Source: a virus (lineage: Duplodnaviria > Caudoviricetes). Taken from it: DNA of 64,000 bases. This document shows positions 1-64,000 of the stretch, piece after piece (within the stretch, counting starts at the first letter, position 1; each line of letters begins with the position of its first letter). The stretch is taken from IMG/VR virus record IMGVR_UViG_2912838376_000002, positions 160,001 to 224,000 of that record; one strand, written 5' to 3'. The translations under genes and the position numbers were made by a program. Under the pieces are notes generated by a model. That model saw only the letters and a program-made list of their open reading frames with translations. It did not search any database and had not been told where the DNA came from.

Positions 1-127
1 TAGTTTTTTTTGATTTTGATATTTTTTTTGGGATTTTTGTAATGAACTAGACTCTAACTTTTTATCCCGAAATCCACTAGAATCCACTAAAATAGGTCAA
101 AAAAAAGAGACCGCTGATGCGGTGAGC

Positions 128-388
128 TTATTCCCACCCAATCAAAACAGGTCCTTTGAAATCTACCACTCCACTTAATAACTCTAAGTGTGGTGTTGTA
201 CATTGCGGACAAACACTAAAAATACCTTCATAGTCCGTATGCGATTGTGGCATACCCGCTACATTGGTGAACTCATCGATTAAAGCAAGTTCGGAACCAC
301 ACATAATGCAGCTAGAAGTAGCTTTCGTTCCTTCACCTTTTAAATGTTTTTTATAGTCCATAGGTATCAACATCAGTTCGTAACTCAT
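128..388 (-). CDS. Small Zn-ribbon protein
   Basis: CIMC and CPQC pairs; followed on the minus strand by a hairpin and T-run at about 100-125. Confidence 0.6.
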   Translation of the reverse strand: MSYELMLIPMDYKKHLKGEGTKATSSCIMCGSELALIDEFTNVAGMPQSHTDYEGIFSVCPQCTTPHLELLSGVVDFKGPVLIGWE

Positions 389-794
389 TCAACTTATCCT
401 CCCAACGATAAAGACCTGATACAGAATCCTTATTTGTTACTGGCTTTAGTTCTGCATAGATAGTTATCAATTCTTCCCCTTCTAGACATACGAGAAAATT
501 TTTCTTTTCAACGTAGTAACCTCTAACGGAGATATATTCTTCTTTAAGTTTGGATGCAAATCCATTTTTATGACAATACAATGCAAAATAATGCTGTAAA
601 CGATTTTTAAACTTTGGTGCATTCTCCAAGAACACTTTGTATTGTTCGTAGTTGCTGAATGATCCTTTACGTATCTTTATTGCATGTAATGTCGGATAAC
701 TAACAAGGTTGTTGATTATATCCTCAACCATACTAGTCTTAGAAATGGTTTGAAAGATTTCAGTTGAGTCGAGTTTATTAGTAAGTTGTTGCAC
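351..794 (-). CDS. Hypothetical protein
   Basis: 147-aa ORF, GTG start preceded by a GGGGAG RBS. Confidence 0.65.
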   Translation of the reverse strand: MQQLTNKLDSTEIFQTISKTSMVEDIINNLVSYPTLHAIKIRKGSFSNYEQYKVFLENAPKFKNRLQHYFALYCHKNGFASKLKEEYISVRGYYVEKKNFLVCLEGEELITIYAELKPVTNKDSVSGLYRWEDKLNELRTDVDTYGL

Positions 795-815
795 AGGATC
801 AACTCCCCTTTATGT

Positions 816-1295
816 TCAACTGGCTTCTTCATACTCGACTTGTGCTTCTGGTTTAGCGTACATCTTTAGTTGCTCTTGTTTTCTTACGTGTCGAGGAAGG
901 AACATCTTCGCGCCGTTTAGACCATACGCAATCCTGTTCCAATCTGTCAAGATGGTTGTTTTGAGCAACTTTGGATTTTGAAGAATAACATTGTATGCTT
1001 CACGTAATGTTAAATCATCAAGCTCAATCCCTTGTTCTGTAAGGAAATCAATAGTGCTTCCACGTTGAGTTAATAAATCATCTAACCCATCGTCTGTTAA
1101 CGCTAACAAAGCTTTGAACTCAGTAAAAGTAAAACGATCGCGTACAATGTGTTTAATTGTTGCTATCAAATCATACTTTGCTAATTTTTCTGCAACCTTT
1201 TCTCCTTCTGCGCTGTTGATTGTGTAAATAGTGATATTAAGGTTTTCCAAAAATACTTCCTCCTGATGTTTGCTTAATGTAGGTAACATAAGCAC
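816..1295 (-). CDS. Spx/ArsC-family protein lacking the CXXC motif
   Basis: LALTDDGLDDLLTQRG, NPKLLKTTIL and FLPRHVR align with Bacillus Spx (MTEDGTDEIISTRS, HPGLLRRPII, FLPRKVR). No cysteines. Confidence 0.75.
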   Translation of the reverse strand: MLMLPTLSKHQEEVFLENLNITIYTINSAEGEKVAEKLAKYDLIATIKHIVRDRFTFTEFKALLALTDDGLDDLLTQRGSTIDFLTEQGIELDDLTLREAYNVILQNPKLLKTTILTDWNRIAYGLNGAKMFLPRHVRKQEQLKMYAKPEAQVEYEEAS

Positions 1296-1371
1296 TTGAT
1301 TTGAAAAATGCTAGTAATTTTATCAAAAGCACCACCACCTTTCATAAGTATTTGCAAACATCAGGAAATGC

Positions 1372-1398
1372 AAAAAAAGTAGGGGCGTTAGCCCCTAC
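1372..1398 (-). terminator. Intrinsic terminator-like hairpin with conserved GTTA/TAAC loop
   Basis: GTAGGGGC-GTTA-GCCCCTAC preceded by an A-run on the plus strand. Confidence 0.7.
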
Positions 1399-1601
1399 CT
1401 GATTACGAAGAATCGTATCTCATTAAATTTTCCCACCTTTCAGATAAATGACATTATCGATATATTTCATTCATGTGACATATGAAAATATATCCTAATT
1501 TGTCGAATAAATAATACATTAACAATGTGAATATGCTTTTTTTGGCTAAAATGACATTTTTGTCATCAAAAAACCGAGGAAAATAATCACAAAAAAGGTT
1601 A

Positions 1602-1630
1602 TTGCAATCGCTTTTTATCCCTTGTATGAT
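1602..1630 (+). promoter_or_regulatory. SigA-type promoter for rep with a leader of about 300 nt
   Basis: TTGCAA-17 bp-TATGAT. Confidence 0.6.
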
Positions 1631-1713
1631 GAAATTAAGGAAAATCAACAGCATTAAATCAAATTTGTCAATACCCATTCGACAAATTTTACATAGATTA
1701 ACCTTAAAAACAC

Positions 1714-1835
1714 AAAAAAAAATAGGCCACGATGTTCGCGCATCGCAGCCTAGGACAAAAAACTAAAAAAACCAAGAACACATACAATTTCGTTTCGAGT
1801 CAAAATTGTAATGTAAAAAATAAAATTTCGATTTG
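1714..1835 (-). ncRNA. Putative antisense copy-control RNA overlapping the rep leader
   Basis: Minus-strand promoter TTGAAG-17-TACAAT with extended TG (1841-1869), and a hairpin plus T-run terminator at about 1714-1752. Confidence 0.55.
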
Positions 1836-1932
1836 TACTTATTGTATCATGAAAAACTATCATCTTCAATAGTACAAAATACGGTTCTTAACCTTTTTAG
1901 TCTTTTGTCCTTAGTAAACTATCAAACTACTA

Positions 1933-3030
1933 ATGGATCAGGAGGCTTTTTTCATGTCTAAAAAAAGAATCAACATAAAAGACGTAACAAACGAAGAGTT
2001 TTACAAATTACCTAAGGTGCTTATCTGGAAGAAACAATACCGCGAGAACTTAAGTAGCGGTGCTAAATTACTATACATGCTAGTAAGAGATCGATTCAAT
2101 TTATCTCTATACACAACGCAAATGTCAGTAGCTAATGGAAGTGAAGCTCCTGCTTTTGTAGATGACAAAGGAGACATCTACTGTATTTTAGATAATCAAG
2201 AAATTGAATTCTCATTAAACATATCAAACAAAACTGTTACTAAGTTCATGGACGAGCTTATAGCTGAAGAACTAGTATCGACAGAAGCAGTAGATGGTGG
2301 CGCTAACAGAATCTACTTGAATGAACCAGATTCTAGTGGAGCGTCGTTGGCGCATTTTCTAGGTGAAAAAGAATACTACAAACACGTTAAGATGCGTAAG
2401 AAAAAGAAGAAAGAACCATTAAAAACTCTAGAAGAGTGTATAGCTGCTGCTATGGATAAGTATGGTGTAAAAAAAGAGGGTAGTAAAAATTCCACCCCTG
2501 GGGACGGAGAAATTCCGGTACCTGGGGTAGGAGAAATTCCACCCCCTAGTGAAGGAGAAATTCCACCCCCAGGGGATGAAGATATTCCAGCCCTAGGGGA
2601 GGAAAAAATACACACTAGTAATCTTTATTCTAATTATCCTTACCCTAATGAGATTTATCCCAACGAGAAGGAACCCAACTTAAATAAGTCTTCTAAAGAA
2701 AATAGTGGAGATCCATTAGAAGACGAACAAGAAAACACTATCGTTTCTCGACGAACTAATTATGCCTTATTAGATTCTATTCTTGAACAAGTAGGAATAT
2801 GTCCAGATTTAAAAGCACTTAACGTTGTAAAGAAGACACTTGCAGAAGCTGAAATTGCATCATTCCACAAGGTAGATGTATTAAATGCCATAGGTAGACA
2901 TGCTATGAACGTTAAAAAGTATGAATCTCAAGGCGAAGTAATTGAATACGAACCTGCATTTTTCGCTAATAATCTAGTAGACCGTATTAGAGAAAATGCT
3001 GCTAAACGTCAAAAGAAAGTGATTAGCTAA
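1933..3030 (+). CDS. repA: RepA_N-family replication initiator (probable start ATG 1954)
   Basis: FYKLPKVL, LSSGAKLLYMLVRDRFNLS and DDKGDIYC are RepA_N N-terminal winged-helix signatures. AGGAGG RBS at about 1940. Confidence 0.85.
   Translation: MDQEAFFMSKKRINIKDVTNEEFYKLPKVLIWKKQYRENLSSGAKLLYMLVRDRFNLSLYTTQMSVANGSEAPAFVDDKGDIYCILDNQEIEFSLNISNKTVTKFMDELIAEELVSTEAVDGGANRIYLNEPDSSGASLAHFLGEKEYYKHVKMRKKKKKEPLKTLEECIAAAMDKYGVKKEGSKNSTPGDGEIPVPGVGEIPPPSEGEIPPPGDEDIPALGEEKIHTSNLYSNYPYPNEIYPNEKEPNLNKSSKENSGDPLEDEQENTIVSRRTNYALLDSILEQVGICPDLKALNVVKKTLAEAEIASFHKVDVLNAIGRHAMNVKKYESQGEVIEYEPAFFANNLVDRIRENAAKRQKKVIS
2486..2612 (+). repeat. Five imperfect ~24-bp repeats inside repA (putative origin iterons)
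   Basis: AAATTCC...CC(T/A)GGGG..GGAG units, translated as PGDGEIPV/PGVGEIPP/PSEGEIPP/PGDEDIPA. RepA_N replicons typically carry the origin inside rep. Confidence 0.7.
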
Positions 3031-3201
3031 CTGCACAAGGCTAGCTTGAAATAAAGCAGAAATTAGATTCCCCTAGAATAAATTAGAATGTAATAAAAAA
3101 TCATAAAATGTCGTGGAATTCTACTATATTTTGTTGGTAATGTGTGCTAAAATGAATCTCGAACACATATAATAATAGTTTTTCGAGAGGAGTTTCGATT
3201 T

Positions 3202-4143
3202 ATGACACAAAATTTAATTCTTGGAGTAGATGCAGGTCTAAACGCAGTTAAAATCGTTGGACCTAAAGGAGAAGGATCATTCCCTTCAATTACTATCCTT
3301 GAGCCACCAAAAATGATGAAATTCGGAAATGCATTAGGAATCCAAAACAGATTTGAGTTAACGATTAATGATGAAAGATATATTTTAGGAGACCATGCTA
3401 AGTTTATTGAAACATTCAATCCACTAGGCGTTGATAGCCATAGTAGCACTGGTTCTAAAAATGATGAAACTGCATTTATTCGCGCATTAGGTGGAATTTG
3501 CTTATACTTAGACAAATATGAGAAATTCGATGATGAAGATATTAATGTTTATCTAGCTTATGGAACACCACTAGTAAGCGCTTCTGAATCTGAAGAACTT
3601 GAAGAGATTGAGAAGAGATTTAAAAACAATGGTAACCCAATTGAAGTTGTATTCAATGACGTTCCTTTAAATATTCGCATTAAAGATATTATTGTATTGC
3701 CAGAAGGTGCTGCTGCATTCTTCTCAAATGAATTCACATCTCAAAATGTTTATGTTGTTGATGCTGGTTCACAAACTATCAATCTTGCAGCATTTGTTAA
3801 TGGTATTCTTGTACCAACAGCGGCAGATACTATACATAATGGCGTAGAATTCTACAAAAATATGTATGGTAATAGGACAGCTGAAATGATTGCGAAGAAA
3901 GTTAAAGGTTCAATCGAAGCTTTAAAATGGCCAAAAGGTTCAACACTTCATGTTTGTGGTGGGTATTCAGAACAATTAGCAGATGCATTCAATGAACTAA
4001 AAGACAACAACTACCAAATGGAAATCATGAAACCTGAGCTTGCATTATCAAGAAAGAGTAAGAGTCTAAAACCAATATACGCAAATGCGGCAGGACTATA
4101 CTTTATTGCTAAAGAAGCCTTCGCTCCTGCGGTAAAAGGGTGA
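3202..4143 (+). CDS. parM: ParM/StbA-like actin-family partition ATPase
   Basis: GVDAGLNAVK (phosphate 1), PEGAAA, VVDAGSQTIN (phosphate 2), CGG and ANAAG motifs. Confidence 0.85.
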   Translation: MTQNLILGVDAGLNAVKIVGPKGEGSFPSITILEPPKMMKFGNALGIQNRFELTINDERYILGDHAKFIETFNPLGVDSHSSTGSKNDETAFIRALGGICLYLDKYEKFDDEDINVYLAYGTPLVSASESEELEEIEKRFKNNGNPIEVVFNDVPLNIRIKDIIVLPEGAAAFFSNEFTSQNVYVVDAGSQTINLAAFVNGILVPTAADTIHNGVEFYKNMYGNRTAEMIAKKVKGSIEALKWPKGSTLHVCGGYSEQLADAFNELKDNNYQMEIMKPELALSRKSKSLKPIYANAAGLYFIAKEAFAPAVKG

Positions 4144-4148
4144 TTTAA

Positions 4149-4676
4149 TTGGCTAGAAACGAAGGTACTAATAAGCCTAAAAAGAAAAAGCCGGCTAACC
4201 AACAACACAAAACGGTTTACTTCAATACTCTTAATGTGAATGATGCTAAGCTATATGATTATGCTCAGAGTGTTGGTGTTCGAAATTTTAGTGGATGGAT
4301 TAAAAGTCTAATGTATCAAGAGATGGTTAGACGTAATGGTTTGCCACCTAATCCATATGAATATATTTCTGCGACAGTTGAACCTGAAGTACAACAAGTA
4401 CAAACTATTCCAGTTCCAGTTAAACCTGTGAAAGTAGACAAAGTTCAGAACAACACTGAAGAAGTGAAAGTTTACGTAGGTGGAGAACAGGTAGAGGTAC
4501 AAGAAGTAAAACGAAGCGTTGAAGAACCTGAAGAAGTAGAAGAAGAGATCATTGAAGAAAAAAATGATGAGGTTCTAGAAGACACTGAAGAACAAGAGGA
4601 ACAGAAAGAAGCTCCTCAAAATAGTGCTCGTTCAGCAGCAGCATCTGCTATGCTAGGCATGTACAAACGACAATAA
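4149..4676 (+). CDS. Putative ParR-like centromere-binding adaptor
   Basis: Directly follows parM. RHH-like N-terminus (TVYFN...LYDYA...NFSGWIKSLM), acidic linker and C-terminal helix. Confidence 0.6.
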   Translation: MARNEGTNKPKKKKPANQQHKTVYFNTLNVNDAKLYDYAQSVGVRNFSGWIKSLMYQEMVRRNGLPPNPYEYISATVEPEVQQVQTIPVPVKPVKVDKVQNNTEEVKVYVGGEQVEVQEVKRSVEEPEEVEEEIIEEKNDEVLEDTEEQEEQKEAPQNSARSAAASAMLGMYKRQ

Positions 4677-4681
4677 TCAAA

Positions 4682-4713
4682 AGAAGTCTGGGAGAAATCC
4701 CAGGCTCTTTTTT
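4682..4713 (+). terminator. Terminator of the par operon
   Basis: GTCTGGGA-GAAA-TCCCAGGC followed by a T-run. Confidence 0.7.
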
Positions 4714-4818
4714 TGTTACAAAACACTAGATTTCACTAGAAAACAGTGTATTCTAGGTTAATAAATTGTATCTTTTTGAAAGTAAAAAGGGAGGGGCGTA
4801 AAAAATACACCCCCTATA

Positions 4819-5286
4819 TCAACGCTCAAATTTAAGAGCTACATCCATAACAGATCGTTCCTCTGGAGTCATCTTCATTAGTCCACGCATTGCTAATTCT
4901 GGATTTGAACCATATAATTCATAAACCAACCTTTGGATTTTTGTGAAGTTGTTAATTGTATTTAACTTCATCTTACATTGGACAACCATAACGTATCTGG
5001 ATTCTTTATTTGTGACAACTTTATTACCTATTGTTAGTTCAGTATTCAAGCCATTTTCAAAAGAAGCTAATTGTTCGAATCCTAACAATCCGTTCTCAGC
5101 AAGAGCGTACATATCAACTTTGAAATTTTTCCCTGTACCAACTACTTCTTTTTCAATAAATCTTGAAATATCTTTAGTCATCGCTGTTATTTCTAATCCG
5201 TCTCTTAAAGACTCCATGAAGATTGCCACTTCGTTAGTTCCAGCCTGCATTTTTGTGTTTGTGTTTGTTTTTGTATTCATTTTCAT
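4819..5286 (-). CDS. Hypothetical protein
   Basis: 155-aa ORF with GAGGAGG RBS. Confidence 0.7.
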   Translation of the reverse strand: MKMNTKTNTNTKMQAGTNEVAIFMESLRDGLEITAMTKDISRFIEKEVVGTGKNFKVDMYALAENGLLGFEQLASFENGLNTELTIGNKVVTNKESRYVMVVQCKMKLNTINNFTKIQRLVYELYGSNPELAMRGLMKMTPEERSVMDVALKFER

Positions 5287-5594
5287 TATTTTATTTCCTC
5301 CTCGTGTTGGGTGTATCTCATCATGGTGGGTAAAGATCTGTATGTTGTGAGTACGACATTATCAATATATCTAACTAAAAACTAATAAAAAAACGTGGAT
5401 TATAATGTAATCCAGTGTAAAAAAACAAAAAACAATAGAATCTACTAGTTTGATTGGATGATCAATATAATGATCCCGACTGGCTTGTTACCAGTTATAT
5501 ATATTGCTTTATATTACATATTCAATTGTAAGTGTACGAGTTTCATTACTACGTATAATAATAGATATATTATTAGTATTATTTTTTTATATTA

Positions 5595-5903
5595 TTAGCC
5601 AATAAGTGCAAACAGTTCATTGCTTAAAGAAGTTAGTTTATTATATTCACCAATTACAGCATCTTCAATTATTCTTCTAGCTTCCGCATTAACAGGATTA
5701 GCTAAATCTTTGAATCTACCATCTCCCATTTTTTTAGAAGGCATTGCAACCATTAGCTTACCACTTCTGTTTTCTACAATCCTGATATCATTCAGAGCTA
5801 ACATACCATTTACTACAATATTACAAATCGCTTTCATGCCATTACCATCTTTAATTTTCATTTTTACATCTGTAACAATTAATCCATATTCCATTATTAA
5901 CAT
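5595..5903 (-). CDS. spoVG: SpoVG-family nucleic-acid-binding protein
   Basis: VTDVKM...MKAICNI...NDIRIVE...LMVAMPSKK...FKDLANPVN closely matches SpoVG. Confidence 0.9.
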   Translation of the reverse strand: MLIMEYGLIVTDVKMKIKDGNGMKAICNIVVNGMLALNDIRIVENRSGKLMVAMPSKKMGDGRFKDLANPVNAEARRIIEDAVIGEYNKLTSLSNELFALIG

Positions 5904-6074
5904 CTCCTTTTAAATTATCTCTCTGTATATTAAAAGTCTCAAGTTTGTGTATTTCATCCACATTTTGTCCTTTTTCTATGTTTATGCCCTAATTTTTATG
6001 TATGAGTGATAACAAAAAAAGACCACCTTTCCCCTAGGTGATCTTCTCCTTTACTGCATCAACTCCATCGTTTA

Positions 6075-6776
6075 TTATAATTGCTTTTTTATTGAATCAG
6101 ATAATACTTGTACTTTGATATCTTGTGCTAATTCTGATGCTTGTGTAGCAGCTTGTTCTACTAATTGCTCTGTTTTTTCTACTGAAGTTGCTTCAACACC
6201 AGCATTTACGCCACTACGTAGTTCTTCAATAATCTGACCTAATGGTCGAGGCGTTGCTTCAGTTGGTTGAGGAATATCAACTACACCTTCAGACGCAGCA
6301 GGTACAACCACAGCAATGTTATTTTTATCAGCAATTTGTTTTGCAATTTGTTCAGTAAGATTTACTGGTGTTTCTATTGCAACTGTTTTTACTCCATCGA
6401 TTTGGTTCTTTATATTTTCAGCTAAAGATGGAGCAGGGGAGGCGATTACCACTACCGGTGCTTCTTCATCACTGTTTTCTTGATTAGCTCGTTGAATTTG
6501 AGAAGCAATGCTTGTGGATAAGACTGTAGCTTCTGCTGCTAGTTCAGAAGTAAGTTCATCACGAACATCGCGCCCTTCATATTCTTCTTGTTCTTCTTCA
6601 TCATGATCTTCGAATTCATCATCATGTTCTTCATCACATATTTCTTCAATACGTCCATTGATTAATGCGAAGATATCATCGAACTTATCTTCAATATAGT
6701 TAGCGATATCGTTTTTGATATCACCAATCTTTTCTTTTAATTCCTCTAATTGCTCTTTTTCAGTTAGTTCTACCAT
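6075..6776 (-). CDS. Highly acidic hypothetical protein
   Basis: 233-aa ORF with D/E-rich N-terminal half; GAGG RBS. Confidence 0.7.
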   Translation of the reverse strand: MVELTEKEQLEELKEKIGDIKNDIANYIEDKFDDIFALINGRIEEICDEEHDDEFEDHDEEEQEEYEGRDVRDELTSELAAEATVLSTSIASQIQRANQENSDEEAPVVVIASPAPSLAENIKNQIDGVKTVAIETPVNLTEQIAKQIADKNNIAVVVPAASEGVVDIPQPTEATPRPLGQIIEELRSGVNAGVEATSVEKTEQLVEQAATQASELAQDIKVQVLSDSIKKQL

Positions 6777-7066
6777 TAATAATCCCTCCGGAAGTGTAAT
6801 TTTAGCTTTTCAAACATAACGGTTTGAGTGCAAAAGTCAATACAAGTTGACTAATAAGTACTCTATGAAAAAAATAATATTGTTTTACAAGAAACTTAGA
6901 TTCGACATATAACAGAACAGATGTCTCCTCCCCAGAACAATAAGTCTAGGACACATTCCTAAGATAATTTAAGAATTGTCGTAACATGGTGACAGGTTTA
7001 GTTTTCTGCAAACGCAATTACTATTTAAATAAAACGATAGCAATAGAAATTGAGTTCATAGAAAAC

Positions 7067-7093
7067 AAAAAAGGTAGGGGCGATAGCCCCTAC
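7067..7093 (-). terminator. Terminator-like hairpin, loop variant GATA
   Basis: GTAGGGGC-GATA-GCCCCTAC preceded by an A-run; stem identical to that at 1379-1398. Confidence 0.7.
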
Positions 7094-7102
7094 ATGAGTT
7101 AA

Positions 7103-7900
7103 TTATTTTTGATTCTGATTGCCTTTGTTTCCTTGGTTACCATGATTACCATTGTTGCCATGATTTCCTTGATTCCCTTTGCTAGAACCTTCTTCAACAT
7201 TAGGGATAGTAGTATCTACTTTAGAAACATCAGCAGGTTTTTGTTTGTCTAAGTGCTTAGCTGTTTCTACTGCTGCAGGTACAATTTTATCATACTCAGC
7301 ATTTGCTTTGTCTAGTTCAGATTGTAATTTAGCTTTTTCACCTTTTAATACTTCTTTATCTGCATTTGCAGTCTTAAGAAGAGTAGTAGTTGTATCTAAT
7401 TCAGCAATTTTGTTATTTAATGCGTCGATCTTTTCAGCAAGTGCTTGTTTAGTTGTTTGAAGTTCACCTTTTGTATTAGCAAGTTCAGCTTCATTAGAGT
7501 TCAATTCAGCATTAACTGCTTCTAAATCTTTAGTTAGTTTTGCAACTTGTCCTTCAATTGCAGCTTTTTGTTCTTCTAAGTTTTTAATGTCTGCATTTCT
7601 TTCAGAGATTACATCGTTTGCATGATTAATTTTGTCTGATGCAGCAAACTTAAGACCTTCAATTTTATCAAGTAAGTAATTTTCGTTACTTTCATACGTA
7701 TCAACTTTTTCAACAAGTGATGATAGGGCAGGTAATACATATTTAGATACACCAGTTCCTTTGTAATAACCAAGTGAGCTTGCAACTGCTCCGATTGCTC
7801 CTACAGATAATGCTCCAACCATTGTGAATGCTACGATTTTCTTTTTCATAATAAAATTCCTCCAATAATATAAGTTTAGTTTTGTAATGTAAAAAACCAC
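7103..7900 (-). CDS. Exported or membrane-anchored coiled-coil protein (probable start 7849, MKKKIV)
   Basis: Signal-peptide-like N-terminus, long heptad region and GN(Q/H) repeat tail. Confidence 0.7.
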   Translation of the reverse strand: MVFYITKLNLYYWRNFIMKKKIVAFTMVGALSVGAIGAVASSLGYYKGTGVSKYVLPALSSLVEKVDTYESNENYLLDKIEGLKFAASDKINHANDVISERNADIKNLEEQKAAIEGQVAKLTKDLEAVNAELNSNEAELANTKGELQTTKQALAEKIDALNNKIAELDTTTTLLKTANADKEVLKGEKAKLQSELDKANAEYDKIVPAAVETAKHLDKQKPADVSKVDTTIPNVEEGSSKGNQGNHGNNGNHGNQGNKGNQNQK

Positions 7901-7960
7901 GAACCTATTTGGCCGTGGTTTAATATATTCATTAGAATATTAGTTTTCAATAGATAAAAA

Positions 7961-8068
7961 TTAGCAATAAGCCCCAGATCTTACTTTCTTTTTCTTAGAA
8001 GGTAGTCCATCCGTTTTTCTAGGCTTATTTTTATTTGTTGGTTCACCTACACGCTTTTTCTTTTTCAT
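7961..8068 (-). CDS. Small very basic peptide (35 aa), not in the ORF track
   Basis: MKKKKRVGEPTNKNKPRKTDGLPSKKKKVRSGAYC with AGGGGG RBS. Confidence 0.4.
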   Translation of the reverse strand: MKKKKRVGEPTNKNKPRKTDGLPSKKKKVRSGAYC

Positions 8069-8127
8069 ATGTATCCCCCTAGTTTTCTTTACTAAGAGTA
8101 TATGAGAATGTGTCCCAGGATATGTTC

Positions 8128-8349
8128 CTAATGTAAAGAAACCAATCGCATATTGCTAGAATACTTACGAATGAATTCGTCTAGCTCGCCCAGACTTTTG
8201 AAAACTTCATTGTATTCAAAGCCATTGTCGATATTTTCAAGTTTAATATGAAGAAAGTCATTTGTTACTTTGTAGACCAACTTTCCAAGGATACCAGTGT
8301 CAACTACAACTAAGTCTCCAAGTGCAACATGTTCACTATGGATCACCAC
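8128..8349 (-). CDS. Hypothetical protein
   Basis: 73-aa ORF with GAGGTG RBS. Confidence 0.6.
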   Translation of the reverse strand: MVIHSEHVALGDLVVVDTGILGKLVYKVTNDFLHIKLENIDNGFEYNEVFKSLGELDEFIRKYSSNMRLVSLH

Positions 8350-8658
8350 AGCTCACCTCGATTCTATGTAGAGTTTGATTAATAGATTTGTTAGCCAATA
8401 TAAACACCCCCAAACATTTGATAATTCTTTAATAAATTAAACAACCCCAACCAATATGGAAGGGGAGGAGGTATGAGAATCTAATATTATTCGTTAGATT
8501 CCCCTAGAATATAATCTTTCTAGGTTAATATGTTACTTTATAGTTCATTCCCCTAGAATGTAAGTTTTATTGTTGGATGTGTCGTCTCCCCGCATGGGTA
8601 GGTGTAGTCAACCGTATATATGGTTGAGAAAGAGTTACGACACATGGTTAATAATATA

Positions 8659-10245
8659 TTAAAATGGTAAATTGTCATCATCTATAGGAGTAGGAGCCCC
8701 TACGTTATAAAACTCAACTGGTTCCGGTTTAGCTAATTTTAAGAAAGAAGGAATGTCTTCTTCATTACAATAGTCTGGAAGCGGGTTTTGGTGTGATTGA
8801 TAACCAGCTTTAAGTTTTCTGATAAACTTTTTATTAAGATAACGATACTTGTCTTGGTCACTAGTAAGCGTAAATAGATTGCGTAGTTCCAATTCAAACT
8901 TTCGCTTATCACGTAATTCTTGTTCTTTGGACTTAGTTTCTTCATATTCTACATACGTCATGATTAATTCGTAAGGAGAGTACACACATTTCTTTAGCAC
9001 TTCAAGATATTCTAAGCCATGTTCATCTAAGAAAGCAGGGAAGTTATTACCCATATTCAGATGCTTATAAAACTTACCGAAGAATCCATGTGGAAACGTC
9101 GTTGCAAACATCACATCATAAAGAGAATTGTTAGTAATGAATTTGTAAATAGGTCGGAATAAGTCAGAGTAAGGGAAACTCATTTTGAATTCTCCGAAGT
9201 ACGATACATTGTCATTAACAAATAGATTGTGACGATACATCTTCTCATTAGCTAAGATGTTGTGTAGTTCATGAGATACGAATTCTTTTCGAGATACATT
9301 TCCGTCAGCAGCTTCTGTATATGCCTCAAGATAAACAAGAACCATGTTGTACAGATAGCTTCTAAGAGCGAAGTCATATTTAAATTTCTCAACAGTAGTT
9401 ACATACTCTATTAGTTCTTCAGGGGTATTACCTTTTTGTTTGAATACCCATGTTAATATATTGAAGGAAGTATACTGAATTGAAAAACCATAGCGTTTCT
9501 TGAAGTAGAATAAACGAACCAATGTACTCTTAGGTGTAATTGGACAAACTACAGACAATCGTTTTTTCTTAATGTCTTCAATAGCAAACTTCGCCGCATA
9601 AACCTCTGTACCTCCAAAATTAAAGAAGTGTCTGATTGAGATATCAAAGTCCATAATTCGTTCAATATCACGACATAGTATTAATTCAATTCTAGTCATT
9701 TTATCGATACCTACTTCAAAGATATATGGAACAGAAATGAAGTCATATGTATAGTTTCTTTCAAACTTCTTAATATTGAAAGTAGGGGAGTAGAATGGAC
9801 TACCACTAGCTATTTTTAATTCTTCTCGTATTTCTTCAATAAATGCTTCAACATCTAATCCTCTGAAAGCAGATACAGGAACTTCCATGAACACATCAAT
9901 ATCTTTAGACTTATATTTGTTTTCAGTCACAACATAAGATACTTCATTATTTAATTCTGGTTGATTCTTCATATATGAATCTGAAAGAAAACCACCAGCA
10001 ATGGAATGTTTCATTTTATGTTCTACTTCAATACGTTCGTTACGTAATAGAAACTGATTTAAACGTTTTTTAAAATAAACTACAAATTCATTTGTTTTAG
10101 CTAAAGTAGATTTTTCAGACCAGTTAATTTCAACCTGCTCTAAATCGTATTTCTCAACTAATGGATCAACAATTGTTTCAACGGTGTTTTCAATTGTGTT
10201 TGGTGTTATTAATCCAAATGGTAATGCTTCAATTACTGTGCTCAT
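8659..10245 (-). CDS. Divergent class II (CCA/poly(A) polymerase-head-like) nucleotidyltransferase with an SSB-like tail
   Basis: IAGGFLSD...KDIDVF (GG..D...DxD) and FDISI (RDFTIN-like) motifs; ends DDDNLPF. Confidence 0.6.
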   Translation of the reverse strand: MSTVIEALPFGLITPNTIENTVETIVDPLVEKYDLEQVEINWSEKSTLAKTNEFVVYFKKRLNQFLLRNERIEVEHKMKHSIAGGFLSDSYMKNQPELNNEVSYVVTENKYKSKDIDVFMEVPVSAFRGLDVEAFIEEIREELKIASGSPFYSPTFNIKKFERNYTYDFISVPYIFEVGIDKMTRIELILCRDIERIMDFDISIRHFFNFGGTEVYAAKFAIEDIKKKRLSVVCPITPKSTLVRLFYFKKRYGFSIQYTSFNILTWVFKQKGNTPEELIEYVTTVEKFKYDFALRSYLYNMVLVYLEAYTEAADGNVSRKEFVSHELHNILANEKMYRHNLFVNDNVSYFGEFKMSFPYSDLFRPIYKFITNNSLYDVMFATTFPHGFFGKFYKHLNMGNNFPAFLDEHGLEYLEVLKKCVYSPYELIMTYVEYEETKSKEQELRDKRKFELELRNLFTLTSDQDKYRYLNKKFIRKLKAGYQSHQNPLPDYCNEEDIPSFLKLAKPEPVEFYNVGAPTPIDDDNLPF

Positions 10246-10278
10246 ATTTATCTCTCCTTAGTAAATAGAATAAAAATC

Positions 10279-10304
10279 AAAAAAGGGGAGGGCGTTAGCC
10301 CTCC
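10279..10304 (-). terminator. Terminator-like hairpin with GTTA/TAAC loop
   Basis: GGAGGGC-GTTA-GCCCTCC preceded by an A-run. Confidence 0.7.
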
Positions 10305-10309
10305 TTGAG

Positions 10310-10603
10310 TTATAAATCATAATTACATTCATATCCAACCGTGTATCGATCAACTAATACCATCACTAAACGGGTCTTTTGTTTAATACTTAGTGTTTTG
10401 GTTCTAGCTACTGTAATCAATATATCTCGTGCTAAGCACTCATGTTTATCTGATTCATCAACTGGATTATCCTTAAAAGATTGGATAACATCATCAATAA
10501 CCTTTTGGTCTGGAACATTTACAGTATATTTAGTAACTGCTTCTTGTATGGAGAACATTTCTCGCATAGCTGCTTCATAGCAATCATCTGCTAAATCACC
10601 CAT
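10310..10603 (-). CDS. Hypothetical protein
   Basis: 97-aa ORF with AGGAGG RBS. Confidence 0.7.
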   Translation of the reverse strand: MGDLADDCYEAAMREMFSIQEAVTKYTVNVPDQKVIDDVIQSFKDNPVDESDKHECLARDILITVARTKTLSIKQKTRLVMVLVDRYTVGYECNYDL

Positions 10604-10720
10604 AGGTTATTAACCTCCTAAGTTAACCATCGCACGATCTACTACATCAGTGCGAATTAATTTCTCTTCTATAAGTAGTTTCATATTGTTTTCAATAAGT
10701 GCTCTCACATAAATTCCCCT

Positions 10721-11089
10721 TTATAAATTCAAGATAGCCGTTCGTCCATTCCTACCCATGTCTAGTTTTTCATCACATGGAGTACATAAGCTGTAAGTCA
10801 TGTTCCAAGGCATAAGCGATAAATCCTTACCACAACATTCACAAGATAGACATTGCTCAAATTTAGCCCACCGCTTTTCTTTCTTAATAGCTTCCTTGTT
10901 ACCAATAGGCACTAAACTATTTCTCGGAGCAGAACCTAGTATTGAAAATATGTCGTTCTGATCCCAAGGAATAGTTTTACTTAAGCGACTAGATAATATA
11001 GAAAGTGTCTTTTCTTGTAAGAACCAAGGCTTTCTTTGAGCAGGTTTATTAAAATCCTGATTAGCTGTTAAATCTATGTTTGCTTTCAA
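10721..11089 (-). CDS. Hypothetical protein with CxxC pairs
   Basis: CECC and CTPC; overlaps the upstream stop codon. Confidence 0.6.
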   Translation of the reverse strand: MKANIDLTANQDFNKPAQRKPWFLQEKTLSILSSRLSKTIPWDQNDIFSILGSAPRNSLVPIGNKEAIKKEKRWAKFEQCLSCECCGKDLSLMPWNMTYSLCTPCDEKLDMGRNGRTAILNL

Positions 11090-11814
11090 TGTTTTTTAGA
11101 GAAGAACGTAGATATCTTCTTGAAGAAACCGGGTTTTTGTTTGTTACCCATCATAAAGCGGTTTTCATGTTCTTCCAACAGAGAAAGTTGTTCTTTTAAT
11201 TCATTAATATCTTCAGGGGTTTTAATCGTCATAGAAATATTTTTACCCTTAGAAGCTTGTACTTTGTTAACCATCTTATCTAGCGTAAGGTCACAATATT
11301 CATCTTCCCAATCGCCGATGAAATAGAAGCGGTCAATAACCGTTCTACTTTTTTCATCTTGAAATGTTCCGAAGAGGATAGGGTCCTTATCGCGGCGTTC
11401 CTTCGTTACTTGTTTTTCAACTTTACCTGTATAATCCGTGAACACAACATAGAACTGATCGAACTTATCTTTAATAGTTTCTAGAACAGCAACAACATCA
11501 TCAGGTATTTCTCGTTCGTAACTTTCAAGATCCTGAATCTTAACTGTATCTTTAGAAATGTTCTCGATAAATTCTTCGATGTCATCACGGTAAACAAATG
11601 TATCGATACCAGCCTGCACAATGCTACGTTCTTTTTCAATTGTTTCTAAATGAAAGATTAATTTCTTAATAGCTTTAGTTTGGCCAGTGATTTTGTACTT
11701 ATTCAAAAGGGTAAGACAGTTATCATAGATGTTTACGAGTTCTTGATCATCTATCGTATTCTTTTTACCTTTTATAATTTCAAAGTATTCGCTTGGCGTT
11801 AGTTCTTGATTCAT
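11086..11814 (-). CDS. Hypothetical phage protein
   Basis: 242-aa ORF translationally coupled (ATGA overlap) to the CCA-type gene. Confidence 0.75.
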   Translation of the reverse strand: MNQELTPSEYFEIIKGKKNTIDDQELVNIYDNCLTLLNKYKITGQTKAIKKLIFHLETIEKERSIVQAGIDTFVYRDDIEEFIENISKDTVKIQDLESYEREIPDDVVAVLETIKDKFDQFYVVFTDYTGKVEKQVTKERRDKDPILFGTFQDEKSRTVIDRFYFIGDWEDEYCDLTLDKMVNKVQASKGKNISMTIKTPEDINELKEQLSLLEEHENRFMMGNKQKPGFFKKISTFFSKKH

Positions 11815-13343
11815 ACCATTTTCCCCACATAGTTAGACATTTGCTCACGAGCATTCTTCATAATGACTGTGCGCTGTGCACGTTTATCTTTATGAATCAT
11901 TAAACCTAACTTTTCACCTTTGTATGTTTTCTTTAGTTCTTCAATATCAAGAAGGCAGGCGATATCCTTTGCATTCTCTACATACATATCCATGATACGC
12001 TTATGTTTGATAGCGATAATTAAATCAACAGTCAGTTTCTTAGCTGATTCATAACTACCGGTAATGAACAATAACTTTCTAATCAGTTCATCAAAGTTGA
12101 GTGTACCTTCAGTGTTAAATACGCGTAACATATAAGATACAACTTTTAGAACAGCAGGTAATAGCTCCGGGTTACGGATTCGACCAACTGTATCAGCAAT
12201 ACATACGGTAATGTAATCTTGAGCCCAACCGACACTCGGAAGAAGACCTGGTTTTCTTATGTAATCACTACCACTGTATTCAAATTTACCTTCCATAAAA
12301 TCAACAGCTTTACCATTCTTCATTGCAGTGAATGCGTCGTGGAAAACCATGTGGTTAGCTACATTGAATAAGATAGCCTTCTTATAAGATTTTAAATTAA
12401 AGCGGTCAAGAAATTGTTCTGCAATTGGAACACCTTCTGCTTCATGTGCAATATAAGTAGGAGTACCTTTAACAGGGTGAATACCTTTTGTTACATATTT
12501 ACCAACATCATGAAGTAAGGCAGAGAACATAACTACTAGTTCACTATTAACAGGTAATTCATCTGCAAGATAACGAGCAGAATCAATAACTTGCATAGTA
12601 TGTTCAAATACATTTCCTTCTGGGTGGTACATTAAGTTCTGTTCAAGTTCTGATAAGCAATCAATCTCAGGGAAATGAACATCTAATACATTTGCAGATT
12701 TTAATGCATGGAAGAAGCGGGAAGGGGTACGAGCCATGAATGCTTTCTTCGTTTCTTCTAATACACGTTCAATAGGTAGTGATAACAACTCTGTTTTAAG
12801 TTGATTCATCATCGTCGATGTTTTGTATTCAATAAAGAAACCATATTCTGCAGCAAATCTTGCCGCGCGATACACTCGAAGCGGATCTTCGCAAAAAGCT
12901 TCAGTAGTTGCACGGATTGTTTCAGTTCTTAAGTCAAGTTCACCATAGAACGGATCAATTAATTTATTTGTTTCTAGGTCGATAGCCATTGAATTAATAG
13001 TAATATCTCGGCGGGCTAAATCATCCTCAATAGTGATATCTGGTGATGCATAGATAACAAAACCATTATGACCTTCAGATACTTTTCGTTCTTTTCTAGC
13101 TAATGCTACTTCACAAAGTTCTCCATCAATATCCATACGATAAACAGGGAAGTCTTTACCTTGTAACATAGCAGTAGGGAAGAGACCCTCGAATCCTTCT
13201 TGTGATATACCAGTCACACAATAATCTTTATCTTTTGGTTCTATGTCTAATAGTAAGTCACGAACAGCTCCACCTACTAAATAAACCTTTGCATTGCATG
13301 TTTTTAATGTTTCTACGATTTTAGTTAATTCCACAAAGTTCAC
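11811..13343 (-). CDS. cca: CCA-adding-type tRNA nucleotidyltransferase with HD phosphohydrolase domain
   Basis: VYLVGGAVRD..DKD, EDDLARRDITINSMA, EDPLRVYRAARFAA, HPEGNVFEH and LLHDVGK motifs. Confidence 0.88.
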   Translation of the reverse strand: MNFVELTKIVETLKTCNAKVYLVGGAVRDLLLDIEPKDKDYCVTGISQEGFEGLFPTAMLQGKDFPVYRMDIDGELCEVALARKERKVSEGHNGFVIYASPDITIEDDLARRDITINSMAIDLETNKLIDPFYGELDLRTETIRATTEAFCEDPLRVYRAARFAAEYGFFIEYKTSTMMNQLKTELLSLPIERVLEETKKAFMARTPSRFFHALKSANVLDVHFPEIDCLSELEQNLMYHPEGNVFEHTMQVIDSARYLADELPVNSELVVMFSALLHDVGKYVTKGIHPVKGTPTYIAHEAEGVPIAEQFLDRFNLKSYKKAILFNVANHMVFHDAFTAMKNGKAVDFMEGKFEYSGSDYIRKPGLLPSVGWAQDYITVCIADTVGRIRNPELLPAVLKVVSYMLRVFNTEGTLNFDELIRKLLFITGSYESAKKLTVDLIIAIKHKRIMDMYVENAKDIACLLDIEELKKTYKGEKLGLMIHKDKRAQRTVIMKNAREQMSNYVGKMV

Positions 13344-13542
13344 CTTCTAGCATTTTCTTGTTGTTACTAATCCAAATTAATGTTTTGTCTCTGAACTCTG
13401 TATTGTTCGGTCCCCAGTGTTCAGCTAATAATAAGATAGAAGCAGGGAGGAGGCGGATAACTCGCTTCATTAAATCCTGCTCCGGTGTACGTCCAGTTAC
13501 ACTAATAAGACAATCGTGAATAGTGTTATTTATACCTGACAT
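13321..13542 (-). CDS. Hypothetical protein
   Basis: 73-aa ORF with AAGGAGAGAT RBS. Confidence 0.65.
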   Translation of the reverse strand: MSGINNTIHDCLISVTGRTPEQDLMKRVIRLLPASILLLAEHWGPNNTEFRDKTLIWISNNKKMLEGELCGIN

Positions 13543-13562
13543 GTTATCTCTCCTTTAATAAT

Positions 13563-13886
13563 TTATGTATACAGCTCAAGCAACCCTTGAAGTTCTCCAA
13601 TTAAATACTGAGTTTCTTCTTTAGTTAATGAGCAGCCATTTAGAATAGACTTACGTTGACCATTCGCATCGTAACCGTCATTTCGAATATTTAACTCAAT
13701 CTTATCCTTACGCTTACGCAAGATAACATTGTGTCTTTTAGCGGTAAACTTATTAGGAGTACCGGGCGAATACGTAACATCTGTATCTTTTCTAAGAATA
13801 ACAACATCCTTTATATCTACGCACATAATAACAACTCCTTTTATTTCTTCCAACCAGTGGTCCAGCTGCAACCACATTTTATACAA
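13563..13886 (-). CDS. Hypothetical protein (probable start 13826, MCVDIK)
   Basis: AGGAG RBS before the internal Met. Confidence 0.6.
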   Translation of the reverse strand: MYKMWLQLDHWLEEIKGVVIMCVDIKDVVILRKDTDVTYSPGTPNKFTAKRHNVILRKRKDKIELNIRNDGYDANGQRKSILNGCSLTKEETQYLIGELQGLLELYT

Positions 13887-14053
13887 CTATATTCATATTT
13901 TCTTTCTACTTTGACTAAAAAGAATCCACGCGTTCTAGTTGAATAACTTCCTAAACACGGGGAACCGCATTCTGGACAAGAGGAATCCTTACGGCGCTGT
14001 TCTTCTTCAATCTTCGCTTGTGCAGATGTTTTAGTTATGATTTTTTCTGACAT
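13841..14053 (-). CDS. Zn-ribbon protein
   Basis: CPEC and CIKC..W motifs. Confidence 0.65.
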   Translation of the reverse strand: MSEKIITKTSAQAKIEEEQRRKDSSCPECGSPCLGSYSTRTRGFFLVKVERKYEYSCIKCGCSWTTGWKK

Positions 14054-14058
14054 ATGAA

Positions 14059-14274
14059 TTATTTCTCCTTATAATGCTTCGAGTATTCTCCATGTGTATC
14101 ATATCCACACCTTGTACAATACCCAGCTTGTTCTATATCATAACTCCAATAACCAGTAGCAACTGTGTAAGTATCCCAATCATGGCCTTTATGTTTACAT
14201 ATAAGACGTTTAATAAACTTAATCATATTTGAGCAATCTTCAGTGCCTTTTGCAGTCCACCATTTTGACACCAT
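14059..14274 (-). CDS. Small phage protein with LIC..KGH.W and C.RCG motif (probable start 14226)
   Basis: RLICKHKGHDW...CTRCG pattern resembles small prophage proteins of the DUF1660 type. Confidence 0.55.
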   Translation of the reverse strand: MVSKWWTAKGTEDCSNMIKFIKRLICKHKGHDWDTYTVATGYWSYDIEQAGYCTRCGYDTHGEYSKHYKEK

Positions 14275-14678
14275 AGAGTTAAGTTTTCTTCTAATACTTC
14301 GCTAACCTTATCGCAAAGCAGGAGAATCTCTTCCGGATCATAAGCATCTTGTTTAACATCGTTACGAATAGATTTAACTAATTCCTCAATCTCCCCAAAT
14401 GACATAGGGCGTCGTTCTACAACTTCTACAGAATCAATCTTAGATATCCGTAATTTATTTAATCGGGACTTAAACTCTTGACCATTTAAAGCAGTGAACT
14501 TAAGTACCTTTTCAGAGTAGCCAAATACCATATCCTCATCTACACAATTCTTAATTTGTTCAAATGGAACTTTAAAGACCATTCGTTTGCTGTTGTATGT
14601 CCATAGGCTAATAGTGAGGATAACTTGTTTGGTCTTATTTAATTCCGTTAACAGTTGCTTGTAGTTTCTGAATTTCAT
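14223..14678 (-). CDS. Hypothetical protein
   Basis: 151-aa ORF with AAGGAGAGAT RBS. Confidence 0.7.
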   Translation of the reverse strand: MKFRNYKQLLTELNKTKQVILTISLWTYNSKRMVFKVPFEQIKNCVDEDMVFGYSEKVLKFTALNGQEFKSRLNKLRISKIDSVEVVERRPMSFGEIEELVKSIRNDVKQDAYDPEEILLLCDKVSEVLEENLTLWCQNGGLQKALKIAQI

Positions 14679-14699
14679 ATTCTATCTCTCCTTAATAGA

Positions 14700-14915
14700 T
14701 TAAGGTCTTTTACCTTCATCTAACATTCTCTTTAGTTCCCGTACCTGACTTAAAGGAACCCTTGTGCAGTAAATGTAGAAGGGCACCGGTTCCTCATTTG
14801 ATTTCTTACAACTTTCGCAATACCAATTCTCATACACGTATTGATAATCGTTAATTGTTTTCAAGGTATCACTCCTTATTAAAAGCGAAATGAATAGCTT
14901 CATCTTTATCGTCAA
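14700..14915 (-). CDS. Hypothetical protein (start uncertain)
   Basis: Fills a gap in the operon; CESC motif. Confidence 0.5.
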   Translation of the reverse strand: MTIKMKLFISLLIRSDTLKTINDYQYVYENWYCESCKKSNEEPVPFYIYCTRVPLSQVRELKRMLDEGKRP

Positions 14916-15375
14916 AGACAGTTAGCTTTTCGTATGATTGAGTGTAGCCACAATTACCTTCTGAAACAAAACGCTTCGCTTCAGCTTCAGTTTTGACTGC
15001 AACTCCGAATGGTGTATCCGTCGAGCGCATAGTTCCGTCACCATCAGATAGTAATACATATACTTCTTTTTCTTCATCTGCACTTAGTAGGTCAGATATT
15101 AAAATAGGTTCAGACTTCCAAGTAACAAACTTGTACTCTCCTAATTCAACAGCTCTACATCTACGTTGTTCTTCCATTGATATAGGAGTCTTAGTTTCAA
15201 TCCAATAATCATACCCACCTCTAGTTTTACCGTGAGGGATATAGTTCGTTTCTTTATCTCGATGTGGTTTATTAACAAATACATTTACCGAGCCGATTTC
15301 ATTACGAACTAAATATGTAAAACCTTTTAAGAATAGGTATCGTAGTTCAATTTCTTCTGCGTATGTTAACACCAT
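14869..15375 (-). CDS. Hypothetical protein
   Basis: 168-aa ORF with GAGGA RBS. Confidence 0.7.
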   Translation of the reverse strand: MVLTYAEEIELRYLFLKGFTYLVRNEIGSVNVFVNKPHRDKETNYIPHGKTRGGYDYWIETKTPISMEEQRRCRAVELGEYKFVTWKSEPILISDLLSADEEKEVYVLLSDGDGTMRSTDTPFGVAVKTEAEAKRFVSEGNCGYTQSYEKLTVFDDKDEAIHFAFNKE

Positions 15376-15386
15376 GACTTTTCCTC

Positions 15387-15707
15387 CTATGACTTTAACT
15401 GAACGTAGTTTAAGTGTGTGTTAATAACTTTGTAGTCAACGTACTTAATAGATTCTTGTCCGTCATAATCGCTTATCGTCCAAGGTCTAGAAGTATCAGC
15501 TTCTGCGATCTTGATATAAGCCCAAGGCTCTGTACCTTCAAGAACACCATGTTTAGCATTCTCTTCGACAAACTTTACATATTCCGCATTAACGCGGCCG
15601 GCAATATTCCACAAAGGTATACCTACTTTATCTATAAGCCTTTGAAAATCTCTCTTAGGCTTAAACGAACCAAAACTAGGTTGAATGATTACCTTAACGA
15701 TAGTCAC
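15387..15707 (-). CDS. Hypothetical protein
   Basis: 106-aa ORF with AGGAG RBS. Confidence 0.65.
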   Translation of the reverse strand: MTIVKVIIQPSFGSFKPKRDFQRLIDKVGIPLWNIAGRVNAEYVKFVEENAKHGVLEGTEPWAYIKIAEADTSRPWTISDYDGQESIKYVDYKVINTHLNYVQLKS

Positions 15708-15722
15708 TACGCAACAACTCCT

Positions 15723-16127
15723 TTATACTTTTCCTTTGAGTAGTTCTAAGATGTCTTCTATATCTTTCTTCTCAACATAAGTAGCTTTTGCTCTATCACA
15801 TATAAACCGAACCTGTTGTAACGTCTCAACACATTTAGCTAATTGTTTAATACCTGCAGTTTCATTACTTTGTAACTTATCAAGAATAGTATGATAGTCA
15901 CCATGTTTCTCTATATAGTAATTACAAGGACCAACAGTTAAGGCACCAACAGGATCTTTCTTCTTCCATTGTTCACTAGCTACTTGCATGACATAACCAA
16001 ACTGGTGTTGATTCTTAGATACAAACTTTTGAACATCATCCATAAACTGCTCCTCCTTATTCGCAAACCTGCTCAAATTTTGTAATAACTTCATACTCCC
16101 AGTGGTACACACCTTGAGCATCTTCAT
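15723..16127 (-). CDS. Hypothetical protein (true start probably downstream, MDDVQK)
   Basis: AGGAGG RBS before the internal Met at about 16043. Confidence 0.6.
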   Translation of the reverse strand: MKMLKVCTTGSMKLLQNLSRFANKEEQFMDDVQKFVSKNQHQFGYVMQVASEQWKKKDPVGALTVGPCNYYIEKHGDYHTILDKLQSNETAGIKQLAKCVETLQQVRFICDRAKATYVEKKDIEDILELLKGKV

Positions 16128-16362
16128 TCACATTTACCGAATCCTTCTCAATTTCCTTAACGGTAAATATATCCCCAATCATAAAATCACTAGCAAAGTG
16201 TTTTTCAGTAATCACTATCTTTTCTCCGACAATAGCTTTCCGTTTAACACTTGAAACTACCTTCGTTTTCGATTGCTTCGGAAGCTGAGTAGTATTGTTG
16301 TATTTAGGTGTGTGATACCAATTGTTAGGCATTATAAAACTCCTCCTTATGTTGTGATACAC
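16057..16362 (-). CDS. Hypothetical protein (probable start 16332, MPNNWY)
   Basis: AGGAGGAG RBS. Confidence 0.6.
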   Translation of the reverse strand: MYHNIRRSFIMPNNWYHTPKYNNTTQLPKQSKTKVVSSVKRKAIVGEKIVITEKHFASDFMIGDIFTVKEIEKDSVNVNEDAQGVYHWEYEVITKFEQVCE

Positions 16363-16578
16363 TTAATCCTTAACAACAACTTCATAGTATCCATCGACAA
16401 GTGAAGAGTGAGGGATATGGTCAATAAAGTTATCACTTTCATATAAGACTTTGAAACATGGTCGGGGCGGATATCCTTCGGGTGTGAACATAATAAACCC
16501 TACAACCTTCGCTTCTTCTTTAGAGTGACGGAAGTTGTATGAATGTAATGACTTCAAATAAATAGGTTGTTCTTGCAT
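16363..16578 (-). CDS. Hypothetical protein
   Basis: 71-aa ORF with AGGAGG RBS. Confidence 0.65.
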   Translation of the reverse strand: MQEQPIYLKSLHSYNFRHSKEEAKVVGFIMFTPEGYPPRPCFKVLYESDNFIDHIPHSSLVDGYYEVVVKD

Positions 16579-16579
16579 A

Positions 16580-16756
16580 TTACTTCCTCCTAAACATCAT
16601 GACTTGTCTTCCGCATGAATCAGTGAATGTATGATGTAAGACACGACCTTCTAACTCTTTAACATCTACATGTTCACCTGTATAAACATTAATAAAGACT
16701 TGTACCATAGCAGCTACTTTCTCATGCTGTGCAGAACCTATATAAACTTCCAACAT
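16580..16756 (-). CDS. Small hypothetical protein (58 aa), not in the ORF track
   Basis: MLEVYIGSAQHEK... with AAGGAGAGAT RBS. Confidence 0.6.
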   Translation of the reverse strand: MLEVYIGSAQHEKVAAMVQVFINVYTGEHVDVKELEGRVLHHTFTDSCGRQVMMFRRK

Positions 16757-16768
16757 AGTAATCTCTCC

Positions 16769-16918
16769 TTATGGTTTAACTTTGCCTTCGATTTGTAGTT
16801 TCATTACTAAGTGAGATGCTAAACGTTGTTCATTTTCAGTGAGTCTAGCACCAGTTAGTTTCTTATATATAACTTTTAGTTCATTACTAGTGAAATTCAT
16901 ATTACGTGTAAGATTCAT
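16769..16918 (-). CDS. Small hypothetical protein (49 aa), not in the ORF track
   Basis: MNLTRNMNFTSNELK... with AGGAG RBS. Confidence 0.5.
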   Translation of the reverse strand: MNLTRNMNFTSNELKVIYKKLTGARLTENEQRLASHLVMKLQIEGKVKP

Positions 16919-17045
16919 ATTCTTGTACACTCCTAAACTTTTTTATGAAATCGACCGAAAAACACCGAAATGATATATATTATATAGTGGGCGGGAAAAT
17001 TCCCCGGAAACAAATCTACTGCTTCTTCTCTCTATATATAACCCA

Positions 17046-17356
17046 CTATATAGACTCATATATACATACCTATATAGACATAACACTATGACATAACGAC
17101 TATATAGAACTACACATCTACTACTATATAGAGACCTAATACTAATAGATAGATTGCTACTATATATAGATGCCATCGATTTGGTTCCATTCAATAACCT
17201 CCAAACCCTTGATACGACTGTGTTTGTACTTTTCTATATATGACAAACACTTAGACTATTACCCTATGATTATGTGTATCTACTATATAGGCATTCTCTT
17301 TATCTACTGCTATATAGACAGAGACACACACCACTATATAGACGTCTACTATATAG
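17046..17356. repeat. Array of the palindrome CTATATAG in a non-coding segment
   Basis: Exact copies at 17046, 17070, 17100, 17124, 17283, 17310, 17334 and 17349; variant CTATATATAG at 17160. Confidence 0.85.
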
Positions 17357-17481
17357 GGAGAATCACATACTTTATGTTTATGTACAGGTAGGAGAGGGGA
17401 TAGACCACCACTAAAACCTATGGCATTCAGAAGGCTTAGAAGGGGCGGAGACCCGCTTCACCCCCATCGAGAGGTGGTGTT

Positions 17482-17754
17482 TCAGCCTATTTTGAAAAAG
17501 CCCCCTGTAGGGAATTTATACGTAGTTTGTTTGTCTACTATATAGGTAACGAAGGCATTGACTGCGCCGACTGCTAGTTGCCATTCTTCGACCATCTTTT
17601 TTGCACGACGGTATGCGACGTCTTTCGGATTGTTGACCCAGTTGATGACACGTCGTTCTTTGCGAGTGACGGTACCGTCTATATCTATATAGATGACTTC
17701 ATACTTGGTGAAGGCCCAAGTGCGTTCGTAAATGTTGACGATAAATGTTGGCAT
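17482..17754 (-). CDS. Hypothetical protein
   Basis: 90-aa ORF with AAGGAGAGATT RBS. Confidence 0.7.
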   Translation of the reverse strand: MPTFIVNIYERTWAFTKYEVIYIDIDGTVTRKERRVINWVNNPKDVAYRRAKKMVEEWQLAVGAVNAFVTYIVDKQTTYKFPTGGFFKIG

Positions 17755-17782
17755 AATAGTAATCTCTCCTTAGTGAATAAAA

Positions 17783-18082
17783 TTAGATACATGCAGGGAT
17801 CAGTTTGTCTGCATAGAAAACGGGTGTCGGTAGTTCTTCCTTCGACAACCAAGCGAGTGAGTTTCCTGTTTCGATTAATTCTTCCGGTACGAATAGTTCT
17901 AGGTATGGACTGTTTAAGTTGACGACTGCATCCATTTCGATGTCACCTTCGATGACGAAAGCTAAGTATTTCTTTGTATAGTGATTTAGTCCGACTACAA
18001 CGACATCGTTCATGTTTGATGTCATTGCATAAGCTGCTGAGTGAGCAGGGGTAAACCCTGGATTAAGCGGTGGATTCTTCAT
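17783..18082 (-). CDS. Hypothetical protein
   Basis: 99-aa ORF with AGGAGG RBS. Confidence 0.7.
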   Translation of the reverse strand: MKNPPLNPGFTPAHSAAYAMTSNMNDVVVVGLNHYTKKYLAFVIEGDIEMDAVVNLNSPYLELFVPEELIETGNSLAWLSKEELPTPVFYADKLIPACI

Positions 18083-18135
18083 GTGTATTTCCTCCTATAT
18101 AGTAAGTATCAGAGTCTGGGGCTAACGCCCCAACG

Positions 18136-18348
18136 CTACTTATATAGCTCATGACTATATAGAGCGGGATCCATGTAACCAAGGCGTTCGAGTTTTTCAT
18201 AGGATGCCGCAGCTTCAGCATGTGAAGAGTAGCGATGAGATATGTGTTTGAATGTCATCCAAGTATCAGAGTGATAGAACTGTAGTCCTATATAGTAGGA
18301 GCTGTCATCTACTTTGATAATGGATAGTCTCGTTGAAAAGTGTTTCAC
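18136..18348 (-). CDS. Hypothetical protein
   Basis: 70-aa ORF with GAGGA RBS. Confidence 0.55.
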   Translation of the reverse strand: MKHFSTRLSIIKVDDSSYYIGLQFYHSDTWMTFKHISHRYSSHAEAAASYEKLERLGYMDPALYSHELYK

Positions 18349-18460
18349 GTAATCCTCTTTCCGCGTTTGTTATTGTTCCGGTTTAAATAGACGACTAAAC
18401 CTAACCATCTCGTTAGGCAATGTCTAGACTTGTAATACAGTCGTGGATGTGATATAGGAC

Positions 18461-18535
18461 ATGGACGTCGTTAGTTCTACATTTGACTAAGGGGAGATAG
18501 TCAAAATCAAAATGGACGTCGGTAGTCCTATATTT
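18461..18535. repeat. Two 24-bp direct repeats flanking a hairpin
   Basis: ATGGACGTCGTTAGTTCTACATTT and ATGGACGTCGGTAGTCCTATATTT (21/24 identical) around TTTGACTA-AGGGGAGA-TAGTCAAA. Confidence 0.75.
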
Positions 18536-18562
18536 AAAAAAGGGGAGGGGAGTGATCCCCTC

Positions 18563-19075
18563 TTATAGTTGTGGTGCAGGTTGTACCACTGTTTGTTGTG
18601 GTTGTTGCATAGCCATCATAAATTGAGTCATCTGTTGCATCATTTGCTCCATGTTCTTCTCAAGAGCTTCAATACGAGAGTTGTCCTCTAAAGGAATCTC
18701 TACAGTAGTTGGTTGAGGTGGAACTAAAAAAGACGACACCTGTTGAGGAGTCATCCCTTGTTGTGGTTGCATAGGATTCTGTACCATTGGTTGCATACCA
18801 GGCATAGGCATGAACATGTTCGGTGCAGGTTCCGAAACAAACATATCTTTAATCTTAGAAACAATAGAACCACTGTTTCCTTGATAATGACGTTTCACTA
18901 AGTTCGCCATTTGACGTTGTTGTTCAGCTTGCAGGATACCATTAACATGTGCCATCTGAGCTTGTTGCATTAACTGGTTATAGTCGATACCTTTCTCTGC
19001 ACATAGTAATTGAGTCATCATATTGTTAGCTGCACCCTGTACGTCTGATTGAAATTGTCCATATAAGTTATTCAT
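18563..19075 (-). CDS. Q/M/P-rich low-complexity protein
   Basis: Amino-acid composition; short C-terminal coiled coil. Confidence 0.75.
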   Translation of the reverse strand: MNNLYGQFQSDVQGAANNMMTQLLCAEKGIDYNQLMQQAQMAHVNGILQAEQQRQMANLVKRHYQGNSGSIVSKIKDMFVSEPAPNMFMPMPGMQPMVQNPMQPQQGMTPQQVSSFLVPPQPTTVEIPLEDNSRIEALEKNMEQMMQQMTQFMMAMQQPQQTVVQPAPQL

Positions 19076-19127
19076 GATTAAATCTCCCCGTTCTAGTTAT
19101 TGTTAATACACAAAATGGGAGTAGGCG

Positions 19128-19643
19128 TTAGCCTACCCAAACAAAATCCTCGGTATCATTGCTGATTTGAGAAACCTTACCTTCATTGATATAGTCATTC
19201 AGGTTATCTACTTCAATTAAAATGTGTTCAATCTCATCCACTGTACGGAAAGACAACGCACCTTGATTGGCATTGTTCTTTAATACTTGGATAGCATATT
19301 CTGCTTTCTCACGATAAGATGTCCCGACTGGGGCAAAAGCATATATAGATTGACCATTGAAAATAATATCAGTCGGCTGTACAGGTTTACCTACGTGGTT
19401 ATACAACTTGACCGTAACGTTATCAACTGCAAGTTCACCTATGTTGAACGTCTTAATCTTTAAGTCATCAGCATATAGAATACCTTCTACTTGATTAACT
19501 CGTTCAAACTTAGATTCAACTTCTTTCTTTGTTGTACGAACAGTAGTATCACAAGCAGATTTAGCACCTATGATACAAATACGAATAAATAAAGCCAATG
19601 TTAATAACATCCCAACAAATAAAACCCAACCGTTACCTTCCAT
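19128..19643 (-). CDS. N-terminally membrane-anchored hypothetical protein
   Basis: Hydrophobic residues 6-26. Its TAA stop lies in the loop of the conserved hairpin at 19121-19136. Confidence 0.7.
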   Translation of the reverse strand: MEGNGWVLFVGMLLTLALFIRICIIGAKSACDTTVRTTKKEVESKFERVNQVEGILYADDLKIKTFNIGELAVDNVTVKLYNHVGKPVQPTDIIFNGQSIYAFAPVGTSYREKAEYAIQVLKNNANQGALSFRTVDEIEHILIEVDNLNDYINEGKVSQISNDTEDFVWVG

Positions 19644-19655
19644 GACGATCTCTCC

Positions 19656-20027
19656 TTAAATTGCAATAGTGTATGTGCCATAAGGATTGGTAGGTTGATC
19701 AGAATCTATAACAGAAACAATACTGATTATGATGTCACCTCCAACTCCTCTTAATGAACCAATGACAGAGATACATAGCTCTTTGTCAATTACGATAAAT
19801 CTCTCATCGTTATGTAAATCTAATATTTCATCAAACGCATTCTGAATCATCATTACGACTGCACTTTCAAATACAACACGGTGCTTACTGCGTTTAATAG
19901 AATGATAGGAATACTCAATCACTGTCGGTATGCCATCAATAGTGATGCAAATATCTTTATTGTTATCAATCTTACTTTCGAACTTTGTATAACCTTCGAA
20001 TAAGGTACTCATGAAATTTGACCTCAT
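19656..20027 (-). CDS. Hypothetical protein, possible RelE/BrnT-like fold
   Basis: YSYHSIKRSKHR resembles the H...R...R helix of DUF4258/BrnT-like proteins, followed by a beta meander. Confidence 0.4.
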   Translation of the reverse strand: MRSNFMSTLFEGYTKFESKIDNNKDICITIDGIPTVIEYSYHSIKRSKHRVVFESAVVMMIQNAFDEILDLHNDERFIVIDKELCISVIGSLRGVGGDIIISIVSVIDSDQPTNPYGTYTIAI

Positions 20028-20063
20028 CTTCCTATTTAATTGTGATAAAAAAAGAAGCAGGGA

Positions 20064-20438
20064 TTAAACCTGCTTCGTTAATGATTCAATATACTTTAAT
20101 ATCTGTGCTTTCAACTCATACTTGAGCTGAACATTCTCGTAGTATTGTACGTTACCCTGTGTTTCAAATGGAGTCTGTCCAGGTGTGACCAGATAAATTG
20201 TCCCTGGATTATTCTTTGATTCTGCAATAGTGACACGAATAGAGCCACTTACTAAATACAGAATGCAATTGCAGACAATACCGTGTGCTCTTTGTAAGTC
20301 GTTTGCAGGATACACCTTAATGTCGTTTAAACCTAATTCTTTGTTGTGTGTTCTTACTGGTACGTTTACTGTGCGGTACCAAACTGATTGTTGGATTTCT
20401 AACATGTTAAAATCTCTCCTTAAAATATATTTAGACAC
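20064..20438 (-). CDS. Paralog of the 21162-21866 core domain, SpoVG/PC4-like ssDNA/RNA-binding candidate (probable start 20405)
   Basis: Shares WYR..N..LG...I...PA...Q..HGI..N..L...GSI and Y.E...L....KAQIL with the 234-aa protein. Confidence 0.55.
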   Translation of the reverse strand: MSKYILRRDFNMLEIQQSVWYRTVNVPVRTHNKELGLNDIKVYPANDLQRAHGIVCNCILYLVSGSIRVTIAESKNNPGTIYLVTPGQTPFETQGNVQYYENVQLKYELKAQILKYIESLTKQV

Positions 20439-20568
20439 AAAAAAGGAAGAGGACGTTAGCCTCTTCGACGTTTACGTTGAGCTATGATATTGTCCGCTAC
20501 AGTTAATCGAATGCAAAGAAGTCTATCCTCTTTTGACATTGCTAACCATTCTCTAGTGTTAATCTTCA

Positions 20569-20859
20569 TTATGATAACTTCCTTTCGTCTACAGGCAAGA
20601 ACCCTATCACTGTAGAGTTCTGCCTGCCGTATTTGGCTATATATTCAAATGTGTGTTCCCGATTGTTGATTGTGCATGTTCCGACTAGTGTATACTCATT
20701 AGGAAGATTGAACTCCTCGATGTTCTTGAACACGACTTTTTCACTGCCACCATCTACGCGTAATACACGTAAGGGCATACTCTTTATATTTTTTTCTTTC
20801 TTTATTTGAAGACCATTCCATACATTGGACATCATGATGCCTTCAAAGCCTTTTTGCAT
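20569..20859 (-). CDS. Hypothetical protein
   Basis: 96-aa ORF coupled to the upstream gene (TAATG). Confidence 0.6.
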   Translation of the reverse strand: MQKGFEGIMMSNVWNGLQIKKEKNIKSMPLRVLRVDGGSEKVVFKNIEEFNLPNEYTLVGTCTINNREHTFEYIAKYGRQNSTVIGFLPVDERKLS

Positions 20860-21092
20860 TAAGCAACACCTCTGACCGCTTTATCTACTTCTGCATAATC
20901 AACCTCCATAAGACCAGCAATCATACGTGATGCTAGAAGACTTGCAGATTTAAGTACCTTCGTTACGCCATTACAGAAATAAGTGATTTCGATAATACCT
21001 TCCTCAATCTTTCTGGCTACTACAGCAACTAAACCTTTTGTTTCTTCTTTTGCAAGGTAAATAGAATTTTCGTTCGTTGAGATTTCTAACAT
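20859..21092 (-). CDS. Hypothetical protein
   Basis: 77-aa ORF with AGGTGAG RBS. Confidence 0.65.
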   Translation of the reverse strand: MLEISTNENSIYLAKEETKGLVAVVARKIEEGIIEITYFCNGVTKVLKSASLLASRMIAGLMEVDYAEVDKAVRGVA

Positions 21093-21161
21093 GATGGATT
21101 CTCACCTTTCGGATTTAAGTTTTTGTGTAAATAAAAAAGAGAAAAGGGGATGCCTTCTCTC

Positions 21162-21866
21162 TTAGATTGGTAACTCATCTTCTTTAATTTGTGGTTCAAC
21201 TTTATCTCCTGTTTCAACTGGTTGCTCTTCTTGAGCAGGCTGTACAGGTTGTTGTTGCTCCATATTTTGAGGTGCAGGTGGCGTATAAGCAGGAGCTTGT
21301 TGACCAAACTGCGGGAACTGCATTGGTTGCTGTTGCATAGGCATTTGCTGTTGCGGTTGCATACCAAATTGTTGTTGAGGTTGTTGCATTCCGAATTGTT
21401 GCTGTGGCATTTGTTGTTGCATAGGAACTTGTCCTGTCAACATCGCTTCAGCAAAACGAAGAATTTGAGCTTTAACTTGTGGAGTTAAGTTAATGTGCTC
21501 CCAATAGTTCTTCTGTCCTGATTGTGCATCTACTCCATTTTCAGTTGAGATAGTCTGTACGAATGGTGCTTGTGTACGAGGACTCATACGAACTTGGAAT
21601 GAAATACTACCAATAACAGAACGCAATAAACCATTGAACAAGATACCATGTGGCACTTGGTTAGCAGATGCAGGTTTTAATGAGATATTCTCAATACCTA
21701 ACTGCATATTGCTTGGTGCATTCGTTACACCATACAGATAACTACTATTTTGACGATACCAGAACGGGTCAGACTGTTTCTGTTGCTGTTGACCAAATTG
21801 TGGTTGTTGTCCATATTGCGGTTGTGCAAATTGTTGAGTTGTCATAATAAAATCTCTCCATTTCAT
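21162..21866 (-). CDS. Putative single-stranded nucleic-acid-binding protein with Q-rich linkers and acidic LPI tail (probable start 21845)
   Basis: Beta-rich core plus terminal helix, long Q/P/M linker and C-terminus EDELPI resembling the SSB tail DDLPF. Confidence 0.55.
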   Translation of the reverse strand: MKWRDFIMTTQQFAQPQYGQQPQFGQQQQKQSDPFWYRQNSSYLYGVTNAPSNMQLGIENISLKPASANQVPHGILFNGLLRSVIGSISFQVRMSPRTQAPFVQTISTENGVDAQSGQKNYWEHINLTPQVKAQILRFAEAMLTGQVPMQQQMPQQQFGMQQPQQQFGMQPQQQMPMQQQPMQFPQFGQQAPAYTPPAPQNMEQQQPVQPAQEEQPVETGDKVEPQIKEDELPI

Positions 21867-21884
21867 AATTAAAATTTTTAAATC

Positions 21885-22250
21885 AAAAAAGGTAGGGGAG
21901 TTAGCCCCTTAAGTAGTGCACTTAAACTTTTACCTACTCTATATTTAATTAGAGGAATTATTACCTCAAGAAAGGTAAAGGAGTTATCCTTTTGGGTACA
22001 GAACCAAACGCCCAGTTCTATATCCGAACTATTCTTTACATCACTTTCGGATAGGGCGTTAGCCCCTATCCATTACGAGGGCACGTCCAGTTAAAGATTT
22101 CCGCTCTACATTTCATAGGCGGAAGTATAGGCGTTAGCCTGAACGTTAGTGAGGGTGCGTTAGCACCTATACGGTTGACCAATGCGTTAGCAGTGGGCAA
22201 CAGCCCCGGCCGAAGGCCCGGGTAAATCCCGTCCTTATATCTACGTTCTT
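21885..22250 (-). ncRNA. Structured intergenic element with seven GTTA/UAAC-loop hairpins
   Basis: GC-rich non-coding segment between the helicase and SSB-like genes. Loops at 21900, 21983, 22058, 22133, 22145, 22159 and 22186 sit on stems of different sequence. Confidence 0.6.
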
Positions 22251-22303
22251 TATATAAACGCACATATAAAAACAGGAGCAGGGAAGAACCCCACTCCTAT
22301 AAA

Positions 22304-23701
22304 TCATCTTACAATTACTAAGTTTTCTACTGCTCGTGTAACTACAGTGTATAACCATCTGTTAGCATTCTTATATCCATCAACTCCACGATTAAATACT
22401 CCACTTTCATTAATTACATATACAGTCTTCCATTGTGAACCTTGAGATGAATGTCCAGTAATAACATATCCAAATTGAACTTCTACACCTATTGGAATCT
22501 CACGTTTTCCTTGAACTCTAAGCTCCTTGTTCTTCTTACGAATCTCAGAAGCTGTCTTTCTTTCAAACAATACATCCTCGTTTACTTCAATGTAACGATG
22601 CCCATCGAATGCTTCAGGAGTAAACTTGAACTTGATATTTCCATTGTTTAGTTTCTTAATTTCAGATACTGTGCCACGCATACCGTTAGTTACTTGAATT
22701 TCACCATTGTTACCACCATCAATATTCTCTTTGATTACAACAGTTTCACCATCCATAAGAACTGGTTCATTGAAGCCAAGGTGTGAACGAATAGCTTGGT
22801 TTAGACTTTGACGAGTCTTATTCATACCAGCAATCACAACACCACCATTAGCAACTACCTTTGCATATTGGGCAACAGATACTCTACTGCGGTTAACAAC
22901 AAATACTTTCCCACCAATGTTCTGATCTCTGTTAGGGAAGATGTAGGGTGTTCCATTTTCTGTAGCCTGACGAATAGCCATTGATAAAGCAACAATTGGA
23001 TTATCTGCAGCTTGGCGTAATACTTCAGTAAGGATTGCATCTGGATTAACAAAGAAGTACTCTTCATCTTTAACAGGAGGTAACTGACCAGGATCTCCAA
23101 CGATTAATACTTTGCATCCAGCTTTCTTAGCCATAGGAAGAATTTCCTCTGCCATACGTCTACCTGTCATAGAGAACTCATCACCAATGATTAGTCTTAC
23201 ACCGTATAAGTTTTCTGCAGAAGGAACAAAGCGAGTACGTCCATCTTTCATTAACTCAGGTACAAAGAATAGGCGATGTAGAGTAGAACAAGAATATCCA
23301 GGTGTCTTTTCTTTTAATACAAGTGAAGCAGTACCAGTTGGTGCACACATACGAACTTGGTCCGCTCTAATTCCAAGCTCCTCTAATATAAAATCAACAA
23401 CAGTAGATTTACCTACACCAGCGAATCCTGCTAATTCAAACTTTCCATAACCATGAGTAGTAGAGTACCATCTCTTAATCTTGCTAACTACCGATTGTTG
23501 ACTAGGTGTTAATACAATATCTCTTTTCTTCTTGCGTTTATTTGGTTGAACCGGTTCAGTAGTTTGATCTACATTGAATACAGGTTTAGGGCTATCTATA
23601 ATATCTTCTGCTACAGTTACAGCATCAACGGGATTAGTAACTGGCTTTTCCTTCTTTGTGTTTAAGTGTTTAATTAATTGGTTTGTTGTCATAATAGTCA
23701 T
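22304..23701 (-). CDS. SF1B (Dda/RecD-like) helicase
   Basis: GFAGVGKS, APTG, STLHR, DEFSM, GDPGQLPPV, LRQ, ITGHSSQGSQW and LYTVVTRA motifs. Confidence 0.9.
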   Translation of the reverse strand: MTIMTTNQLIKHLNTKKEKPVTNPVDAVTVAEDIIDSPKPVFNVDQTTEPVQPNKRKKKRDIVLTPSQQSVVSKIKRWYSTTHGYGKFELAGFAGVGKSTVVDFILEELGIRADQVRMCAPTGTASLVLKEKTPGYSCSTLHRLFFVPELMKDGRTRFVPSAENLYGVRLIIGDEFSMTGRRMAEEILPMAKKAGCKVLIVGDPGQLPPVKDEEYFFVNPDAILTEVLRQAADNPIVALSMAIRQATENGTPYIFPNRDQNIGGKVFVVNRSRVSVAQYAKVVANGGVVIAGMNKTRQSLNQAIRSHLGFNEPVLMDGETVVIKENIDGGNNGEIQVTNGMRGTVSEIKKLNNGNIKFKFTPEAFDGHRYIEVNEDVLFERKTASEIRKKNKELRVQGKREIPIGVEVQFGYVITGHSSQGSQWKTVYVINESGVFNRGVDGYKNANRWLYTVVTRAVENLVIVR

Positions 23702-23798
23702 ATCGAAATCTCTCCTTATAATTGGCTTTTTAGTTTTAAGTCTTTAATTTTTATCTGTCTATATAAAAGAAAAAGAGCAGGGAAGAATCCCCGCTCTG

Positions 23799-24695
23799 TT
23801 AAATCGGTAGAACGATGTCACCTAAGTCTAGAGTTGCAGCTTCTGGTTGTGTAGGTGGTTCTGGGTATTTAATTTCTGGAATAAGAATTGACTCATCAAA
23901 CATTGATGGTGCTGATACAATAGATTGAACTGGTCGAGCTTGTTTCACTTCTTCAACTACCTCTAAAATCTCCGCGTATAATCCAGTAAAAGTAGAGTTA
24001 GGAACATTCTTCTTTAAATGAGTTAATACACGAACAGTGTGACCCATATACTTTTCTAATTCAGCACGAATTGTTTTGTTCTCTCTATTGTCAGCAAGAG
24101 AACCGATAAATTGACCATCTTTATAAACAAGATAAGATGTTGTCATTGTTTCTTCATTTACCTCAACTTTTACATCCATAACACCTTCATCAACAGCTGC
24201 TTCTTTCATGTTCATGATTCCACACTCTTGTGCAATGTGAGACGCCTTTAAATCACAAGAAGATGCGAATGGACATCCTTTACATGGCTTATCAATACGA
24301 ACATATAAGTCATACTGTTTGTTACCAAGTACATATTCTTGTGGTGCAGGATCTTCTACGATATCTTCCACTACTGGTTGTGGAGGAATGAATGGTGCTG
24401 GCGTTTCATTTGTATGTTGTACAGCTTCCGCCGCTTGTTTCATTAAAGTTGGCATCATAGCATCTATTTGTTGTTGTACTAATGTATTAACATCTACAGA
24501 CTGTTCTTGTTGAACAGGTGTAGTATTTGATTGTTGCATCCAAGTTAAGCCTTGTTGTAAAGCTTGTGTTTGTTGATTAAGAGCCTGTGCTTGTTGGCTT
24601 AATGTGTTCATATACATTGCAAAGATTTCGTTGTTATTCATATTCATTTCTCTCCCTTTATCTGATAAAATAAAAGGGTAGCGGATTAACTCCAC
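23799..24695 (-). CDS. Q-rich protein with Cys cluster and possible HIRAN-like domain (probable start about 24647)
   Basis: N-terminal Q-rich helix, CKGCPFASSC...C cluster, VYKDGQFIGSL (HIRAN-like V....IG), tail GDIVLPI. Confidence 0.5.
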   Translation of the reverse strand: MELIRYPFILSDKGREMNMNNNEIFAMYMNTLSQQAQALNQQTQALQQGLTWMQQSNTTPVQQEQSVDVNTLVQQQIDAMMPTLMKQAAEAVQHTNETPAPFIPPQPVVEDIVEDPAPQEYVLGNKQYDLYVRIDKPCKGCPFASSCDLKASHIAQECGIMNMKEAAVDEGVMDVKVEVNEETMTTSYLVYKDGQFIGSLADNRENKTIRAELEKYMGHTVRVLTHLKKNVPNSTFTGLYAEILEVVEEVKQARPVQSIVSAPSMFDESILIPEIKYPEPPTQPEAATLDLGDIVLPI

Positions 24696-24718
24696 TACCC
24701 AAATGATTGTTTTAATTA

Positions 24719-27700
24719 TTAGAAGCGAACGATTGCAGTCGTTCCTTCTTCGCCAAATGCGATTTCTGTAACAGGGATTTCGTAGATACCAGCCATGCTG
24801 AAGTTTGTTGGAGCAAACCCCATGTATGCTGCATCTTCACGAGTAACTGTCATAGCGTCAGTAACTTGTGCATCTTTGTTTAAGAAGTACATTACAAGGC
24901 GAACAGAGTCTTGCTGTTGTTCTGGTTTAATCGCAACTCGCACGTTACGGTTAACAGAAACAGTTTTATTCGCTACTTTTGCAACCGGGTTCATAACACG
25001 AACTTTCACTTGGTTAGAAACTGCAGTTGGAGCTGCAACTTTCTCAACTAAGCTAGATTGTAAAAGAGTGAATGTAATATCTTGTGGAACGAAATAAGTC
25101 TCAGAAACTCGGCCAGAGATTAAAGAGTTCATTTCTTCCGCAAATACTTCGAATGGTAAAGCAATGAATCCGTTAGATGCTACGAAACGATATTCGCGGC
25201 CATCTTTACGGTAAGCAGCTTTACCATTTGTTTTTGCTTCATTAACTAATAGGTATAGAGCACCAACTAATTGACGAACATCTAAACCTAATTCTTTTGC
25301 AGTTGCATACATTTCTTTACGAAGTTCTGCTTTGTATAGGTCACGAGCCATTTTGTATTGAGATAATGTAGCATCGTAGTTAGCACGGATCTTAGCAGTC
25401 TTCTTCGCTTTAGTTAGAGATTGCATGTTTTTCTTACGGAATACACCAGCTTCTTTAAGCTCAGCTTCAGCTTGCATCATGAAGTCTTTCTCAGCAGCCG
25501 CGCGAACATTCTCTTTTTGAGTGTAAGCATTGTATAGGTTAGCAACATAGTACTTCACTGCATCAATTGATTGTGGAGCAACTTCCATGTGTGTAGCAAT
25601 ACGAGTACGAATCTCATTCTTAGCAGTATTGCTGTGACCTGTTTGGAACTTCTCACATAATGCTACGATAGCTTCTTCTGCATAGTTGAATACAAACTCA
25701 TAAGCGCTATCATTGTTAACTACACCAAACTCATCTTTCTGAGAAGCTAACCATTGTGGCTTCTTAACTTCGAAACCAGTGATTACAGCTTGACCAGACA
25801 TTTTATCTTGACGTACAATTGGGCTGAAGATGTGAGCGTAAATACCTTTTTCTTCAGCAAGTAATGCAAACTTAGCCTCATTTGTTAATTCTAATTCAGC
25901 TTCCTCAAAGAAACGACCTTCGAAGTTAGCGAATAGTTTGTTGATAAGAGGCATAGATAGGTAAGCACCACCGTGTTTAGGACGGTCAATTTCCCAACGA
26001 CCAGCAGTACATAAAGCAAGTAAGTCAGCTTCAACTTCCGCACGTTGAGCAGCATTTAATACTGAACGAGAAAGAAGGTCAGTTAAGATCATTGCACGGT
26101 TAGCAATTACACCGATTAAGCTTGCTTCAATTGTATCAACAGTGATTTGTTGAGATAGACCAGCAACTACTTCTAAGAAATCGTGACGGCGAGCAGTACC
26201 ATTCTCACCTTTTAATTCTTCTGGATTGAAGATTACATTGTTACCTTGAACGATAAATCCATTTACTTCTTTAGCTTCTGGTTTAGTTTCTTTAGCTTTA
26301 GCAGCTGCAGTTACATAAGTAGGACAACCTGTACCGAATTCAACAGCAACACCATTCTCGTATTTAACATAAGCATCAACGAATGGAAGTACAGCTTGAT
26401 TACCGTATAATTCAACTTCTTTACGGATACGAGCATTAACCATTAACTCATCAAAGATAATGATTGAAGTATCACCATCATGGTCAGCACCAGCTTGTTG
26501 TGCAACAACCCAAGAGAAAGCATCGAAGAACGTAATACCTTGCCATAAACCTTGTTCAACGAACTCAGCATACTCTGGAGATTGAACAGCAGTTACAACT
26601 GGAATCTCATGAGTAACTGTAACAGGGAAACGAACAGATAATGCTTTACCAGTTTCTAAGAAGAACTTGTCATCTTTCTTAGATGGAGCAACTACTTCAT
26701 AAGCACCTAATACAGCATCTTCTTTAGTTGCAGTGTAACGACCATCTTTCGCAGCATTGTAGATAGCGAATACATCTGTGAACATATAACGAGTACGAGC
26801 TTGAGTAGTGAATAGTTTAGAATCTAATAATTTGTTAAGCTTCTTAACTCCTAAACCAACAATCTCATCTTTAATGTATTGCTCATCAAGAATGTCACCA
26901 AACTCTTGAGCAAGACGTACATAATCAACCGCCGCAAATTCTGTTTCTGCTTCTTCTTCAGCAGCATTAAGCATTGTTAAGATATCAGAAGTCATTTTCT
27001 CTTCGATAGAATTCTTCACGAAATCAACGCTGTTTGTAACACCTTGTTTTAATTCTTCAACAGATAATCCCATTTGTTGTGTAGCTTGAGATGCAACCCA
27101 GATACCGTCGTTACCATCTTTACGTTGTCCAACTACGAATAATTGGAATCCGTTTTCTTGGATGTCAGCTAAGATATCTTCTGATTTCACCATACCATCA
27201 GTTAAGATGATATCAGCATTGAATAATTCACAGATTGGGTTGAACTCGAATGAAGCACCTTTAACTGCGTTAGAGATACGTAATTGGAATGCATCAAAGC
27301 TATTGATTACTCCTGCAGAACGTAAACCTTCAGTAACGCGTCGGTTGTGCCATCCTTGTCCATCTGTAAGGTTACGGAATAGAAGATCTTTAACAGCATC
27401 TTTGTTATCCCAGTTATTGAACTTCTCAACACCTACAAATGCATTGTCTTTATTTAATACGTTTAACATGAAGTCTTGATCCATTGCGATTTGAGCAGTG
27501 AAATCATCAACTAAAGCGATTGTGATTTTCTCACCATCGTTATTTGTTACTACGATGTAAGCTGGTTTAATTTCACCAATTACATTACGAGTTCCAGCAG
27601 GGAAGAACTCAACTGTGTGGTTGTGGCTGAATGTGCTTAGTAAACCTTTATCAGCTTTAAGACCATTAGAACCTGCTAACATGAAACGTTTGTAAGACTT

Positions 27701-28906
27701 AGCAACATCCATTACATTGTATCCAGTTGCTTCACCATTTAATTTGTGCTTTTTACCATAAGCGCGCTCATCTTGACCAGTTCCTAAGAAGTAAGTAATT
27801 ACATCTTCTAGAGTTTTGAAACCAACAGCACCATTAGAACGAGCTTGAGACATTGATTTAGCATATGTTTTGTAAGAGAATGTTTCTTCTTCAGATACAA
27901 CAGAACCAATTTCTAATTGACCATCTTCACGGTGTAATACAGATACCTCAGAGAATACCGCTTTTAATACCGCGCCGTTTACTTCTTCACCAAATGGTAG
28001 AGAAGCAGATCCGTCAAATGTACACATTTCATCAAGAACAACTGCTTTTTGTGGTTCTTCAATACGTAGAGTCATACCATCTTTGCTGTACTCTTTAACA
28101 ACATTGATTGTTTGAGTCTTTTTACCTTTAGCCATTGCGAAACGGTAAGCCGCTAAGCTACCAGACATCTTTTGGAATAGAGAGTTAACATTAGTTAGGT
28201 TGCTTACATTAGTATCCTTAGCAATGTAGAAGCGAACACCATCACGTAGAACTACTTTCTTGTTGTCGTCTTTTCCTACTTGAACCATTACATTCTCCAT
28301 TAATTCTTCTACATCGAAGTCTACTAATTTACCTAGTACTTCACCACTAGATACTACATAGATATCACCCATGTTTAATGCTGCCATTAATACAGTCTCA
28401 CGAGTCTTTTTGCCATGTACTTTAGCCTTAGCAGTAAGACGGCCTTTTAAGTTTAACTTCTCTAATGCTTTGAACTCTGCTGATTCCATGAACTTAGGGA
28501 ATAGGCCAGGCATAACTACCATTAAGTAATCGATTACTTGCTTACCAGTAGCAGAAGAGAACTGGATAGATACTTCAGTACCATCTTCTTTAGTTACTAC
28601 GAATTTGTTACGACGAGCATCTACAGTTAATGCAGTTGCATCAGTACCAATGAATTGTGAGAATAATGGAGCCTTTACACCCATACCGAATAATGCTTTA
28701 GCGATTTGTCCTGAAGCGTTTTGTACTACCTGTAAGTTACCTGCTGTGAATACTACTGTTTTGTTTGTCATTTTAATCTCTCCTTTAGTTGTGTTGTTTA
28801 CAGTTGTGTTAGTGTTGTTAGTCATAGTTGTGTTCTCTCCTTTGATTGTGTTAGTTCCTTGAGTTGTTGTAGCTGTAGTAGTGTTAGTCATGATAATTCC
28901 TTTCAT
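24719..28906 (-). CDS. Single-chain two-barrel polymerase of the eukaryotic RdRP (QDE-1/RDR)/YonO family
   Basis: Ordered motifs SMSQAR, KSYKRFMLAGS, LTDGQG, AFQLRISNAVKG, VRFP, AGADHDGD (DxDGD at 26471-26485), LIGVIAN and IDRPKHG. Confidence 0.88.
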   Translation of the reverse strand: MKGIIMTNTTTATTTQGTNTIKGENTTMTNNTNTTVNNTTKGEIKMTNKTVVFTAGNLQVVQNASGQIAKALFGMGVKAPLFSQFIGTDATALTVDARRNKFVVTKEDGTEVSIQFSSATGKQVIDYLMVVMPGLFPKFMESAEFKALEKLNLKGRLTAKAKVHGKKTRETVLMAALNMGDIYVVSSGEVLGKLVDFDVEELMENVMVQVGKDDNKKVVLRDGVRFYIAKDTNVSNLTNVNSLFQKMSGSLAAYRFAMAKGKKTQTINVVKEYSKDGMTLRIEEPQKAVVLDEMCTFDGSASLPFGEEVNGAVLKAVFSEVSVLHREDGQLEIGSVVSEEETFSYKTYAKSMSQARSNGAVGFKTLEDVITYFLGTGQDERAYGKKHKLNGEATGYNVMDVAKSYKRFMLAGSNGLKADKGLLSTFSHNHTVEFFPAGTRNVIGEIKPAYIVVTNNDGEKITIALVDDFTAQIAMDQDFMLNVLNKDNAFVGVEKFNNWDNKDAVKDLLFRNLTDGQGWHNRRVTEGLRSAGVINSFDAFQLRISNAVKGASFEFNPICELFNADIILTDGMVKSEDILADIQENGFQLFVVGQRKDGNDGIWVASQATQQMGLSVEELKQGVTNSVDFVKNSIEEKMTSDILTMLNAAEEEAETEFAAVDYVRLAQEFGDILDEQYIKDEIVGLGVKKLNKLLDSKLFTTQARTRYMFTDVFAIYNAAKDGRYTATKEDAVLGAYEVVAPSKKDDKFFLETGKALSVRFPVTVTHEIPVVTAVQSPEYAEFVEQGLWQGITFFDAFSWVVAQQAGADHDGDTSIIIFDELMVNARIRKEVELYGNQAVLPFVDAYVKYENGVAVEFGTGCPTYVTAAAKAKETKPEAKEVNGFIVQGNNVIFNPEELKGENGTARRHDFLEVVAGLSQQITVDTIEASLIGVIANRAMILTDLLSRSVLNAAQRAEVEADLLALCTAGRWEIDRPKHGGAYLSMPLINKLFANFEGRFFEEAELELTNEAKFALLAEEKGIYAHIFSPIVRQDKMSGQAVITGFEVKKPQWLASQKDEFGVVNNDSAYEFVFNYAEEAIVALCEKFQTGHSNTAKNEIRTRIATHMEVAPQSIDAVKYYVANLYNAYTQKENVRAAAEKDFMMQAEAELKEAGVFRKKNMQSLTKAKKTAKIRANYDATLSQYKMARDLYKAELRKEMYATAKELGLDVRQLVGALYLLVNEAKTNGKAAYRKDGREYRFVASNGFIALPFEVFAEEMNSLISGRVSETYFVPQDITFTLLQSSLVEKVAAPTAVSNQVKVRVMNPVAKVANKTVSVNRNVRVAIKPEQQQDSVRLVMYFLNKDAQVTDAMTVTREDAAYMGFAPTNFSMAGIYEIPVTEIAFGEEGTTAIVRF

Positions 28907-29052
28907 ATGCTCTCATTTAATTGGTCAGGAGCTAGACCTATATTTGTGGGTCGGTAGTAGGGGGTGGGCATCGAAAGTCCACCAAGTACAACCCATATAT
29001 ACCACCTTGCGCCTCAAAAAATTTAAAAAAATCCAGCCTATATAGGGCAACA

Positions 29053-29298
29053 AGTCAGGAAGAAAGAAGGCGGTTATCCGTAGGGCACAGCCCAACAGCG
29101 GACGACTACCTTCTTTTTATTTGTGCCTACAGTCAGGAATGAGCGAGCCGGTGATGAAGCCAATAGTATTTGATTGAGAAAATGTGACAAATTGGTTAGG
29201 TTATGGCTGAAGTCAGGAAAGGAGGGTGAGGACATGGAAGGACTTATGTATGAACGATTTGAACAAGACCTACTTGATCATTGGGTGAAAAGTCAGGA
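29053..29298 (+). repeat. Phased AGTCAGGA repeats
   Basis: Copies at 29053, 29131, 29211 and 29291 (78/80/80 bp apart); further copy at 29911 and variants at 28923 and 29498. Confidence 0.75.
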
Positions 29299-29491
29299 GT
29301 CAGCAAGGGTGGGACTAAAGACCACTGTTGTATGTCTTCAAATGAACAATGGGTTTGAAGTAGTTGGACAATCAGCATGTGTGAATCCAGATGAGTACGA
29401 CTATGAACTTGGTGTCTATTACGCTACTAAAGACGCGCTTAAAAGAATCGCTGACATTGTAGCTTACCTTGAACATGAAGGTACATTTTAG
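29234..29491 (+). CDS. Gp49/Sf6 gp66-family protein (possible nucleotide-sponge anti-defence protein)
   Basis: TTVVCLQMNNGFEVVGQSACVNPDEYDYELG is the family signature. RBS precedes ATG 29234. Confidence 0.75.
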   Translation: MEGLMYERFEQDLLDHWVKSQESARVGLKTTVVCLQMNNGFEVVGQSACVNPDEYDYELGVYYATKDALKRIADIVAYLEHEGTF

Positions 29492-29623
29492 GCATTAAGT
29501 CAGAAGAGAAGAGCGTGGAAAGTAATCAGTGCTCTTACATGTTTTAATCTTTTCAAAATGAACCGCACTTAAAAACCTCGATATAACATCCACTCAAATA
29601 AAACACATACAGGAGGAATCACA

Positions 29624-29896
29624 ATGGATTTCGGACAAGCATTGATCTCATTAAAAGAAGGAAAGAAAGTAGCACGTAATGGTTGGAATGGTAAAGGAAT
29701 GTGGATTGTACTAATGCCTTCATTATTCCTAGAAGCAGGTGTAGTAAATGGACGTACATCTAAACATTTAGGACAAGGTGTAGATTTAGATTCACAACCT
29801 TATATCGCAATGTTCACTGCTGAAAAGAAATGGCAACCAGGTTGGTTAGCAAGTCAAGCAGACCTATTAGCAGAAGACTGGGAAGAAGTAGCTTAA
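29624..29896 (+). CDS. DUF2829 / Thoeris anti-defence 2 (Tad2)-like protein
   Basis: MDFGQAL..LKEGKKVARNGWNGKGMW and WLASQADLLAEDW. Confidence 0.85.
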   Translation: MDFGQALISLKEGKKVARNGWNGKGMWIVLMPSLFLEAGVVNGRTSKHLGQGVDLDSQPYIAMFTAEKKWQPGWLASQADLLAEDWEEVA

Positions 29897-29936
29897 CAAT
29901 AAAGAGAACCAGTCAGGAGAAAAGGAGGGCGGTAAA

Positions 29937-30641
29937 ATGTCTGTAGAAAAACGTATGGAAGAGTTACGTCAAATAGAAGTAGAAACACCTGAACAGTTAA
30001 AGGTAAGAGCTACAAATGAATTAGTGTTACCTTCTACTTGGAAAGTGTCTAATGAGACAAGAGGAATGATCAATCAGTCTATGGAGATATACAATACAAA
30101 ACATGGACTATATGCTTCTGTTCCTATGCTATGCCAAGGTGAGAGTTGCCCTTATGCAAGTGTTTGTCCGTTACTTGATGGAGGAATGGACCCAAGTGGT
30201 TCTCGTTGTCCTCTTGAGATTGGACTTATTATGAAACGTGTAGATGAATACCAAAAGGAATTCCATGTTGCTGATGATGACGTAGTTGATATGAGTTTGA
30301 TTAAGGACTTAGTAGATTACGATGTTCAGTTATTCAGAGCAGAGAACCGAATTGCCATGCAAGGTGACTTCATCGAAGACGTAGTTGTTAGTGTAACGGA
30401 TAACGGTCAGGAGATAACAGCCCCTCAAATATCTAAGGCAGCTGAGTATAAAGAGAAGATTATGACGAAGAAACATAAGGTTCTTCAATTGATGCACTCT
30501 ACTCGTTCTGATAAAGCAGGAGATAAGTTAACTCTTACATTGGACCCAAGTTCTTATGCATCTCAGTTAATGTCTCAAATTGCATCCACTATGGAGCCTG
30601 GACAGATATTTGATGCAGAGTTCGACGAGGTTGGAGAATAG
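29937..30641 (+). CDS. Putative terminase small subunit
   Basis: KHGLYA motif, Cys cluster, helical oligomerisation-type C-half; lies upstream of TerL. Confidence 0.55.
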   Translation: MSVEKRMEELRQIEVETPEQLKVRATNELVLPSTWKVSNETRGMINQSMEIYNTKHGLYASVPMLCQGESCPYASVCPLLDGGMDPSGSRCPLEIGLIMKRVDEYQKEFHVADDDVVDMSLIKDLVDYDVQLFRAENRIAMQGDFIEDVVVSVTDNGQEITAPQISKAAEYKEKIMTKKHKVLQLMHSTRSDKAGDKLTLTLDPSSYASQLMSQIASTMEPGQIFDAEFDEVGE

Positions 30642-30792
30642 TTTTCAGCCTTGGCAAAAAAACTTTTAGAATTGTATTAATCGTGCTGGGGGCGATTTTT
30701 CCCCAGTGCGAGGAATCAATTGTCGAAGACGTTTGATAACGCTCTGGATAGCGGCGCTTAGTCGAATCATTTTTATCATACACGGAAAGTAG

Positions 30793-31377
30793 GTGGTATC
30801 TATGACTGCTAAAGAGCATGTAATTGACACTTTTGCTACCTCTAAGTTTCTACAAAAGAATAGGTCAAAGATTGCAATGGGTGCTGTTGGTTTTGGAATA
30901 GCTAAATCTATTGTCGATGGAGAAGAAGATGATTTGCTTACTTCTGCAGGTAAAGGAATCAAGACAGGGGCTGTAGTTGGTGGTCTAGCTTATGGTGCAG
31001 AACACTTAATGAAAACTCAAACTGTACAAGACCTAGTAAAAGGTGAGATTTCTGATGTAGGAAAAGAAGCTATTAAGAAAGTGAGCAAGGGAAGTAAGAT
31101 GCTTTTTTCAGGTAATAAGCTTGGTACTGCTATGAAAATGGGTATGTACGCTGTTGGTGCTGCTACTGTTTTAGATGCAGGACAACGCATGGGTGAAAAC
31201 CGTGAAGCAGAAAAGATTAAGAAAGAGCAAGAATATCGTCTTAAACAAAAAATGAAGAAACAGAAGGATAAGAATAAGAAGTATTCATATGGAAACATAA
31301 ATCAAGGAGAAGTCGTATTTGACCTATTTGAAGCAAGAACAGGTCATCACAAAATGGGCAACGCTAAATTCAATTAA
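30793..31377 (+). CDS. G/A-rich basic protein, probably virion or membrane associated
   Basis: GxxxG hydrophobic segments and basic C-terminus. Confidence 0.6.
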   Translation: MVSMTAKEHVIDTFATSKFLQKNRSKIAMGAVGFGIAKSIVDGEEDDLLTSAGKGIKTGAVVGGLAYGAEHLMKTQTVQDLVKGEISDVGKEAIKKVSKGSKMLFSGNKLGTAMKMGMYAVGAATVLDAGQRMGENREAEKIKKEQEYRLKQKMKKQKDKNKKYSYGNINQGEVVFDLFEARTGHHKMGNAKFN

Positions 31378-31390
31378 GGCGGTGTAGTTT

Positions 31391-32227
31391 ATGGCAAGAT
31401 GGCATAAAAGCGCAGAAAGAGTAATGAATGCAGTTAGTAGGAAGATTAATAATAGTCCTGAACTGCTAGAGCGTATGACATCACCAGTTAAAGGTGTTAC
31501 TAGAACAATAGAAGGTCCTATTGCGCGAACTCCTAATTTTGTTCCTTCTAGCTCAACAAACTTGATGGACAACATGATCTCTAAGGCTACTGCGCCTAGA
31601 GATAAGATTCGTGCAACAAGGGCACAAGCAAGAGCAGGACAAGGTTCTAAAAATAAAGGAAGTCTTAGAGATGCAAGCCCAGAACAAATTAGAACTAGGA
31701 AAGAAGCAGCAAGAAGAAGTAAGTCAGCAAGAGAGACAAGAAAAAGAGTAGCAGGTTCACAAGAAGCTCTAAATGGTGCTACTCCAAATGATAAATTTCT
31801 TGGCCGTATAGGTGCTACTGCAAAAACCTTATTCGGTTCAGGTATGGAGAATCTCAGAGCAGAAGGTAATTTAAGAAAAGCAGGTATAGGTGCTTTCCAA
31901 TCATCAGTTGCTTCAGCAGCTGTAAGTGGTGGTATTGGTTATTTACAAGGAGATGATCCTTGGGAAGCAGCTAAAACTGGTGCAATACGAGGTGCTTTTG
32001 CAGGTGCAGGATACCAAGGTCTAAAGGCTGCTACACACGCCAATAAAGGCTCTATAAAGGGAAATCTTAAACACATAGGTTCTACTACTAAACAAGTTTA
32101 CCAAGCTTATACGCCAGCAGGAAACGCTGCTATGAGGCAGAATGGCGTGTCCAACCAATTAAAACGTGTACTAGAAGCAAATCAGATGACCCAAAGAACA
32201 AATAACATATTCGGATTTAATAAGTAG
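31391..32227 (+). CDS. R/G/A-rich basic protein
   Basis: Arg-rich N-half and glycine-zipper-like C-half. Confidence 0.65.
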   Translation: MARWHKSAERVMNAVSRKINNSPELLERMTSPVKGVTRTIEGPIARTPNFVPSSSTNLMDNMISKATAPRDKIRATRAQARAGQGSKNKGSLRDASPEQIRTRKEAARRSKSARETRKRVAGSQEALNGATPNDKFLGRIGATAKTLFGSGMENLRAEGNLRKAGIGAFQSSVASAAVSGGIGYLQGDDPWEAAKTGAIRGAFAGAGYQGLKAATHANKGSIKGNLKHIGSTTKQVYQAYTPAGNAAMRQNGVSNQLKRVLEANQMTQRTNNIFGFNK

Positions 32228-32237
32228 GAGGTAGACA

Positions 32238-32684
32238 ATGGCTATTTTAAATTCAGTCAAAAACCTTGCTAAGATAGGCGTTCAGAATACAAAAATCGGC
32301 ACAAAGATGGCTGCCAGTAGTGTTAAAAACAGCCCGAAAACAATTGCCAGTGGAGTTAAGAACGCGCCGAAGAATATTGTTAAGAGCACCTTTGTGGATA
32401 CAAAGGACAAAGAAAAGAAGTTAAGTAATTTCTACACCGGTAAAAAATTAAATCCAAAACATGTTATGGCTGTCGGTGGAGGTTATCTTGCTATTAATCA
32501 AGCTAAGTTAGGTTTTGAGCACAAGACAGTAGAACCTCTTAGACTAGCAACTATGAATAACTATCAGGAGATTGGTGCGCCGGACATCATGATGTATGAC
32601 GGCGTAGGACAAGAGCGTGCTCCTAAGAACCTAAACGCAGATGGTAGCATTGTATTTGGTCTTCACAATAATAGAAGGGGGTAA
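32238..32684 (+). CDS. Basic hypothetical protein
   Basis: AGGAGG RBS; internal repeat ASSVKNSPK/ASGVKNAPK. Confidence 0.65.
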   Translation: MAILNSVKNLAKIGVQNTKIGTKMAASSVKNSPKTIASGVKNAPKNIVKSTFVDTKDKEKKLSNFYTGKKLNPKHVMAVGGGYLAINQAKLGFEHKTVEPLRLATMNNYQEIGAPDIMMYDGVGQERAPKNLNADGSIVFGLHNNRRG

Positions 32685-32689
32685 TTTAG

Positions 32690-33136
32690 ATGTCACTAAA
32701 AGCAGTTTCTAGTGTATTAAAGTCAGTGGGATCTAGGGGTGGTAAGAAACTTGCTACAGCTGGTGGTCTTGCATTCGGAGCCGATACTGCAATGAACTTA
32801 TATGGTGGCGATGACTTAGGTACATCTGTATTAAAAGCTGGTGTTACGGGTGCTTTAGCTGCTTCAAACCCTCTATTATTCGGGGGAATAACTGTTGCAA
32901 GCATGGCACAAGAGGGCTATTGGGGCATACAGCAATTTAATCACCAAAAGAAACAATGGTGGAATGCACAGTATGCAACAAATAACGTAGTTGGTGGTAA
33001 CTATGTGGATACACAAAGAGCCCAAACTATGAGACAGGCAGCTGTACAAGCCATTCAAGGAAGTAAGATGAACGCAAGGAGTGCGCTTGGCGGAGAAGCT
33101 AAGATATTAAACCCTTACGCATCTAGAAGATATTAA
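32690..33136 (+). CDS. G/A-rich hydrophobic protein
   Basis: Glycine-rich hydrophobic hairpin. Confidence 0.65.
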   Translation: MSLKAVSSVLKSVGSRGGKKLATAGGLAFGADTAMNLYGGDDLGTSVLKAGVTGALAASNPLLFGGITVASMAQEGYWGIQQFNHQKKQWWNAQYATNNVVGGNYVDTQRAQTMRQAAVQAIQGSKMNARSALGGEAKILNPYASRRY

Positions 33137-33151
33137 AAGGAGAATAGAAGT

Positions 33152-36046
33152 ATGAGCAAATTTACTAAGTATGACCAGGAGATGCTCGAAATTATTCGTG
33201 ACCCTGTTAAGTGGACAGAGCATCACTTAGGGGAAAAACCACGTTGGTATCAAGAGCAAATCCTTCGACATCCGCATCATCGTAAAGTTTTACGTTGTGG
33301 TCGTCGTATCGGTAAATGTATAGAAGAAAATCAACGAATCATCAACCCGAATACGGGAGAATACCAATCGGTAGGAGAGCTTTACAATGCTCAAGTTAAT
33401 GGTAGCGCTACACCGCTGCTAACACTAAATGAATCCTATCAGTTAGAAAATAGTGAAGCATTCTTTATTGAAGATAATGGTGTAAAAGATACATTCGCTG
33501 TTGTAACAAAGCATGGAGCACGAGTTGTTCTTACAGGAAACCATCCAGTATTAACAGTAGACGGATGGAAAGAAGTAGATGCACTTCGCATCGGTGAAAG
33601 TATTGCTACGCCTAAATTCTTACCTGTATACGGAACAAAACAAGTCGATAAAAACAAGCTCCGTATCCTTGCGTACATGCTCGCTGCGGGCCGTTTTAAC
33701 AAGGATAGTATTAGCTTCCAGGCACGTTATGAAGGCGTCAGAGAGACGTTACAGGAGTCCTGTGAGGCACTTGGTATTAGAACATATCGTGAGCGTCATA
33801 AGAAGGCGACAATCTACTTAATGAACTTTAGTAACTTCGAGTTTTACAGAGAAATAGAAGCGAAAAAGATTCCTTCATTTATCTACGAGTTAGATAGAGA
33901 ACACTTAGCATTCTTCTTAGGAAGTCTGTATTCTGCAGGTGGTTGGTTCTTTGCTGGCCGTATCTGTGAAATCGGATATGCTACGAAACATCGTCAATTC
34001 GCATTAGACTTAAAACACTTACTTCTACGTTTTGGTATCCAAGCGAATTTACTTCAAAAAGAAATGAACGATTCTGTTTATTACCACCTTATGATTTACC
34101 ACCGTTCCTCAATTTTATTATTCCTCGAACATTTAGCTACACCAGAGCGCAATTATGAAGAAATTCAACAACGCGCACTTGAAATGAACTCTTCTGAACC
34201 AACACTCCCTAAAGAAGTATGGAAATACATTGAAGAAGAACGAATTGCTAAAGGAATCAAGAAAGCTGAAGTAGTAGGAAAGGGTAACCGCCGCTACCGT
34301 ACAGAAAAAGGTATCTCTTTAAGTAACGCTCGTGTATATGCAGAGAACTTACAGTCTGCAATGTTACATGACTTAATTAACTCTCATGTATTATGGGAGG
34401 AAGTAGTGGAGATCATTCCTTTAGGTAAGAGACAAACTTATGATGTTTTCGTTCCAGAGACTCATAACTTAGTAGTTGAAGATATCCTTGTACATAACAC
34501 ATGGACAATGTGTGCTCATATGTTGTGGGTAGCATTCACATGTAACGGTGGAACAAGAATGGCAAAAGGAGCAGCTTGTGTTGTTGCGACCCCTTATGAT
34601 AACCAAGCACGATTAATCTTCGACCAATTAAAAACCTTCATTGATAATAACCCCGTATTACAAGAATCAATTTCTTCTATTACTAAAAACCCATATGTAA
34701 TTCAATTCAAAAACAAATCCGTTATTCGACTATTTACAGCCGGTACTCGTTCTGGTTCAGAGGGTGGATCTCTTCGTGGACAACGTGCCGATTGGTTGTA
34801 TATGGACGAGGTTGACTACATGGGCGATAAAGATTTCGAATCTATTTTTGCCATCGTCAACGAAGCTCCTGACCGTATTGGATGTATGATTGCATCAACT
34901 CCAACAGGTCGAAGAGGGATGTTCTACAAAACATGTACTCAAATGAAATTGAATCAGGAAGTGGAAATGGATGAAAACAACCGCTTCAATATGAAAACAT
35001 ACAACCGTAAGGAATCTGAAGGTTGGGCGGAGTTCTACTTCCCGACAATGGTTAACCCTGAGTGGGGACCTAAGATGGAACGTGAGTTACGAAAACTATT
35101 CTCAGAAGCTGCTTATGAGCATGAGGTACTTGCAGAGTTTGGTACAGAGATGGTTGGGGTGTTCAACAAGGATTACGTTGACGAAGCTTCAAGCATTGGT
35201 TACAACTACACTACATCACCTACTCATAATGGTCCTATTGCAATAGGTATTGACTGGGATAAAGCAGGAGCAGCTACTCAAATTGTTGTTACTCAATACA
35301 ATCCATTTGAGGTTCGTCGTCCAAGACCAGAACTTGGAGAAACAGAGCCATCATTTGGACGATTCCAAGTTATTAACCGTATTGAAATCCCTAAAGGGGA
35401 ATTTACATACGATATTGCAGTTAAGAAGATTATTGAGCTAGATAGTGTTTATAATCCATTTGGTATCTATGCTGATGCCGGAGCTGGGGAATACCAAATC
35501 GAATTACTACGTAAAACACTAGGCGATAAAGTTAAACGTGTTCACTTAGGTAGTTCTCAAATGGTAAGAGACCCACACAGTAGAGAATTTGAGAAGAAAC
35601 CATTAAAAGCATTTATCGTTGACCAAACGAAATTAATGTTAGAACGTGGACAACTTCGAATTCCTCATCGTGAAAAAGATGAAACATTAGCAAGACAAAT
35701 GACAAACTATCAAGTAACTCGTTACAGTCCAAAAACTGGTGAACCTACTTTCACAGATGTAGATGAGCATGCTTTAGATGGATTGATGTTTGGATTACTA
35801 GGATTCATTAATGAAAAACCGGAATTAGCTGCAACTGTTATCAATAAGCCCAATGCTAAAACAATAGCGAAGGTGAAGAAAACATTTACTGATCCGTTTA
35901 AACAACAGGAACGTGCAACTAGTTCTAGTGATTCAGAGCTAAGACAGAAATCAAAAACAACAAAAGTAAGACAAAGAGCTACCCAAGGTTTTGGTTGGGG
36001 TAGACGTGGCACTAACATGAATATGCCTTCCCGCGGAGGGTGGTAA
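33152..36046 (+). CDS. terL: Terminase large subunit with intein
   Basis: Q motif WYQ, Walker A GRRIGK|T split by the intein, LRG...YMDE Walker B, ASTP coupling motif, RNase H-like GIDWD...DEHALD nuclease. Confidence 0.92.
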   Translation: MSKFTKYDQEMLEIIRDPVKWTEHHLGEKPRWYQEQILRHPHHRKVLRCGRRIGKCIEENQRIINPNTGEYQSVGELYNAQVNGSATPLLTLNESYQLENSEAFFIEDNGVKDTFAVVTKHGARVVLTGNHPVLTVDGWKEVDALRIGESIATPKFLPVYGTKQVDKNKLRILAYMLAAGRFNKDSISFQARYEGVRETLQESCEALGIRTYRERHKKATIYLMNFSNFEFYREIEAKKIPSFIYELDREHLAFFLGSLYSAGGWFFAGRICEIGYATKHRQFALDLKHLLLRFGIQANLLQKEMNDSVYYHLMIYHRSSILLFLEHLATPERNYEEIQQRALEMNSSEPTLPKEVWKYIEEERIAKGIKKAEVVGKGNRRYRTEKGISLSNARVYAENLQSAMLHDLINSHVLWEEVVEIIPLGKRQTYDVFVPETHNLVVEDILVHNTWTMCAHMLWVAFTCNGGTRMAKGAACVVATPYDNQARLIFDQLKTFIDNNPVLQESISSITKNPYVIQFKNKSVIRLFTAGTRSGSEGGSLRGQRADWLYMDEVDYMGDKDFESIFAIVNEAPDRIGCMIASTPTGRRGMFYKTCTQMKLNQEVEMDENNRFNMKTYNRKESEGWAEFYFPTMVNPEWGPKMERELRKLFSEAAYEHEVLAEFGTEMVGVFNKDYVDEASSIGYNYTTSPTHNGPIAIGIDWDKAGAATQIVVTQYNPFEVRRPRPELGETEPSFGRFQVINRIEIPKGEFTYDIAVKKIIELDSVYNPFGIYADAGAGEYQIELLRKTLGDKVKRVHLGSSQMVRDPHSREFEKKPLKAFIVDQTKLMLERGQLRIPHREKDETLARQMTNYQVTRYSPKTGEPTFTDVDEHALDGLMFGLLGFINEKPELAATVINKPNAKTIAKVKKTFTDPFKQQERATSSSDSELRQKSKTTKVRQRATQGFGWGRRGTNMNMPSRGGW
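33317..34498 (+). mobile_element. 394-aa intein with degenerate LAGLIDADG domain
   Basis: Starts CIEENQ, block B TGNHPV, ends YDVFVPETHNLVVEDILVHN followed by Thr; inserted in the Walker A motif. Confidence 0.92.
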
Positions 36047-36048
36047 TA

Positions 36049-36088
36049 AAGGGCGACAGGTATCCGCAATGGGCCTGTCGTCTTTTTT
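36049..36088 (+). terminator. Intrinsic terminator after terL
   Basis: GGCGACAGG...CCTGTCGTC plus T-run. Confidence 0.7.
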
Positions 36089-36108
36089 AATAAAAGGAGG
36101 ATAACAAC

Positions 36109-37464
36109 ATGGATGAAGTTTTAGGAAAGAAAGTTGAAATAGATACCGAATTAGAACGTTCCGTTATAGAGTACAGACCACGAGTAAAGTACGAACCGAA
36201 TAAACCGTTCACTGTACATTTGCAAACAGAAGAAGTTATAGGAGAAGACCCGGAAGGACTTGAAGAAGATGGTTCTTTTGTTCCTGAAGAAAAACCTGCT
36301 AAACAGTACGATAAGTTTGTCGATACATTAGAGCAGATTAAAGAACTTATTGATTCTGTTGAGAAGAAGATAAAAGACATGCAGATTCCTATTTCGCAAG
36401 AGGACTTAGAAAAAATCTATCAATCACAACCATCATTCGACCTAAGCATAGCTAACAATGGTTTTATTGATTTTGATACATACAAGAAGACATTTGAAGA
36501 TCCAGAAGCTCCTGCAAACTCACTTATCCAAGACATTGTTCATTCATATGCAGAAGATGTAGAAGGTAATTTGGATCTTGAATTTTATGAAGACCTAAAG
36601 GAATTACAATCGACGGTAGAAGAAGGATACTTCCTATTTAAAGAAACTGTTTTAAAGAATTACCTTGATGGTGACATTCCTGCTGAACCAGAACGAAATA
36701 AGGACTTCACTGAACAAATCGAAGAAGCGGTTAAGAAACAAAAAGAATGGTTTAGACAAGTAACAAAACTATATAAAAACAATGAAGGTACATACTATGA
36801 ATCTCTTAGAACAGAATATGGTTCTCCTGAATTCTTCAAAGCAAGTGATGAGTATATAAAAGCAAAACGTCCTTATGATATCGCAATCCGTGAGGGGAAA
36901 ACAGTTAATGAAATGATTTCTCTTGTAGATGGTCTTCTTATAGGTTCGGAAGATTGTTCCGACTCTATTAAATCCGGATTAGTTTTAGGTAGCGAGATTG
37001 ACCGCGAAGAGGTTATGAATTTATTAGAAAATCAAGCTTCTACTAAAGAACAACTTACCGATTTACTCAAATTAACGCAGTTATCCTTGAAGCTACAACT
37101 TAACCAACAAATTGAAGATAAAAAACAATATCGAGATGTGTTAAAAAATATCAACAATCTTTCTCGTAAAAAGCGCTCACATGACGAATTACTTATGGCG
37201 TTCGAACTTCGAAATAAGATGTATCTAAATATGTATGATTCATTGCAACATTTAGAATCTCCAAGTAAGGCACCTGGGGTGGAATCATTCCTGAATCAGA
37301 TGGCTGGAGGATTAAGTCTTGTACAAGGGCAGTATGATTCATTCCTGCAAGATGTGTATGCAATGTATATGTCCGAATACGAAGTAAGAAGAGAGAAAAT
37401 CGATAAAACGTTAAACAAGGAAAATGCAAGAGCCGGTTATTCTTTGGTATTAGAGTATCTATAA
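36109..37464 (+). CDS. Acidic helical hypothetical protein in the head module
   Basis: 451-aa ORF between terL and portal; AGGAGG RBS. Confidence 0.75.
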   Translation: MDEVLGKKVEIDTELERSVIEYRPRVKYEPNKPFTVHLQTEEVIGEDPEGLEEDGSFVPEEKPAKQYDKFVDTLEQIKELIDSVEKKIKDMQIPISQEDLEKIYQSQPSFDLSIANNGFIDFDTYKKTFEDPEAPANSLIQDIVHSYAEDVEGNLDLEFYEDLKELQSTVEEGYFLFKETVLKNYLDGDIPAEPERNKDFTEQIEEAVKKQKEWFRQVTKLYKNNEGTYYESLRTEYGSPEFFKASDEYIKAKRPYDIAIREGKTVNEMISLVDGLLIGSEDCSDSIKSGLVLGSEIDREEVMNLLENQASTKEQLTDLLKLTQLSLKLQLNQQIEDKKQYRDVLKNINNLSRKKRSHDELLMAFELRNKMYLNMYDSLQHLESPSKAPGVESFLNQMAGGLSLVQGQYDSFLQDVYAMYMSEYEVRREKIDKTLNKENARAGYSLVLEYL

Positions 37465-37479
37465 GAGAGGTGTACTAAA

Positions 37480-39585
37480 TTGAATATGATAGAACGAATT
37501 CGTAAAGGGGTTCGATTAAGAACTATTAATGAAGCACCTTCCGCAACTAAACGTGACCCGAAGAAAATTGCAGTTAAACGTTTAGGACAAGCCATCAAAA
37601 CTGCAGGTGGGGGAGGAGACTTCGAGAATTCACCAGTTGATTTAGCGGAAATTGGCCGTGCGTATTATACGGACAGTTATATTCGCAGAGCTGTAGACAA
37701 ACATGCAGCCTTAATGTTTAAGAATGGCTGGGAGATTTCGGGTAAAAACGATCAAGCAGTTGAGTATGTATGGACTCGATTAAAACTAATGTCAGAAGCA
37801 ACAGGTCAAAGTATAGATTCATTCTTACAAGAGATCTCTGATAACCTAATTCTTTACGGCAATGCCTACGTAGTAAAAGCTCGTGCAAAGACGGGTGGAT
37901 TACCATCTGGCGTTACAGCTGTAGGATATACAGGTAAACAACCAATTGCAGGATATTTCCCATTAGCTGCTCCAAATATCACAGTAAGTCGTGATGAAAA
38001 TGGTAAGATTCTAGCTTATGAAGAAACTGCAGGTAGTGGTGGTGGAGAAGGTGTCCAGTACAAACCGGAAGACATGATTCACTTCACTTATCGAAAACCA
38101 AGTGGTCGTGCATACGGTGTACCATTCATTTTCAATGCTTTAGATGATGTTAAGTTACTTCGCCAAATTGAAGAGAACGTAGCAAGATTAATTTACCGCA
38201 ACCTATTCCCTCTATATTTATACAAAGTCGGTATCGATAAACCGGGCTTTGAAGCAACAGATGAAGAAATCGAGACACTTCGAGAAGAAATCCGTAACAT
38301 TCCTGTAGATGGAGCTTTAGTTGTTCCAGAGCGTCACAATATTGAAGTAGTTGGTTCACAAGGACAAGCTATTGATGCAAATGGATACTTAAAGTATTTC
38401 CGTCAACGTGTATTCTCCGGATTAGGAGTAAGTGACACGATCATGGGTATTTCGGATACCGCTAATAAATCCACATCTGATAACCAATCCTCAGATTTAA
38501 ATGACTCCGTGAAAGACTTCCAAAAAACATTCGCTGATATTGCTAAGTTCTCAATTATCAATGAGCTTCTTTTTGAAGGTGGGTTTGATCCTATTTTAAA
38601 TCCAGATGATGAAGTGGACTTTGTATTCCACGAGATTGAGTTCGATGCAAAAATCAAACGCGAAAATCATGTCGTTCAATTGTTCATGCAAAACACAATT
38701 ACGTTTGAAGAAATGCGTCAGTTACTTGGTAAAGACATAACAGTAGATGAATCTCGTCTTTATGGAAATATGTTTAGCGCAGCAACTAGTGCTTCTGCAG
38801 ATAGTGAAGGTGCTGCTAATCAGGGTAACAACAAAGACCAACCAGAAAATCAACATGGTAAGCAGACAAGCCCAGGTAAGCCCAAAACATCTGAGACAAG
38901 AAACAAGAGTGTTTCAGTTTCAGAAAACACAAAATTGACCGAGGCTGCTCAACTGGTTAACTTGTCTGAGTCATTACAAGTTGGTTCATTCACTGAAAAG
39001 ATGGAGAAATACTGGTCTGATGCAATGGAAGATGTCCAAGATAGAGTTTCTAATCAACAGGACACTGAAACCATAAATGCATTTACTACTGGTCTTATTA
39101 CTCGACTATTCCACGAAAAGGCTCGTCCATTTGTAGAGCGTTCATTCCTATACGGATTCCAAGAAGGATTAAACCAAATGGGAAATCAGTTAACGAAATT
39201 ACAGCCGGGCGATGTAGAGATCGCGGTAGAGAAACATAGCCAATCATTTAAGAAGTTAACACAGGATATTACAACTTCTGTATCAGCTTGTTATGAGAAA
39301 GACACTCCAGTCGCTCATGTCAACCACGCATTCACGGCTAACCGTTACCGAATAGGATTTATCGCGAAACGAATTGCTTATGAAGCTTATAACTATGGGG
39401 TTGCACTAGCAGCGGAGAGAGCCAAGAAAGACATGGTTTATGTTAAACATAAACCTAATTGTTGCAAGACATGCTTATCCGCTCCTGCTGAAATCCCCTT
39501 AACTGATGGTTGGAGAACACAAATACCACCTCATCATACCAACTGCGAATGCACAATCGTAATTACAAACAAGGAGGTCATCTAA
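37480..39585 (+). CDS. Portal protein with C-terminal MuF/gp7-like domain
   Basis: LILYGNAY, MIHF...YGVP and ITFEEMRQLLG portal motifs; C-terminal C..C...PPHHTNCEC typical of MuF. Confidence 0.85.
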   Translation: MNMIERIRKGVRLRTINEAPSATKRDPKKIAVKRLGQAIKTAGGGGDFENSPVDLAEIGRAYYTDSYIRRAVDKHAALMFKNGWEISGKNDQAVEYVWTRLKLMSEATGQSIDSFLQEISDNLILYGNAYVVKARAKTGGLPSGVTAVGYTGKQPIAGYFPLAAPNITVSRDENGKILAYEETAGSGGGEGVQYKPEDMIHFTYRKPSGRAYGVPFIFNALDDVKLLRQIEENVARLIYRNLFPLYLYKVGIDKPGFEATDEEIETLREEIRNIPVDGALVVPERHNIEVVGSQGQAIDANGYLKYFRQRVFSGLGVSDTIMGISDTANKSTSDNQSSDLNDSVKDFQKTFADIAKFSIINELLFEGGFDPILNPDDEVDFVFHEIEFDAKIKRENHVVQLFMQNTITFEEMRQLLGKDITVDESRLYGNMFSAATSASADSEGAANQGNNKDQPENQHGKQTSPGKPKTSETRNKSVSVSENTKLTEAAQLVNLSESLQVGSFTEKMEKYWSDAMEDVQDRVSNQQDTETINAFTTGLITRLFHEKARPFVERSFLYGFQEGLNQMGNQLTKLQPGDVEIAVEKHSQSFKKLTQDITTSVSACYEKDTPVAHVNHAFTANRYRIGFIAKRIAYEAYNYGVALAAERAKKDMVYVKHKPNCCKTCLSAPAEIPLTDGWRTQIPPHHTNCECTIVITNKEVI

Positions 39586-39586
39586 G

Positions 39587-40996
39587 ATGAACATTTTAAA
39601 ATGGAAGGGCCTTGATATAGACCCTAAGGAAATTCATGAATCTGTAACTACGAAAGCTCAAATCTCTCAAATTGATACAACATTCAATGAATCTACTAGC
39701 GAAAGTGGAATTACTGTTCTTTATCCAAAGATTGAAGCAATCCATGAAGGACGAACTCGTAACTTTAACCGCTATACTGCAGAAAAACTAAAAGGAAACC
39801 ATGAATTAAAAAGTGGTGTTTATAGTTGGACGCAACCTTTCCCCAAACCGGTTATCCACAATCACGACGTTAATACAGAAGCTACTGGTCGTGTTTACTC
39901 CGCTTCATTCACTGAATACACTTCAGCTGGTCGCCCCGGCATTATCGTAACTCCTAAAATCACTCAAGAAAAAGCAATCAAAGATATCTTAGAAGGTCGT
40001 TTACTAACTGTATCTATCGGTGCAACTACAAATGCTGCAGTATGTACAGTTTGTGGAACAGACATCATCAACGAAGGTTGGTGTGGTCATATGCGTGGAG
40101 AACAGTATGACGGCAATGTATGTGAATGGGTTGCTGGTGACTTATTCTTCGACGAATTAAGTTGGGTAAACGTACCTGCTGATTCTGATGCAATGATTAC
40201 AACGAATGGATTAACTAACAACACAATGTCTACTGGTGAAGGTGTTACAGATACAGGTGGAGGAATCATCGTAACAGGGACAGTTGAGGGCGCCAAGATC
40301 GATACTTCGACTTCAACGTTGACTCCTGATTCTGGAGTGGTTAAAAGTGTAAGTGAATCAAATGAAAAGGAGGAAAACATAGTGACGCAAGAGGACAAAA
40401 ATGTTGTAACAGAGCCAGTGGTAGAAGAAGCTGCTCCAGTTACAGAAGAGAAAGATGAAGCTACTCAAGAAGCAACTACAGAAGAAACTGTTGTAGAAGA
40501 GACAGTAGAAGAAGCAACTCAAGAAGTTACAGAAGAAGAAACTCCAGCTACGACTGTTGAAGAAACGCCAGTAGTTGAAGAGCCAGTTGTAACAGAACAA
40601 GAAGAAACTCAATCTGCTGAACTTACTCAAGTTCAAGAAGAGTTAGCTGAAGCTAAAAATACGATTGAAGAACTGACAAGTGCAAATGAGAAACTTGCAA
40701 AAGATCTTCATGAATCTACTGTTGGTTTCCTAGTTGATCTACGCGTGGCAGTAGGTAAAGAATCTAGCCGCGAAGAAGCAACTGCAAAATTTGCTGCTCG
40801 TTCTATCGAGTCCTTACGTGATTCTATCTCTGACATTCTAGCAGAAAAACCATCTATTCAGACGAGTCGTACTGTTGAACGTGTAGAGAAACCAGTTGGA
40901 AAAGTTGTTACTGAAAGTAAAACGTTGGCAACTGAATCAGTAAAGGTTACAAGTAATGAAGAAGCAATTATTCGTCTATTAACTGGACGCAGATAA
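39587..40996 (+). CDS. Prohead protease fused to scaffold
   Basis: HNHD, VSIG and ELSWVNVPAD motifs with a CTVCG..CGH insert; E/T-rich linker and C-terminal coiled coil. Confidence 0.8.
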   Translation: MNILKWKGLDIDPKEIHESVTTKAQISQIDTTFNESTSESGITVLYPKIEAIHEGRTRNFNRYTAEKLKGNHELKSGVYSWTQPFPKPVIHNHDVNTEATGRVYSASFTEYTSAGRPGIIVTPKITQEKAIKDILEGRLLTVSIGATTNAAVCTVCGTDIINEGWCGHMRGEQYDGNVCEWVAGDLFFDELSWVNVPADSDAMITTNGLTNNTMSTGEGVTDTGGGIIVTGTVEGAKIDTSTSTLTPDSGVVKSVSESNEKEENIVTQEDKNVVTEPVVEEAAPVTEEKDEATQEATTEETVVEETVEEATQEVTEEETPATTVEETPVVEEPVVTEQEETQSAELTQVQEELAEAKNTIEELTSANEKLAKDLHESTVGFLVDLRVAVGKESSREEATAKFAARSIESLRDSISDILAEKPSIQTSRTVERVEKPVGKVVTESKTLATESVKVTSNEEAIIRLLTGRR

Positions 40997-41027
40997 AACC
41001 CCCAAATAACAAGGAGGCACATTCAAA

Positions 41028-42284
41028 ATGGCACAATTCCCAAATGTGAATGGTTCTTACAAATTCAAAGGTAAGACACATACTAACTTAGTAATCTCTG
41101 AAGGTATGGCTCCGGCGGAAGATTTAATTATCTCTCGTACTAACGGTGCAGAAACTTTCATCTATGAGTACGGCCCAGAGGGTAACCAAACGGTGGTACT
41201 TGCAAAAGGTAAAATCGTTGAACTAGTTGGCGCTGAGTATGATCCTGAGACAGGTCATCAAAAAACAGCTGTTAAACAAGCAACAGATGCAGCTGAAAAA
41301 ATCGCTGGTGTAAACTTACACAACGTTTATTCTCGTCGTCGTGATGGTATGGTTTCTACTTTAACAAAACCAACTGTTATCACTCGTAACTATGTTGAGG
41401 TTCCTTTATTCGAAACTGATGGTACTGCTGATTTAGCTGCTGCTCAAGTACTTGCAAAAGCAATGAAATTCGGTGCTGCTGTTTCTGAAAAGAAACAAGA
41501 CGCTACAAAATTAATGCCTGGTGACCGCGTTGTTTCTGACAAAGACGGTAACTTCCGTAAATACGTTAAAGGCACAGATGCTCCAGAAGCTATCGTTGGA
41601 CAAGTTTGGGCGAAAGAAACTGAACTTCCACCAGCTGGATTCCTTCAATACTACTCAGAATTAGTTAACCCTGAAATGGAAGCATTCTTAAAACAAATGT
41701 CTCACGCTCCATCTCCAGGTGCTCCTGGTACAGGCGTAGGCGCATTCCCTTATGGAACTTCTTACACTGAAAAAGGTTGGAAGCCTGAATTCGAAAAAAT
41801 GTTAGGTGCTAAAGGCTTAACTGGAATTCCATTCTTAACTGACGGATTCTTCCGCGCTCAAGAAACTCGTAACTTCGCTGTTGCTACTGGTACTGCTGGT
41901 GCAATGACAATGAACGATAACGTTGAAGCTGTTCGTGGTGCAGAAGGTACTACTTTCGTTGCTACAGATAACAAGGTAGTAGTTGGTGCAGGAGTTAAAA
42001 ACGCTGCTGTATTCATCAAATTAAAACAAAAAATCGATACTACTAAACTAGCTGACGTAGCTGCTCAAATCGATGGTAAAGCAGTAAATGCTAACGACAT
42101 GCATGTTGATGTTACTCACAACACTGTTGTTATCTACTTACCAATCAACGAAACTGATGCAGCTGTAGAACACACTGGTTTAACTTTAACAGTACCAATG
42201 GTAGTTGATCCAATCGCTGGAATTCCTACTGCTTGGGACCACAAAGGTTCTGTTGGTGCAGTACGTATTTTACTTCAAAAATAA
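41028..42284 (+). CDS. Putative capsid decoration/structural protein
   Basis: Lies between protease and major capsid; highly-expressed codon bias. Confidence 0.6.
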   Translation: MAQFPNVNGSYKFKGKTHTNLVISEGMAPAEDLIISRTNGAETFIYEYGPEGNQTVVLAKGKIVELVGAEYDPETGHQKTAVKQATDAAEKIAGVNLHNVYSRRRDGMVSTLTKPTVITRNYVEVPLFETDGTADLAAAQVLAKAMKFGAAVSEKKQDATKLMPGDRVVSDKDGNFRKYVKGTDAPEAIVGQVWAKETELPPAGFLQYYSELVNPEMEAFLKQMSHAPSPGAPGTGVGAFPYGTSYTEKGWKPEFEKMLGAKGLTGIPFLTDGFFRAQETRNFAVATGTAGAMTMNDNVEAVRGAEGTTFVATDNKVVVGAGVKNAAVFIKLKQKIDTTKLADVAAQIDGKAVNANDMHVDVTHNTVVIYLPINETDAAVEHTGLTLTVPMVVDPIAGIPTAWDHKGSVGAVRILLQK

Positions 42285-42484
42285 TCATCTTCGAAATACC
42301 CCTCACTTATTCTTCTAAACATGTAATCTCCTAAACAAATAACCTAATAGTTTAAACTTTACGGTCCTGAGATCAACAGCTTAAAAGATAAGTAGACACA
42401 ATTCCCATTTAAGGTGGGGGCTGGAAAGTCTATAATCCCCCACTTTAAATTTTACCCACAAACACTCAGGAGGATACATATATC

Positions 42485-43591
42485 ATGGAAAACACTCAAA
42501 ATATTGAACTTCATGAGAAGTACACAAAAATGATGGCATATGCAGGAAAAGTACCTGCTAAGCAACGCGTACAAGTAAGTGAAGCATTAACATCGGCTGA
42601 TGCAAACATTTTAATCCCGAAAGTAATCTCTACAGTAGTATTAGAAGCTGCTGAACCTTTAACATTAGTTTCTAACCTATTCCAAAAGGTTACATTAAAT
42701 GAAGGACGTTCAATGGAATTCATCCACTTCGGAGCAATTCGCGCATTCGAAATTGGAGAAGGACAAGAATATCCAAACCAAGCACTAGACTTAGCTCAAG
42801 GCGGAATTGGTTCTGTAGATGTTAAAGTTAAGAAATACGGTTTAAAAATCGCTATTACTGACGAAATGATTTCAGACTCACAATGGGATGTAATCGGATT
42901 ACACCTTCGCGCTGCTGGTCGTGCAATGGCTGCTAAGAAAGAAGAAATTTGCTTCAACGAGTTTAAGAAAACTGGTCACGTAGTATACGATGCTGATTTA
43001 TTCCCAGCTGGTACTGACGGACACCCTACAGGTCGTGGATTCGATGGCGAACTTAACGGTACATTATCTGCTGAAGATATCATCGACATGGCTGTATCAA
43101 TCATGAGCGCAGGCTACACTCCTACAACAATCATCATGCACCCTCTTTGCTGGTCTCTATTTGCTAAGAACGCTGCTCTAGAAGGCACAAGCGTTGCTGC
43201 ATTTGGACAAGGCACTTCAAACTTTGACCCTCGTACATTCAACACTTCAAACGCTTTAGGCTTAGAAGTAGTATTCTCTCCATTCGTTCCTTTCGATCAA
43301 GCTAACAAGAAATTCGATTTCTTCCTAGTAGACAAAAACAACGTTGGTGTAATGCTAGTTAAAGACGAGATCTCTACAGAGCAATTCGATGATCCAACTC
43401 GTGACATCCAATCTCTAAAATTACGTGAGCGTTATGGCGTAGGCGTACTAAACGGCGGAAAAGCAATCGCTGTTGCTAAAAACATCAAGTTCGCTAAAAC
43501 TTACCCAGCTCCAACTCGTAGCTTTGCTGATATGCCTTTACCATCTGATATGACAGATGCTACAAAACGTAAAGCACATGACGTTATCTAA
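42485..43591 (+). CDS. Major capsid protein (HK97 fold)
   Basis: LIPKVI, IGEGQEYP, KKYGLKIAITDEMISDS, IIMHP and RERYG motifs; strong codon bias. Confidence 0.88.
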   Translation: MENTQNIELHEKYTKMMAYAGKVPAKQRVQVSEALTSADANILIPKVISTVVLEAAEPLTLVSNLFQKVTLNEGRSMEFIHFGAIRAFEIGEGQEYPNQALDLAQGGIGSVDVKVKKYGLKIAITDEMISDSQWDVIGLHLRAAGRAMAAKKEEICFNEFKKTGHVVYDADLFPAGTDGHPTGRGFDGELNGTLSAEDIIDMAVSIMSAGYTPTTIIMHPLCWSLFAKNAALEGTSVAAFGQGTSNFDPRTFNTSNALGLEVVFSPFVPFDQANKKFDFFLVDKNNVGVMLVKDEISTEQFDDPTRDIQSLKLRERYGVGVLNGGKAIAVAKNIKFAKTYPAPTRSFADMPLPSDMTDATKRKAHDVI

Positions 43592-43614
43592 TTAAATAAC
43601 AATTATGTTCCTAC

Positions 43615-43647
43615 GGAGCTCCTACAGTTGATGTAGGGGCTTCTTTT
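43615..43647 (+). terminator. Terminator after major capsid gene
   Basis: GAGCTCCTACA...TGTAGGGGCTT plus T-run. Confidence 0.7.
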
Positions 43648-43689
43648 ATAGGATAAACCAAAACACAGAACCGAAAGGATGACTTATTC

Positions 43690-44034
43690 ATGACAGAATT
43701 AAAAGTATTTGTATCTCCGCATTTTTCAGAAGAGGAATTTGAAGACACAGTTAGTGGTCTTACATTTAAAAAAGGTCGCTCAATCAATGTTCACTCAATT
43801 GATATTGCAGAAAACAAACTATCTGGTATCCAATCTGCTTTACGTAAGAACATCTTACTTCCTTATGATAAACAAACTCTTGAATTTGTTAATGGTAAAA
43901 ACATTGCTAAGGACGAAGAAGTAGTTAAACCAGAAGTAGTTGAACCGGCAGAGAAAGAAGAAGTTGTTGTTGAAGCAGCTGAAGTTAAGCCAGTTAAGAA
44001 GACTCGTAAAAGTACTAAAAAAGAAACTGAATAA
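43690..44034 (+). CDS. Hypothetical head-associated protein
   Basis: 114-aa ORF after the capsid gene with E/K-rich tail. Confidence 0.65.
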   Translation: MTELKVFVSPHFSEEEFEDTVSGLTFKKGRSINVHSIDIAENKLSGIQSALRKNILLPYDKQTLEFVNGKNIAKDEEVVKPEVVEPAEKEEVVVEAAEVKPVKKTRKSTKKETE

Positions 44035-44048
44035 GCGAGGTGAGGTAG

Positions 44049-45662
44049 ATGCCTTCTAATGCATATCTAGTATTGGGTGTTAATCCGGTATCAAATGAAT
44101 CAAATGTAGAGCTATCTACTACAATATCAATCACGTTCGCTAAACATATCAATCTTGATACGTTAAACAATAATACGATTCGCCTAAGAAAAGTAAATGG
44201 TGATTTCGTAGAGTACACTGGGCGATATAACAACGTGAACAAAGTGTACGAAATTACTCCTAACGCTCCACTTGAACCTAATACACAGTATCAAACAATG
44301 GTAATGGGTGGGGCAAGTGGTGTTGTTTCAATCGATAACAATTACCTTCCTAGTACAAAGACATATGAGTTTGTAACTGTTCAGAAGAAGGGGATTACCG
44401 CTTTAGAGAACTTAGTATTAGCACAAGATTATTACTTTGTTTCCGCTAAGTGGGACTTACCTAATGGATTAGTGGATGGGGAAGAGATTTACTTTAATGT
44501 TCGACTATCTACATCTAACAATCCTGAAGCTTATGATTTGTGGCCAAAGAACCCACTAGAGGGTAAAACAACAAGTCTTAGCTTCACTATCCCTTATCGT
44601 TTAGAAACAGAGAAGAATTATTATGTACATGTTCAAGGTGTTACAGGTAATAAGGAAACAGCTTGGTTAACAAGTCAGATTTATATCGAGAAAAGAGGAG
44701 AACAACCCGTAACTCCACCAGTTGTAGAACCACCAACTACAGGTGAAGGTGGAGGAAGCGGTGGGGGAGGGACAATAGTTGGTCAGTTATCTATTGTCGA
44801 TCATTTCCCTCAAACAGGAGAGTTACAAAAACCTTCGGAAGTAGTTGTTGTGTTTACAGATACTATTGCTAGTAGCTTATTCGGTGAAGACCAACCCGAA
44901 ACAAACCCTTTATTCTACGTTGTAGAAGCTCCATACAAACAACAGCTTTCTTTAATTGATATGAGAGGTGCATATAGCCCTAATAAGGCTATAAAGGGTC
45001 GTATAAGCCTAGATGAAGAGAATGCTAATGTATTAGTCTTTACACCTGCAGAAGGCCCTACAGTCTTTAGACAGGGCAAGGAATATACAGTAGTAGTTTC
45101 TAAGAATCTAAAGGGCGAAAACACTTTACCTACTGGAATGACTTATACATTTAGTTTTGTAGGTACCCCAGAACATCTACATGGTGACATCACTCAAATC
45201 AGAGAAGTGTTGAAACAATTTGGATTAAATCCATCAACTCGATTCCTTCAATCACTAATGAGAAAGTACAGTCAGTTTGCATGTGATATATGGTTTGAAT
45301 CACCAGCATTTGATGAAGAACTTCATAAAGATGGTGACGCGCCTTATTACATTAATGAATATGTAAACACGCAAGTAACTATCGACTCATTACTAAGTGG
45401 AGGAAGTGCTGTTTCTTCAAGTGGTGATGAGAGCATTAAGTTAGGTGACTTGTCTGTAACGAAGAAAGCAGGAAGCTCAAGCTCAAACAATGTGTCTTCT
45501 ATGATTAGAAAATTACAAGGAGCATTAAAGCCTTGGGAAGATCTTATTCATGGCCATCACAATAGAGGATATGCAAAACCAGGTAATGCAGTAAAAGGTG
45601 AATCAGTATCACCATATCCTGATTTCGTAACAAGAACTACACTAAAAGACTTCGATAAGTAG
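44049..45662 (+). CDS. Ig-like/FN3 virion protein with head-tail adaptor-like C-terminus
   Basis: Ig-like domains (ISITF...PLEPNTQY; VVVF...GKEYTV) and SIKLGDLSV adaptor motif. Confidence 0.6.
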   Translation: MPSNAYLVLGVNPVSNESNVELSTTISITFAKHINLDTLNNNTIRLRKVNGDFVEYTGRYNNVNKVYEITPNAPLEPNTQYQTMVMGGASGVVSIDNNYLPSTKTYEFVTVQKKGITALENLVLAQDYYFVSAKWDLPNGLVDGEEIYFNVRLSTSNNPEAYDLWPKNPLEGKTTSLSFTIPYRLETEKNYYVHVQGVTGNKETAWLTSQIYIEKRGEQPVTPPVVEPPTTGEGGGSGGGGTIVGQLSIVDHFPQTGELQKPSEVVVVFTDTIASSLFGEDQPETNPLFYVVEAPYKQQLSLIDMRGAYSPNKAIKGRISLDEENANVLVFTPAEGPTVFRQGKEYTVVVSKNLKGENTLPTGMTYTFSFVGTPEHLHGDITQIREVLKQFGLNPSTRFLQSLMRKYSQFACDIWFESPAFDEELHKDGDAPYYINEYVNTQVTIDSLLSGGSAVSSSGDESIKLGDLSVTKKAGSSSSNNVSSMIRKLQGALKPWEDLIHGHHNRGYAKPGNAVKGESVSPYPDFVTRTTLKDFDK

Positions 45663-45673
45663 GTGAATAGATA

Positions 45674-46213
45674 ATGAGAGTAAGTTTCGACCTATCTAAT
45701 GAATTCAAAAAAATCTTGGAAGAGTACGGTCATGACGTACTAGTTCTTAGACAAGATAAGAAGCTTTTATGTTCTTGTTATAACGAAGTAACCCAAGAGG
45801 CAGATCGTAATTGTCCGATTTGTCTCGGACTGGGTTATTCTTTCATTGCTGAAAGGCATACAACAAGAGCCGAAACGATTGCTTTAGAACCACAGTTGGC
45901 AGGACTCTTAAAGGAAAATCCTATTGGAGATGTATTAACAGGAGGTAGAAAGTATTACTTCCAACCAAACATGATAGCTAACGAAAAAGACTTGATTGTA
46001 GAAGTGGATTGGGATAATTTCGGACGACCTTCTTATAAAGATGAAGGTATATGGAAAATCACAAACGTAGACCACACTCAGGATCTTGGAGAAGGAAAAA
46101 CAATTTACAAGGTCTACTATGCTACTGTACAACCTGTAAGAAGTAAAATACGTGGCATTCGCATTTCAGAAATAAACGGCGTTAAACAATACAATATTTT
46201 ATTGGAGGGGTAA
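45674..46213 (+). CDS. Putative neck/head-closure protein
   Basis: CSC...CPICLGLG insert; position in the module. Confidence 0.5.
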   Translation: MRVSFDLSNEFKKILEEYGHDVLVLRQDKKLLCSCYNEVTQEADRNCPICLGLGYSFIAERHTTRAETIALEPQLAGLLKENPIGDVLTGGRKYYFQPNMIANEKDLIVEVDWDNFGRPSYKDEGIWKITNVDHTQDLGEGKTIYKVYYATVQPVRSKIRGIRISEINGVKQYNILLEG

Positions 46214-46215
46214 GA

Positions 46216-47712
46216 ATGTATAAATACAATCAACTTATCTTCCCTTCTCACATGGAAAAGAATACTCGCTTTCTAGTGTTAGCGGGTTTTTCTTTTAATG
46301 GGCCAGTAGGGACACCTTTTATTATACGAGAGAATACAGACCCATCTTATATTCTTGGTGATTGTCGTCTAACGGAAAACGTAAGAATGGCAAGAAAGTA
46401 TGGGATTACACCACTAATCCTACGATTAAATGGAACACATGGGGAATGTGTAGTTAATCATGATGAATTAAACACTCCGGCACTTCGATTTAAAACATTA
46501 GAAGCAACGGATGAATCAAACAATATCAGTATTCACTTATTCCCAACTCATATGGTGGTTAAAGGTATAAATAATAGTTACTCTTATTTATTTGCTGATT
46601 ATAAAGGCTTAGATGAATTAGCTTTTGCAATCAAACAAGATCTCTATTTTAAGGCAGGGGAAGTGGACGTAGAAGTCGTTAATCAGGTTCCTGTAGCAGG
46701 ATTATGTTTGGCAGAAAGACACGTTCGATTTACAGGCGCGGACGATGGATTCCATTATGTAAGTAATCATGATGATTCAGACTCAGACGATAAGCTCCAA
46801 ATGCAGTTACAACTATTAAGAGATAGTTTAATTGATGAAGATGGAAGCGAATTGTACTTTACAGGCGAACTAAGTAGCTTTCAAATAGATACACTTCTAT
46901 TCACAGACATTCCTTACGAAAAAGCATCTGCTGAACTAACCTCTATATTTGGAGAATTTGCTAAGACGAAAACAAGTGAACAATCTATTTTCTGTTCAGC
47001 TGTTTTATGCTCCGACTTGTTCTCAGAAAGTCGTTATGGAGTGACAGGTGAAGATACATATGAACCTCAGATACAAACACTTCTAGAAAAGGCTTCTATT
47101 AATAAGGAAGAAAGTCATCACTTAGAACATGTAGAAGTTGTAGTTGGTGTACAGGATTCAGAAAATCCTAAGTACTTATCTATGCCAGCCGCAGCAACTT
47201 ACGCTTGTATGCGATACAAACTACCTAATTTCCACAATTCAGCCACTAATAAGCAGCTACTGTATATAAATACGTTACAAAGTAGGGAACTCAAAAAGGT
47301 TGAAGTTGCTAAATTAACAAGTAGTGGTTATATATGTATCGTACCATCAATTAAAAAAGGATTTGTTCCTTTTTCCTCAAAAAATCTTTACCCTCAAAAC
47401 ACACTCTATTCAAAACCTCATTACCTTCGAAGTATAAGTTACGATGTTAACCGAATCGCTGGATTCTTCAATCAATACATTGGAGAGCCATTCAGCTTCG
47501 TATTGCTTCAATCCATCATCACACAAGTTGATGCCTTCATCGATAATCTTTCAGAAGATCATCCAATCTACAGAAATATAAAAATGGAAGTCTTAGATTA
47601 TGACCAAGTGAATCTTACTCTATCAATCTCATTTGAGTTGTATGGAGAAATTGAATCGGTTAAAACTTCCTTTACTTATGTTCCATCAAGTGAGGTGAAT
47701 GTTTCATGGTAG
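46216..47712 (+). CDS. Tail sheath-like paralog
   Basis: GPVGTPF, ATYA...SATNK and QYIGE match the 48373 sheath (THYA...PTNK, PFIGE). Confidence 0.6.
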   Translation: MYKYNQLIFPSHMEKNTRFLVLAGFSFNGPVGTPFIIRENTDPSYILGDCRLTENVRMARKYGITPLILRLNGTHGECVVNHDELNTPALRFKTLEATDESNNISIHLFPTHMVVKGINNSYSYLFADYKGLDELAFAIKQDLYFKAGEVDVEVVNQVPVAGLCLAERHVRFTGADDGFHYVSNHDDSDSDDKLQMQLQLLRDSLIDEDGSELYFTGELSSFQIDTLLFTDIPYEKASAELTSIFGEFAKTKTSEQSIFCSAVLCSDLFSESRYGVTGEDTYEPQIQTLLEKASINKEESHHLEHVEVVVGVQDSENPKYLSMPAAATYACMRYKLPNFHNSATNKQLLYINTLQSRELKKVEVAKLTSSGYICIVPSIKKGFVPFSSKNLYPQNTLYSKPHYLRSISYDVNRIAGFFNQYIGEPFSFVLLQSIITQVDAFIDNLSEDHPIYRNIKMEVLDYDQVNLTLSISFELYGEIESVKTSFTYVPSSEVNVSW

Positions 47713-48326
47713 TAGAAATCAATAAGCCGACTCAAGCAAATGGTTCTATGGACTATGAAGACATGACAAAGACAATCAAGTATTTATTAGATGCCGCATG
47801 GGGTCCTAAATGGGGAAGTTTTATTCCCGACGGACCAAATGTAACAGATGACAAGCATGTAGAATATCCAATCATCGTTCATTATCTTAGCGTAATGCAA
47901 CCGGGTTTAATCGGTAAAAACACCAGAGAAATTAAACCACGTCAACGTTACCTTGCTTTTAATGAGGATTCTAACGGAACTCTACCACCAGCAACTAAGA
48001 TTTATGGACAGGTATTTGATGCAGAGATTGTTTTTGAGATTTGGGAAGAAACCAATGCGCGAGTGGACAAGCTCACAAAAGAGTTTCGTCAGACACTTGC
48101 AACATACACGGGATTCCTTAAAGAGAAGGGGCTTAAAGAACTACAATTCGTAAGGATGGAAACAGACTTATCTAAAGCAAATATACGTGATGCGAGCAAG
48201 ACTCGTAGACTTGTTTATTTTGCTAAGTTTGAAGAATTAACAGAAGTCCCTGTAGATATCTTCCGTGTGATAGATGTCGTAGAGAAGAGACTCCAAGAAG
48301 CAACAAACACTCAACTGGGTGAATAG
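47706..48326 (+). CDS. Putative tail completion/terminator protein
   Basis: Position before the sheath gene; YPII and FEIW pattern. Confidence 0.45.
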   Translation: MVVEINKPTQANGSMDYEDMTKTIKYLLDAAWGPKWGSFIPDGPNVTDDKHVEYPIIVHYLSVMQPGLIGKNTREIKPRQRYLAFNEDSNGTLPPATKIYGQVFDAEIVFEIWEETNARVDKLTKEFRQTLATYTGFLKEKGLKELQFVRMETDLSKANIRDASKTRRLVYFAKFEELTEVPVDIFRVIDVVEKRLQEATNTQLGE

Positions 48327-48372
48327 CGCTCGGCGCTTTTCAAATACAACAAAATAAAGAGGGGGCAAACCT

Positions 48373-50088
48373 ATGCTTTACGAAAATCTTCCTGGTATTA
48401 ATGTCACGCTTAAAGATGGTGGCTTAATTATCCCAGAACGAGGCGGATCAGAGTCGATCCTAATCATCGCTCCATCTCTTGCGAAAGATGCTCCTGAAGA
48501 ACCAGTATTAATCCGTAGTTCATCTGAACTTGTGCAAGCTGGATTCGGTGATTTCTATGTAGCAGGAGAAATTAACCCGATTGCTGCAGAGTGGAAAGCT
48601 GCTACTGATGGCGGAGCTAGAATGGTATACCTAGTAGCTCTTAAAGAAATCAGCACAGAGCGCGCTACTGAACTTGAGCAATTTGCAATCGATGCTTATG
48701 TAGCTGCAGGACACACTTCAGAAGAAGCGCAAGCTAAGTTTAAAAACGTTTTAGTGGGTACTACAGAAGCAGTTCGTATCCGTCGTAAGTTTATCTATTT
48801 CTATGACTTACTAATGAGCGACTTACTTGATTTCACTGTAGATCACGTAGTTCTTAAAGGAGTTACGCTTGAGGACGAAGCAACTAACCTAGTTGGTGAT
48901 TTCTTCCCAGAAGTTCAAAACTCTGAAGACTTCCCTTACATCAGTGGAATGGTTACTTCTTCTTATGTAATGGAATCCAATTCTATTGTTTATCCAGTAG
49001 AAATTACAACTGGAACTAACGATAAGCTAGTAGTAAAAGTTGATGGAAAAGATGTAACGTTTACGCTTCCTGCAAAAACTTACAACGGCAGCACACTAAC
49101 TATTAGTGACTTAGTAAAAGACTTAAAAGCTGTTATCGATGCAGATCCAACTGGTATCAAAGCTAACGTAAGAGAAGACAGTGGTAAAATCGTTCTTTAC
49201 TTCGATGCTCCTGCTTCTGTACAAGCTGGTACAACAGCTACTGGTCTTCAATTAAGTAATCAAGTAGCAACATGGCAAAAAACTAGCTTTGGTGTAATCC
49301 ACCGCGGTTCATTCGCTCAAACAGTTGCTGATTATTGTTCTATGAAGACTTTAATGAAGTCAGCTGCTATCGGATATATCGGTGTTAAATCTCCAGTAGA
49401 TACGAAAGTTTCTACAATCCGCAAATATGTGGACGAGCTAGCTAAGCTTGACACAGAAATCTCTCCTTACCTTCAAGTAGTAGGGTCTGAAGTTGGAGTA
49501 ATCATGCCAACAACAAACTCAATGCACTATGTAAATGGTGCGACTCACTACGCTGCATTACTTTCAACTCTTCGAAAAGAAAGTGCTCCTACAAACAAAC
49601 CAATCAAAGGTGTTAAAGCTATCCGCTTTGACTACTCTCTTCGCCAACTTTCTAAACTGACTAGCAAGAAAATCGTTACATTCCGCTTGAAAGATTCAAC
49701 TCAACTAGTTGTTACAGATGGAATCACAACTGCTCCATCTATCTTTATGGCTGGAAAAGTACGCGAAAGTGACTTCGCTCGCTTATCTACTCTTCGCATT
49801 ACACAACTAGCAATCCAAGTTGTTCGTGAAGCAGTAGAACCATTCATTGGTGAAGCGAACGAAATGCCACAGTACAACGCAATGAACACTGCTATCAAGT
49901 CAGCATTAGAAAAAATCCGCGAAGCAGGCGCTATCCAAGGATACAAATTCTCAATAGGTAATCTTGGAGTTTACTTAGATGAAGCAACAGTTAATTTAGA
50001 AATCATCCCGGCATTTGAATTACGTCGTGTAGAAATTCAAGTTAACTTAGCTCCTCCTGAGTACATGCTGCAAAGCCTTGGCCAATAA
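48373..50088 (+). CDS. Tail sheath protein
   Basis: N-terminal LPGINV, PVLI.S, C-terminal RI...EPFIGEAN...IPAFELRRVEIQV. Confidence 0.82.
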   Translation: MLYENLPGINVTLKDGGLIIPERGGSESILIIAPSLAKDAPEEPVLIRSSSELVQAGFGDFYVAGEINPIAAEWKAATDGGARMVYLVALKEISTERATELEQFAIDAYVAAGHTSEEAQAKFKNVLVGTTEAVRIRRKFIYFYDLLMSDLLDFTVDHVVLKGVTLEDEATNLVGDFFPEVQNSEDFPYISGMVTSSYVMESNSIVYPVEITTGTNDKLVVKVDGKDVTFTLPAKTYNGSTLTISDLVKDLKAVIDADPTGIKANVREDSGKIVLYFDAPASVQAGTTATGLQLSNQVATWQKTSFGVIHRGSFAQTVADYCSMKTLMKSAAIGYIGVKSPVDTKVSTIRKYVDELAKLDTEISPYLQVVGSEVGVIMPTTNSMHYVNGATHYAALLSTLRKESAPTNKPIKGVKAIRFDYSLRQLSKLTSKKIVTFRLKDSTQLVVTDGITTAPSIFMAGKVRESDFARLSTLRITQLAIQVVREAVEPFIGEANEMPQYNAMNTAIKSALEKIREAGAIQGYKFSIGNLGVYLDEATVNLEIIPAFELRRVEIQVNLAPPEYMLQSLGQ

Positions 50089-50159
50089 GAACCATTGATA
50101 AGAAGAGGGGAATCAACGCCCCTCTCTTACATAAAAGAATAACAGGAGGTTACTAACCT

Positions 50160-50762
50160 ATGAGTACAACAGCTTCTCGCTATAGCAAAACATTCACTAC
50201 TTACGGTGGATCAGACATCGTATGTACATTTAATGGACAGGTAGTTGGTCAATTACAAGCTATTACTTACTCAGTTACTCGTGAAAAAGGTCCTGTGTAT
50301 GTAATGGGTGACCCAAACCCAAAATCTTTCTCTCGTGGTAAACGTGGTATCGCAGGAAGTTTAGTATTTACTATCTTCGACCGTGATGCACTGTTCAACC
50401 TTAAACAACAAGCTACTGTTCACCGTCATGGTTTAAACCAAACGGATGCACTTGCTAGTAGCACTACTCAAGTTTTAGATGTAGATGCAAACGCTGCAGC
50501 TTTAACTCAACGTAATGACCTTGTACAAGGATGGCAGACAAAACGTAAAGCCAACTTCATCGACGAAATCCCTCCATTTGATATCACTATCAACTTCCTT
50601 AACGAATATGGACAAGCTAGTAAAATGGAAATCTACGGTGTAGAGATTCTTAATGAAGGAATGGGCTTAAGTGTTGATGACAACACTACAGAAAAAGCTT
50701 GTACTTTCATCGCTCGTAACATCGTTGAGATGCGTCCACAAGATGATTGGGAAGTAGAATAA
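50160..50762 (+). CDS. Tail tube protein
   Basis: Follows the sheath gene; RGKRGIAGSLVF and PPFDITI motifs; strong codon bias. Confidence 0.75.
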   Translation: MSTTASRYSKTFTTYGGSDIVCTFNGQVVGQLQAITYSVTREKGPVYVMGDPNPKSFSRGKRGIAGSLVFTIFDRDALFNLKQQATVHRHGLNQTDALASSTTQVLDVDANAAALTQRNDLVQGWQTKRKANFIDEIPPFDITINFLNEYGQASKMEIYGVEILNEGMGLSVDDNTTEKACTFIARNIVEMRPQDDWEVE

Positions 50763-50771
50763 TAACAACTA

Positions 50772-50797
50772 AAGAGGTGCTTCGGCATCTCTTTTTT
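50772..50797 (+). terminator. Terminator after the tube gene
   Basis: AAGAGGTGC-TTCG-GCATCTCTT plus T-run. Confidence 0.75.
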
Positions 50798-51365
50798 GTA
50801 TTTGGTAGCAAAATTATTTTCGAGTGGTTATGTTCCGTTTATAGAAAATAGAAAGGCAGGTGTCTTCATGACAAGTAAATACCAGAAGACTTATACGAGC
50901 TTTGCAGGTACGGATATTGTTGCTGTTGTAACTCCCGAAGGCGGTAAGTCTGTAGTATTAGGTCAATTACAGACAATCTCTTATTCTGTATTTAGACCAA
51001 CAGCTCCAGTGTATGCCTTAGGACAGATTGCAGCTAAAGGTGTTGTGCGTGGGGCAAGAACGGTGGCAGGAAGTCTAATCTTCACTGTATTTGACCGTCA
51101 CGTTTTATATGAAATCATGAGAGAACATAATAACAATTCAGGTAATTGTCCTATTAATAAAAGTGATGAACTTCCACCATTCGATATAACGATTAACTTT
51201 ATGAATGAGTATGGACAGTCTTCAAGATTAGTAATCTATGGGGTATATCTTATCTCAGAAGGACAAACGATGTCGGTTGAAGACATGATTACGGAAAATA
51301 CAATGGAGTTCATTGCTTTAGATATAGACACAATGAAACCAGATGTTTTTGATGAAGGGTGGTAA
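50796..51365 (+). CDS. Tube paralog (tube initiator-like; probable start 50868)
   Basis: RGARTVAGSLIFTVFDR and DELPPFDITINFMNEYGQ nearly identical to the preceding tube protein. Confidence 0.7.
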   Translation: MYLVAKLFSSGYVPFIENRKAGVFMTSKYQKTYTSFAGTDIVAVVTPEGGKSVVLGQLQTISYSVFRPTAPVYALGQIAAKGVVRGARTVAGSLIFTVFDRHVLYEIMREHNNNSGNCPINKSDELPPFDITINFMNEYGQSSRLVIYGVYLISEGQTMSVEDMITENTMEFIALDIDTMKPDVFDEGW

Positions 51366-52087
51366 GAAGTATGAGTGATGGAGCTTACACACCGACAGGT
51401 CAATCTAAAAAGGGTTATGCAAATTATTACTCAGGAACAGATATTAGAATCTATTTCGGAGACAACTGGATAGATGAAATTGTAGAGATTGAATGGACAA
51501 TGCAAGAACAACTAGCACCAATCTACGGATTTGCTTCATATACATGGGATAAGGTAGCTAGGGGAAATCGTTTTGTTCAGGGTTCTTTTTCTATTAACTT
51601 CAAAGAAGCTGGTTATTTACAAACCGTACTTAATAGTTTAAGTTCTGAAATGACAGACGAACAAGAGTGGTTCAACCTAGCAGAATTTAACGGTGATGGT
51701 GGACAGAGTGCCCACAAAAACACGAAGGTTGAAGATCTGATAGATAATTTTCAGGCTTTAGCAGATGATTACGAAAATGCACTGTGGGGAACAAACTCTA
51801 ACTCTTCTAAGTTAATAGATAGTCGTAAAACTGATACATTCTTTTATAGCACAAATGAAAATGCAAAAAACAAGGCTTTAAAGGAACATGGTTTCAACAT
51901 TCTATTAACTTACGGGAATAATCCTTGTGCTGTTAGAGGAGCAGGAAGCTATAAGACCGCTCAAACAATCGTTGGGGTACAACTAACAGGTGTTTCACAA
52001 AGAGTTGATCCATCTGGAAACCCTATTTCTGAAGTATATACTTTCATTGCAAAAGATATCTCAGGAAATGTACAAAAAGCGTACTAG
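51359..52087 (+). CDS. Third tube-fold paralog
   Basis: YSGTDI, RGNRFVQGSFSINF and YTFIAK motifs shared with the tube proteins. Confidence 0.6.
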   Translation: MVRSMSDGAYTPTGQSKKGYANYYSGTDIRIYFGDNWIDEIVEIEWTMQEQLAPIYGFASYTWDKVARGNRFVQGSFSINFKEAGYLQTVLNSLSSEMTDEQEWFNLAEFNGDGGQSAHKNTKVEDLIDNFQALADDYENALWGTNSNSSKLIDSRKTDTFFYSTNENAKNKALKEHGFNILLTYGNNPCAVRGAGSYKTAQTIVGVQLTGVSQRVDPSGNPISEVYTFIAKDISGNVQKAY

Positions 52088-52142
52088 GTTAATTACAAGG
52101 TTTACATAATAAGATTATAGTAACCTTTAAATTTTTATATTT

Positions 52143-52610
52143 ATGAGAGAAAGAGGAGGAAACACAATGGCAAAACGTGTTGAAAAAGAAGAAGTTTTTA
52201 CAGAAGATACGCAAGAAGAAACTCCGGTTGTTAAAGTAGGAGACAAATTTGATGAAGATGATGTTTCAAAAGCGGAACAAGAAATCTTCCCAGGTGGTCC
52301 AACTTATAACGAACTAGAAAAATGGAAGTCTATGTATGCAGGAGAAGTATACTTGACTGAATTCGATGATGAAAACATTTTTGTATGGCGACCAATTAAG
52401 CGTAAAGAGTACAAAGATGTTGCTAAAATCCCAAATGCAGATAACTTCTATAAAGAGGAACGTATCTGTGAGAAAGCAGTTCTTTTCCCTGCTAACTACG
52501 GTTTCATGCAAATGACAAATGGTAAAGCTGGTATTCCGACACTATTACACGAATTAGTATTAGAGAAGTCAGGATTCGCAGCTAAAACAGGCGCAATGCG
52601 CTTAAGCTAA
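52143..52610 (+). CDS. Tail assembly chaperone (probable start 52167)
   Basis: FVWRPIKRKEY...ICEKAVL...AGIP...SGF; position after the tubes. Confidence 0.6.
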   Translation: MRERGGNTMAKRVEKEEVFTEDTQEETPVVKVGDKFDEDDVSKAEQEIFPGGPTYNELEKWKSMYAGEVYLTEFDDENIFVWRPIKRKEYKDVAKIPNADNFYKEERICEKAVLFPANYGFMQMTNGKAGIPTLLHELVLEKSGFAAKTGAMRLS

Positions 52611-52663
52611 AAGCTAAGGAGGCGTAATATCGCCTCCTATTTTTATTGTAGGGAGGAAACAAC

Positions 52664-53239
52664 ATGTTAATCGATCCTAATTTATTGAATGACAAGGTAG
52701 AAGAATTACCTATTGAATTTGAAACATATGAAGAAGTATACTTCAAAGAGCAATTGCGTGTTTGGCATGAGGAACACGGACATATCTTTATGCAAGAAAT
52801 AAGCGACGTACTATTTTTCTTCCGTGCATTAAGCAAAGAAGAACTAAAGATTGCACAGGAAGTATACAACGATGAATATGAACGAACGGAATACATTTGT
52901 AAAACTTGCGTTATCGAACCAATTATTGAAGATTACTCGTTAGATATTTTTGCAGGTGTACCAGAGGTTCTTTGTCGTTCTATTTTAGAAGAATCGGGAT
53001 ATACAAAGGCACAAAAAGTTAAGATCATGATAGCTAGATGGGAAAAACATATGGAGGATTCAGAAAACCAACTTCCATTAGTAATAAAAGAAGCATTTCA
53101 AGATATCCCATTAAGCGAAATAGAATCATGGCCAATGGCTAAAACAGCAGAGTATTATGTTAAAGCTAAATGGTTACTAGAAAATCTACGTGGATTACAA
53201 TTAGTGAATGAAGCAGATATGCAACAACAGCAACAGTAA
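52664..53239 (+). CDS. Second tail assembly chaperone paralog
   Basis: FFFRALSKEE...ICKTCVI...AGVP...SGY plus C-terminal extension. Confidence 0.6.
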   Translation: MLIDPNLLNDKVEELPIEFETYEEVYFKEQLRVWHEEHGHIFMQEISDVLFFFRALSKEELKIAQEVYNDEYERTEYICKTCVIEPIIEDYSLDIFAGVPEVLCRSILEESGYTKAQKVKIMIARWEKHMEDSENQLPLVIKEAFQDIPLSEIESWPMAKTAEYYVKAKWLLENLRGLQLVNEADMQQQQQ

Positions 53240-53253
53240 GGTGGTGAATAAGT

Positions 53254-56200
53254 ATGGCTGATAAACGCTATACGGGTGAAGAGAAAGAGAAGAGTCATCT
53301 GCTTAGTAATATAGCAAAAACAGGTTCCCTTATCGGTGGAGGAGTAATGGCTTACCGTAACCGAGCAATGATAGGTAAAGCTATGTCTGATTTATCTAGT
53401 AATGCAGCGGTCACTGGAAGTAGGGTATTAAGTAAGGATGGACATGCATACAGTGCTTTATCCGATGCTAAAGTATTTATGAAAGGAATATCAGACGCTC
53501 TTGGTGACAACCCATCTGTTATTAGAACATTACGTGGTGGGTTCGATAGTAATATACAGGAGAAAATGCATAAAAACTTCGAAGCTTCTGTCCGTAACAG
53601 TATCAAGAAGAGACAAATGCTTACGAATCGCCCAGGTCAAAATAATACAGAATTCGTTAGTCGTTACTATAAAGAATTCCACAAAAGAAACATGGGTGGT
53701 CTGAATAAGTTTGAATATGCTGCTACTCAATCATTCCGTCAAAATAAAATCCTTGAAAACCTACGAAAACAATCCTCTATTAAAAACAATGGTGGGGACA
53801 AGATTCTTAATGCTCTTACCCATTACCACAATCAAAATAAAGGTATTTTCAACAGTCCTGCTGATCACGTTGATGACTTCATAAAGCAACTTGAGGATGG
53901 GAAGTACGCTCATAAGGTTAAATTCCAAGATGATTCACAACGAAATGCATTTCAGAAACAAATGCTTCAGACTCTTGAACAGTATAAAGATACTAAAAAA
54001 GTATTTGAAGGGAATAAAGGCTCAATCCTATCTCAAGCGAAAGCGATGGAGACTGCTTCTGCTTATGGTTTCATTCAAGATGCACTCAAGCAAACTGATG
54101 TATTAAGTACTCAATTTAAGAAAAAAGGGTTTAATCATACTACGTTAAAAGATGCTGAGAAGTTTGACATAGCTACTAAACGTAAATATGGATTAATTGT
54201 TGATGATATTGATGAAAAAGGAAATGAAAAGTCTATTGATGTTACTAAGGAGTTAAGAAAATTCTTAGACAACAACAAGCATAATGACGATTTAAATGCA
54301 CTGTTAGGTAAAAAGGGAATATCTTTTAACTTTGAAGATATGATTCTTGATAAGAATTTATACACTCATGCAAAAACAGGTGAGATGATAGATAACCGAC
54401 ATTTAAAATCCGGTGCTGTTAGTGCAATAGATTCTTTCCAAGAAAGTGTTAAGGTTCCGTTCCTTAATATTAACCCGGTTGATTTAACACCTTGGCAAGC
54501 ATTCCGTTCTGGTCAAGCAAAAGAGGGGCTTCAAGTATTAGGTGCTGGACAGGTTCATGGTTTTGTAAGGAACTTAGGCGAGCAATCTTTTGATGGGGTA
54601 GCTAAAGCAACTCAAGAAGGAGCTATCCGAAACCCTCTAAAGAATAGTGATCATTTCTATACTGGTGGAAATGTTTTTCGTTATACAGAAACAGGTGGGC
54701 TAGATTTAGTTGATGAAGGCCTGTACTTAGCTCCATCACAATTTGGTGCATTCTCACGTATGCATAAAAACATGACTAACTACAGTGAGAAAGATGTAAT
54801 AGACGAACGCGGATGGGTTAAGAAACTATTCGATGTTGGATATCAGGAAAATGAAAGCCGAGCAGAAACATACAGAAAAGCATGGGATAAGCTTGCAGAT
54901 CCAATGTACGGACCAAATGCATTAAGAGGTTTAGTATATGATTTACATACCTCTAAAGAAAACCAGTCAGATATGATTCGTGATGTTTACAATGTAATGC
55001 GTGTTGGTATGGATAAGAGCGCAACAAGTCTTACTCGTGAAGCTACAGAAGTTCTTTCTCCTCACGTAAACAAGTTATTCGATCATATCAAAGTAAATGG
55101 AGAAGCCTTCGACTTTGCTAGATTAACTGATGACGACTATGTAAAAGATGCAGCTCTTGTATTTAATAAAGAACTTAAAAATCAATCATCTAACATAGGA
55201 ATGTACAAGTCTCATACTCGTTCTGTATACAATGAAGACTTGTCAGGTAGGGATGCTTTAAAACATTATGAGGATCCATCTGTTAAAGAATTAGGAAGAT
55301 GGACGCAGAAATACATCAATGACCCTGAAGGATTTAATTCCTCAAGGGAAGCAGCAGTCGATAAAAACCTACCATCTTTAATGGAATTTATGGTTCCTAC
55401 ATTTGGTGATGATGCAGCACTTATTCCTGCAACTGAAAAACTTCGACGTTCATTCCATCAATATGCTTTAAGGGCATTAGATAATGAAGCAGGAGACTTT
55501 GCTCCGGATGTCGTTAAAAATGGAGCAAGAAAAAGAAGTTCTCTTGCGTATTTAATCGATGCAAGAAACAAAGGTATTCTATCTGAATCAGATGTAAAGA
55601 ATGCGAAGGACTTAGAAACATTAACTGACATTTTAGGTTATGACAATATCCACAATATTGATGCAAGACCTCGTGAAGCGAAGACATTCCTTGAGGATGT
55701 AATGAACATCCATAAAGGCGATGTTGGTTATGACGATACTAAGCTAATGTTTGAAAGCGGCGGAGTTAGTCTAAATGGCTTTGGTCAAGACCTTCAAGAA
55801 GGTATTTTGCGTGCTCAACCTATTACAGGTAGGGCCCCAGAAGCAGGAAAACCTTCTCCTAACGGTGCAGACTTCATCATCATGCGTAAAAGTGGATTAG
55901 GTAAAGCTGGTAAGGAAATCGTATCAGAGTTAAACATAAACAACCTAAAAAATTATGGTCCAATTGATGATGGTTGGGATCTTGCGATTAATACAGAAAT
56001 GTATGCAAGAAACGCTTCCTCAACATTAGTTCAACAAGGTCTAGCAGTTTCAAAAGAGATGTTAGCAGGAAGACACATTAATGGAGATTCCTTAGAAAAT
56101 GTAACTACTTCAACTGCTATTATGTACGGATTAGCAGAGCGTCTAGATAACCAGTTAGGTAACTTCGGATTGAGTTTATCTCAGAAGAATCTAGGTTCTT

Positions 56201-59200
56201 TCCAAAGTATTATCGGCAATCAATACTTACGTCGTATTGTTCTTCCATACGCAGCATACCAACAAGCTGTTTACTTTGATGGATTAACAGGAGATACGGT
56301 TAGTGATACAGCTGCAGATGCATACGTTAATACTCATACAACTCTTCAAAGTATTAAAGAAGGACTTGGTATTAATAAGGCATTACGTCCTTGGGCAAAT
56401 GTATTTAAAAATGCAGGTGCTGACCAAGTAGGAGAATGGCTGGGAGTTAAGCAATTAGACTTCTTAACATTTGGCATGTTTAGTGATTTCCGTAGCGGTG
56501 AAGACACTAGAGAGTATTATGAATCTGGTGAAGATGCAATCCGTAAAAATAGATACTGGGGAATCGGTTCTCCTTCTCCTTGGGCTGGTGGAGGAATCGA
56601 CCACTTTGAAGCCAACTGGTATCGTAAATTAAAGTCTGATTACAAATTTACAGACACTATGTATGGTAGTGAAAGTGAATATTGGGCGAATAACTGGATG
56701 CCTACCTTAACTCATCCGTTTGCTCCTATTAAACACTTCTTAACAGACCCTTATCATTATGAAAATAAACATGAATTAGACAGACCATATGCAATCACTG
56801 GTGGTTTTAGTGAACTACAAAACATTCCTATCGTAGGTAATCTTATTGATGGTACAGTTGGACGAATCCTAAAACCTCGTAAAGAACACAAGGGGTTAGA
56901 AAAAGCGCATGAAGAATACATTTCTTCTATTAACCAATACATCCAAGATAAATACAGTCCAGTTAAGGATGGTTCTTATGTAGGTATTTCTGGAACAGGT
57001 GCAGTCACGCAGTACAATATGTATGCCGATCAAGGGACAGGCGATTACTTTGGAGGTTCAGCAGCTAACTATGGTGCTGATGCTGGTATTGTTAACTACG
57101 GTAATGGAATTACACCTGCTTACAAAACAAACGTTGCTGGTGGTGGAATAGGAGGCCCTGTAGGTGATATAGGAGGCTCAGGTGGAACCGCAGTAGGTGG
57201 AAGTCTTATTGGTAGGGGCATGAGTGGTGCTACAAGAGCTCAAAACATTCTAGCTGAACAAAACTATGCACTTGCTCAAATGGGTGATGGTGTAGAAGCT
57301 GGAACAGTTAACAGCTTAATGAAACTTAGAAACATGGGGATCCCTCAGGATCTTGACAGTATTGGTCAACTTGATAATTTAACAGGTTTGCTTAAAGACG
57401 GATTCTACAGTGCATCCGAGTTAGGTGGTATCTATGGTTTCTTAACAAAAACAGGAATTGGATATGAAGAGTCATGGCGTGGAACAACACTTGCTCCATC
57501 AACATTAATGACTTCTCCAAGTCGTGCTTTTTGGGATATGAACCTTGGTGGTGCCGGTGGTGCACTATCGGAGATTGGTCGTCGTTATGTTCCTCGTGAC
57601 CCTAACAAAGATTATTATTCTCCAATTCGAAATACAATGCCTGAATGGTTGCCAGGTATAGACTCATCAACAGATTTCTTACATGGTGATCCATATACGA
57701 AAATACAGAAGGGTGAAATAAGGCTTCCTGGTAAAGCATATGAAACTCTTTACAAACTTCATCCGGACGGAACTGGTTCTGGTGAATTTGCAAACTATGG
57801 TGTGTTTGACCGATTCCGTATCTTAGCAGATATCGATCCTGATAGTGAACAGTACAAAGTAGCTAAGCATCAAATCTCATTACTACGTCAATCTGGTGGT
57901 CTTACAGAAGATATGGCCAAAGAAGTTGAGGAGATTAAGCAACAGGTTCACGATAAACAGGACACATATCACTGGTACGATAAGAAGTTTTCAAATGCTG
58001 ATATCCAAGAGAAGAATGTAACAATCTCTAAAGTTATCGATGCAAATACGTTCATGGTTCGAGAGTTCGATGCTCCAATTAAATTAGCTGGTATCAAATT
58101 AACACAAAAAGATAACCAAGATGTAATTGATTGGATGGGACAGTATTTAAAAGTTGGTGCGAGAGTTAAGATTGGTATTGCCGATGATCCTGTTGCACGA
58201 ATGAATAATGATACATATGGCTCAATGGATGCTGTTGTGTACACGAACCAAAATGAAGAAGGTCGTTTCTGGTTTGAGACGAACAAAGGCCAGTCATTAA
58301 ATGCTCTTATCGCAAACAGAACTTGGAAGAATCCAGTTCAGATTAAAGATGATGGCAGCCCAACTTCTACAAGAGCTCTTTATTCAAATGACATGGTAAC
58401 TGTCGGTAAGTATACTGAAATGTTAACGCATGATATTCTCCCTAAAATACCTTTCGTCGGAATCTTAGCTGATAAGTTCTTACAGGTACGTACACCGATT
58501 GAAAGTTATAAGAGAGATCAAGTATATGGTTCAGACTGGAGACCTTGGACACAGCCATATGAAGGCTGGATTAAACCAATGGTAAATACGGTTGCTTCTC
58601 AAAACCCACTTATTGCAGGTGCAGAAATGGCAGCCATTGGTCACCTTTGGGGAAAGACAACAAAAGCTAAAGGTTTAGGACGTGTCGCTGGATTTGCTAT
58701 CGGTGCCGGACTTTCTACTCTTCGTGTACTAGATGAAGGAGCAGGAAGAATTCTTCCGGGCTTAGACAACGTTTGGATTCCACAAGAACGTGAAGACGAA
58801 CGAGAAATCAATCAGTACTTTGACCGTTTAAAATACGTTAAGTATCGTGGTCTTTACGAGAAAGCTAGCCAACTTGCTAAAAGTGAAGAGGGCGTAGATG
58901 TAGAAGAATTCTTTGATGCTGCAGCAGAAAAAGGGCGAAAAAACAAAGGCTTAAAACGTTACCTAACAGACAAGAAGAAAACATTGTCGTGGGCTAAAAA
59001 AATGGGTTATGGTGACACCGAAGCCGTTAAATCACAAATCCATGAACTCTCTGGCGAAATAGAAGATATTTCGTCTGCAAAAGAAGCCTATCAAGCAGGT
59101 AAGTACACATCTTTAGCTATTAAGTATCGACAAGAATATGAAGGTACTCTGTATAGTATGGGTGAAACTGGAGCCTCTGATAGAACATCGTTAATGAGAG

Positions 59201-59736
59201 CCTTAACACCAAAAGAGCGAGAATACATTCCACGATTCCTTGAGACGACTAGCAGTAAAGAGCGTCAAGAGATTCTAAAGTATGTTCCTGAGGACATTAA
59301 GAGAATCTTACAAGGTAGCTGGGGACTTAAAGTAGATAAGCAAGAAGACATTGAAGATTACTTTGATAGTCATTATCTGCCGAGTGAAAATTGGTCCGGA
59401 TGGAACGCAAGTACAAATCTTGATGATATAAAAATCAAGGTTATGAAAAAGCAAGGTGTAAATCCAACTACTTCTGGTTATTGGAGTAAAGACCAAGCTA
59501 GAGCGGAGAAGTCAGGAGAAAAAGCAATACCAATACACTCTTTAAGTAGTTTGATCGATACAGGTCGCTTGCGTGAGGTGTTATCAGGAATGGGATTATC
59601 AGATGTAGATGTCCAATTAACAACTTCTTATGGAGAGGGACCAGGTGGAATCAATACTTCCATCGACATCATGAAAGATATGCGAAATGAAATTTTAGAT
59701 GGTCTTAATGCAGGAGTACATTCCTCATTATTCTAG
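53254..59736 (+). CDS. Giant virion protein (tape-measure position) with degenerate thermonuclease-like OB domain
   Basis: 2160 aa after the chaperones; G-rich segments; VIDANTF...IKLAGI...DTYGS...SLN at about 58020-58310. Confidence 0.6.
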   Translation: MADKRYTGEEKEKSHLLSNIAKTGSLIGGGVMAYRNRAMIGKAMSDLSSNAAVTGSRVLSKDGHAYSALSDAKVFMKGISDALGDNPSVIRTLRGGFDSNIQEKMHKNFEASVRNSIKKRQMLTNRPGQNNTEFVSRYYKEFHKRNMGGLNKFEYAATQSFRQNKILENLRKQSSIKNNGGDKILNALTHYHNQNKGIFNSPADHVDDFIKQLEDGKYAHKVKFQDDSQRNAFQKQMLQTLEQYKDTKKVFEGNKGSILSQAKAMETASAYGFIQDALKQTDVLSTQFKKKGFNHTTLKDAEKFDIATKRKYGLIVDDIDEKGNEKSIDVTKELRKFLDNNKHNDDLNALLGKKGISFNFEDMILDKNLYTHAKTGEMIDNRHLKSGAVSAIDSFQESVKVPFLNINPVDLTPWQAFRSGQAKEGLQVLGAGQVHGFVRNLGEQSFDGVAKATQEGAIRNPLKNSDHFYTGGNVFRYTETGGLDLVDEGLYLAPSQFGAFSRMHKNMTNYSEKDVIDERGWVKKLFDVGYQENESRAETYRKAWDKLADPMYGPNALRGLVYDLHTSKENQSDMIRDVYNVMRVGMDKSATSLTREATEVLSPHVNKLFDHIKVNGEAFDFARLTDDDYVKDAALVFNKELKNQSSNIGMYKSHTRSVYNEDLSGRDALKHYEDPSVKELGRWTQKYINDPEGFNSSREAAVDKNLPSLMEFMVPTFGDDAALIPATEKLRRSFHQYALRALDNEAGDFAPDVVKNGARKRSSLAYLIDARNKGILSESDVKNAKDLETLTDILGYDNIHNIDARPREAKTFLEDVMNIHKGDVGYDDTKLMFESGGVSLNGFGQDLQEGILRAQPITGRAPEAGKPSPNGADFIIMRKSGLGKAGKEIVSELNINNLKNYGPIDDGWDLAINTEMYARNASSTLVQQGLAVSKEMLAGRHINGDSLENVTTSTAIMYGLAERLDNQLGNFGLSLSQKNLGSFQSIIGNQYLRRIVLPYAAYQQAVYFDGLTGDTVSDTAADAYVNTHTTLQSIKEGLGINKALRPWANVFKNAGADQVGEWLGVKQLDFLTFGMFSDFRSGEDTREYYESGEDAIRKNRYWGIGSPSPWAGGGIDHFEANWYRKLKSDYKFTDTMYGSESEYWANNWMPTLTHPFAPIKHFLTDPYHYENKHELDRPYAITGGFSELQNIPIVGNLIDGTVGRILKPRKEHKGLEKAHEEYISSINQYIQDKYSPVKDGSYVGISGTGAVTQYNMYADQGTGDYFGGSAANYGADAGIVNYGNGITPAYKTNVAGGGIGGPVGDIGGSGGTAVGGSLIGRGMSGATRAQNILAEQNYALAQMGDGVEAGTVNSLMKLRNMGIPQDLDSIGQLDNLTGLLKDGFYSASELGGIYGFLTKTGIGYEESWRGTTLAPSTLMTSPSRAFWDMNLGGAGGALSEIGRRYVPRDPNKDYYSPIRNTMPEWLPGIDSSTDFLHGDPYTKIQKGEIRLPGKAYETLYKLHPDGTGSGEFANYGVFDRFRILADIDPDSEQYKVAKHQISLLRQSGGLTEDMAKEVEEIKQQVHDKQDTYHWYDKKFSNADIQEKNVTISKVIDANTFMVREFDAPIKLAGIKLTQKDNQDVIDWMGQYLKVGARVKIGIADDPVARMNNDTYGSMDAVVYTNQNEEGRFWFETNKGQSLNALIANRTWKNPVQIKDDGSPTSTRALYSNDMVTVGKYTEMLTHDILPKIPFVGILADKFLQVRTPIESYKRDQVYGSDWRPWTQPYEGWIKPMVNTVASQNPLIAGAEMAAIGHLWGKTTKAKGLGRVAGFAIGAGLSTLRVLDEGAGRILPGLDNVWIPQEREDEREINQYFDRLKYVKYRGLYEKASQLAKSEEGVDVEEFFDAAAEKGRKNKGLKRYLTDKKKTLSWAKKMGYGDTEAVKSQIHELSGEIEDISSAKEAYQAGKYTSLAIKYRQEYEGTLYSMGETGASDRTSLMRALTPKEREYIPRFLETTSSKERQEILKYVPEDIKRILQGSWGLKVDKQEDIEDYFDSHYLPSENWSGWNASTNLDDIKIKVMKKQGVNPTTSGYWSKDQARAEKSGEKAIPIHSLSSLIDTGRLREVLSGMGLSDVDVQLTTSYGEGPGGINTSIDIMKDMRNEILDGLNAGVHSSLF

Positions 59737-59796
59737 AATACATTAAGCGGCGTTCAGTCTTTTTAGACGGGCGCCGTTATTTATTAGGAGGGTATT

Positions 59797-62700
59797 ATGG
59801 AAGGAATCGAAAGAGTACCTATAAAAAACAGGGCATTAACACCTGCTTATGAATCTGCTGATGGTTCAAGCAAGATCAAACTGGAGAACGCAGCAGAACG
59901 TACAGCTGCTGAATATAGACAAAGCGCAATAGCTCAAACATATAACGAATTAACAAAAGACAATCGTATTAGTTCATTAGGCATTTGGGAGTCAGCTCGT
60001 ACTCCAAATAGTTTTAATGTTAATGCTCAACAAGCATTGAATCCTTTTATGAATTTAAAAGGTAACGACAACGTATTGTTCTTTGATATAGAAGCAATCG
60101 GTACACCTGAACACATGAGAAGTAATAAAGGTCTAGATCTATTTGCTATGACTGAGTTATCTTTTGGTGGAACTAAGTTTAACGGGAAAGACTTTGTTAA
60201 AAATAAAGGTTCTATCGTATCGATGGCAGTTGCTCCAGGAAAAGATGAATATGCTCGATTAAAGCAACAAATCAATAGATTAAAACAAAATCCGATGATG
60301 GCAGTTTCACAGGATATGCACCGTACATTATTAGACTTAGCTAAGTACTCTGATGCAAATAAATTCAAGAGTGCTACAAGTAACGGTAAAGCTTATATGT
60401 CATTATTAGGGCATTCTCGTGTCCCTTCTGCAGGTACAGCTTTTACAAGAAATACAATAGACGAAATCGAGAGAGGTCTTAACAACCTTTACCACAAAGG
60501 AACAAAGGTTGAAGATGCACTATCTATTTTCCAGAATCATATCAAATCTACGAATTCAAAGTTAGGTGGATACAACATTCATCACTATGACTTACCAGCT
60601 ATTATTGGTGCTGCAGGAAATAAAAGTACAAAAGAATTCTTTAGAAGTGTGGCAAAGGATTCATTAGATTTTTATCACGGATATTCTGCTACTGCTAAAG
60701 ATCCTTATTCATTAACAGGTTCAAGTTTACGCCAAGAACATATCCACCAATCTTTATTAAGCAAGAAAAAGATTAAAGCTAATCAATCTTCTTATTTATA
60801 TCACTTAGCAAAAGACGATATCCAAGCGAATATTGAAATTGCAGGATTCACCCACAATAAAATCAAATCATTCATTCAAGAAGCGAAGAAATCTCCAGCT
60901 TACGCCCTTAACCCTTCTACATTAAAAACAGAAATCCTAAAAGCAGGACAAGACGTATTCTCTTATCAAAGTGGTTATTTTGACAAAGAGAAGCACAAGT
61001 ACAATCTTGTAGGAACGGTTGATGGAGATGGAAAGATGAGTCCTCGATGGGCAAACTTAAATACATCTCTTCCTTCAAATGAAAATTTTACAATTAAAGA
61101 ATTCTTACAAGACGTAGCACTACCAGGAACAAAGAAGAAAGGATTCGGTGCAAGACTTGATTCTAAAGATATAAAGGGTAAAAGCATCTTATTAATGTCT
61201 GAAACTCAAGAAGGACTAGCACAACAAATTCATGGTTCTTTCATGCCAATGGATGATGCAATTTCTAAAAGCCTGCGTGACTTAAAAGTAAAACATGACG
61301 CTTCCTTCCGTGAATATGAAAGAATGTTCGATAATAACGGATGGAAGAAGATGAATGAATACTACAACTATCTAGATAAAGCAGGTAGTGTAGGAGAAGG
61401 TTTTGACTGGAAATCACACGTTGTTAAAAATGGAGGAACAGAAGAACTAGCTATGAAGTTCCCTCATATGGTCGCACGACTAGAAGGGGAAAGAGATGTA
61501 TGGGGAACAGCTATGAGTACTCTAAAAGCTTCAGGATTAAGCGACGAACAGAAATCAATTGCTCTTCGACACATTAAAAACAAGTTAGATGAACAAGGTG
61601 ATAACAAAGCTCATGTAACTGCTAAAGGAAATAGATTTTTCGATTTTGCTTTCGGAGAAGAAGATAAAACAATTTTCAATGCAAAAGATACGAACTCAAT
61701 CAAAGGTTCTTTCCGTTCTTACATTAATGGAAGAAGAAGAGGAGATCGTATTGGAAATCCTGAGAAGTCATATAAGATGGCTCGTATTGATGAATTACAG
61801 GATATTATCATTAACAACTTCAAACTTTCACCAGAAGGTAAAGCTTCTAACGATGTGAAATATCTTATCGGTCAGATGAAGCAGGAAGTTATGTCGGGTA
61901 ATAAAATCGAAACAGCTCTTACTGAAATGTCTAATCTTGTTCGTGACAAGGTAGAAAATATGGGTACAGATAATTTCGTTCGTGAAGTAACTAATCAAAT
62001 GACGGACAACCGAACAACTGCAATCAAAGGACTAATGAAGAACCTACCAGATGTTATGCATGAAAGCATTGAGAACGCTCGTTCATACAAAAATGCTAAA
62101 GACATATTAAATGGTAATAGCCCACTAAAAGGATTTTTAAGAGAGCAGGATAGTCGCATCAAGAGATTATTTGAGAAGAACTTCGGCACACATGGAATGA
62201 ACGATGCAGACACAATTAGTAAAGCAAGTGGTATGGCTGCTAAGTATGAGGATCTTGTTGGTAAGATTTTATCGTCTTACAGCAACGACTTTAATACTCA
62301 AATTCGATTCATGGATGGCGGAAACCCATTGCTTATCTTAGCTGATAAAAAGAGCGGTATGGACTTAAGTGAAGTAAAGACATATGAAGAACTAGTTCGT
62401 AACCCTAGATTAGCGACTATTGAACTTCCATCCTTCGATAAAGACATGAAGGTGAAATACGGTGGAAACCGAAAAGCTTCTGTTATTCGCTCTGGTATTG
62501 GTGCAAAAGGAGCTTATCATAGTACATCAGTTACAGATGCTCTAAATATGATTCTTGATTATTCTAAGAAAGCAAAAGAGTTAGCTGAAATTGCTGAGGG
62601 TACTGGAAATAAGAATGCATTTGTTCAAATCAGACAAGGACTTCGTTATCGCGTTGGAAGACAAGTAGACCCTGTTCCTACTGATGCAAGTCGAAAGCTA

Positions 62701-64000
62701 CATTTCGATGATAAAGAAATGTTTGATATTAAATCAGCTATTAGTGGTGAGGTTCGTTCAAGTAAATGGGATATCACAGGCTATGCAGAAGCTTGGTATA
62801 AAGCAAATCAAAAAAGATTAGGTTTGAACACCTCTGCTGATGTTATTGCTCAAAATGCAAAAGAAAAAGGAATCACATTCTTTGAAGCAATGGGACAAAG
62901 AGCAAAAGGTTACGCTACTGCCGGAGGACTTCTTGATTTCGCAAATGGTACTTCTGGATTAAAAGGAAGTATGTTTGGTATCAATAACCGTTCTGCTTCA
63001 AAAGGTTTTGTTGGTACTGCAAATACAGATGCTCGTACTTATATGGCATTAGGTAATTATTATGCTGATTCAGTAGAGAACCCACATAAGACAATCAACT
63101 ACCGAAAAGTAGACCAAGAAGTTGCGTCAAGAGTATTACGTGGATCTGGTAAAGACCAATCGTTCCGTACAAAAAACAGCTTTATTTCATCTGCTGCATT
63201 TAAAGCACTTGATGATGCAAATGAAGTCCGCGGTATCACAATGCAAACAGGTTATATGACGGATGAAGAAATTGCATTAAAGCTAAAAGATGCTAACAAA
63301 ATCAGTGAATACAAAAATATGATTGATAAAGCACAAGCTAAAAATCAAATCTCTCCTGTTGAAGCAAGACAGATGAAGAAGTCTTTAGATATGGGTATGC
63401 TTTCTACAAGTGAAGGTTTAGCATTCATGGACCACAGACTAATGAAAGCTTTTGATGGAATGGATGAAGTTCGTATTAATATGAACGCTGAGAAAGTAAT
63501 GTTTAACAACTCCATTGAAACAGCCATTGAAAAAGAAGCAGAGAAACAAGGGCTTGGTAATGGTTTGTGGAAAGATAAAGGAATCACTTTTGACAAACCA
63601 CTAGAAGTTGATATTAATTCAATGTTTAATGAGAAAAATCATCTTACTCTTGGAAAATATGAAATTAACAATATCAAAAACGAGATTGTTGATGAAAAAC
63701 GTTTTAAGAAAGGTGATAAGGTATCTATCCTTGGATTCAACGCAGATGACATTGATAAGAGATCACTTGTATTAGGTAGACAACGTAAAACAGGACATGG
63801 TTTTAAAGCCGTAACTGAAGGTGGTTTCCGTGCTACTATGACTCCTATGCTTGGAGAAATTATGAGTGATTTATATGGCGTAGAAGGAGTAGAACAAGTA
63901 ATTTCTCATCTAGGAGAAAAGAAAGGTGCTATTGACCTACCTGCATTAATTCGTGGTTACGATACTCAGATTCGTCAACAATTCGGCGGTACAGTTGAAA
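59797..64000 (+). CDS. Giant protein (>1400 aa, truncated): N-terminal DEDDh exonuclease and RNAP beta-like barrel motifs
   Basis: ATG 59797 with AGGAGG RBS; the segments I translated are in one frame up to the window end. Motifs FFDIE, GYNIHHYD, HLAKDD, then EGLAFMDHRLMK and RKTGHGFKAVTEGGFRATM...VISHLG. Confidence 0.7.
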   Translation, partial: MEGIERVPIKNRALTPAYESADGSSKIKLENAAERTAAEYRQSAIAQTYNELTKDNRISSLGIWESARTPNSFNVNAQQALNPFMNLKGNDNVLFFDIEAIGTPEHMRSNKGLDLFAMTELSFGGTKFNGKDFVKNKGSIVSMAVAPGKDEYARLKQQINRLKQNPMMAVSQDMHRTLLDLAKYSDANKFKSATSNGKAYMSLLGHSRVPSAGTAFTRNTIDEIERGLNNLYHKGTKVEDALSIFQNHIKSTNSKLGGYNIHHYDLPAIIGAAGNKSTKEFFRSVAKDSLDFYHGYSATAKDPYSLTGSSLRQEHIHQSLLSKKKIKANQSSYLYHLAKDDIQANIEIAGFTHNKIKSFIQEAKKSPAYALNPSTLKTEILKAGQDVFSYQSGYFDKEKHKYNLVGTVDGDGKMSPRWANLNTSLPSNENFTIKEFLQDVALPGTKKKGFGARLDSKDIKGKSILLMSETQEGLAQQIHGSFMPMDDAISKSLRDLKVKHDASFREYERMFDNNGWKKMNEYYNYLDKAGSVGEGFDWKSHVVKNGGTEELAMKFPHMVARLEGERDVWGTAMSTLKASGLSDEQKSIALRHIKNKLDEQGDNKAHVTAKGNRFFDFAFGEEDKTIFNAKDTNSIKGSFRSYINGRRRGDRIGNPEKSYKMARIDELQDIIINNFKLSPEGKASNDVKYLIGQMKQEVMSGNKIETALTEMSNLVRDKVENMGTDNFVREVTNQMTDNRTTAIKGLMKNLPDVMHESIENARSYKNAKDILNGNSPLKGFLREQDSRIKRLFEKNFGTHGMNDADTISKASGMAAKYEDLVGKILSSYSNDFNTQIRFMDGGNPLLILADKKSGMDLSEVKTYEELVRNPRLATIELPSFDKDMKVKYGGNRKASVIRSGIGAKGAYHSTSVTDALNMILDYSKKAKELAEIAEGTGNKNAFVQIRQGLRYRVGRQVDPVPTDASRKLHFDDKEMFDIKSAISGEVRSSKWDITGYAEAWYKANQKRLGLNTSADVIAQNAKEKGITFFEAMGQRAKGYATAGGLLDFANGTSGLKGSMFGINNRSASKGFVGTANTDARTYMALGNYYADSVENPHKTINYRKVDQEVASRVLRGSGKDQSFRTKNSFISSAAFKALDDANEVRGITMQTGYMTDEEIALKLKDANKISEYKNMIDKAQAKNQISPVEARQMKKSLDMGMLSTSEGLAFMDHRLMKAFDGMDEVRINMNAEKVMFNNSIETAIEKEAEKQGLGNGLWKDKGITFDKPLEVDINSMFNEKNHLTLGKYEINNIKNEIVDEKRFKKGDKVSILGFNADDIDKRSLVLGRQRKTGHGFKAVTEGGFRATMTPMLGEIMSDLYGVEGVEQVISHLGEKKGAIDLPALIRGYDTQIRQQFGGTVE

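Follow-up and report, generated by a model that had tools for sequence, protein, structure and literature searches.

The closest known system to the gene described here is that of Thermus phage P23-45, whose gp96 is a virion RNA polymerase fused to a tape measure (PDB 8H2N/8H2M; Chaban et al. 2024, PMC10770324). The virion enzyme is described there as transcribing the pre-early genes, including the gene of the non-virion RNA polymerase (nvRNAP). Another large virion-module protein with both barrels in one chain (~2,200-2,400 aa) is gp66 of phi14:2, a crAss-like phage (PDB 6VR4). Jumbo phages of the phiKZ and AR9 type also follow a two-polymerase strategy, with enzymes split into 4-5 polypeptides. 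Their virion RNA polymerase is reported to be carried in the head. Two-barrel enzymes are further represented by the YonO/QDE-1/RDR2 clade (Pfam PF05183, RdRP).

Here we describe a giant ORF, P0003, which by its predicted structure combines an exonuclease with an entire cell-like core of RNA polymerase in one chain of 2,423 residues. It lies at the end of the analysed window of 64,000 nucleotides (positions 160001-224000 of a virus record of 244,829 bp), and the initial annotation had pointed out that it was missing from the gene track and had no stop in the window. Indeed its 1,401 codons in the window are open at the 3' end, and in the whole record the frame runs on to 2,423 codons, ending at genome position 227,068 (L001 8068), with no in-frame stop splitting it. 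Full-length relatives measure 2,366-2,509 aa, and the family amounts to 32 cluster representatives among 1.84 billion. P0003 has no match in the Pfam or PHROG models; its middle region (aa 480-1150), likewise without a match in either, found no usable one in the ESM Atlas. The features of the locus are collected in Table 1.

Table 1. Features of the P0003 locus and of the P0004 gene. Positions are those of the window unless given as L001.
Feature	Position	Strand	Remarks
P0004, 1,395 aa, YonO/RdRP-like single-chain two-barrel polymerase candidate	24719..28906	-	first gene of the minus-strand arm
Tail-chaperone-like gene	52143-52610	+	blastp 0305phi8-36 gp143, 3.9e-28
Tail-chaperone-like gene	52664-53239	+	blastp 0305phi8-36 gp144, 2.2e-20
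Upstream giant P0002, 2,160 aa, gp145 homologue	53254..59736	+	blastp gp145 4.9e-96; WH1 gp096 E 0
Strong ribosome-binding site AGGAGG	59786..59791	+	5 nt ahead of ATG 59797; direct sequence read
Giant ORF P0003, first 1,401 codons	59797..63999 (to window end 64000)	+	3'-open ORF
DnaQ-like DEDDh 3'-5' exonuclease domain, P0003 aa 85-378	60049..60930	+	predicted; AF2 fold and invariant residues
Exo I, D97/E99	60085-60093	+	motif FFDIE = aa 95-99, nt 60079-60093
Exo II, N260..D265	60574-60591	+	motif GYNIHHYD = aa 258-265, nt 60568-60591
Exo III, H336..D341	60802-60819	+	motif HLAKDD = aa 336-341
Beta-rich domain 3' of exonuclease core, aa ~375-470	60919..61206	+	strands 375-468 in AF2 model
P0003 middle region, aa 480-1150	61234..63246	+	fold/function unassigned
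Beta-like double-psi barrel opening the predicted RNA polymerase core, aa 1151-~1485	63247..64000 (window ends aa 1401)	+	
E1206	63412-63414	+	beta-like barrel
K1337	63805-63807	+	beta-like barrel
R1345	63829-63831	+	beta-like barrel
Beta'-like barrel, R1841-x-P1843 and DFDGD 1879-1883	L001 6317-6445	+	past window end

The genes run in the order sheath, three tube genes, two chaperones, a first giant (P0002), P0003 and a third, hub-like giant. By blastp the neighbours of P0003 are homologues of gp145 and of the hub gp147 of phage 0305phi8-36, which puts P0003 in the slot of gp146, and the same arrangement (chaperones and gp145 homologue, then the ORF, then the hub homologue) was found in all four phages examined. 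This slot is the tape-measure position, one step removed from the chaperones, and the tape-measure gene of 0305phi8-36 is likewise placed one step from its chaperones in PMC2147016. In 0305phi8-36 that slot is filled by gp146 (2,537 aa, ‘hypothetical tape measure protein’), which is of similar length and whose record reads ‘tape measure; identified as virion protein by mass spectrometry’; homologues of P0003 in phages WH1 and KLEB27-3 carry the annotation ‘structural protein’. P0003 and gp146 are weakly similar over the C-terminal ~60 aa (BLAST E 0.048, hhalign E 0.024) and unalignable outside that stretch. For P0003 the label ‘tape measure’ may be a misnomer, because ~1,500 residues of globular enzyme would make an odd length ruler.

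Cysteine is absent from all 53,849 residues of 22 P0003 family members, and P0002 is likewise cysteine-free; cysteine makes up 0.35% of the late module and 0.83% of the early arm, and proteins of the YonO-like family have 2-9 each. P0003 has a single hydrophobic segment (aa 2297-2322) followed by a C-terminal tail that is conserved within the family, weakly even with gp146. With gp96 as a precedent, P0003 is probably packaged in the tail and delivered into the host together with the genome, where it would begin viral transcription. With moderate confidence we view it as a virion tail-lumen protein, combining a DEDDh exonuclease and an RNA polymerase, in the tape-measure slot of a contractile-tailed ~245-kb jumbo phage or phage-plasmid of Bacillaceae. 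A late-made enzyme that stays unpackaged in the cytoplasm, for example a late-gene polymerase with a processing nuclease lying in the tail operon by chance, would fit the large, globular enzyme domains and the weak sequence tie to the virion protein gp146. However, it would leave aside the slot between chaperones/gp145 homologue and hub homologue kept in 4/4 phages, the lack of any cysteine across the 22 relatives as against several per protein in the cytoplasmic YonO-like enzyme, and the conservation of the C-terminal hydrophobic segment and tail, and we consider it improbable.

The N-terminal exonuclease domain is confirmed by the agreement of predicted fold and catalytic residues, and it presumably acts as a nuclease. 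All three motifs of the intact DEDDh set that had been read from the sequence (FFDIE, GYNIHHYD and HLAKDD) are in place; D97, E99, D265, H336 and D341 are invariant in the 22/22 aligned family members, down to ~21% identity, N260 is conserved in at least 90% of the alignment and Exo III has the H-x4-D form of the ‘h’ subtype. We compared the AF2 model of the domain (pLDDT 88.2, pTM 0.83) with 48,161 PDB representatives using VIA-align, and the best 50 matches (Z 14.3-8.7) were DEDD-type exonuclease folds, bar one uncharacterised protein. Pol III epsilon aligned at Z 13.5 (rmsd 2.9 Å, 170/174 residues) and 3'hExo at Z 13.2, and the alignment of E. coli exonuclease I (Z 12.9, 190 aa) extends to model residue 472. 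The fold and the five catalytic residues are common to P0003 and Pol III epsilon, exonuclease I, TREX1, RNase T, 3'hExo and nsp14 ExoN. At the sequence level no relatives of the domain were found outside the giant-protein family, a search of shorter proteins returning just five short fragments, each 66-88% identical to P0003, and our literature searches found no described case of a DEDDh domain fused to a two-barrel RNA polymerase.

In the C-terminal half, aa ~1151-2210 are predicted to fold as a single-chain two-barrel RNA polymerase (AF2 model of aa 1151-2320: pLDDT 79.4, pTM 0.77). Two stretches that the initial annotation had aligned by eye with RpoB are both present, STSEGLAFMDHRLMK at aa 1203-1217 (from nt 63403) and RQRKTGHGFKAVTEGGFRAT from aa 1328 (nt 63778). 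In a 27-row alignment an acidic residue (E/D) stands at 1206 in 24/24 covering rows, with G1207 next to it, and K1337 and R1345 are each kept in 25/25. The latter two form a beta-type basic pair with seven residues between them, a spacing that we take to equal that of the beta K-x7-K, with Arg rather than Lys in the second position. The R.P...DxDGD motif sought downstream lies in the same ORF, as R1841-Y-P1843 and D1879-F-D-G-D1883, the DFDGD (L001 6431-6445) being about 1.4 kb beyond the window end. R1841, P1843, D1879, D1881, G1882 and D1883 are invariant in 13/13 sequences, and both motifs are nearly invariant in the 27-row alignment and kept in every covering row. All eight residues given as universal in two-barrel RNA polymerases in PMC2919709 are represented, as R1841, P1843, D1879, D1881, D1883, E/D1206, K1337 and R1345 (Arg for Lys). 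Further on, a long helix (aa 2003-2046) through which the beta' alignment passes carries the invariant A2014, R2015, G2022, D2025 and R2028, and is followed by a conserved SQxxISxKK at aa 2075-2083; these may correspond to a bridge helix and trigger loop.

Three structure searches with the polymerase model had only two-barrel RNA polymerases at the top. The 50 matches listed by Foldseek in the PDB were RNA polymerase entries throughout, led by nvRNAP beta'-like chains of AR9 (E 3.5e-5) and phiKZ, and the best 16 VIA matches among the 48,161 representatives were two-barrel RNA polymerases. The VIA scores were Z 11.2 for QDE-1 (rmsd 3.8 Å, 312 aa, spanning both barrels), 11.1 for M. tuberculosis beta', 10.4 for RDR2, 8.7 for P74-26 gp62, 6.7 for P23-45 gp96 (234 aa) and 6.5 for crAss gp66 (435 aa, model residues 1..1063), where a Z of ~11 on a 1,170-residue model is moderate and the rmsd, at 3.8-6.8 Å, is high. 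QDE-1, RDR2, gp62, gp96 and gp66 each align from about residue 1 to about residue 1000 of the model, and residues 400-1060 align along nearly the whole of beta' (E. coli residues 22-1355, Z ~11.5). Beta subunits align with model residues 1..331/336 at Z 5.0-6.3 (plastid PEP beta 6.3, Xanthomonas beta 5.0), and the double-psi barrel anticipated for 63200-64000 is indeed predicted, the first ~335 residues of the model (including 63247-64000) matching the beta-subunit barrel region. Sequence comparison with RNA polymerase families found no significant match in Pfam or in a PDB profile search, whose only hit, the non-significant phiKZ gp55 (E 0.63), pairs its R-x-P..DxDGD with that of P0003. Model and conserved residues together support the assignment of the core as a two-barrel RNA polymerase, which would be expected to have polymerase activity.

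DNA polymerases usually proofread by means of a DEDDh domain, and many matches of the exonuclease model are polymerase exonuclease domains (epsilon, Z 13.5). The two-barrel core could then be a DNA-synthesising enzyme, PolD-like or a primase-polymerase, with the DEDDh domain as its proofreader, brought in so that the ends of the entering genome are repaired or copied; archaeal PolD, a DNA polymerase described in PMC4996933 as having two barrels and its exonuclease on a separate subunit, counts for this. We give it a slim chance, as the top structural matches are all RNA polymerases and the alignment covers the whole beta' chain, beyond the barrels; PolD chains are also absent among the matches listed in the three structure searches, which by itself weighs little.

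The weakest alternative starts from gp146, in which weak Exo I/II/III-like motifs occur in collinear order at aa 1199-1702 (6.2 bits, E 8e-4 from a search of 3 sequences), the DxDGD motif is absent and no match to the P0003 polymerase-core profile was found. Since gp146 occupies that slot with no polymerase detected in it and the slot evolves very fast, P0003 might serve purely as a structural protein, for tape measure or ejection, with inactive enzyme-like relics retained as scaffolds, but this is very unlikely because all five exonuclease and all eight polymerase positions persist in relatives of 20-25% identity, which argues for selection on catalysis.

The proposal that this phage has two polymerases is supported, with P0004 as the other candidate. 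Its motifs R759-x-P761 and D808-H-D-G-D812 have R759, P761, D808, D810, G811 and D812 invariant in 14/14 sequences, and its PF05183 match of 18.3 bits (E 4.4e-5) falls short of the cut-off of 23.8 bits. In the Bacillus subtilis control genome the PF05183 match, which we assume to be YonO, is also below the cut-off, and PF05183 is carried by 2/26 relatives. The match of P0004 is the only one in the genome, with none in P0003 at E up to 1, and no profile similarity was found between P0003 and P0004. P0004 belongs near the YonO/QDE-1/RDR2 clade. QDE-1 and RDR2 also give the best structural match to P0003 across both barrels; P0003 is unassignable to a clade because the Z of QDE-1 ties with those of beta' chains.

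Like gp96, P0003 is a giant tail-module protein with a (here predicted) single-chain two-barrel RNA polymerase and DFDGD, accompanied by a separate gene for a candidate non-virion two-barrel enzyme (P0004); both have a hydrophobic segment and relatives without the polymerase module. Unlike gp96, which belongs to a siphovirus tail and has its polymerase at the N-terminus, P0003 belongs to a contractile-tailed phage (sheath gene), has the polymerase in its C-terminal half and carries the N-terminal DEDDh exonuclease on top; a Pfam search detected no metallopeptidase in P0003, another difference from gp96. In PMC10770324 gp96 is said to have no clamp; the P0003 model aligns with beta' from its N-terminal region on, and P0003 may differ in this respect. 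No sequence match links the two proteins, which align structurally over 234 aa, and we suggest that P0003 may work like gp96 and assign it no membership of the gp96 family. The gp66 protein differs in phage group and virion type, shows no sequence similarity, is without an exonuclease and lies outside the tape-measure slot. Compared with the split enzymes of phiKZ- and AR9-like phages, P0003 is one chain, encoded in the tail module.

As an injected virion polymerase, P0003 would be assembled within the tail, its conserved C-terminal tail anchoring it beside the baseplate hub, and at infection it would exit the tail before the DNA. The hydrophobic segment would stay at the membrane while the enzyme domains, free of cysteine, fold again in the cytoplasm, where the polymerase would copy the first-entering DNA into RNA and give host-independent pre-early transcription. 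These transcripts would probably include that of the P0004 gene, and P0004 would then take over. The exonuclease beside the polymerase may trim a 3' end of the incoming genomic DNA and so yield a single-stranded template, or alternatively trim RNA 3' ends. It is doubtful that both enzymes act on the same nucleic acid, either in RNA proofreading and backtrack rescue or in exposing template by chewing the genome 3' end; in the RNA version the exonuclease might replace Gre/TFIIS-type factors, by analogy with nsp14 ExoN and the coronavirus polymerase. On this joint-action reading P0003 would be the first case of a two-barrel RNA polymerase equipped with a 3'-5' nuclease of its own.

If our main hypothesis were correct, tail-lumen-fused injected polymerases would not be peculiar to Thermus siphoviruses and would have arisen or persisted also in contractile-tailed jumbo phages of Bacillaceae, accounting for how transcription starts in 0305phi8-36-like phages before a YonO-like enzyme exists. 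The core would be a new compact, cysteine-free two-barrel polymerase, a model for a minimal transcription machine and for the way such an enzyme passes a tail tube. With the fused exonuclease this polymerase class would gain a new partner, and one could directly test whether a virion enzyme edits RNA 3' ends or prepares template. More generally, names such as ‘structural protein’ or ‘tape measure’ in jumbo-phage records can conceal enzymes.

The initial annotation had described an unlisted giant ORF, open at the window end, in which a DEDDh exonuclease is fused to an RNA polymerase beta-like barrel. Its ATG follows an AGGAGG (59786-59791) by 5 nt, and the frame is borne out by the source virus record, a single sequence of 244,829 bp rated 100% complete of which the window is bases 160001-224000: there it runs unbroken for 2,423 codons and ends at base 227,068. 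The three exonuclease motifs lie where they had been reported, FFDIE at aa 95-99 (60079), GYNIHHYD at aa 258-265 (60568) and HLAKDD at aa 336-341 (60802), and the two RpoB-like stretches could be located at aa 1203-1217 and from aa 1328 onward. Contigs of a relative that differs in about 7% of bases over the giant ORF (291 of 4,199 for the X15/X16 contigs) occur in RNA-seq libraries X15/X16 (one sample) and X20, and no giant-ORF-related sequence was found in library X21. DNA may be present in such libraries, so the relative's contigs are not proof of transcription.

We hold the identities of both domains of the giant protein, exonuclease and polymerase, to be very probable. For the first, D97, E99, D265, H336 and D341 are invariant in an alignment of 22 sequences reaching down to ~21% identity. 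Foldseek with an AlphaFold2 model of aa 1-480 (pLDDT 88.2, pTM 0.83) returned exonuclease I, TREX1 and RNase T at probability 1.0, mixed with Hsp70 matches. Hsp70 nucleotide-binding domains were ranked top with TM-scores of only 0.15-0.19, which we judged a distant RNase-H-like resemblance. That the fold is an exonuclease rather than Hsp70 was settled by a VIA-align search against 48,161 PDB representatives, in which the best 50 matches, over model residues 85-378, were all DEDD-type exonuclease folds except for one uncharacterised protein. They include the exonuclease domains of a B-family polymerase (Z 14.3) and of DinG (Z 14.0), Pol III epsilon (Z 13.5, rmsd 2.9 A, 170 aa), 3'hExo (Z 13.2), Cap18 (Z 13.1) and exonuclease I (Z 12.9); as these Z values lie within about 1 of each other, the substrate is not readable from them. 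The exonuclease core is followed by a beta-rich domain (aa 375-470) into which the exonuclease I alignment reaches. When shorter proteins with the domain on its own were sought, only five matches came up, all short fragments 66-88% identical to the giant protein.

Conservation in the polymerase core was read from alignments of 13 and 27 sequences. The conserved positions comprise a beta-like acidic site, [S/T]-T-x-[E/D]1206-G1207, and a beta-like basic pair, K1337-x7-R1345. The R.P...DxDGD motif that had been predicted downstream is present in the same ORF, as the beta'-like R1841-x-P1843 and D1879-x-D1881-G-D1883 (conserved in both alignments), and A2014, R2015 ... G2022, D2025, R2028 and S2075, Q2076, I2079, S2080, K2082 are conserved as well. 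The by-eye pairing of the initial annotation matches K1337 and R1345 to the two lysines in GDK...NKG of RpoB, which we take to be E. coli beta K1065 and K1073. Together the conserved positions cover all eight residues universal for two-barrel polymerases that Ruprich-Robert and Thuriaux list (PMC2919709), with one Lys replaced by Arg. The bare pattern [RK]xP..DxDxD is also found in the neighbouring giant proteins and is thus no evidence for a polymerase; the evidence is conservation and fold.

The predicted fold of the core (AlphaFold2, aa 1151-2320, 27-row alignment) has a pLDDT of 79.4 and a pTM of 0.77. The best 50 Foldseek matches in the PDB were all RNA polymerase entries, and those listed include the beta'-like chain of AR9 nvRNAP (E 3.5e-5), phiKZ gp55, bacterial beta', plastid PEP, Pol I/II/III and QDE-1. 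Upon VIA re-alignment to Foldseek's top chains, model residues 400-1060 follow the largest subunit over nearly its full length, as in E. coli beta' 22-1355 (Z 11-12.2, 320-527 residues aligned). When the core model was compared by VIA with the 48,161 representatives, the top 16 were two-barrel polymerases, and generic double-psi barrels such as the CDC48 N-domain appeared from row 17 onward. QDE-1 (Z 11.2, rmsd 3.8 A, 312 aa) aligned over model 1..1061 and hence both barrels; further VIA values were 11.1 for M. tuberculosis beta', 10.4 for RDR2, 8.7 for P74-26 gp62, 6.7 for P23-45 gp96 and 6.5 for phi14:2 gp66 (435 aa aligned). Beta subunits (Z 5.0-6.3) aligned to model 1..331/336, which starts inside the window, in agreement with the double-psi barrel expected near the window end. 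The structural scores of this large model are moderate.

In Pfam and PHROGs nothing significant was found for the giant ORF, the only match being DUF2483 (E 0.06-0.26), and phmmer with the full protein gave 0 matches in the PDB. A 13-sequence family profile had two PDB matches, neither significant, phiKZ gp55 (E 0.63) and the Pol delta exonuclease region (E 2), which we treat as leads only. The protein tested negative for membership in PF05183 (RdRP), and hhalign of the family profile detected no relationship with the candidate second polymerase of this phage, the YonO/RdRP-like P0004. ESM Atlas returned no usable match for aa 480-1150, the middle 670 residues, to which none of the searches gave a function. 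By tblastn against 50,697 phage records the protein matched three, the Bacillus jumbo myophages KLEB27-3 (24.8% identity, 2e-108), WH1 and Edson. The homologue is called 'structural protein' in KLEB27-3, 'virion structural protein' in WH1 and 'hypothetical protein' in Edson. A collection of 5.8 billion proteins contained 14 matches, on contigs of 220-247 kb from assemblies of Gottfriedia, Priestia, Cytobacillus, B. mycoides and B. subtilis. Only 32 of 1.84 billion cluster representatives matched in an exhaustive HMMER search; full-length members of the family have 2,366-2,509 aa.

PHROGs matches for 50 ORFs show a late plus-strand block that leads from head genes through sheath, tube-like genes and two small genes to a first giant gene (giant 1), the giant ORF and a hub-like giant 3. 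Since its flanking genes are homologous to gp145 and gp147 of phage 0305phi8-36, the giant ORF occupies the gp146 slot. The annotation of gp146 reads 'hypothetical tape measure protein; identified as virion protein by mass spectrometry', and in PMC2147016 the tape measure assignment is made chiefly by tail length; in the present phage either the giant protein or giant 1 may set that length. Sequence in common with the giant protein is confined to the last ~60 residues and weak (E 0.048 and 0.024); gp146 lacks a DxDGD motif and was not matched by the polymerase-core profile. Weak, collinear Exo I/II/III-like motifs were seen in gp146 at aa 1199-1229, 1416-1491 and 1681-1702. In KLEB27-3 giant 1 is represented by two parts, gp031 (1,340 aa) and gp033 (677 aa), which a small gene separates.

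Neither the giant ORF product nor giant 1 contains cysteine (0 in 4,583 residues), and the 22 full-length members of the giant-ORF family have none in 53,849 residues. Cysteine content is 0.35% in the late module and 0.83% in the minus-strand arm, and proteins of the YonO-like family have 2-9 each. The missing cysteine suggests selection on a protein that would be outside the cytoplasm, passing the tail unfolded or extended. The only hydrophobic segment of the giant protein, aa 2297-2322, is followed by a strongly conserved tail.

Features of the window and of related stretches. L001 is a stretch of the same record that covers the giant ORF past the window end; L002 is KLEB27-3 and L006 is 0305phi8-36.
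Feature	Position	Strand	Basis or remark
DnaD-like replication gene and ParA-like gene	1933-4140		PHROGs
Tandem 24-nt repeats	2477-2598
AAAAAAGG.AGGGGCGTTAGCC copies	1364-22064	+
Transposase-like gene adjoining tRNA nucleotidyltransferase gene	11086-13343	-	phrog_10081, 3e-104; 6.6e-87
CTATATAG cluster	17046-18288
YonO-like gene (P0004)	24719-28906	-
CTATATAG, one copy	29038
AAGTCAGGA copies	29052-29298, 52566, 59509	+
CAGTCAGGA, AAGTCAGAA before ribosome-binding sites	29132, 29497, 29913
Terminase	33152	+	PHROGs
Portal	37480	+	PHROGs
Major head protein	42485	+	PHROGs
Sheath	48373	+	PHROGs
Three tube-like genes	50160-52084	+	PHROGs
Small gene	52143	+	blastp, 0305phi8-36 chaperonin gp143, 4e-28
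Small gene	52664	+	blastp, 0305phi8-36 chaperonin gp144, 2e-20
Giant 1	53254-59736	+	blastp, 0305phi8-36 gp145, 5e-96
Giant ORF within the window	59797..63999	+	ORF listing; 3'-open, 1,401 codons
Giant 3	L001 8126-15469	+	phrog_20474, 1.5e-187; blastp, 0305phi8-36 hub gp147, 2.5e-44
KLEB27-3 giant 1 counterpart	L002 4734-11887
gp146	L006 6623-14236

P0004, a candidate single-chain polymerase of 1,395 aa, contains 'SVRFP' and 'ADHDGD', and its R-x-P and DHDGD residues (R759, P761, D808, D810, G811, D812) are the same in all 14 sequences compared. PF05183 matches it at 18.3 bits, under the 23.8-bit cut-off, and is present in two of 26 relatives; in a B. subtilis control genome the match, which we assume to be YonO, also lay only under the cut-off. 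PF05183 matches orf99 of 0305phi8-36 too, the known counterpart of P0004 in that phage (PMC2147016, PMC7824862). P0004 itself found no match by tblastn in the 50,697 phage records and none in the KLEB27-3, WH1 and 0305phi8-36 records, nor did PF05183 in KLEB27-3 and WH1. Its relatives share contigs with giant-ORF relatives in Gottfriedia (234,240 bp), Priestia (246,926 bp) and Cytobacillus (240,207 bp, labelled plasmid), and copies at 99-100% identity are named B. cereus and B. tropicus. The gene heads the minus-strand arm and adjoins a divergent region at ~28.9-29.9 kb. From this position, the ParA-like and DnaD-like genes and the plasmid-labelled contig we infer that the element resembles a phage-plasmid and may persist as such.

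The palindrome CTATATAG has 16 copies in the 245-kb genome, 12 of them in one mostly non-coding region, often 24-30 nt apart; another copy precedes the YonO-like gene by ~130 nt. CTATATAGA has 10 copies in the window (0.94 expected). Iterons in an array, an origin or a group of promoters are possible readings. All five copies of AAGTCAGGA (0.73 expected) are on one strand, its near-variants CAGTCAGGA and AAGTCAGAA stand directly 5' of ribosome-binding sites, and it may be a late promoter or RNA-processing signal. Read on the minus strand, the nine copies of AAAAAAGG.AGGGGCGTTAGCC resemble terminators (hairpin plus T-run) separating early genes. The replication-protein ORF contains a tandem array of four to five 24-nt repeats (CCTGGGGA.GGAGAAATTCC...).

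Following the precedent of P23-45 gp96 (PMC10770324), the giant protein would be built into the tail, exit ahead of the DNA, be held at the entry pore via its C-terminal part and transcribe the first-entering genes, probably including that of the YonO-like polymerase. We lean towards this model of a packaged and ejected virion polymerase. Its working would be similar to that of the P23-45 and crAss-like virion polymerases, but it cannot be assigned to either family: it has no sequence similarity to them, and the Z values are 6.5-6.7. The relatives of P23-45 are divided, in PMC10770324, into some with a TMP-fused polymerase and others without, much as the giant ORF and gp146 differ in having and lacking a polymerase. 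The exonuclease might resect the 3' end of the incoming DNA so that a single-stranded template is exposed, trim the 3' ends of RNA or attack host nucleic acids; an exonuclease in a tail-slot virion polymerase is new in such a setting. The literature searched nowhere describes the giant-ORF family as a polymerase, and Supplementary Data 4 of PMC10770324, where the only Bacillus phages are BpSp, AR9 and AgentSmith, does not contain it, though the alignments of Supplementary Data 3 might. Taken together, it seems reasonably likely that the giant protein is a tail-slot virion polymerase of a contractile-tailed Bacillaceae jumbo phage, new in its different domain order and its fused DEDDh exonuclease. 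A BFVD search with the core model matched the unnamed entry A0A7R7G2L5 (E 1e-32), A0A8S5SD80, a 'minor tail protein' of an uncultured siphovirus (E 9e-16), two uncharacterised proteins of Acinetobacter phage ME3 (A0A172Q021 and A0A172Q0S6, one at E 1.3e-9 and the other at 2e-3) and an uncharacterised protein of Microcystis phage MaMV-DC (A0A075BUT7, E 1.1e-6). Further tail- or virion-linked polymerases may be hidden among the last four.
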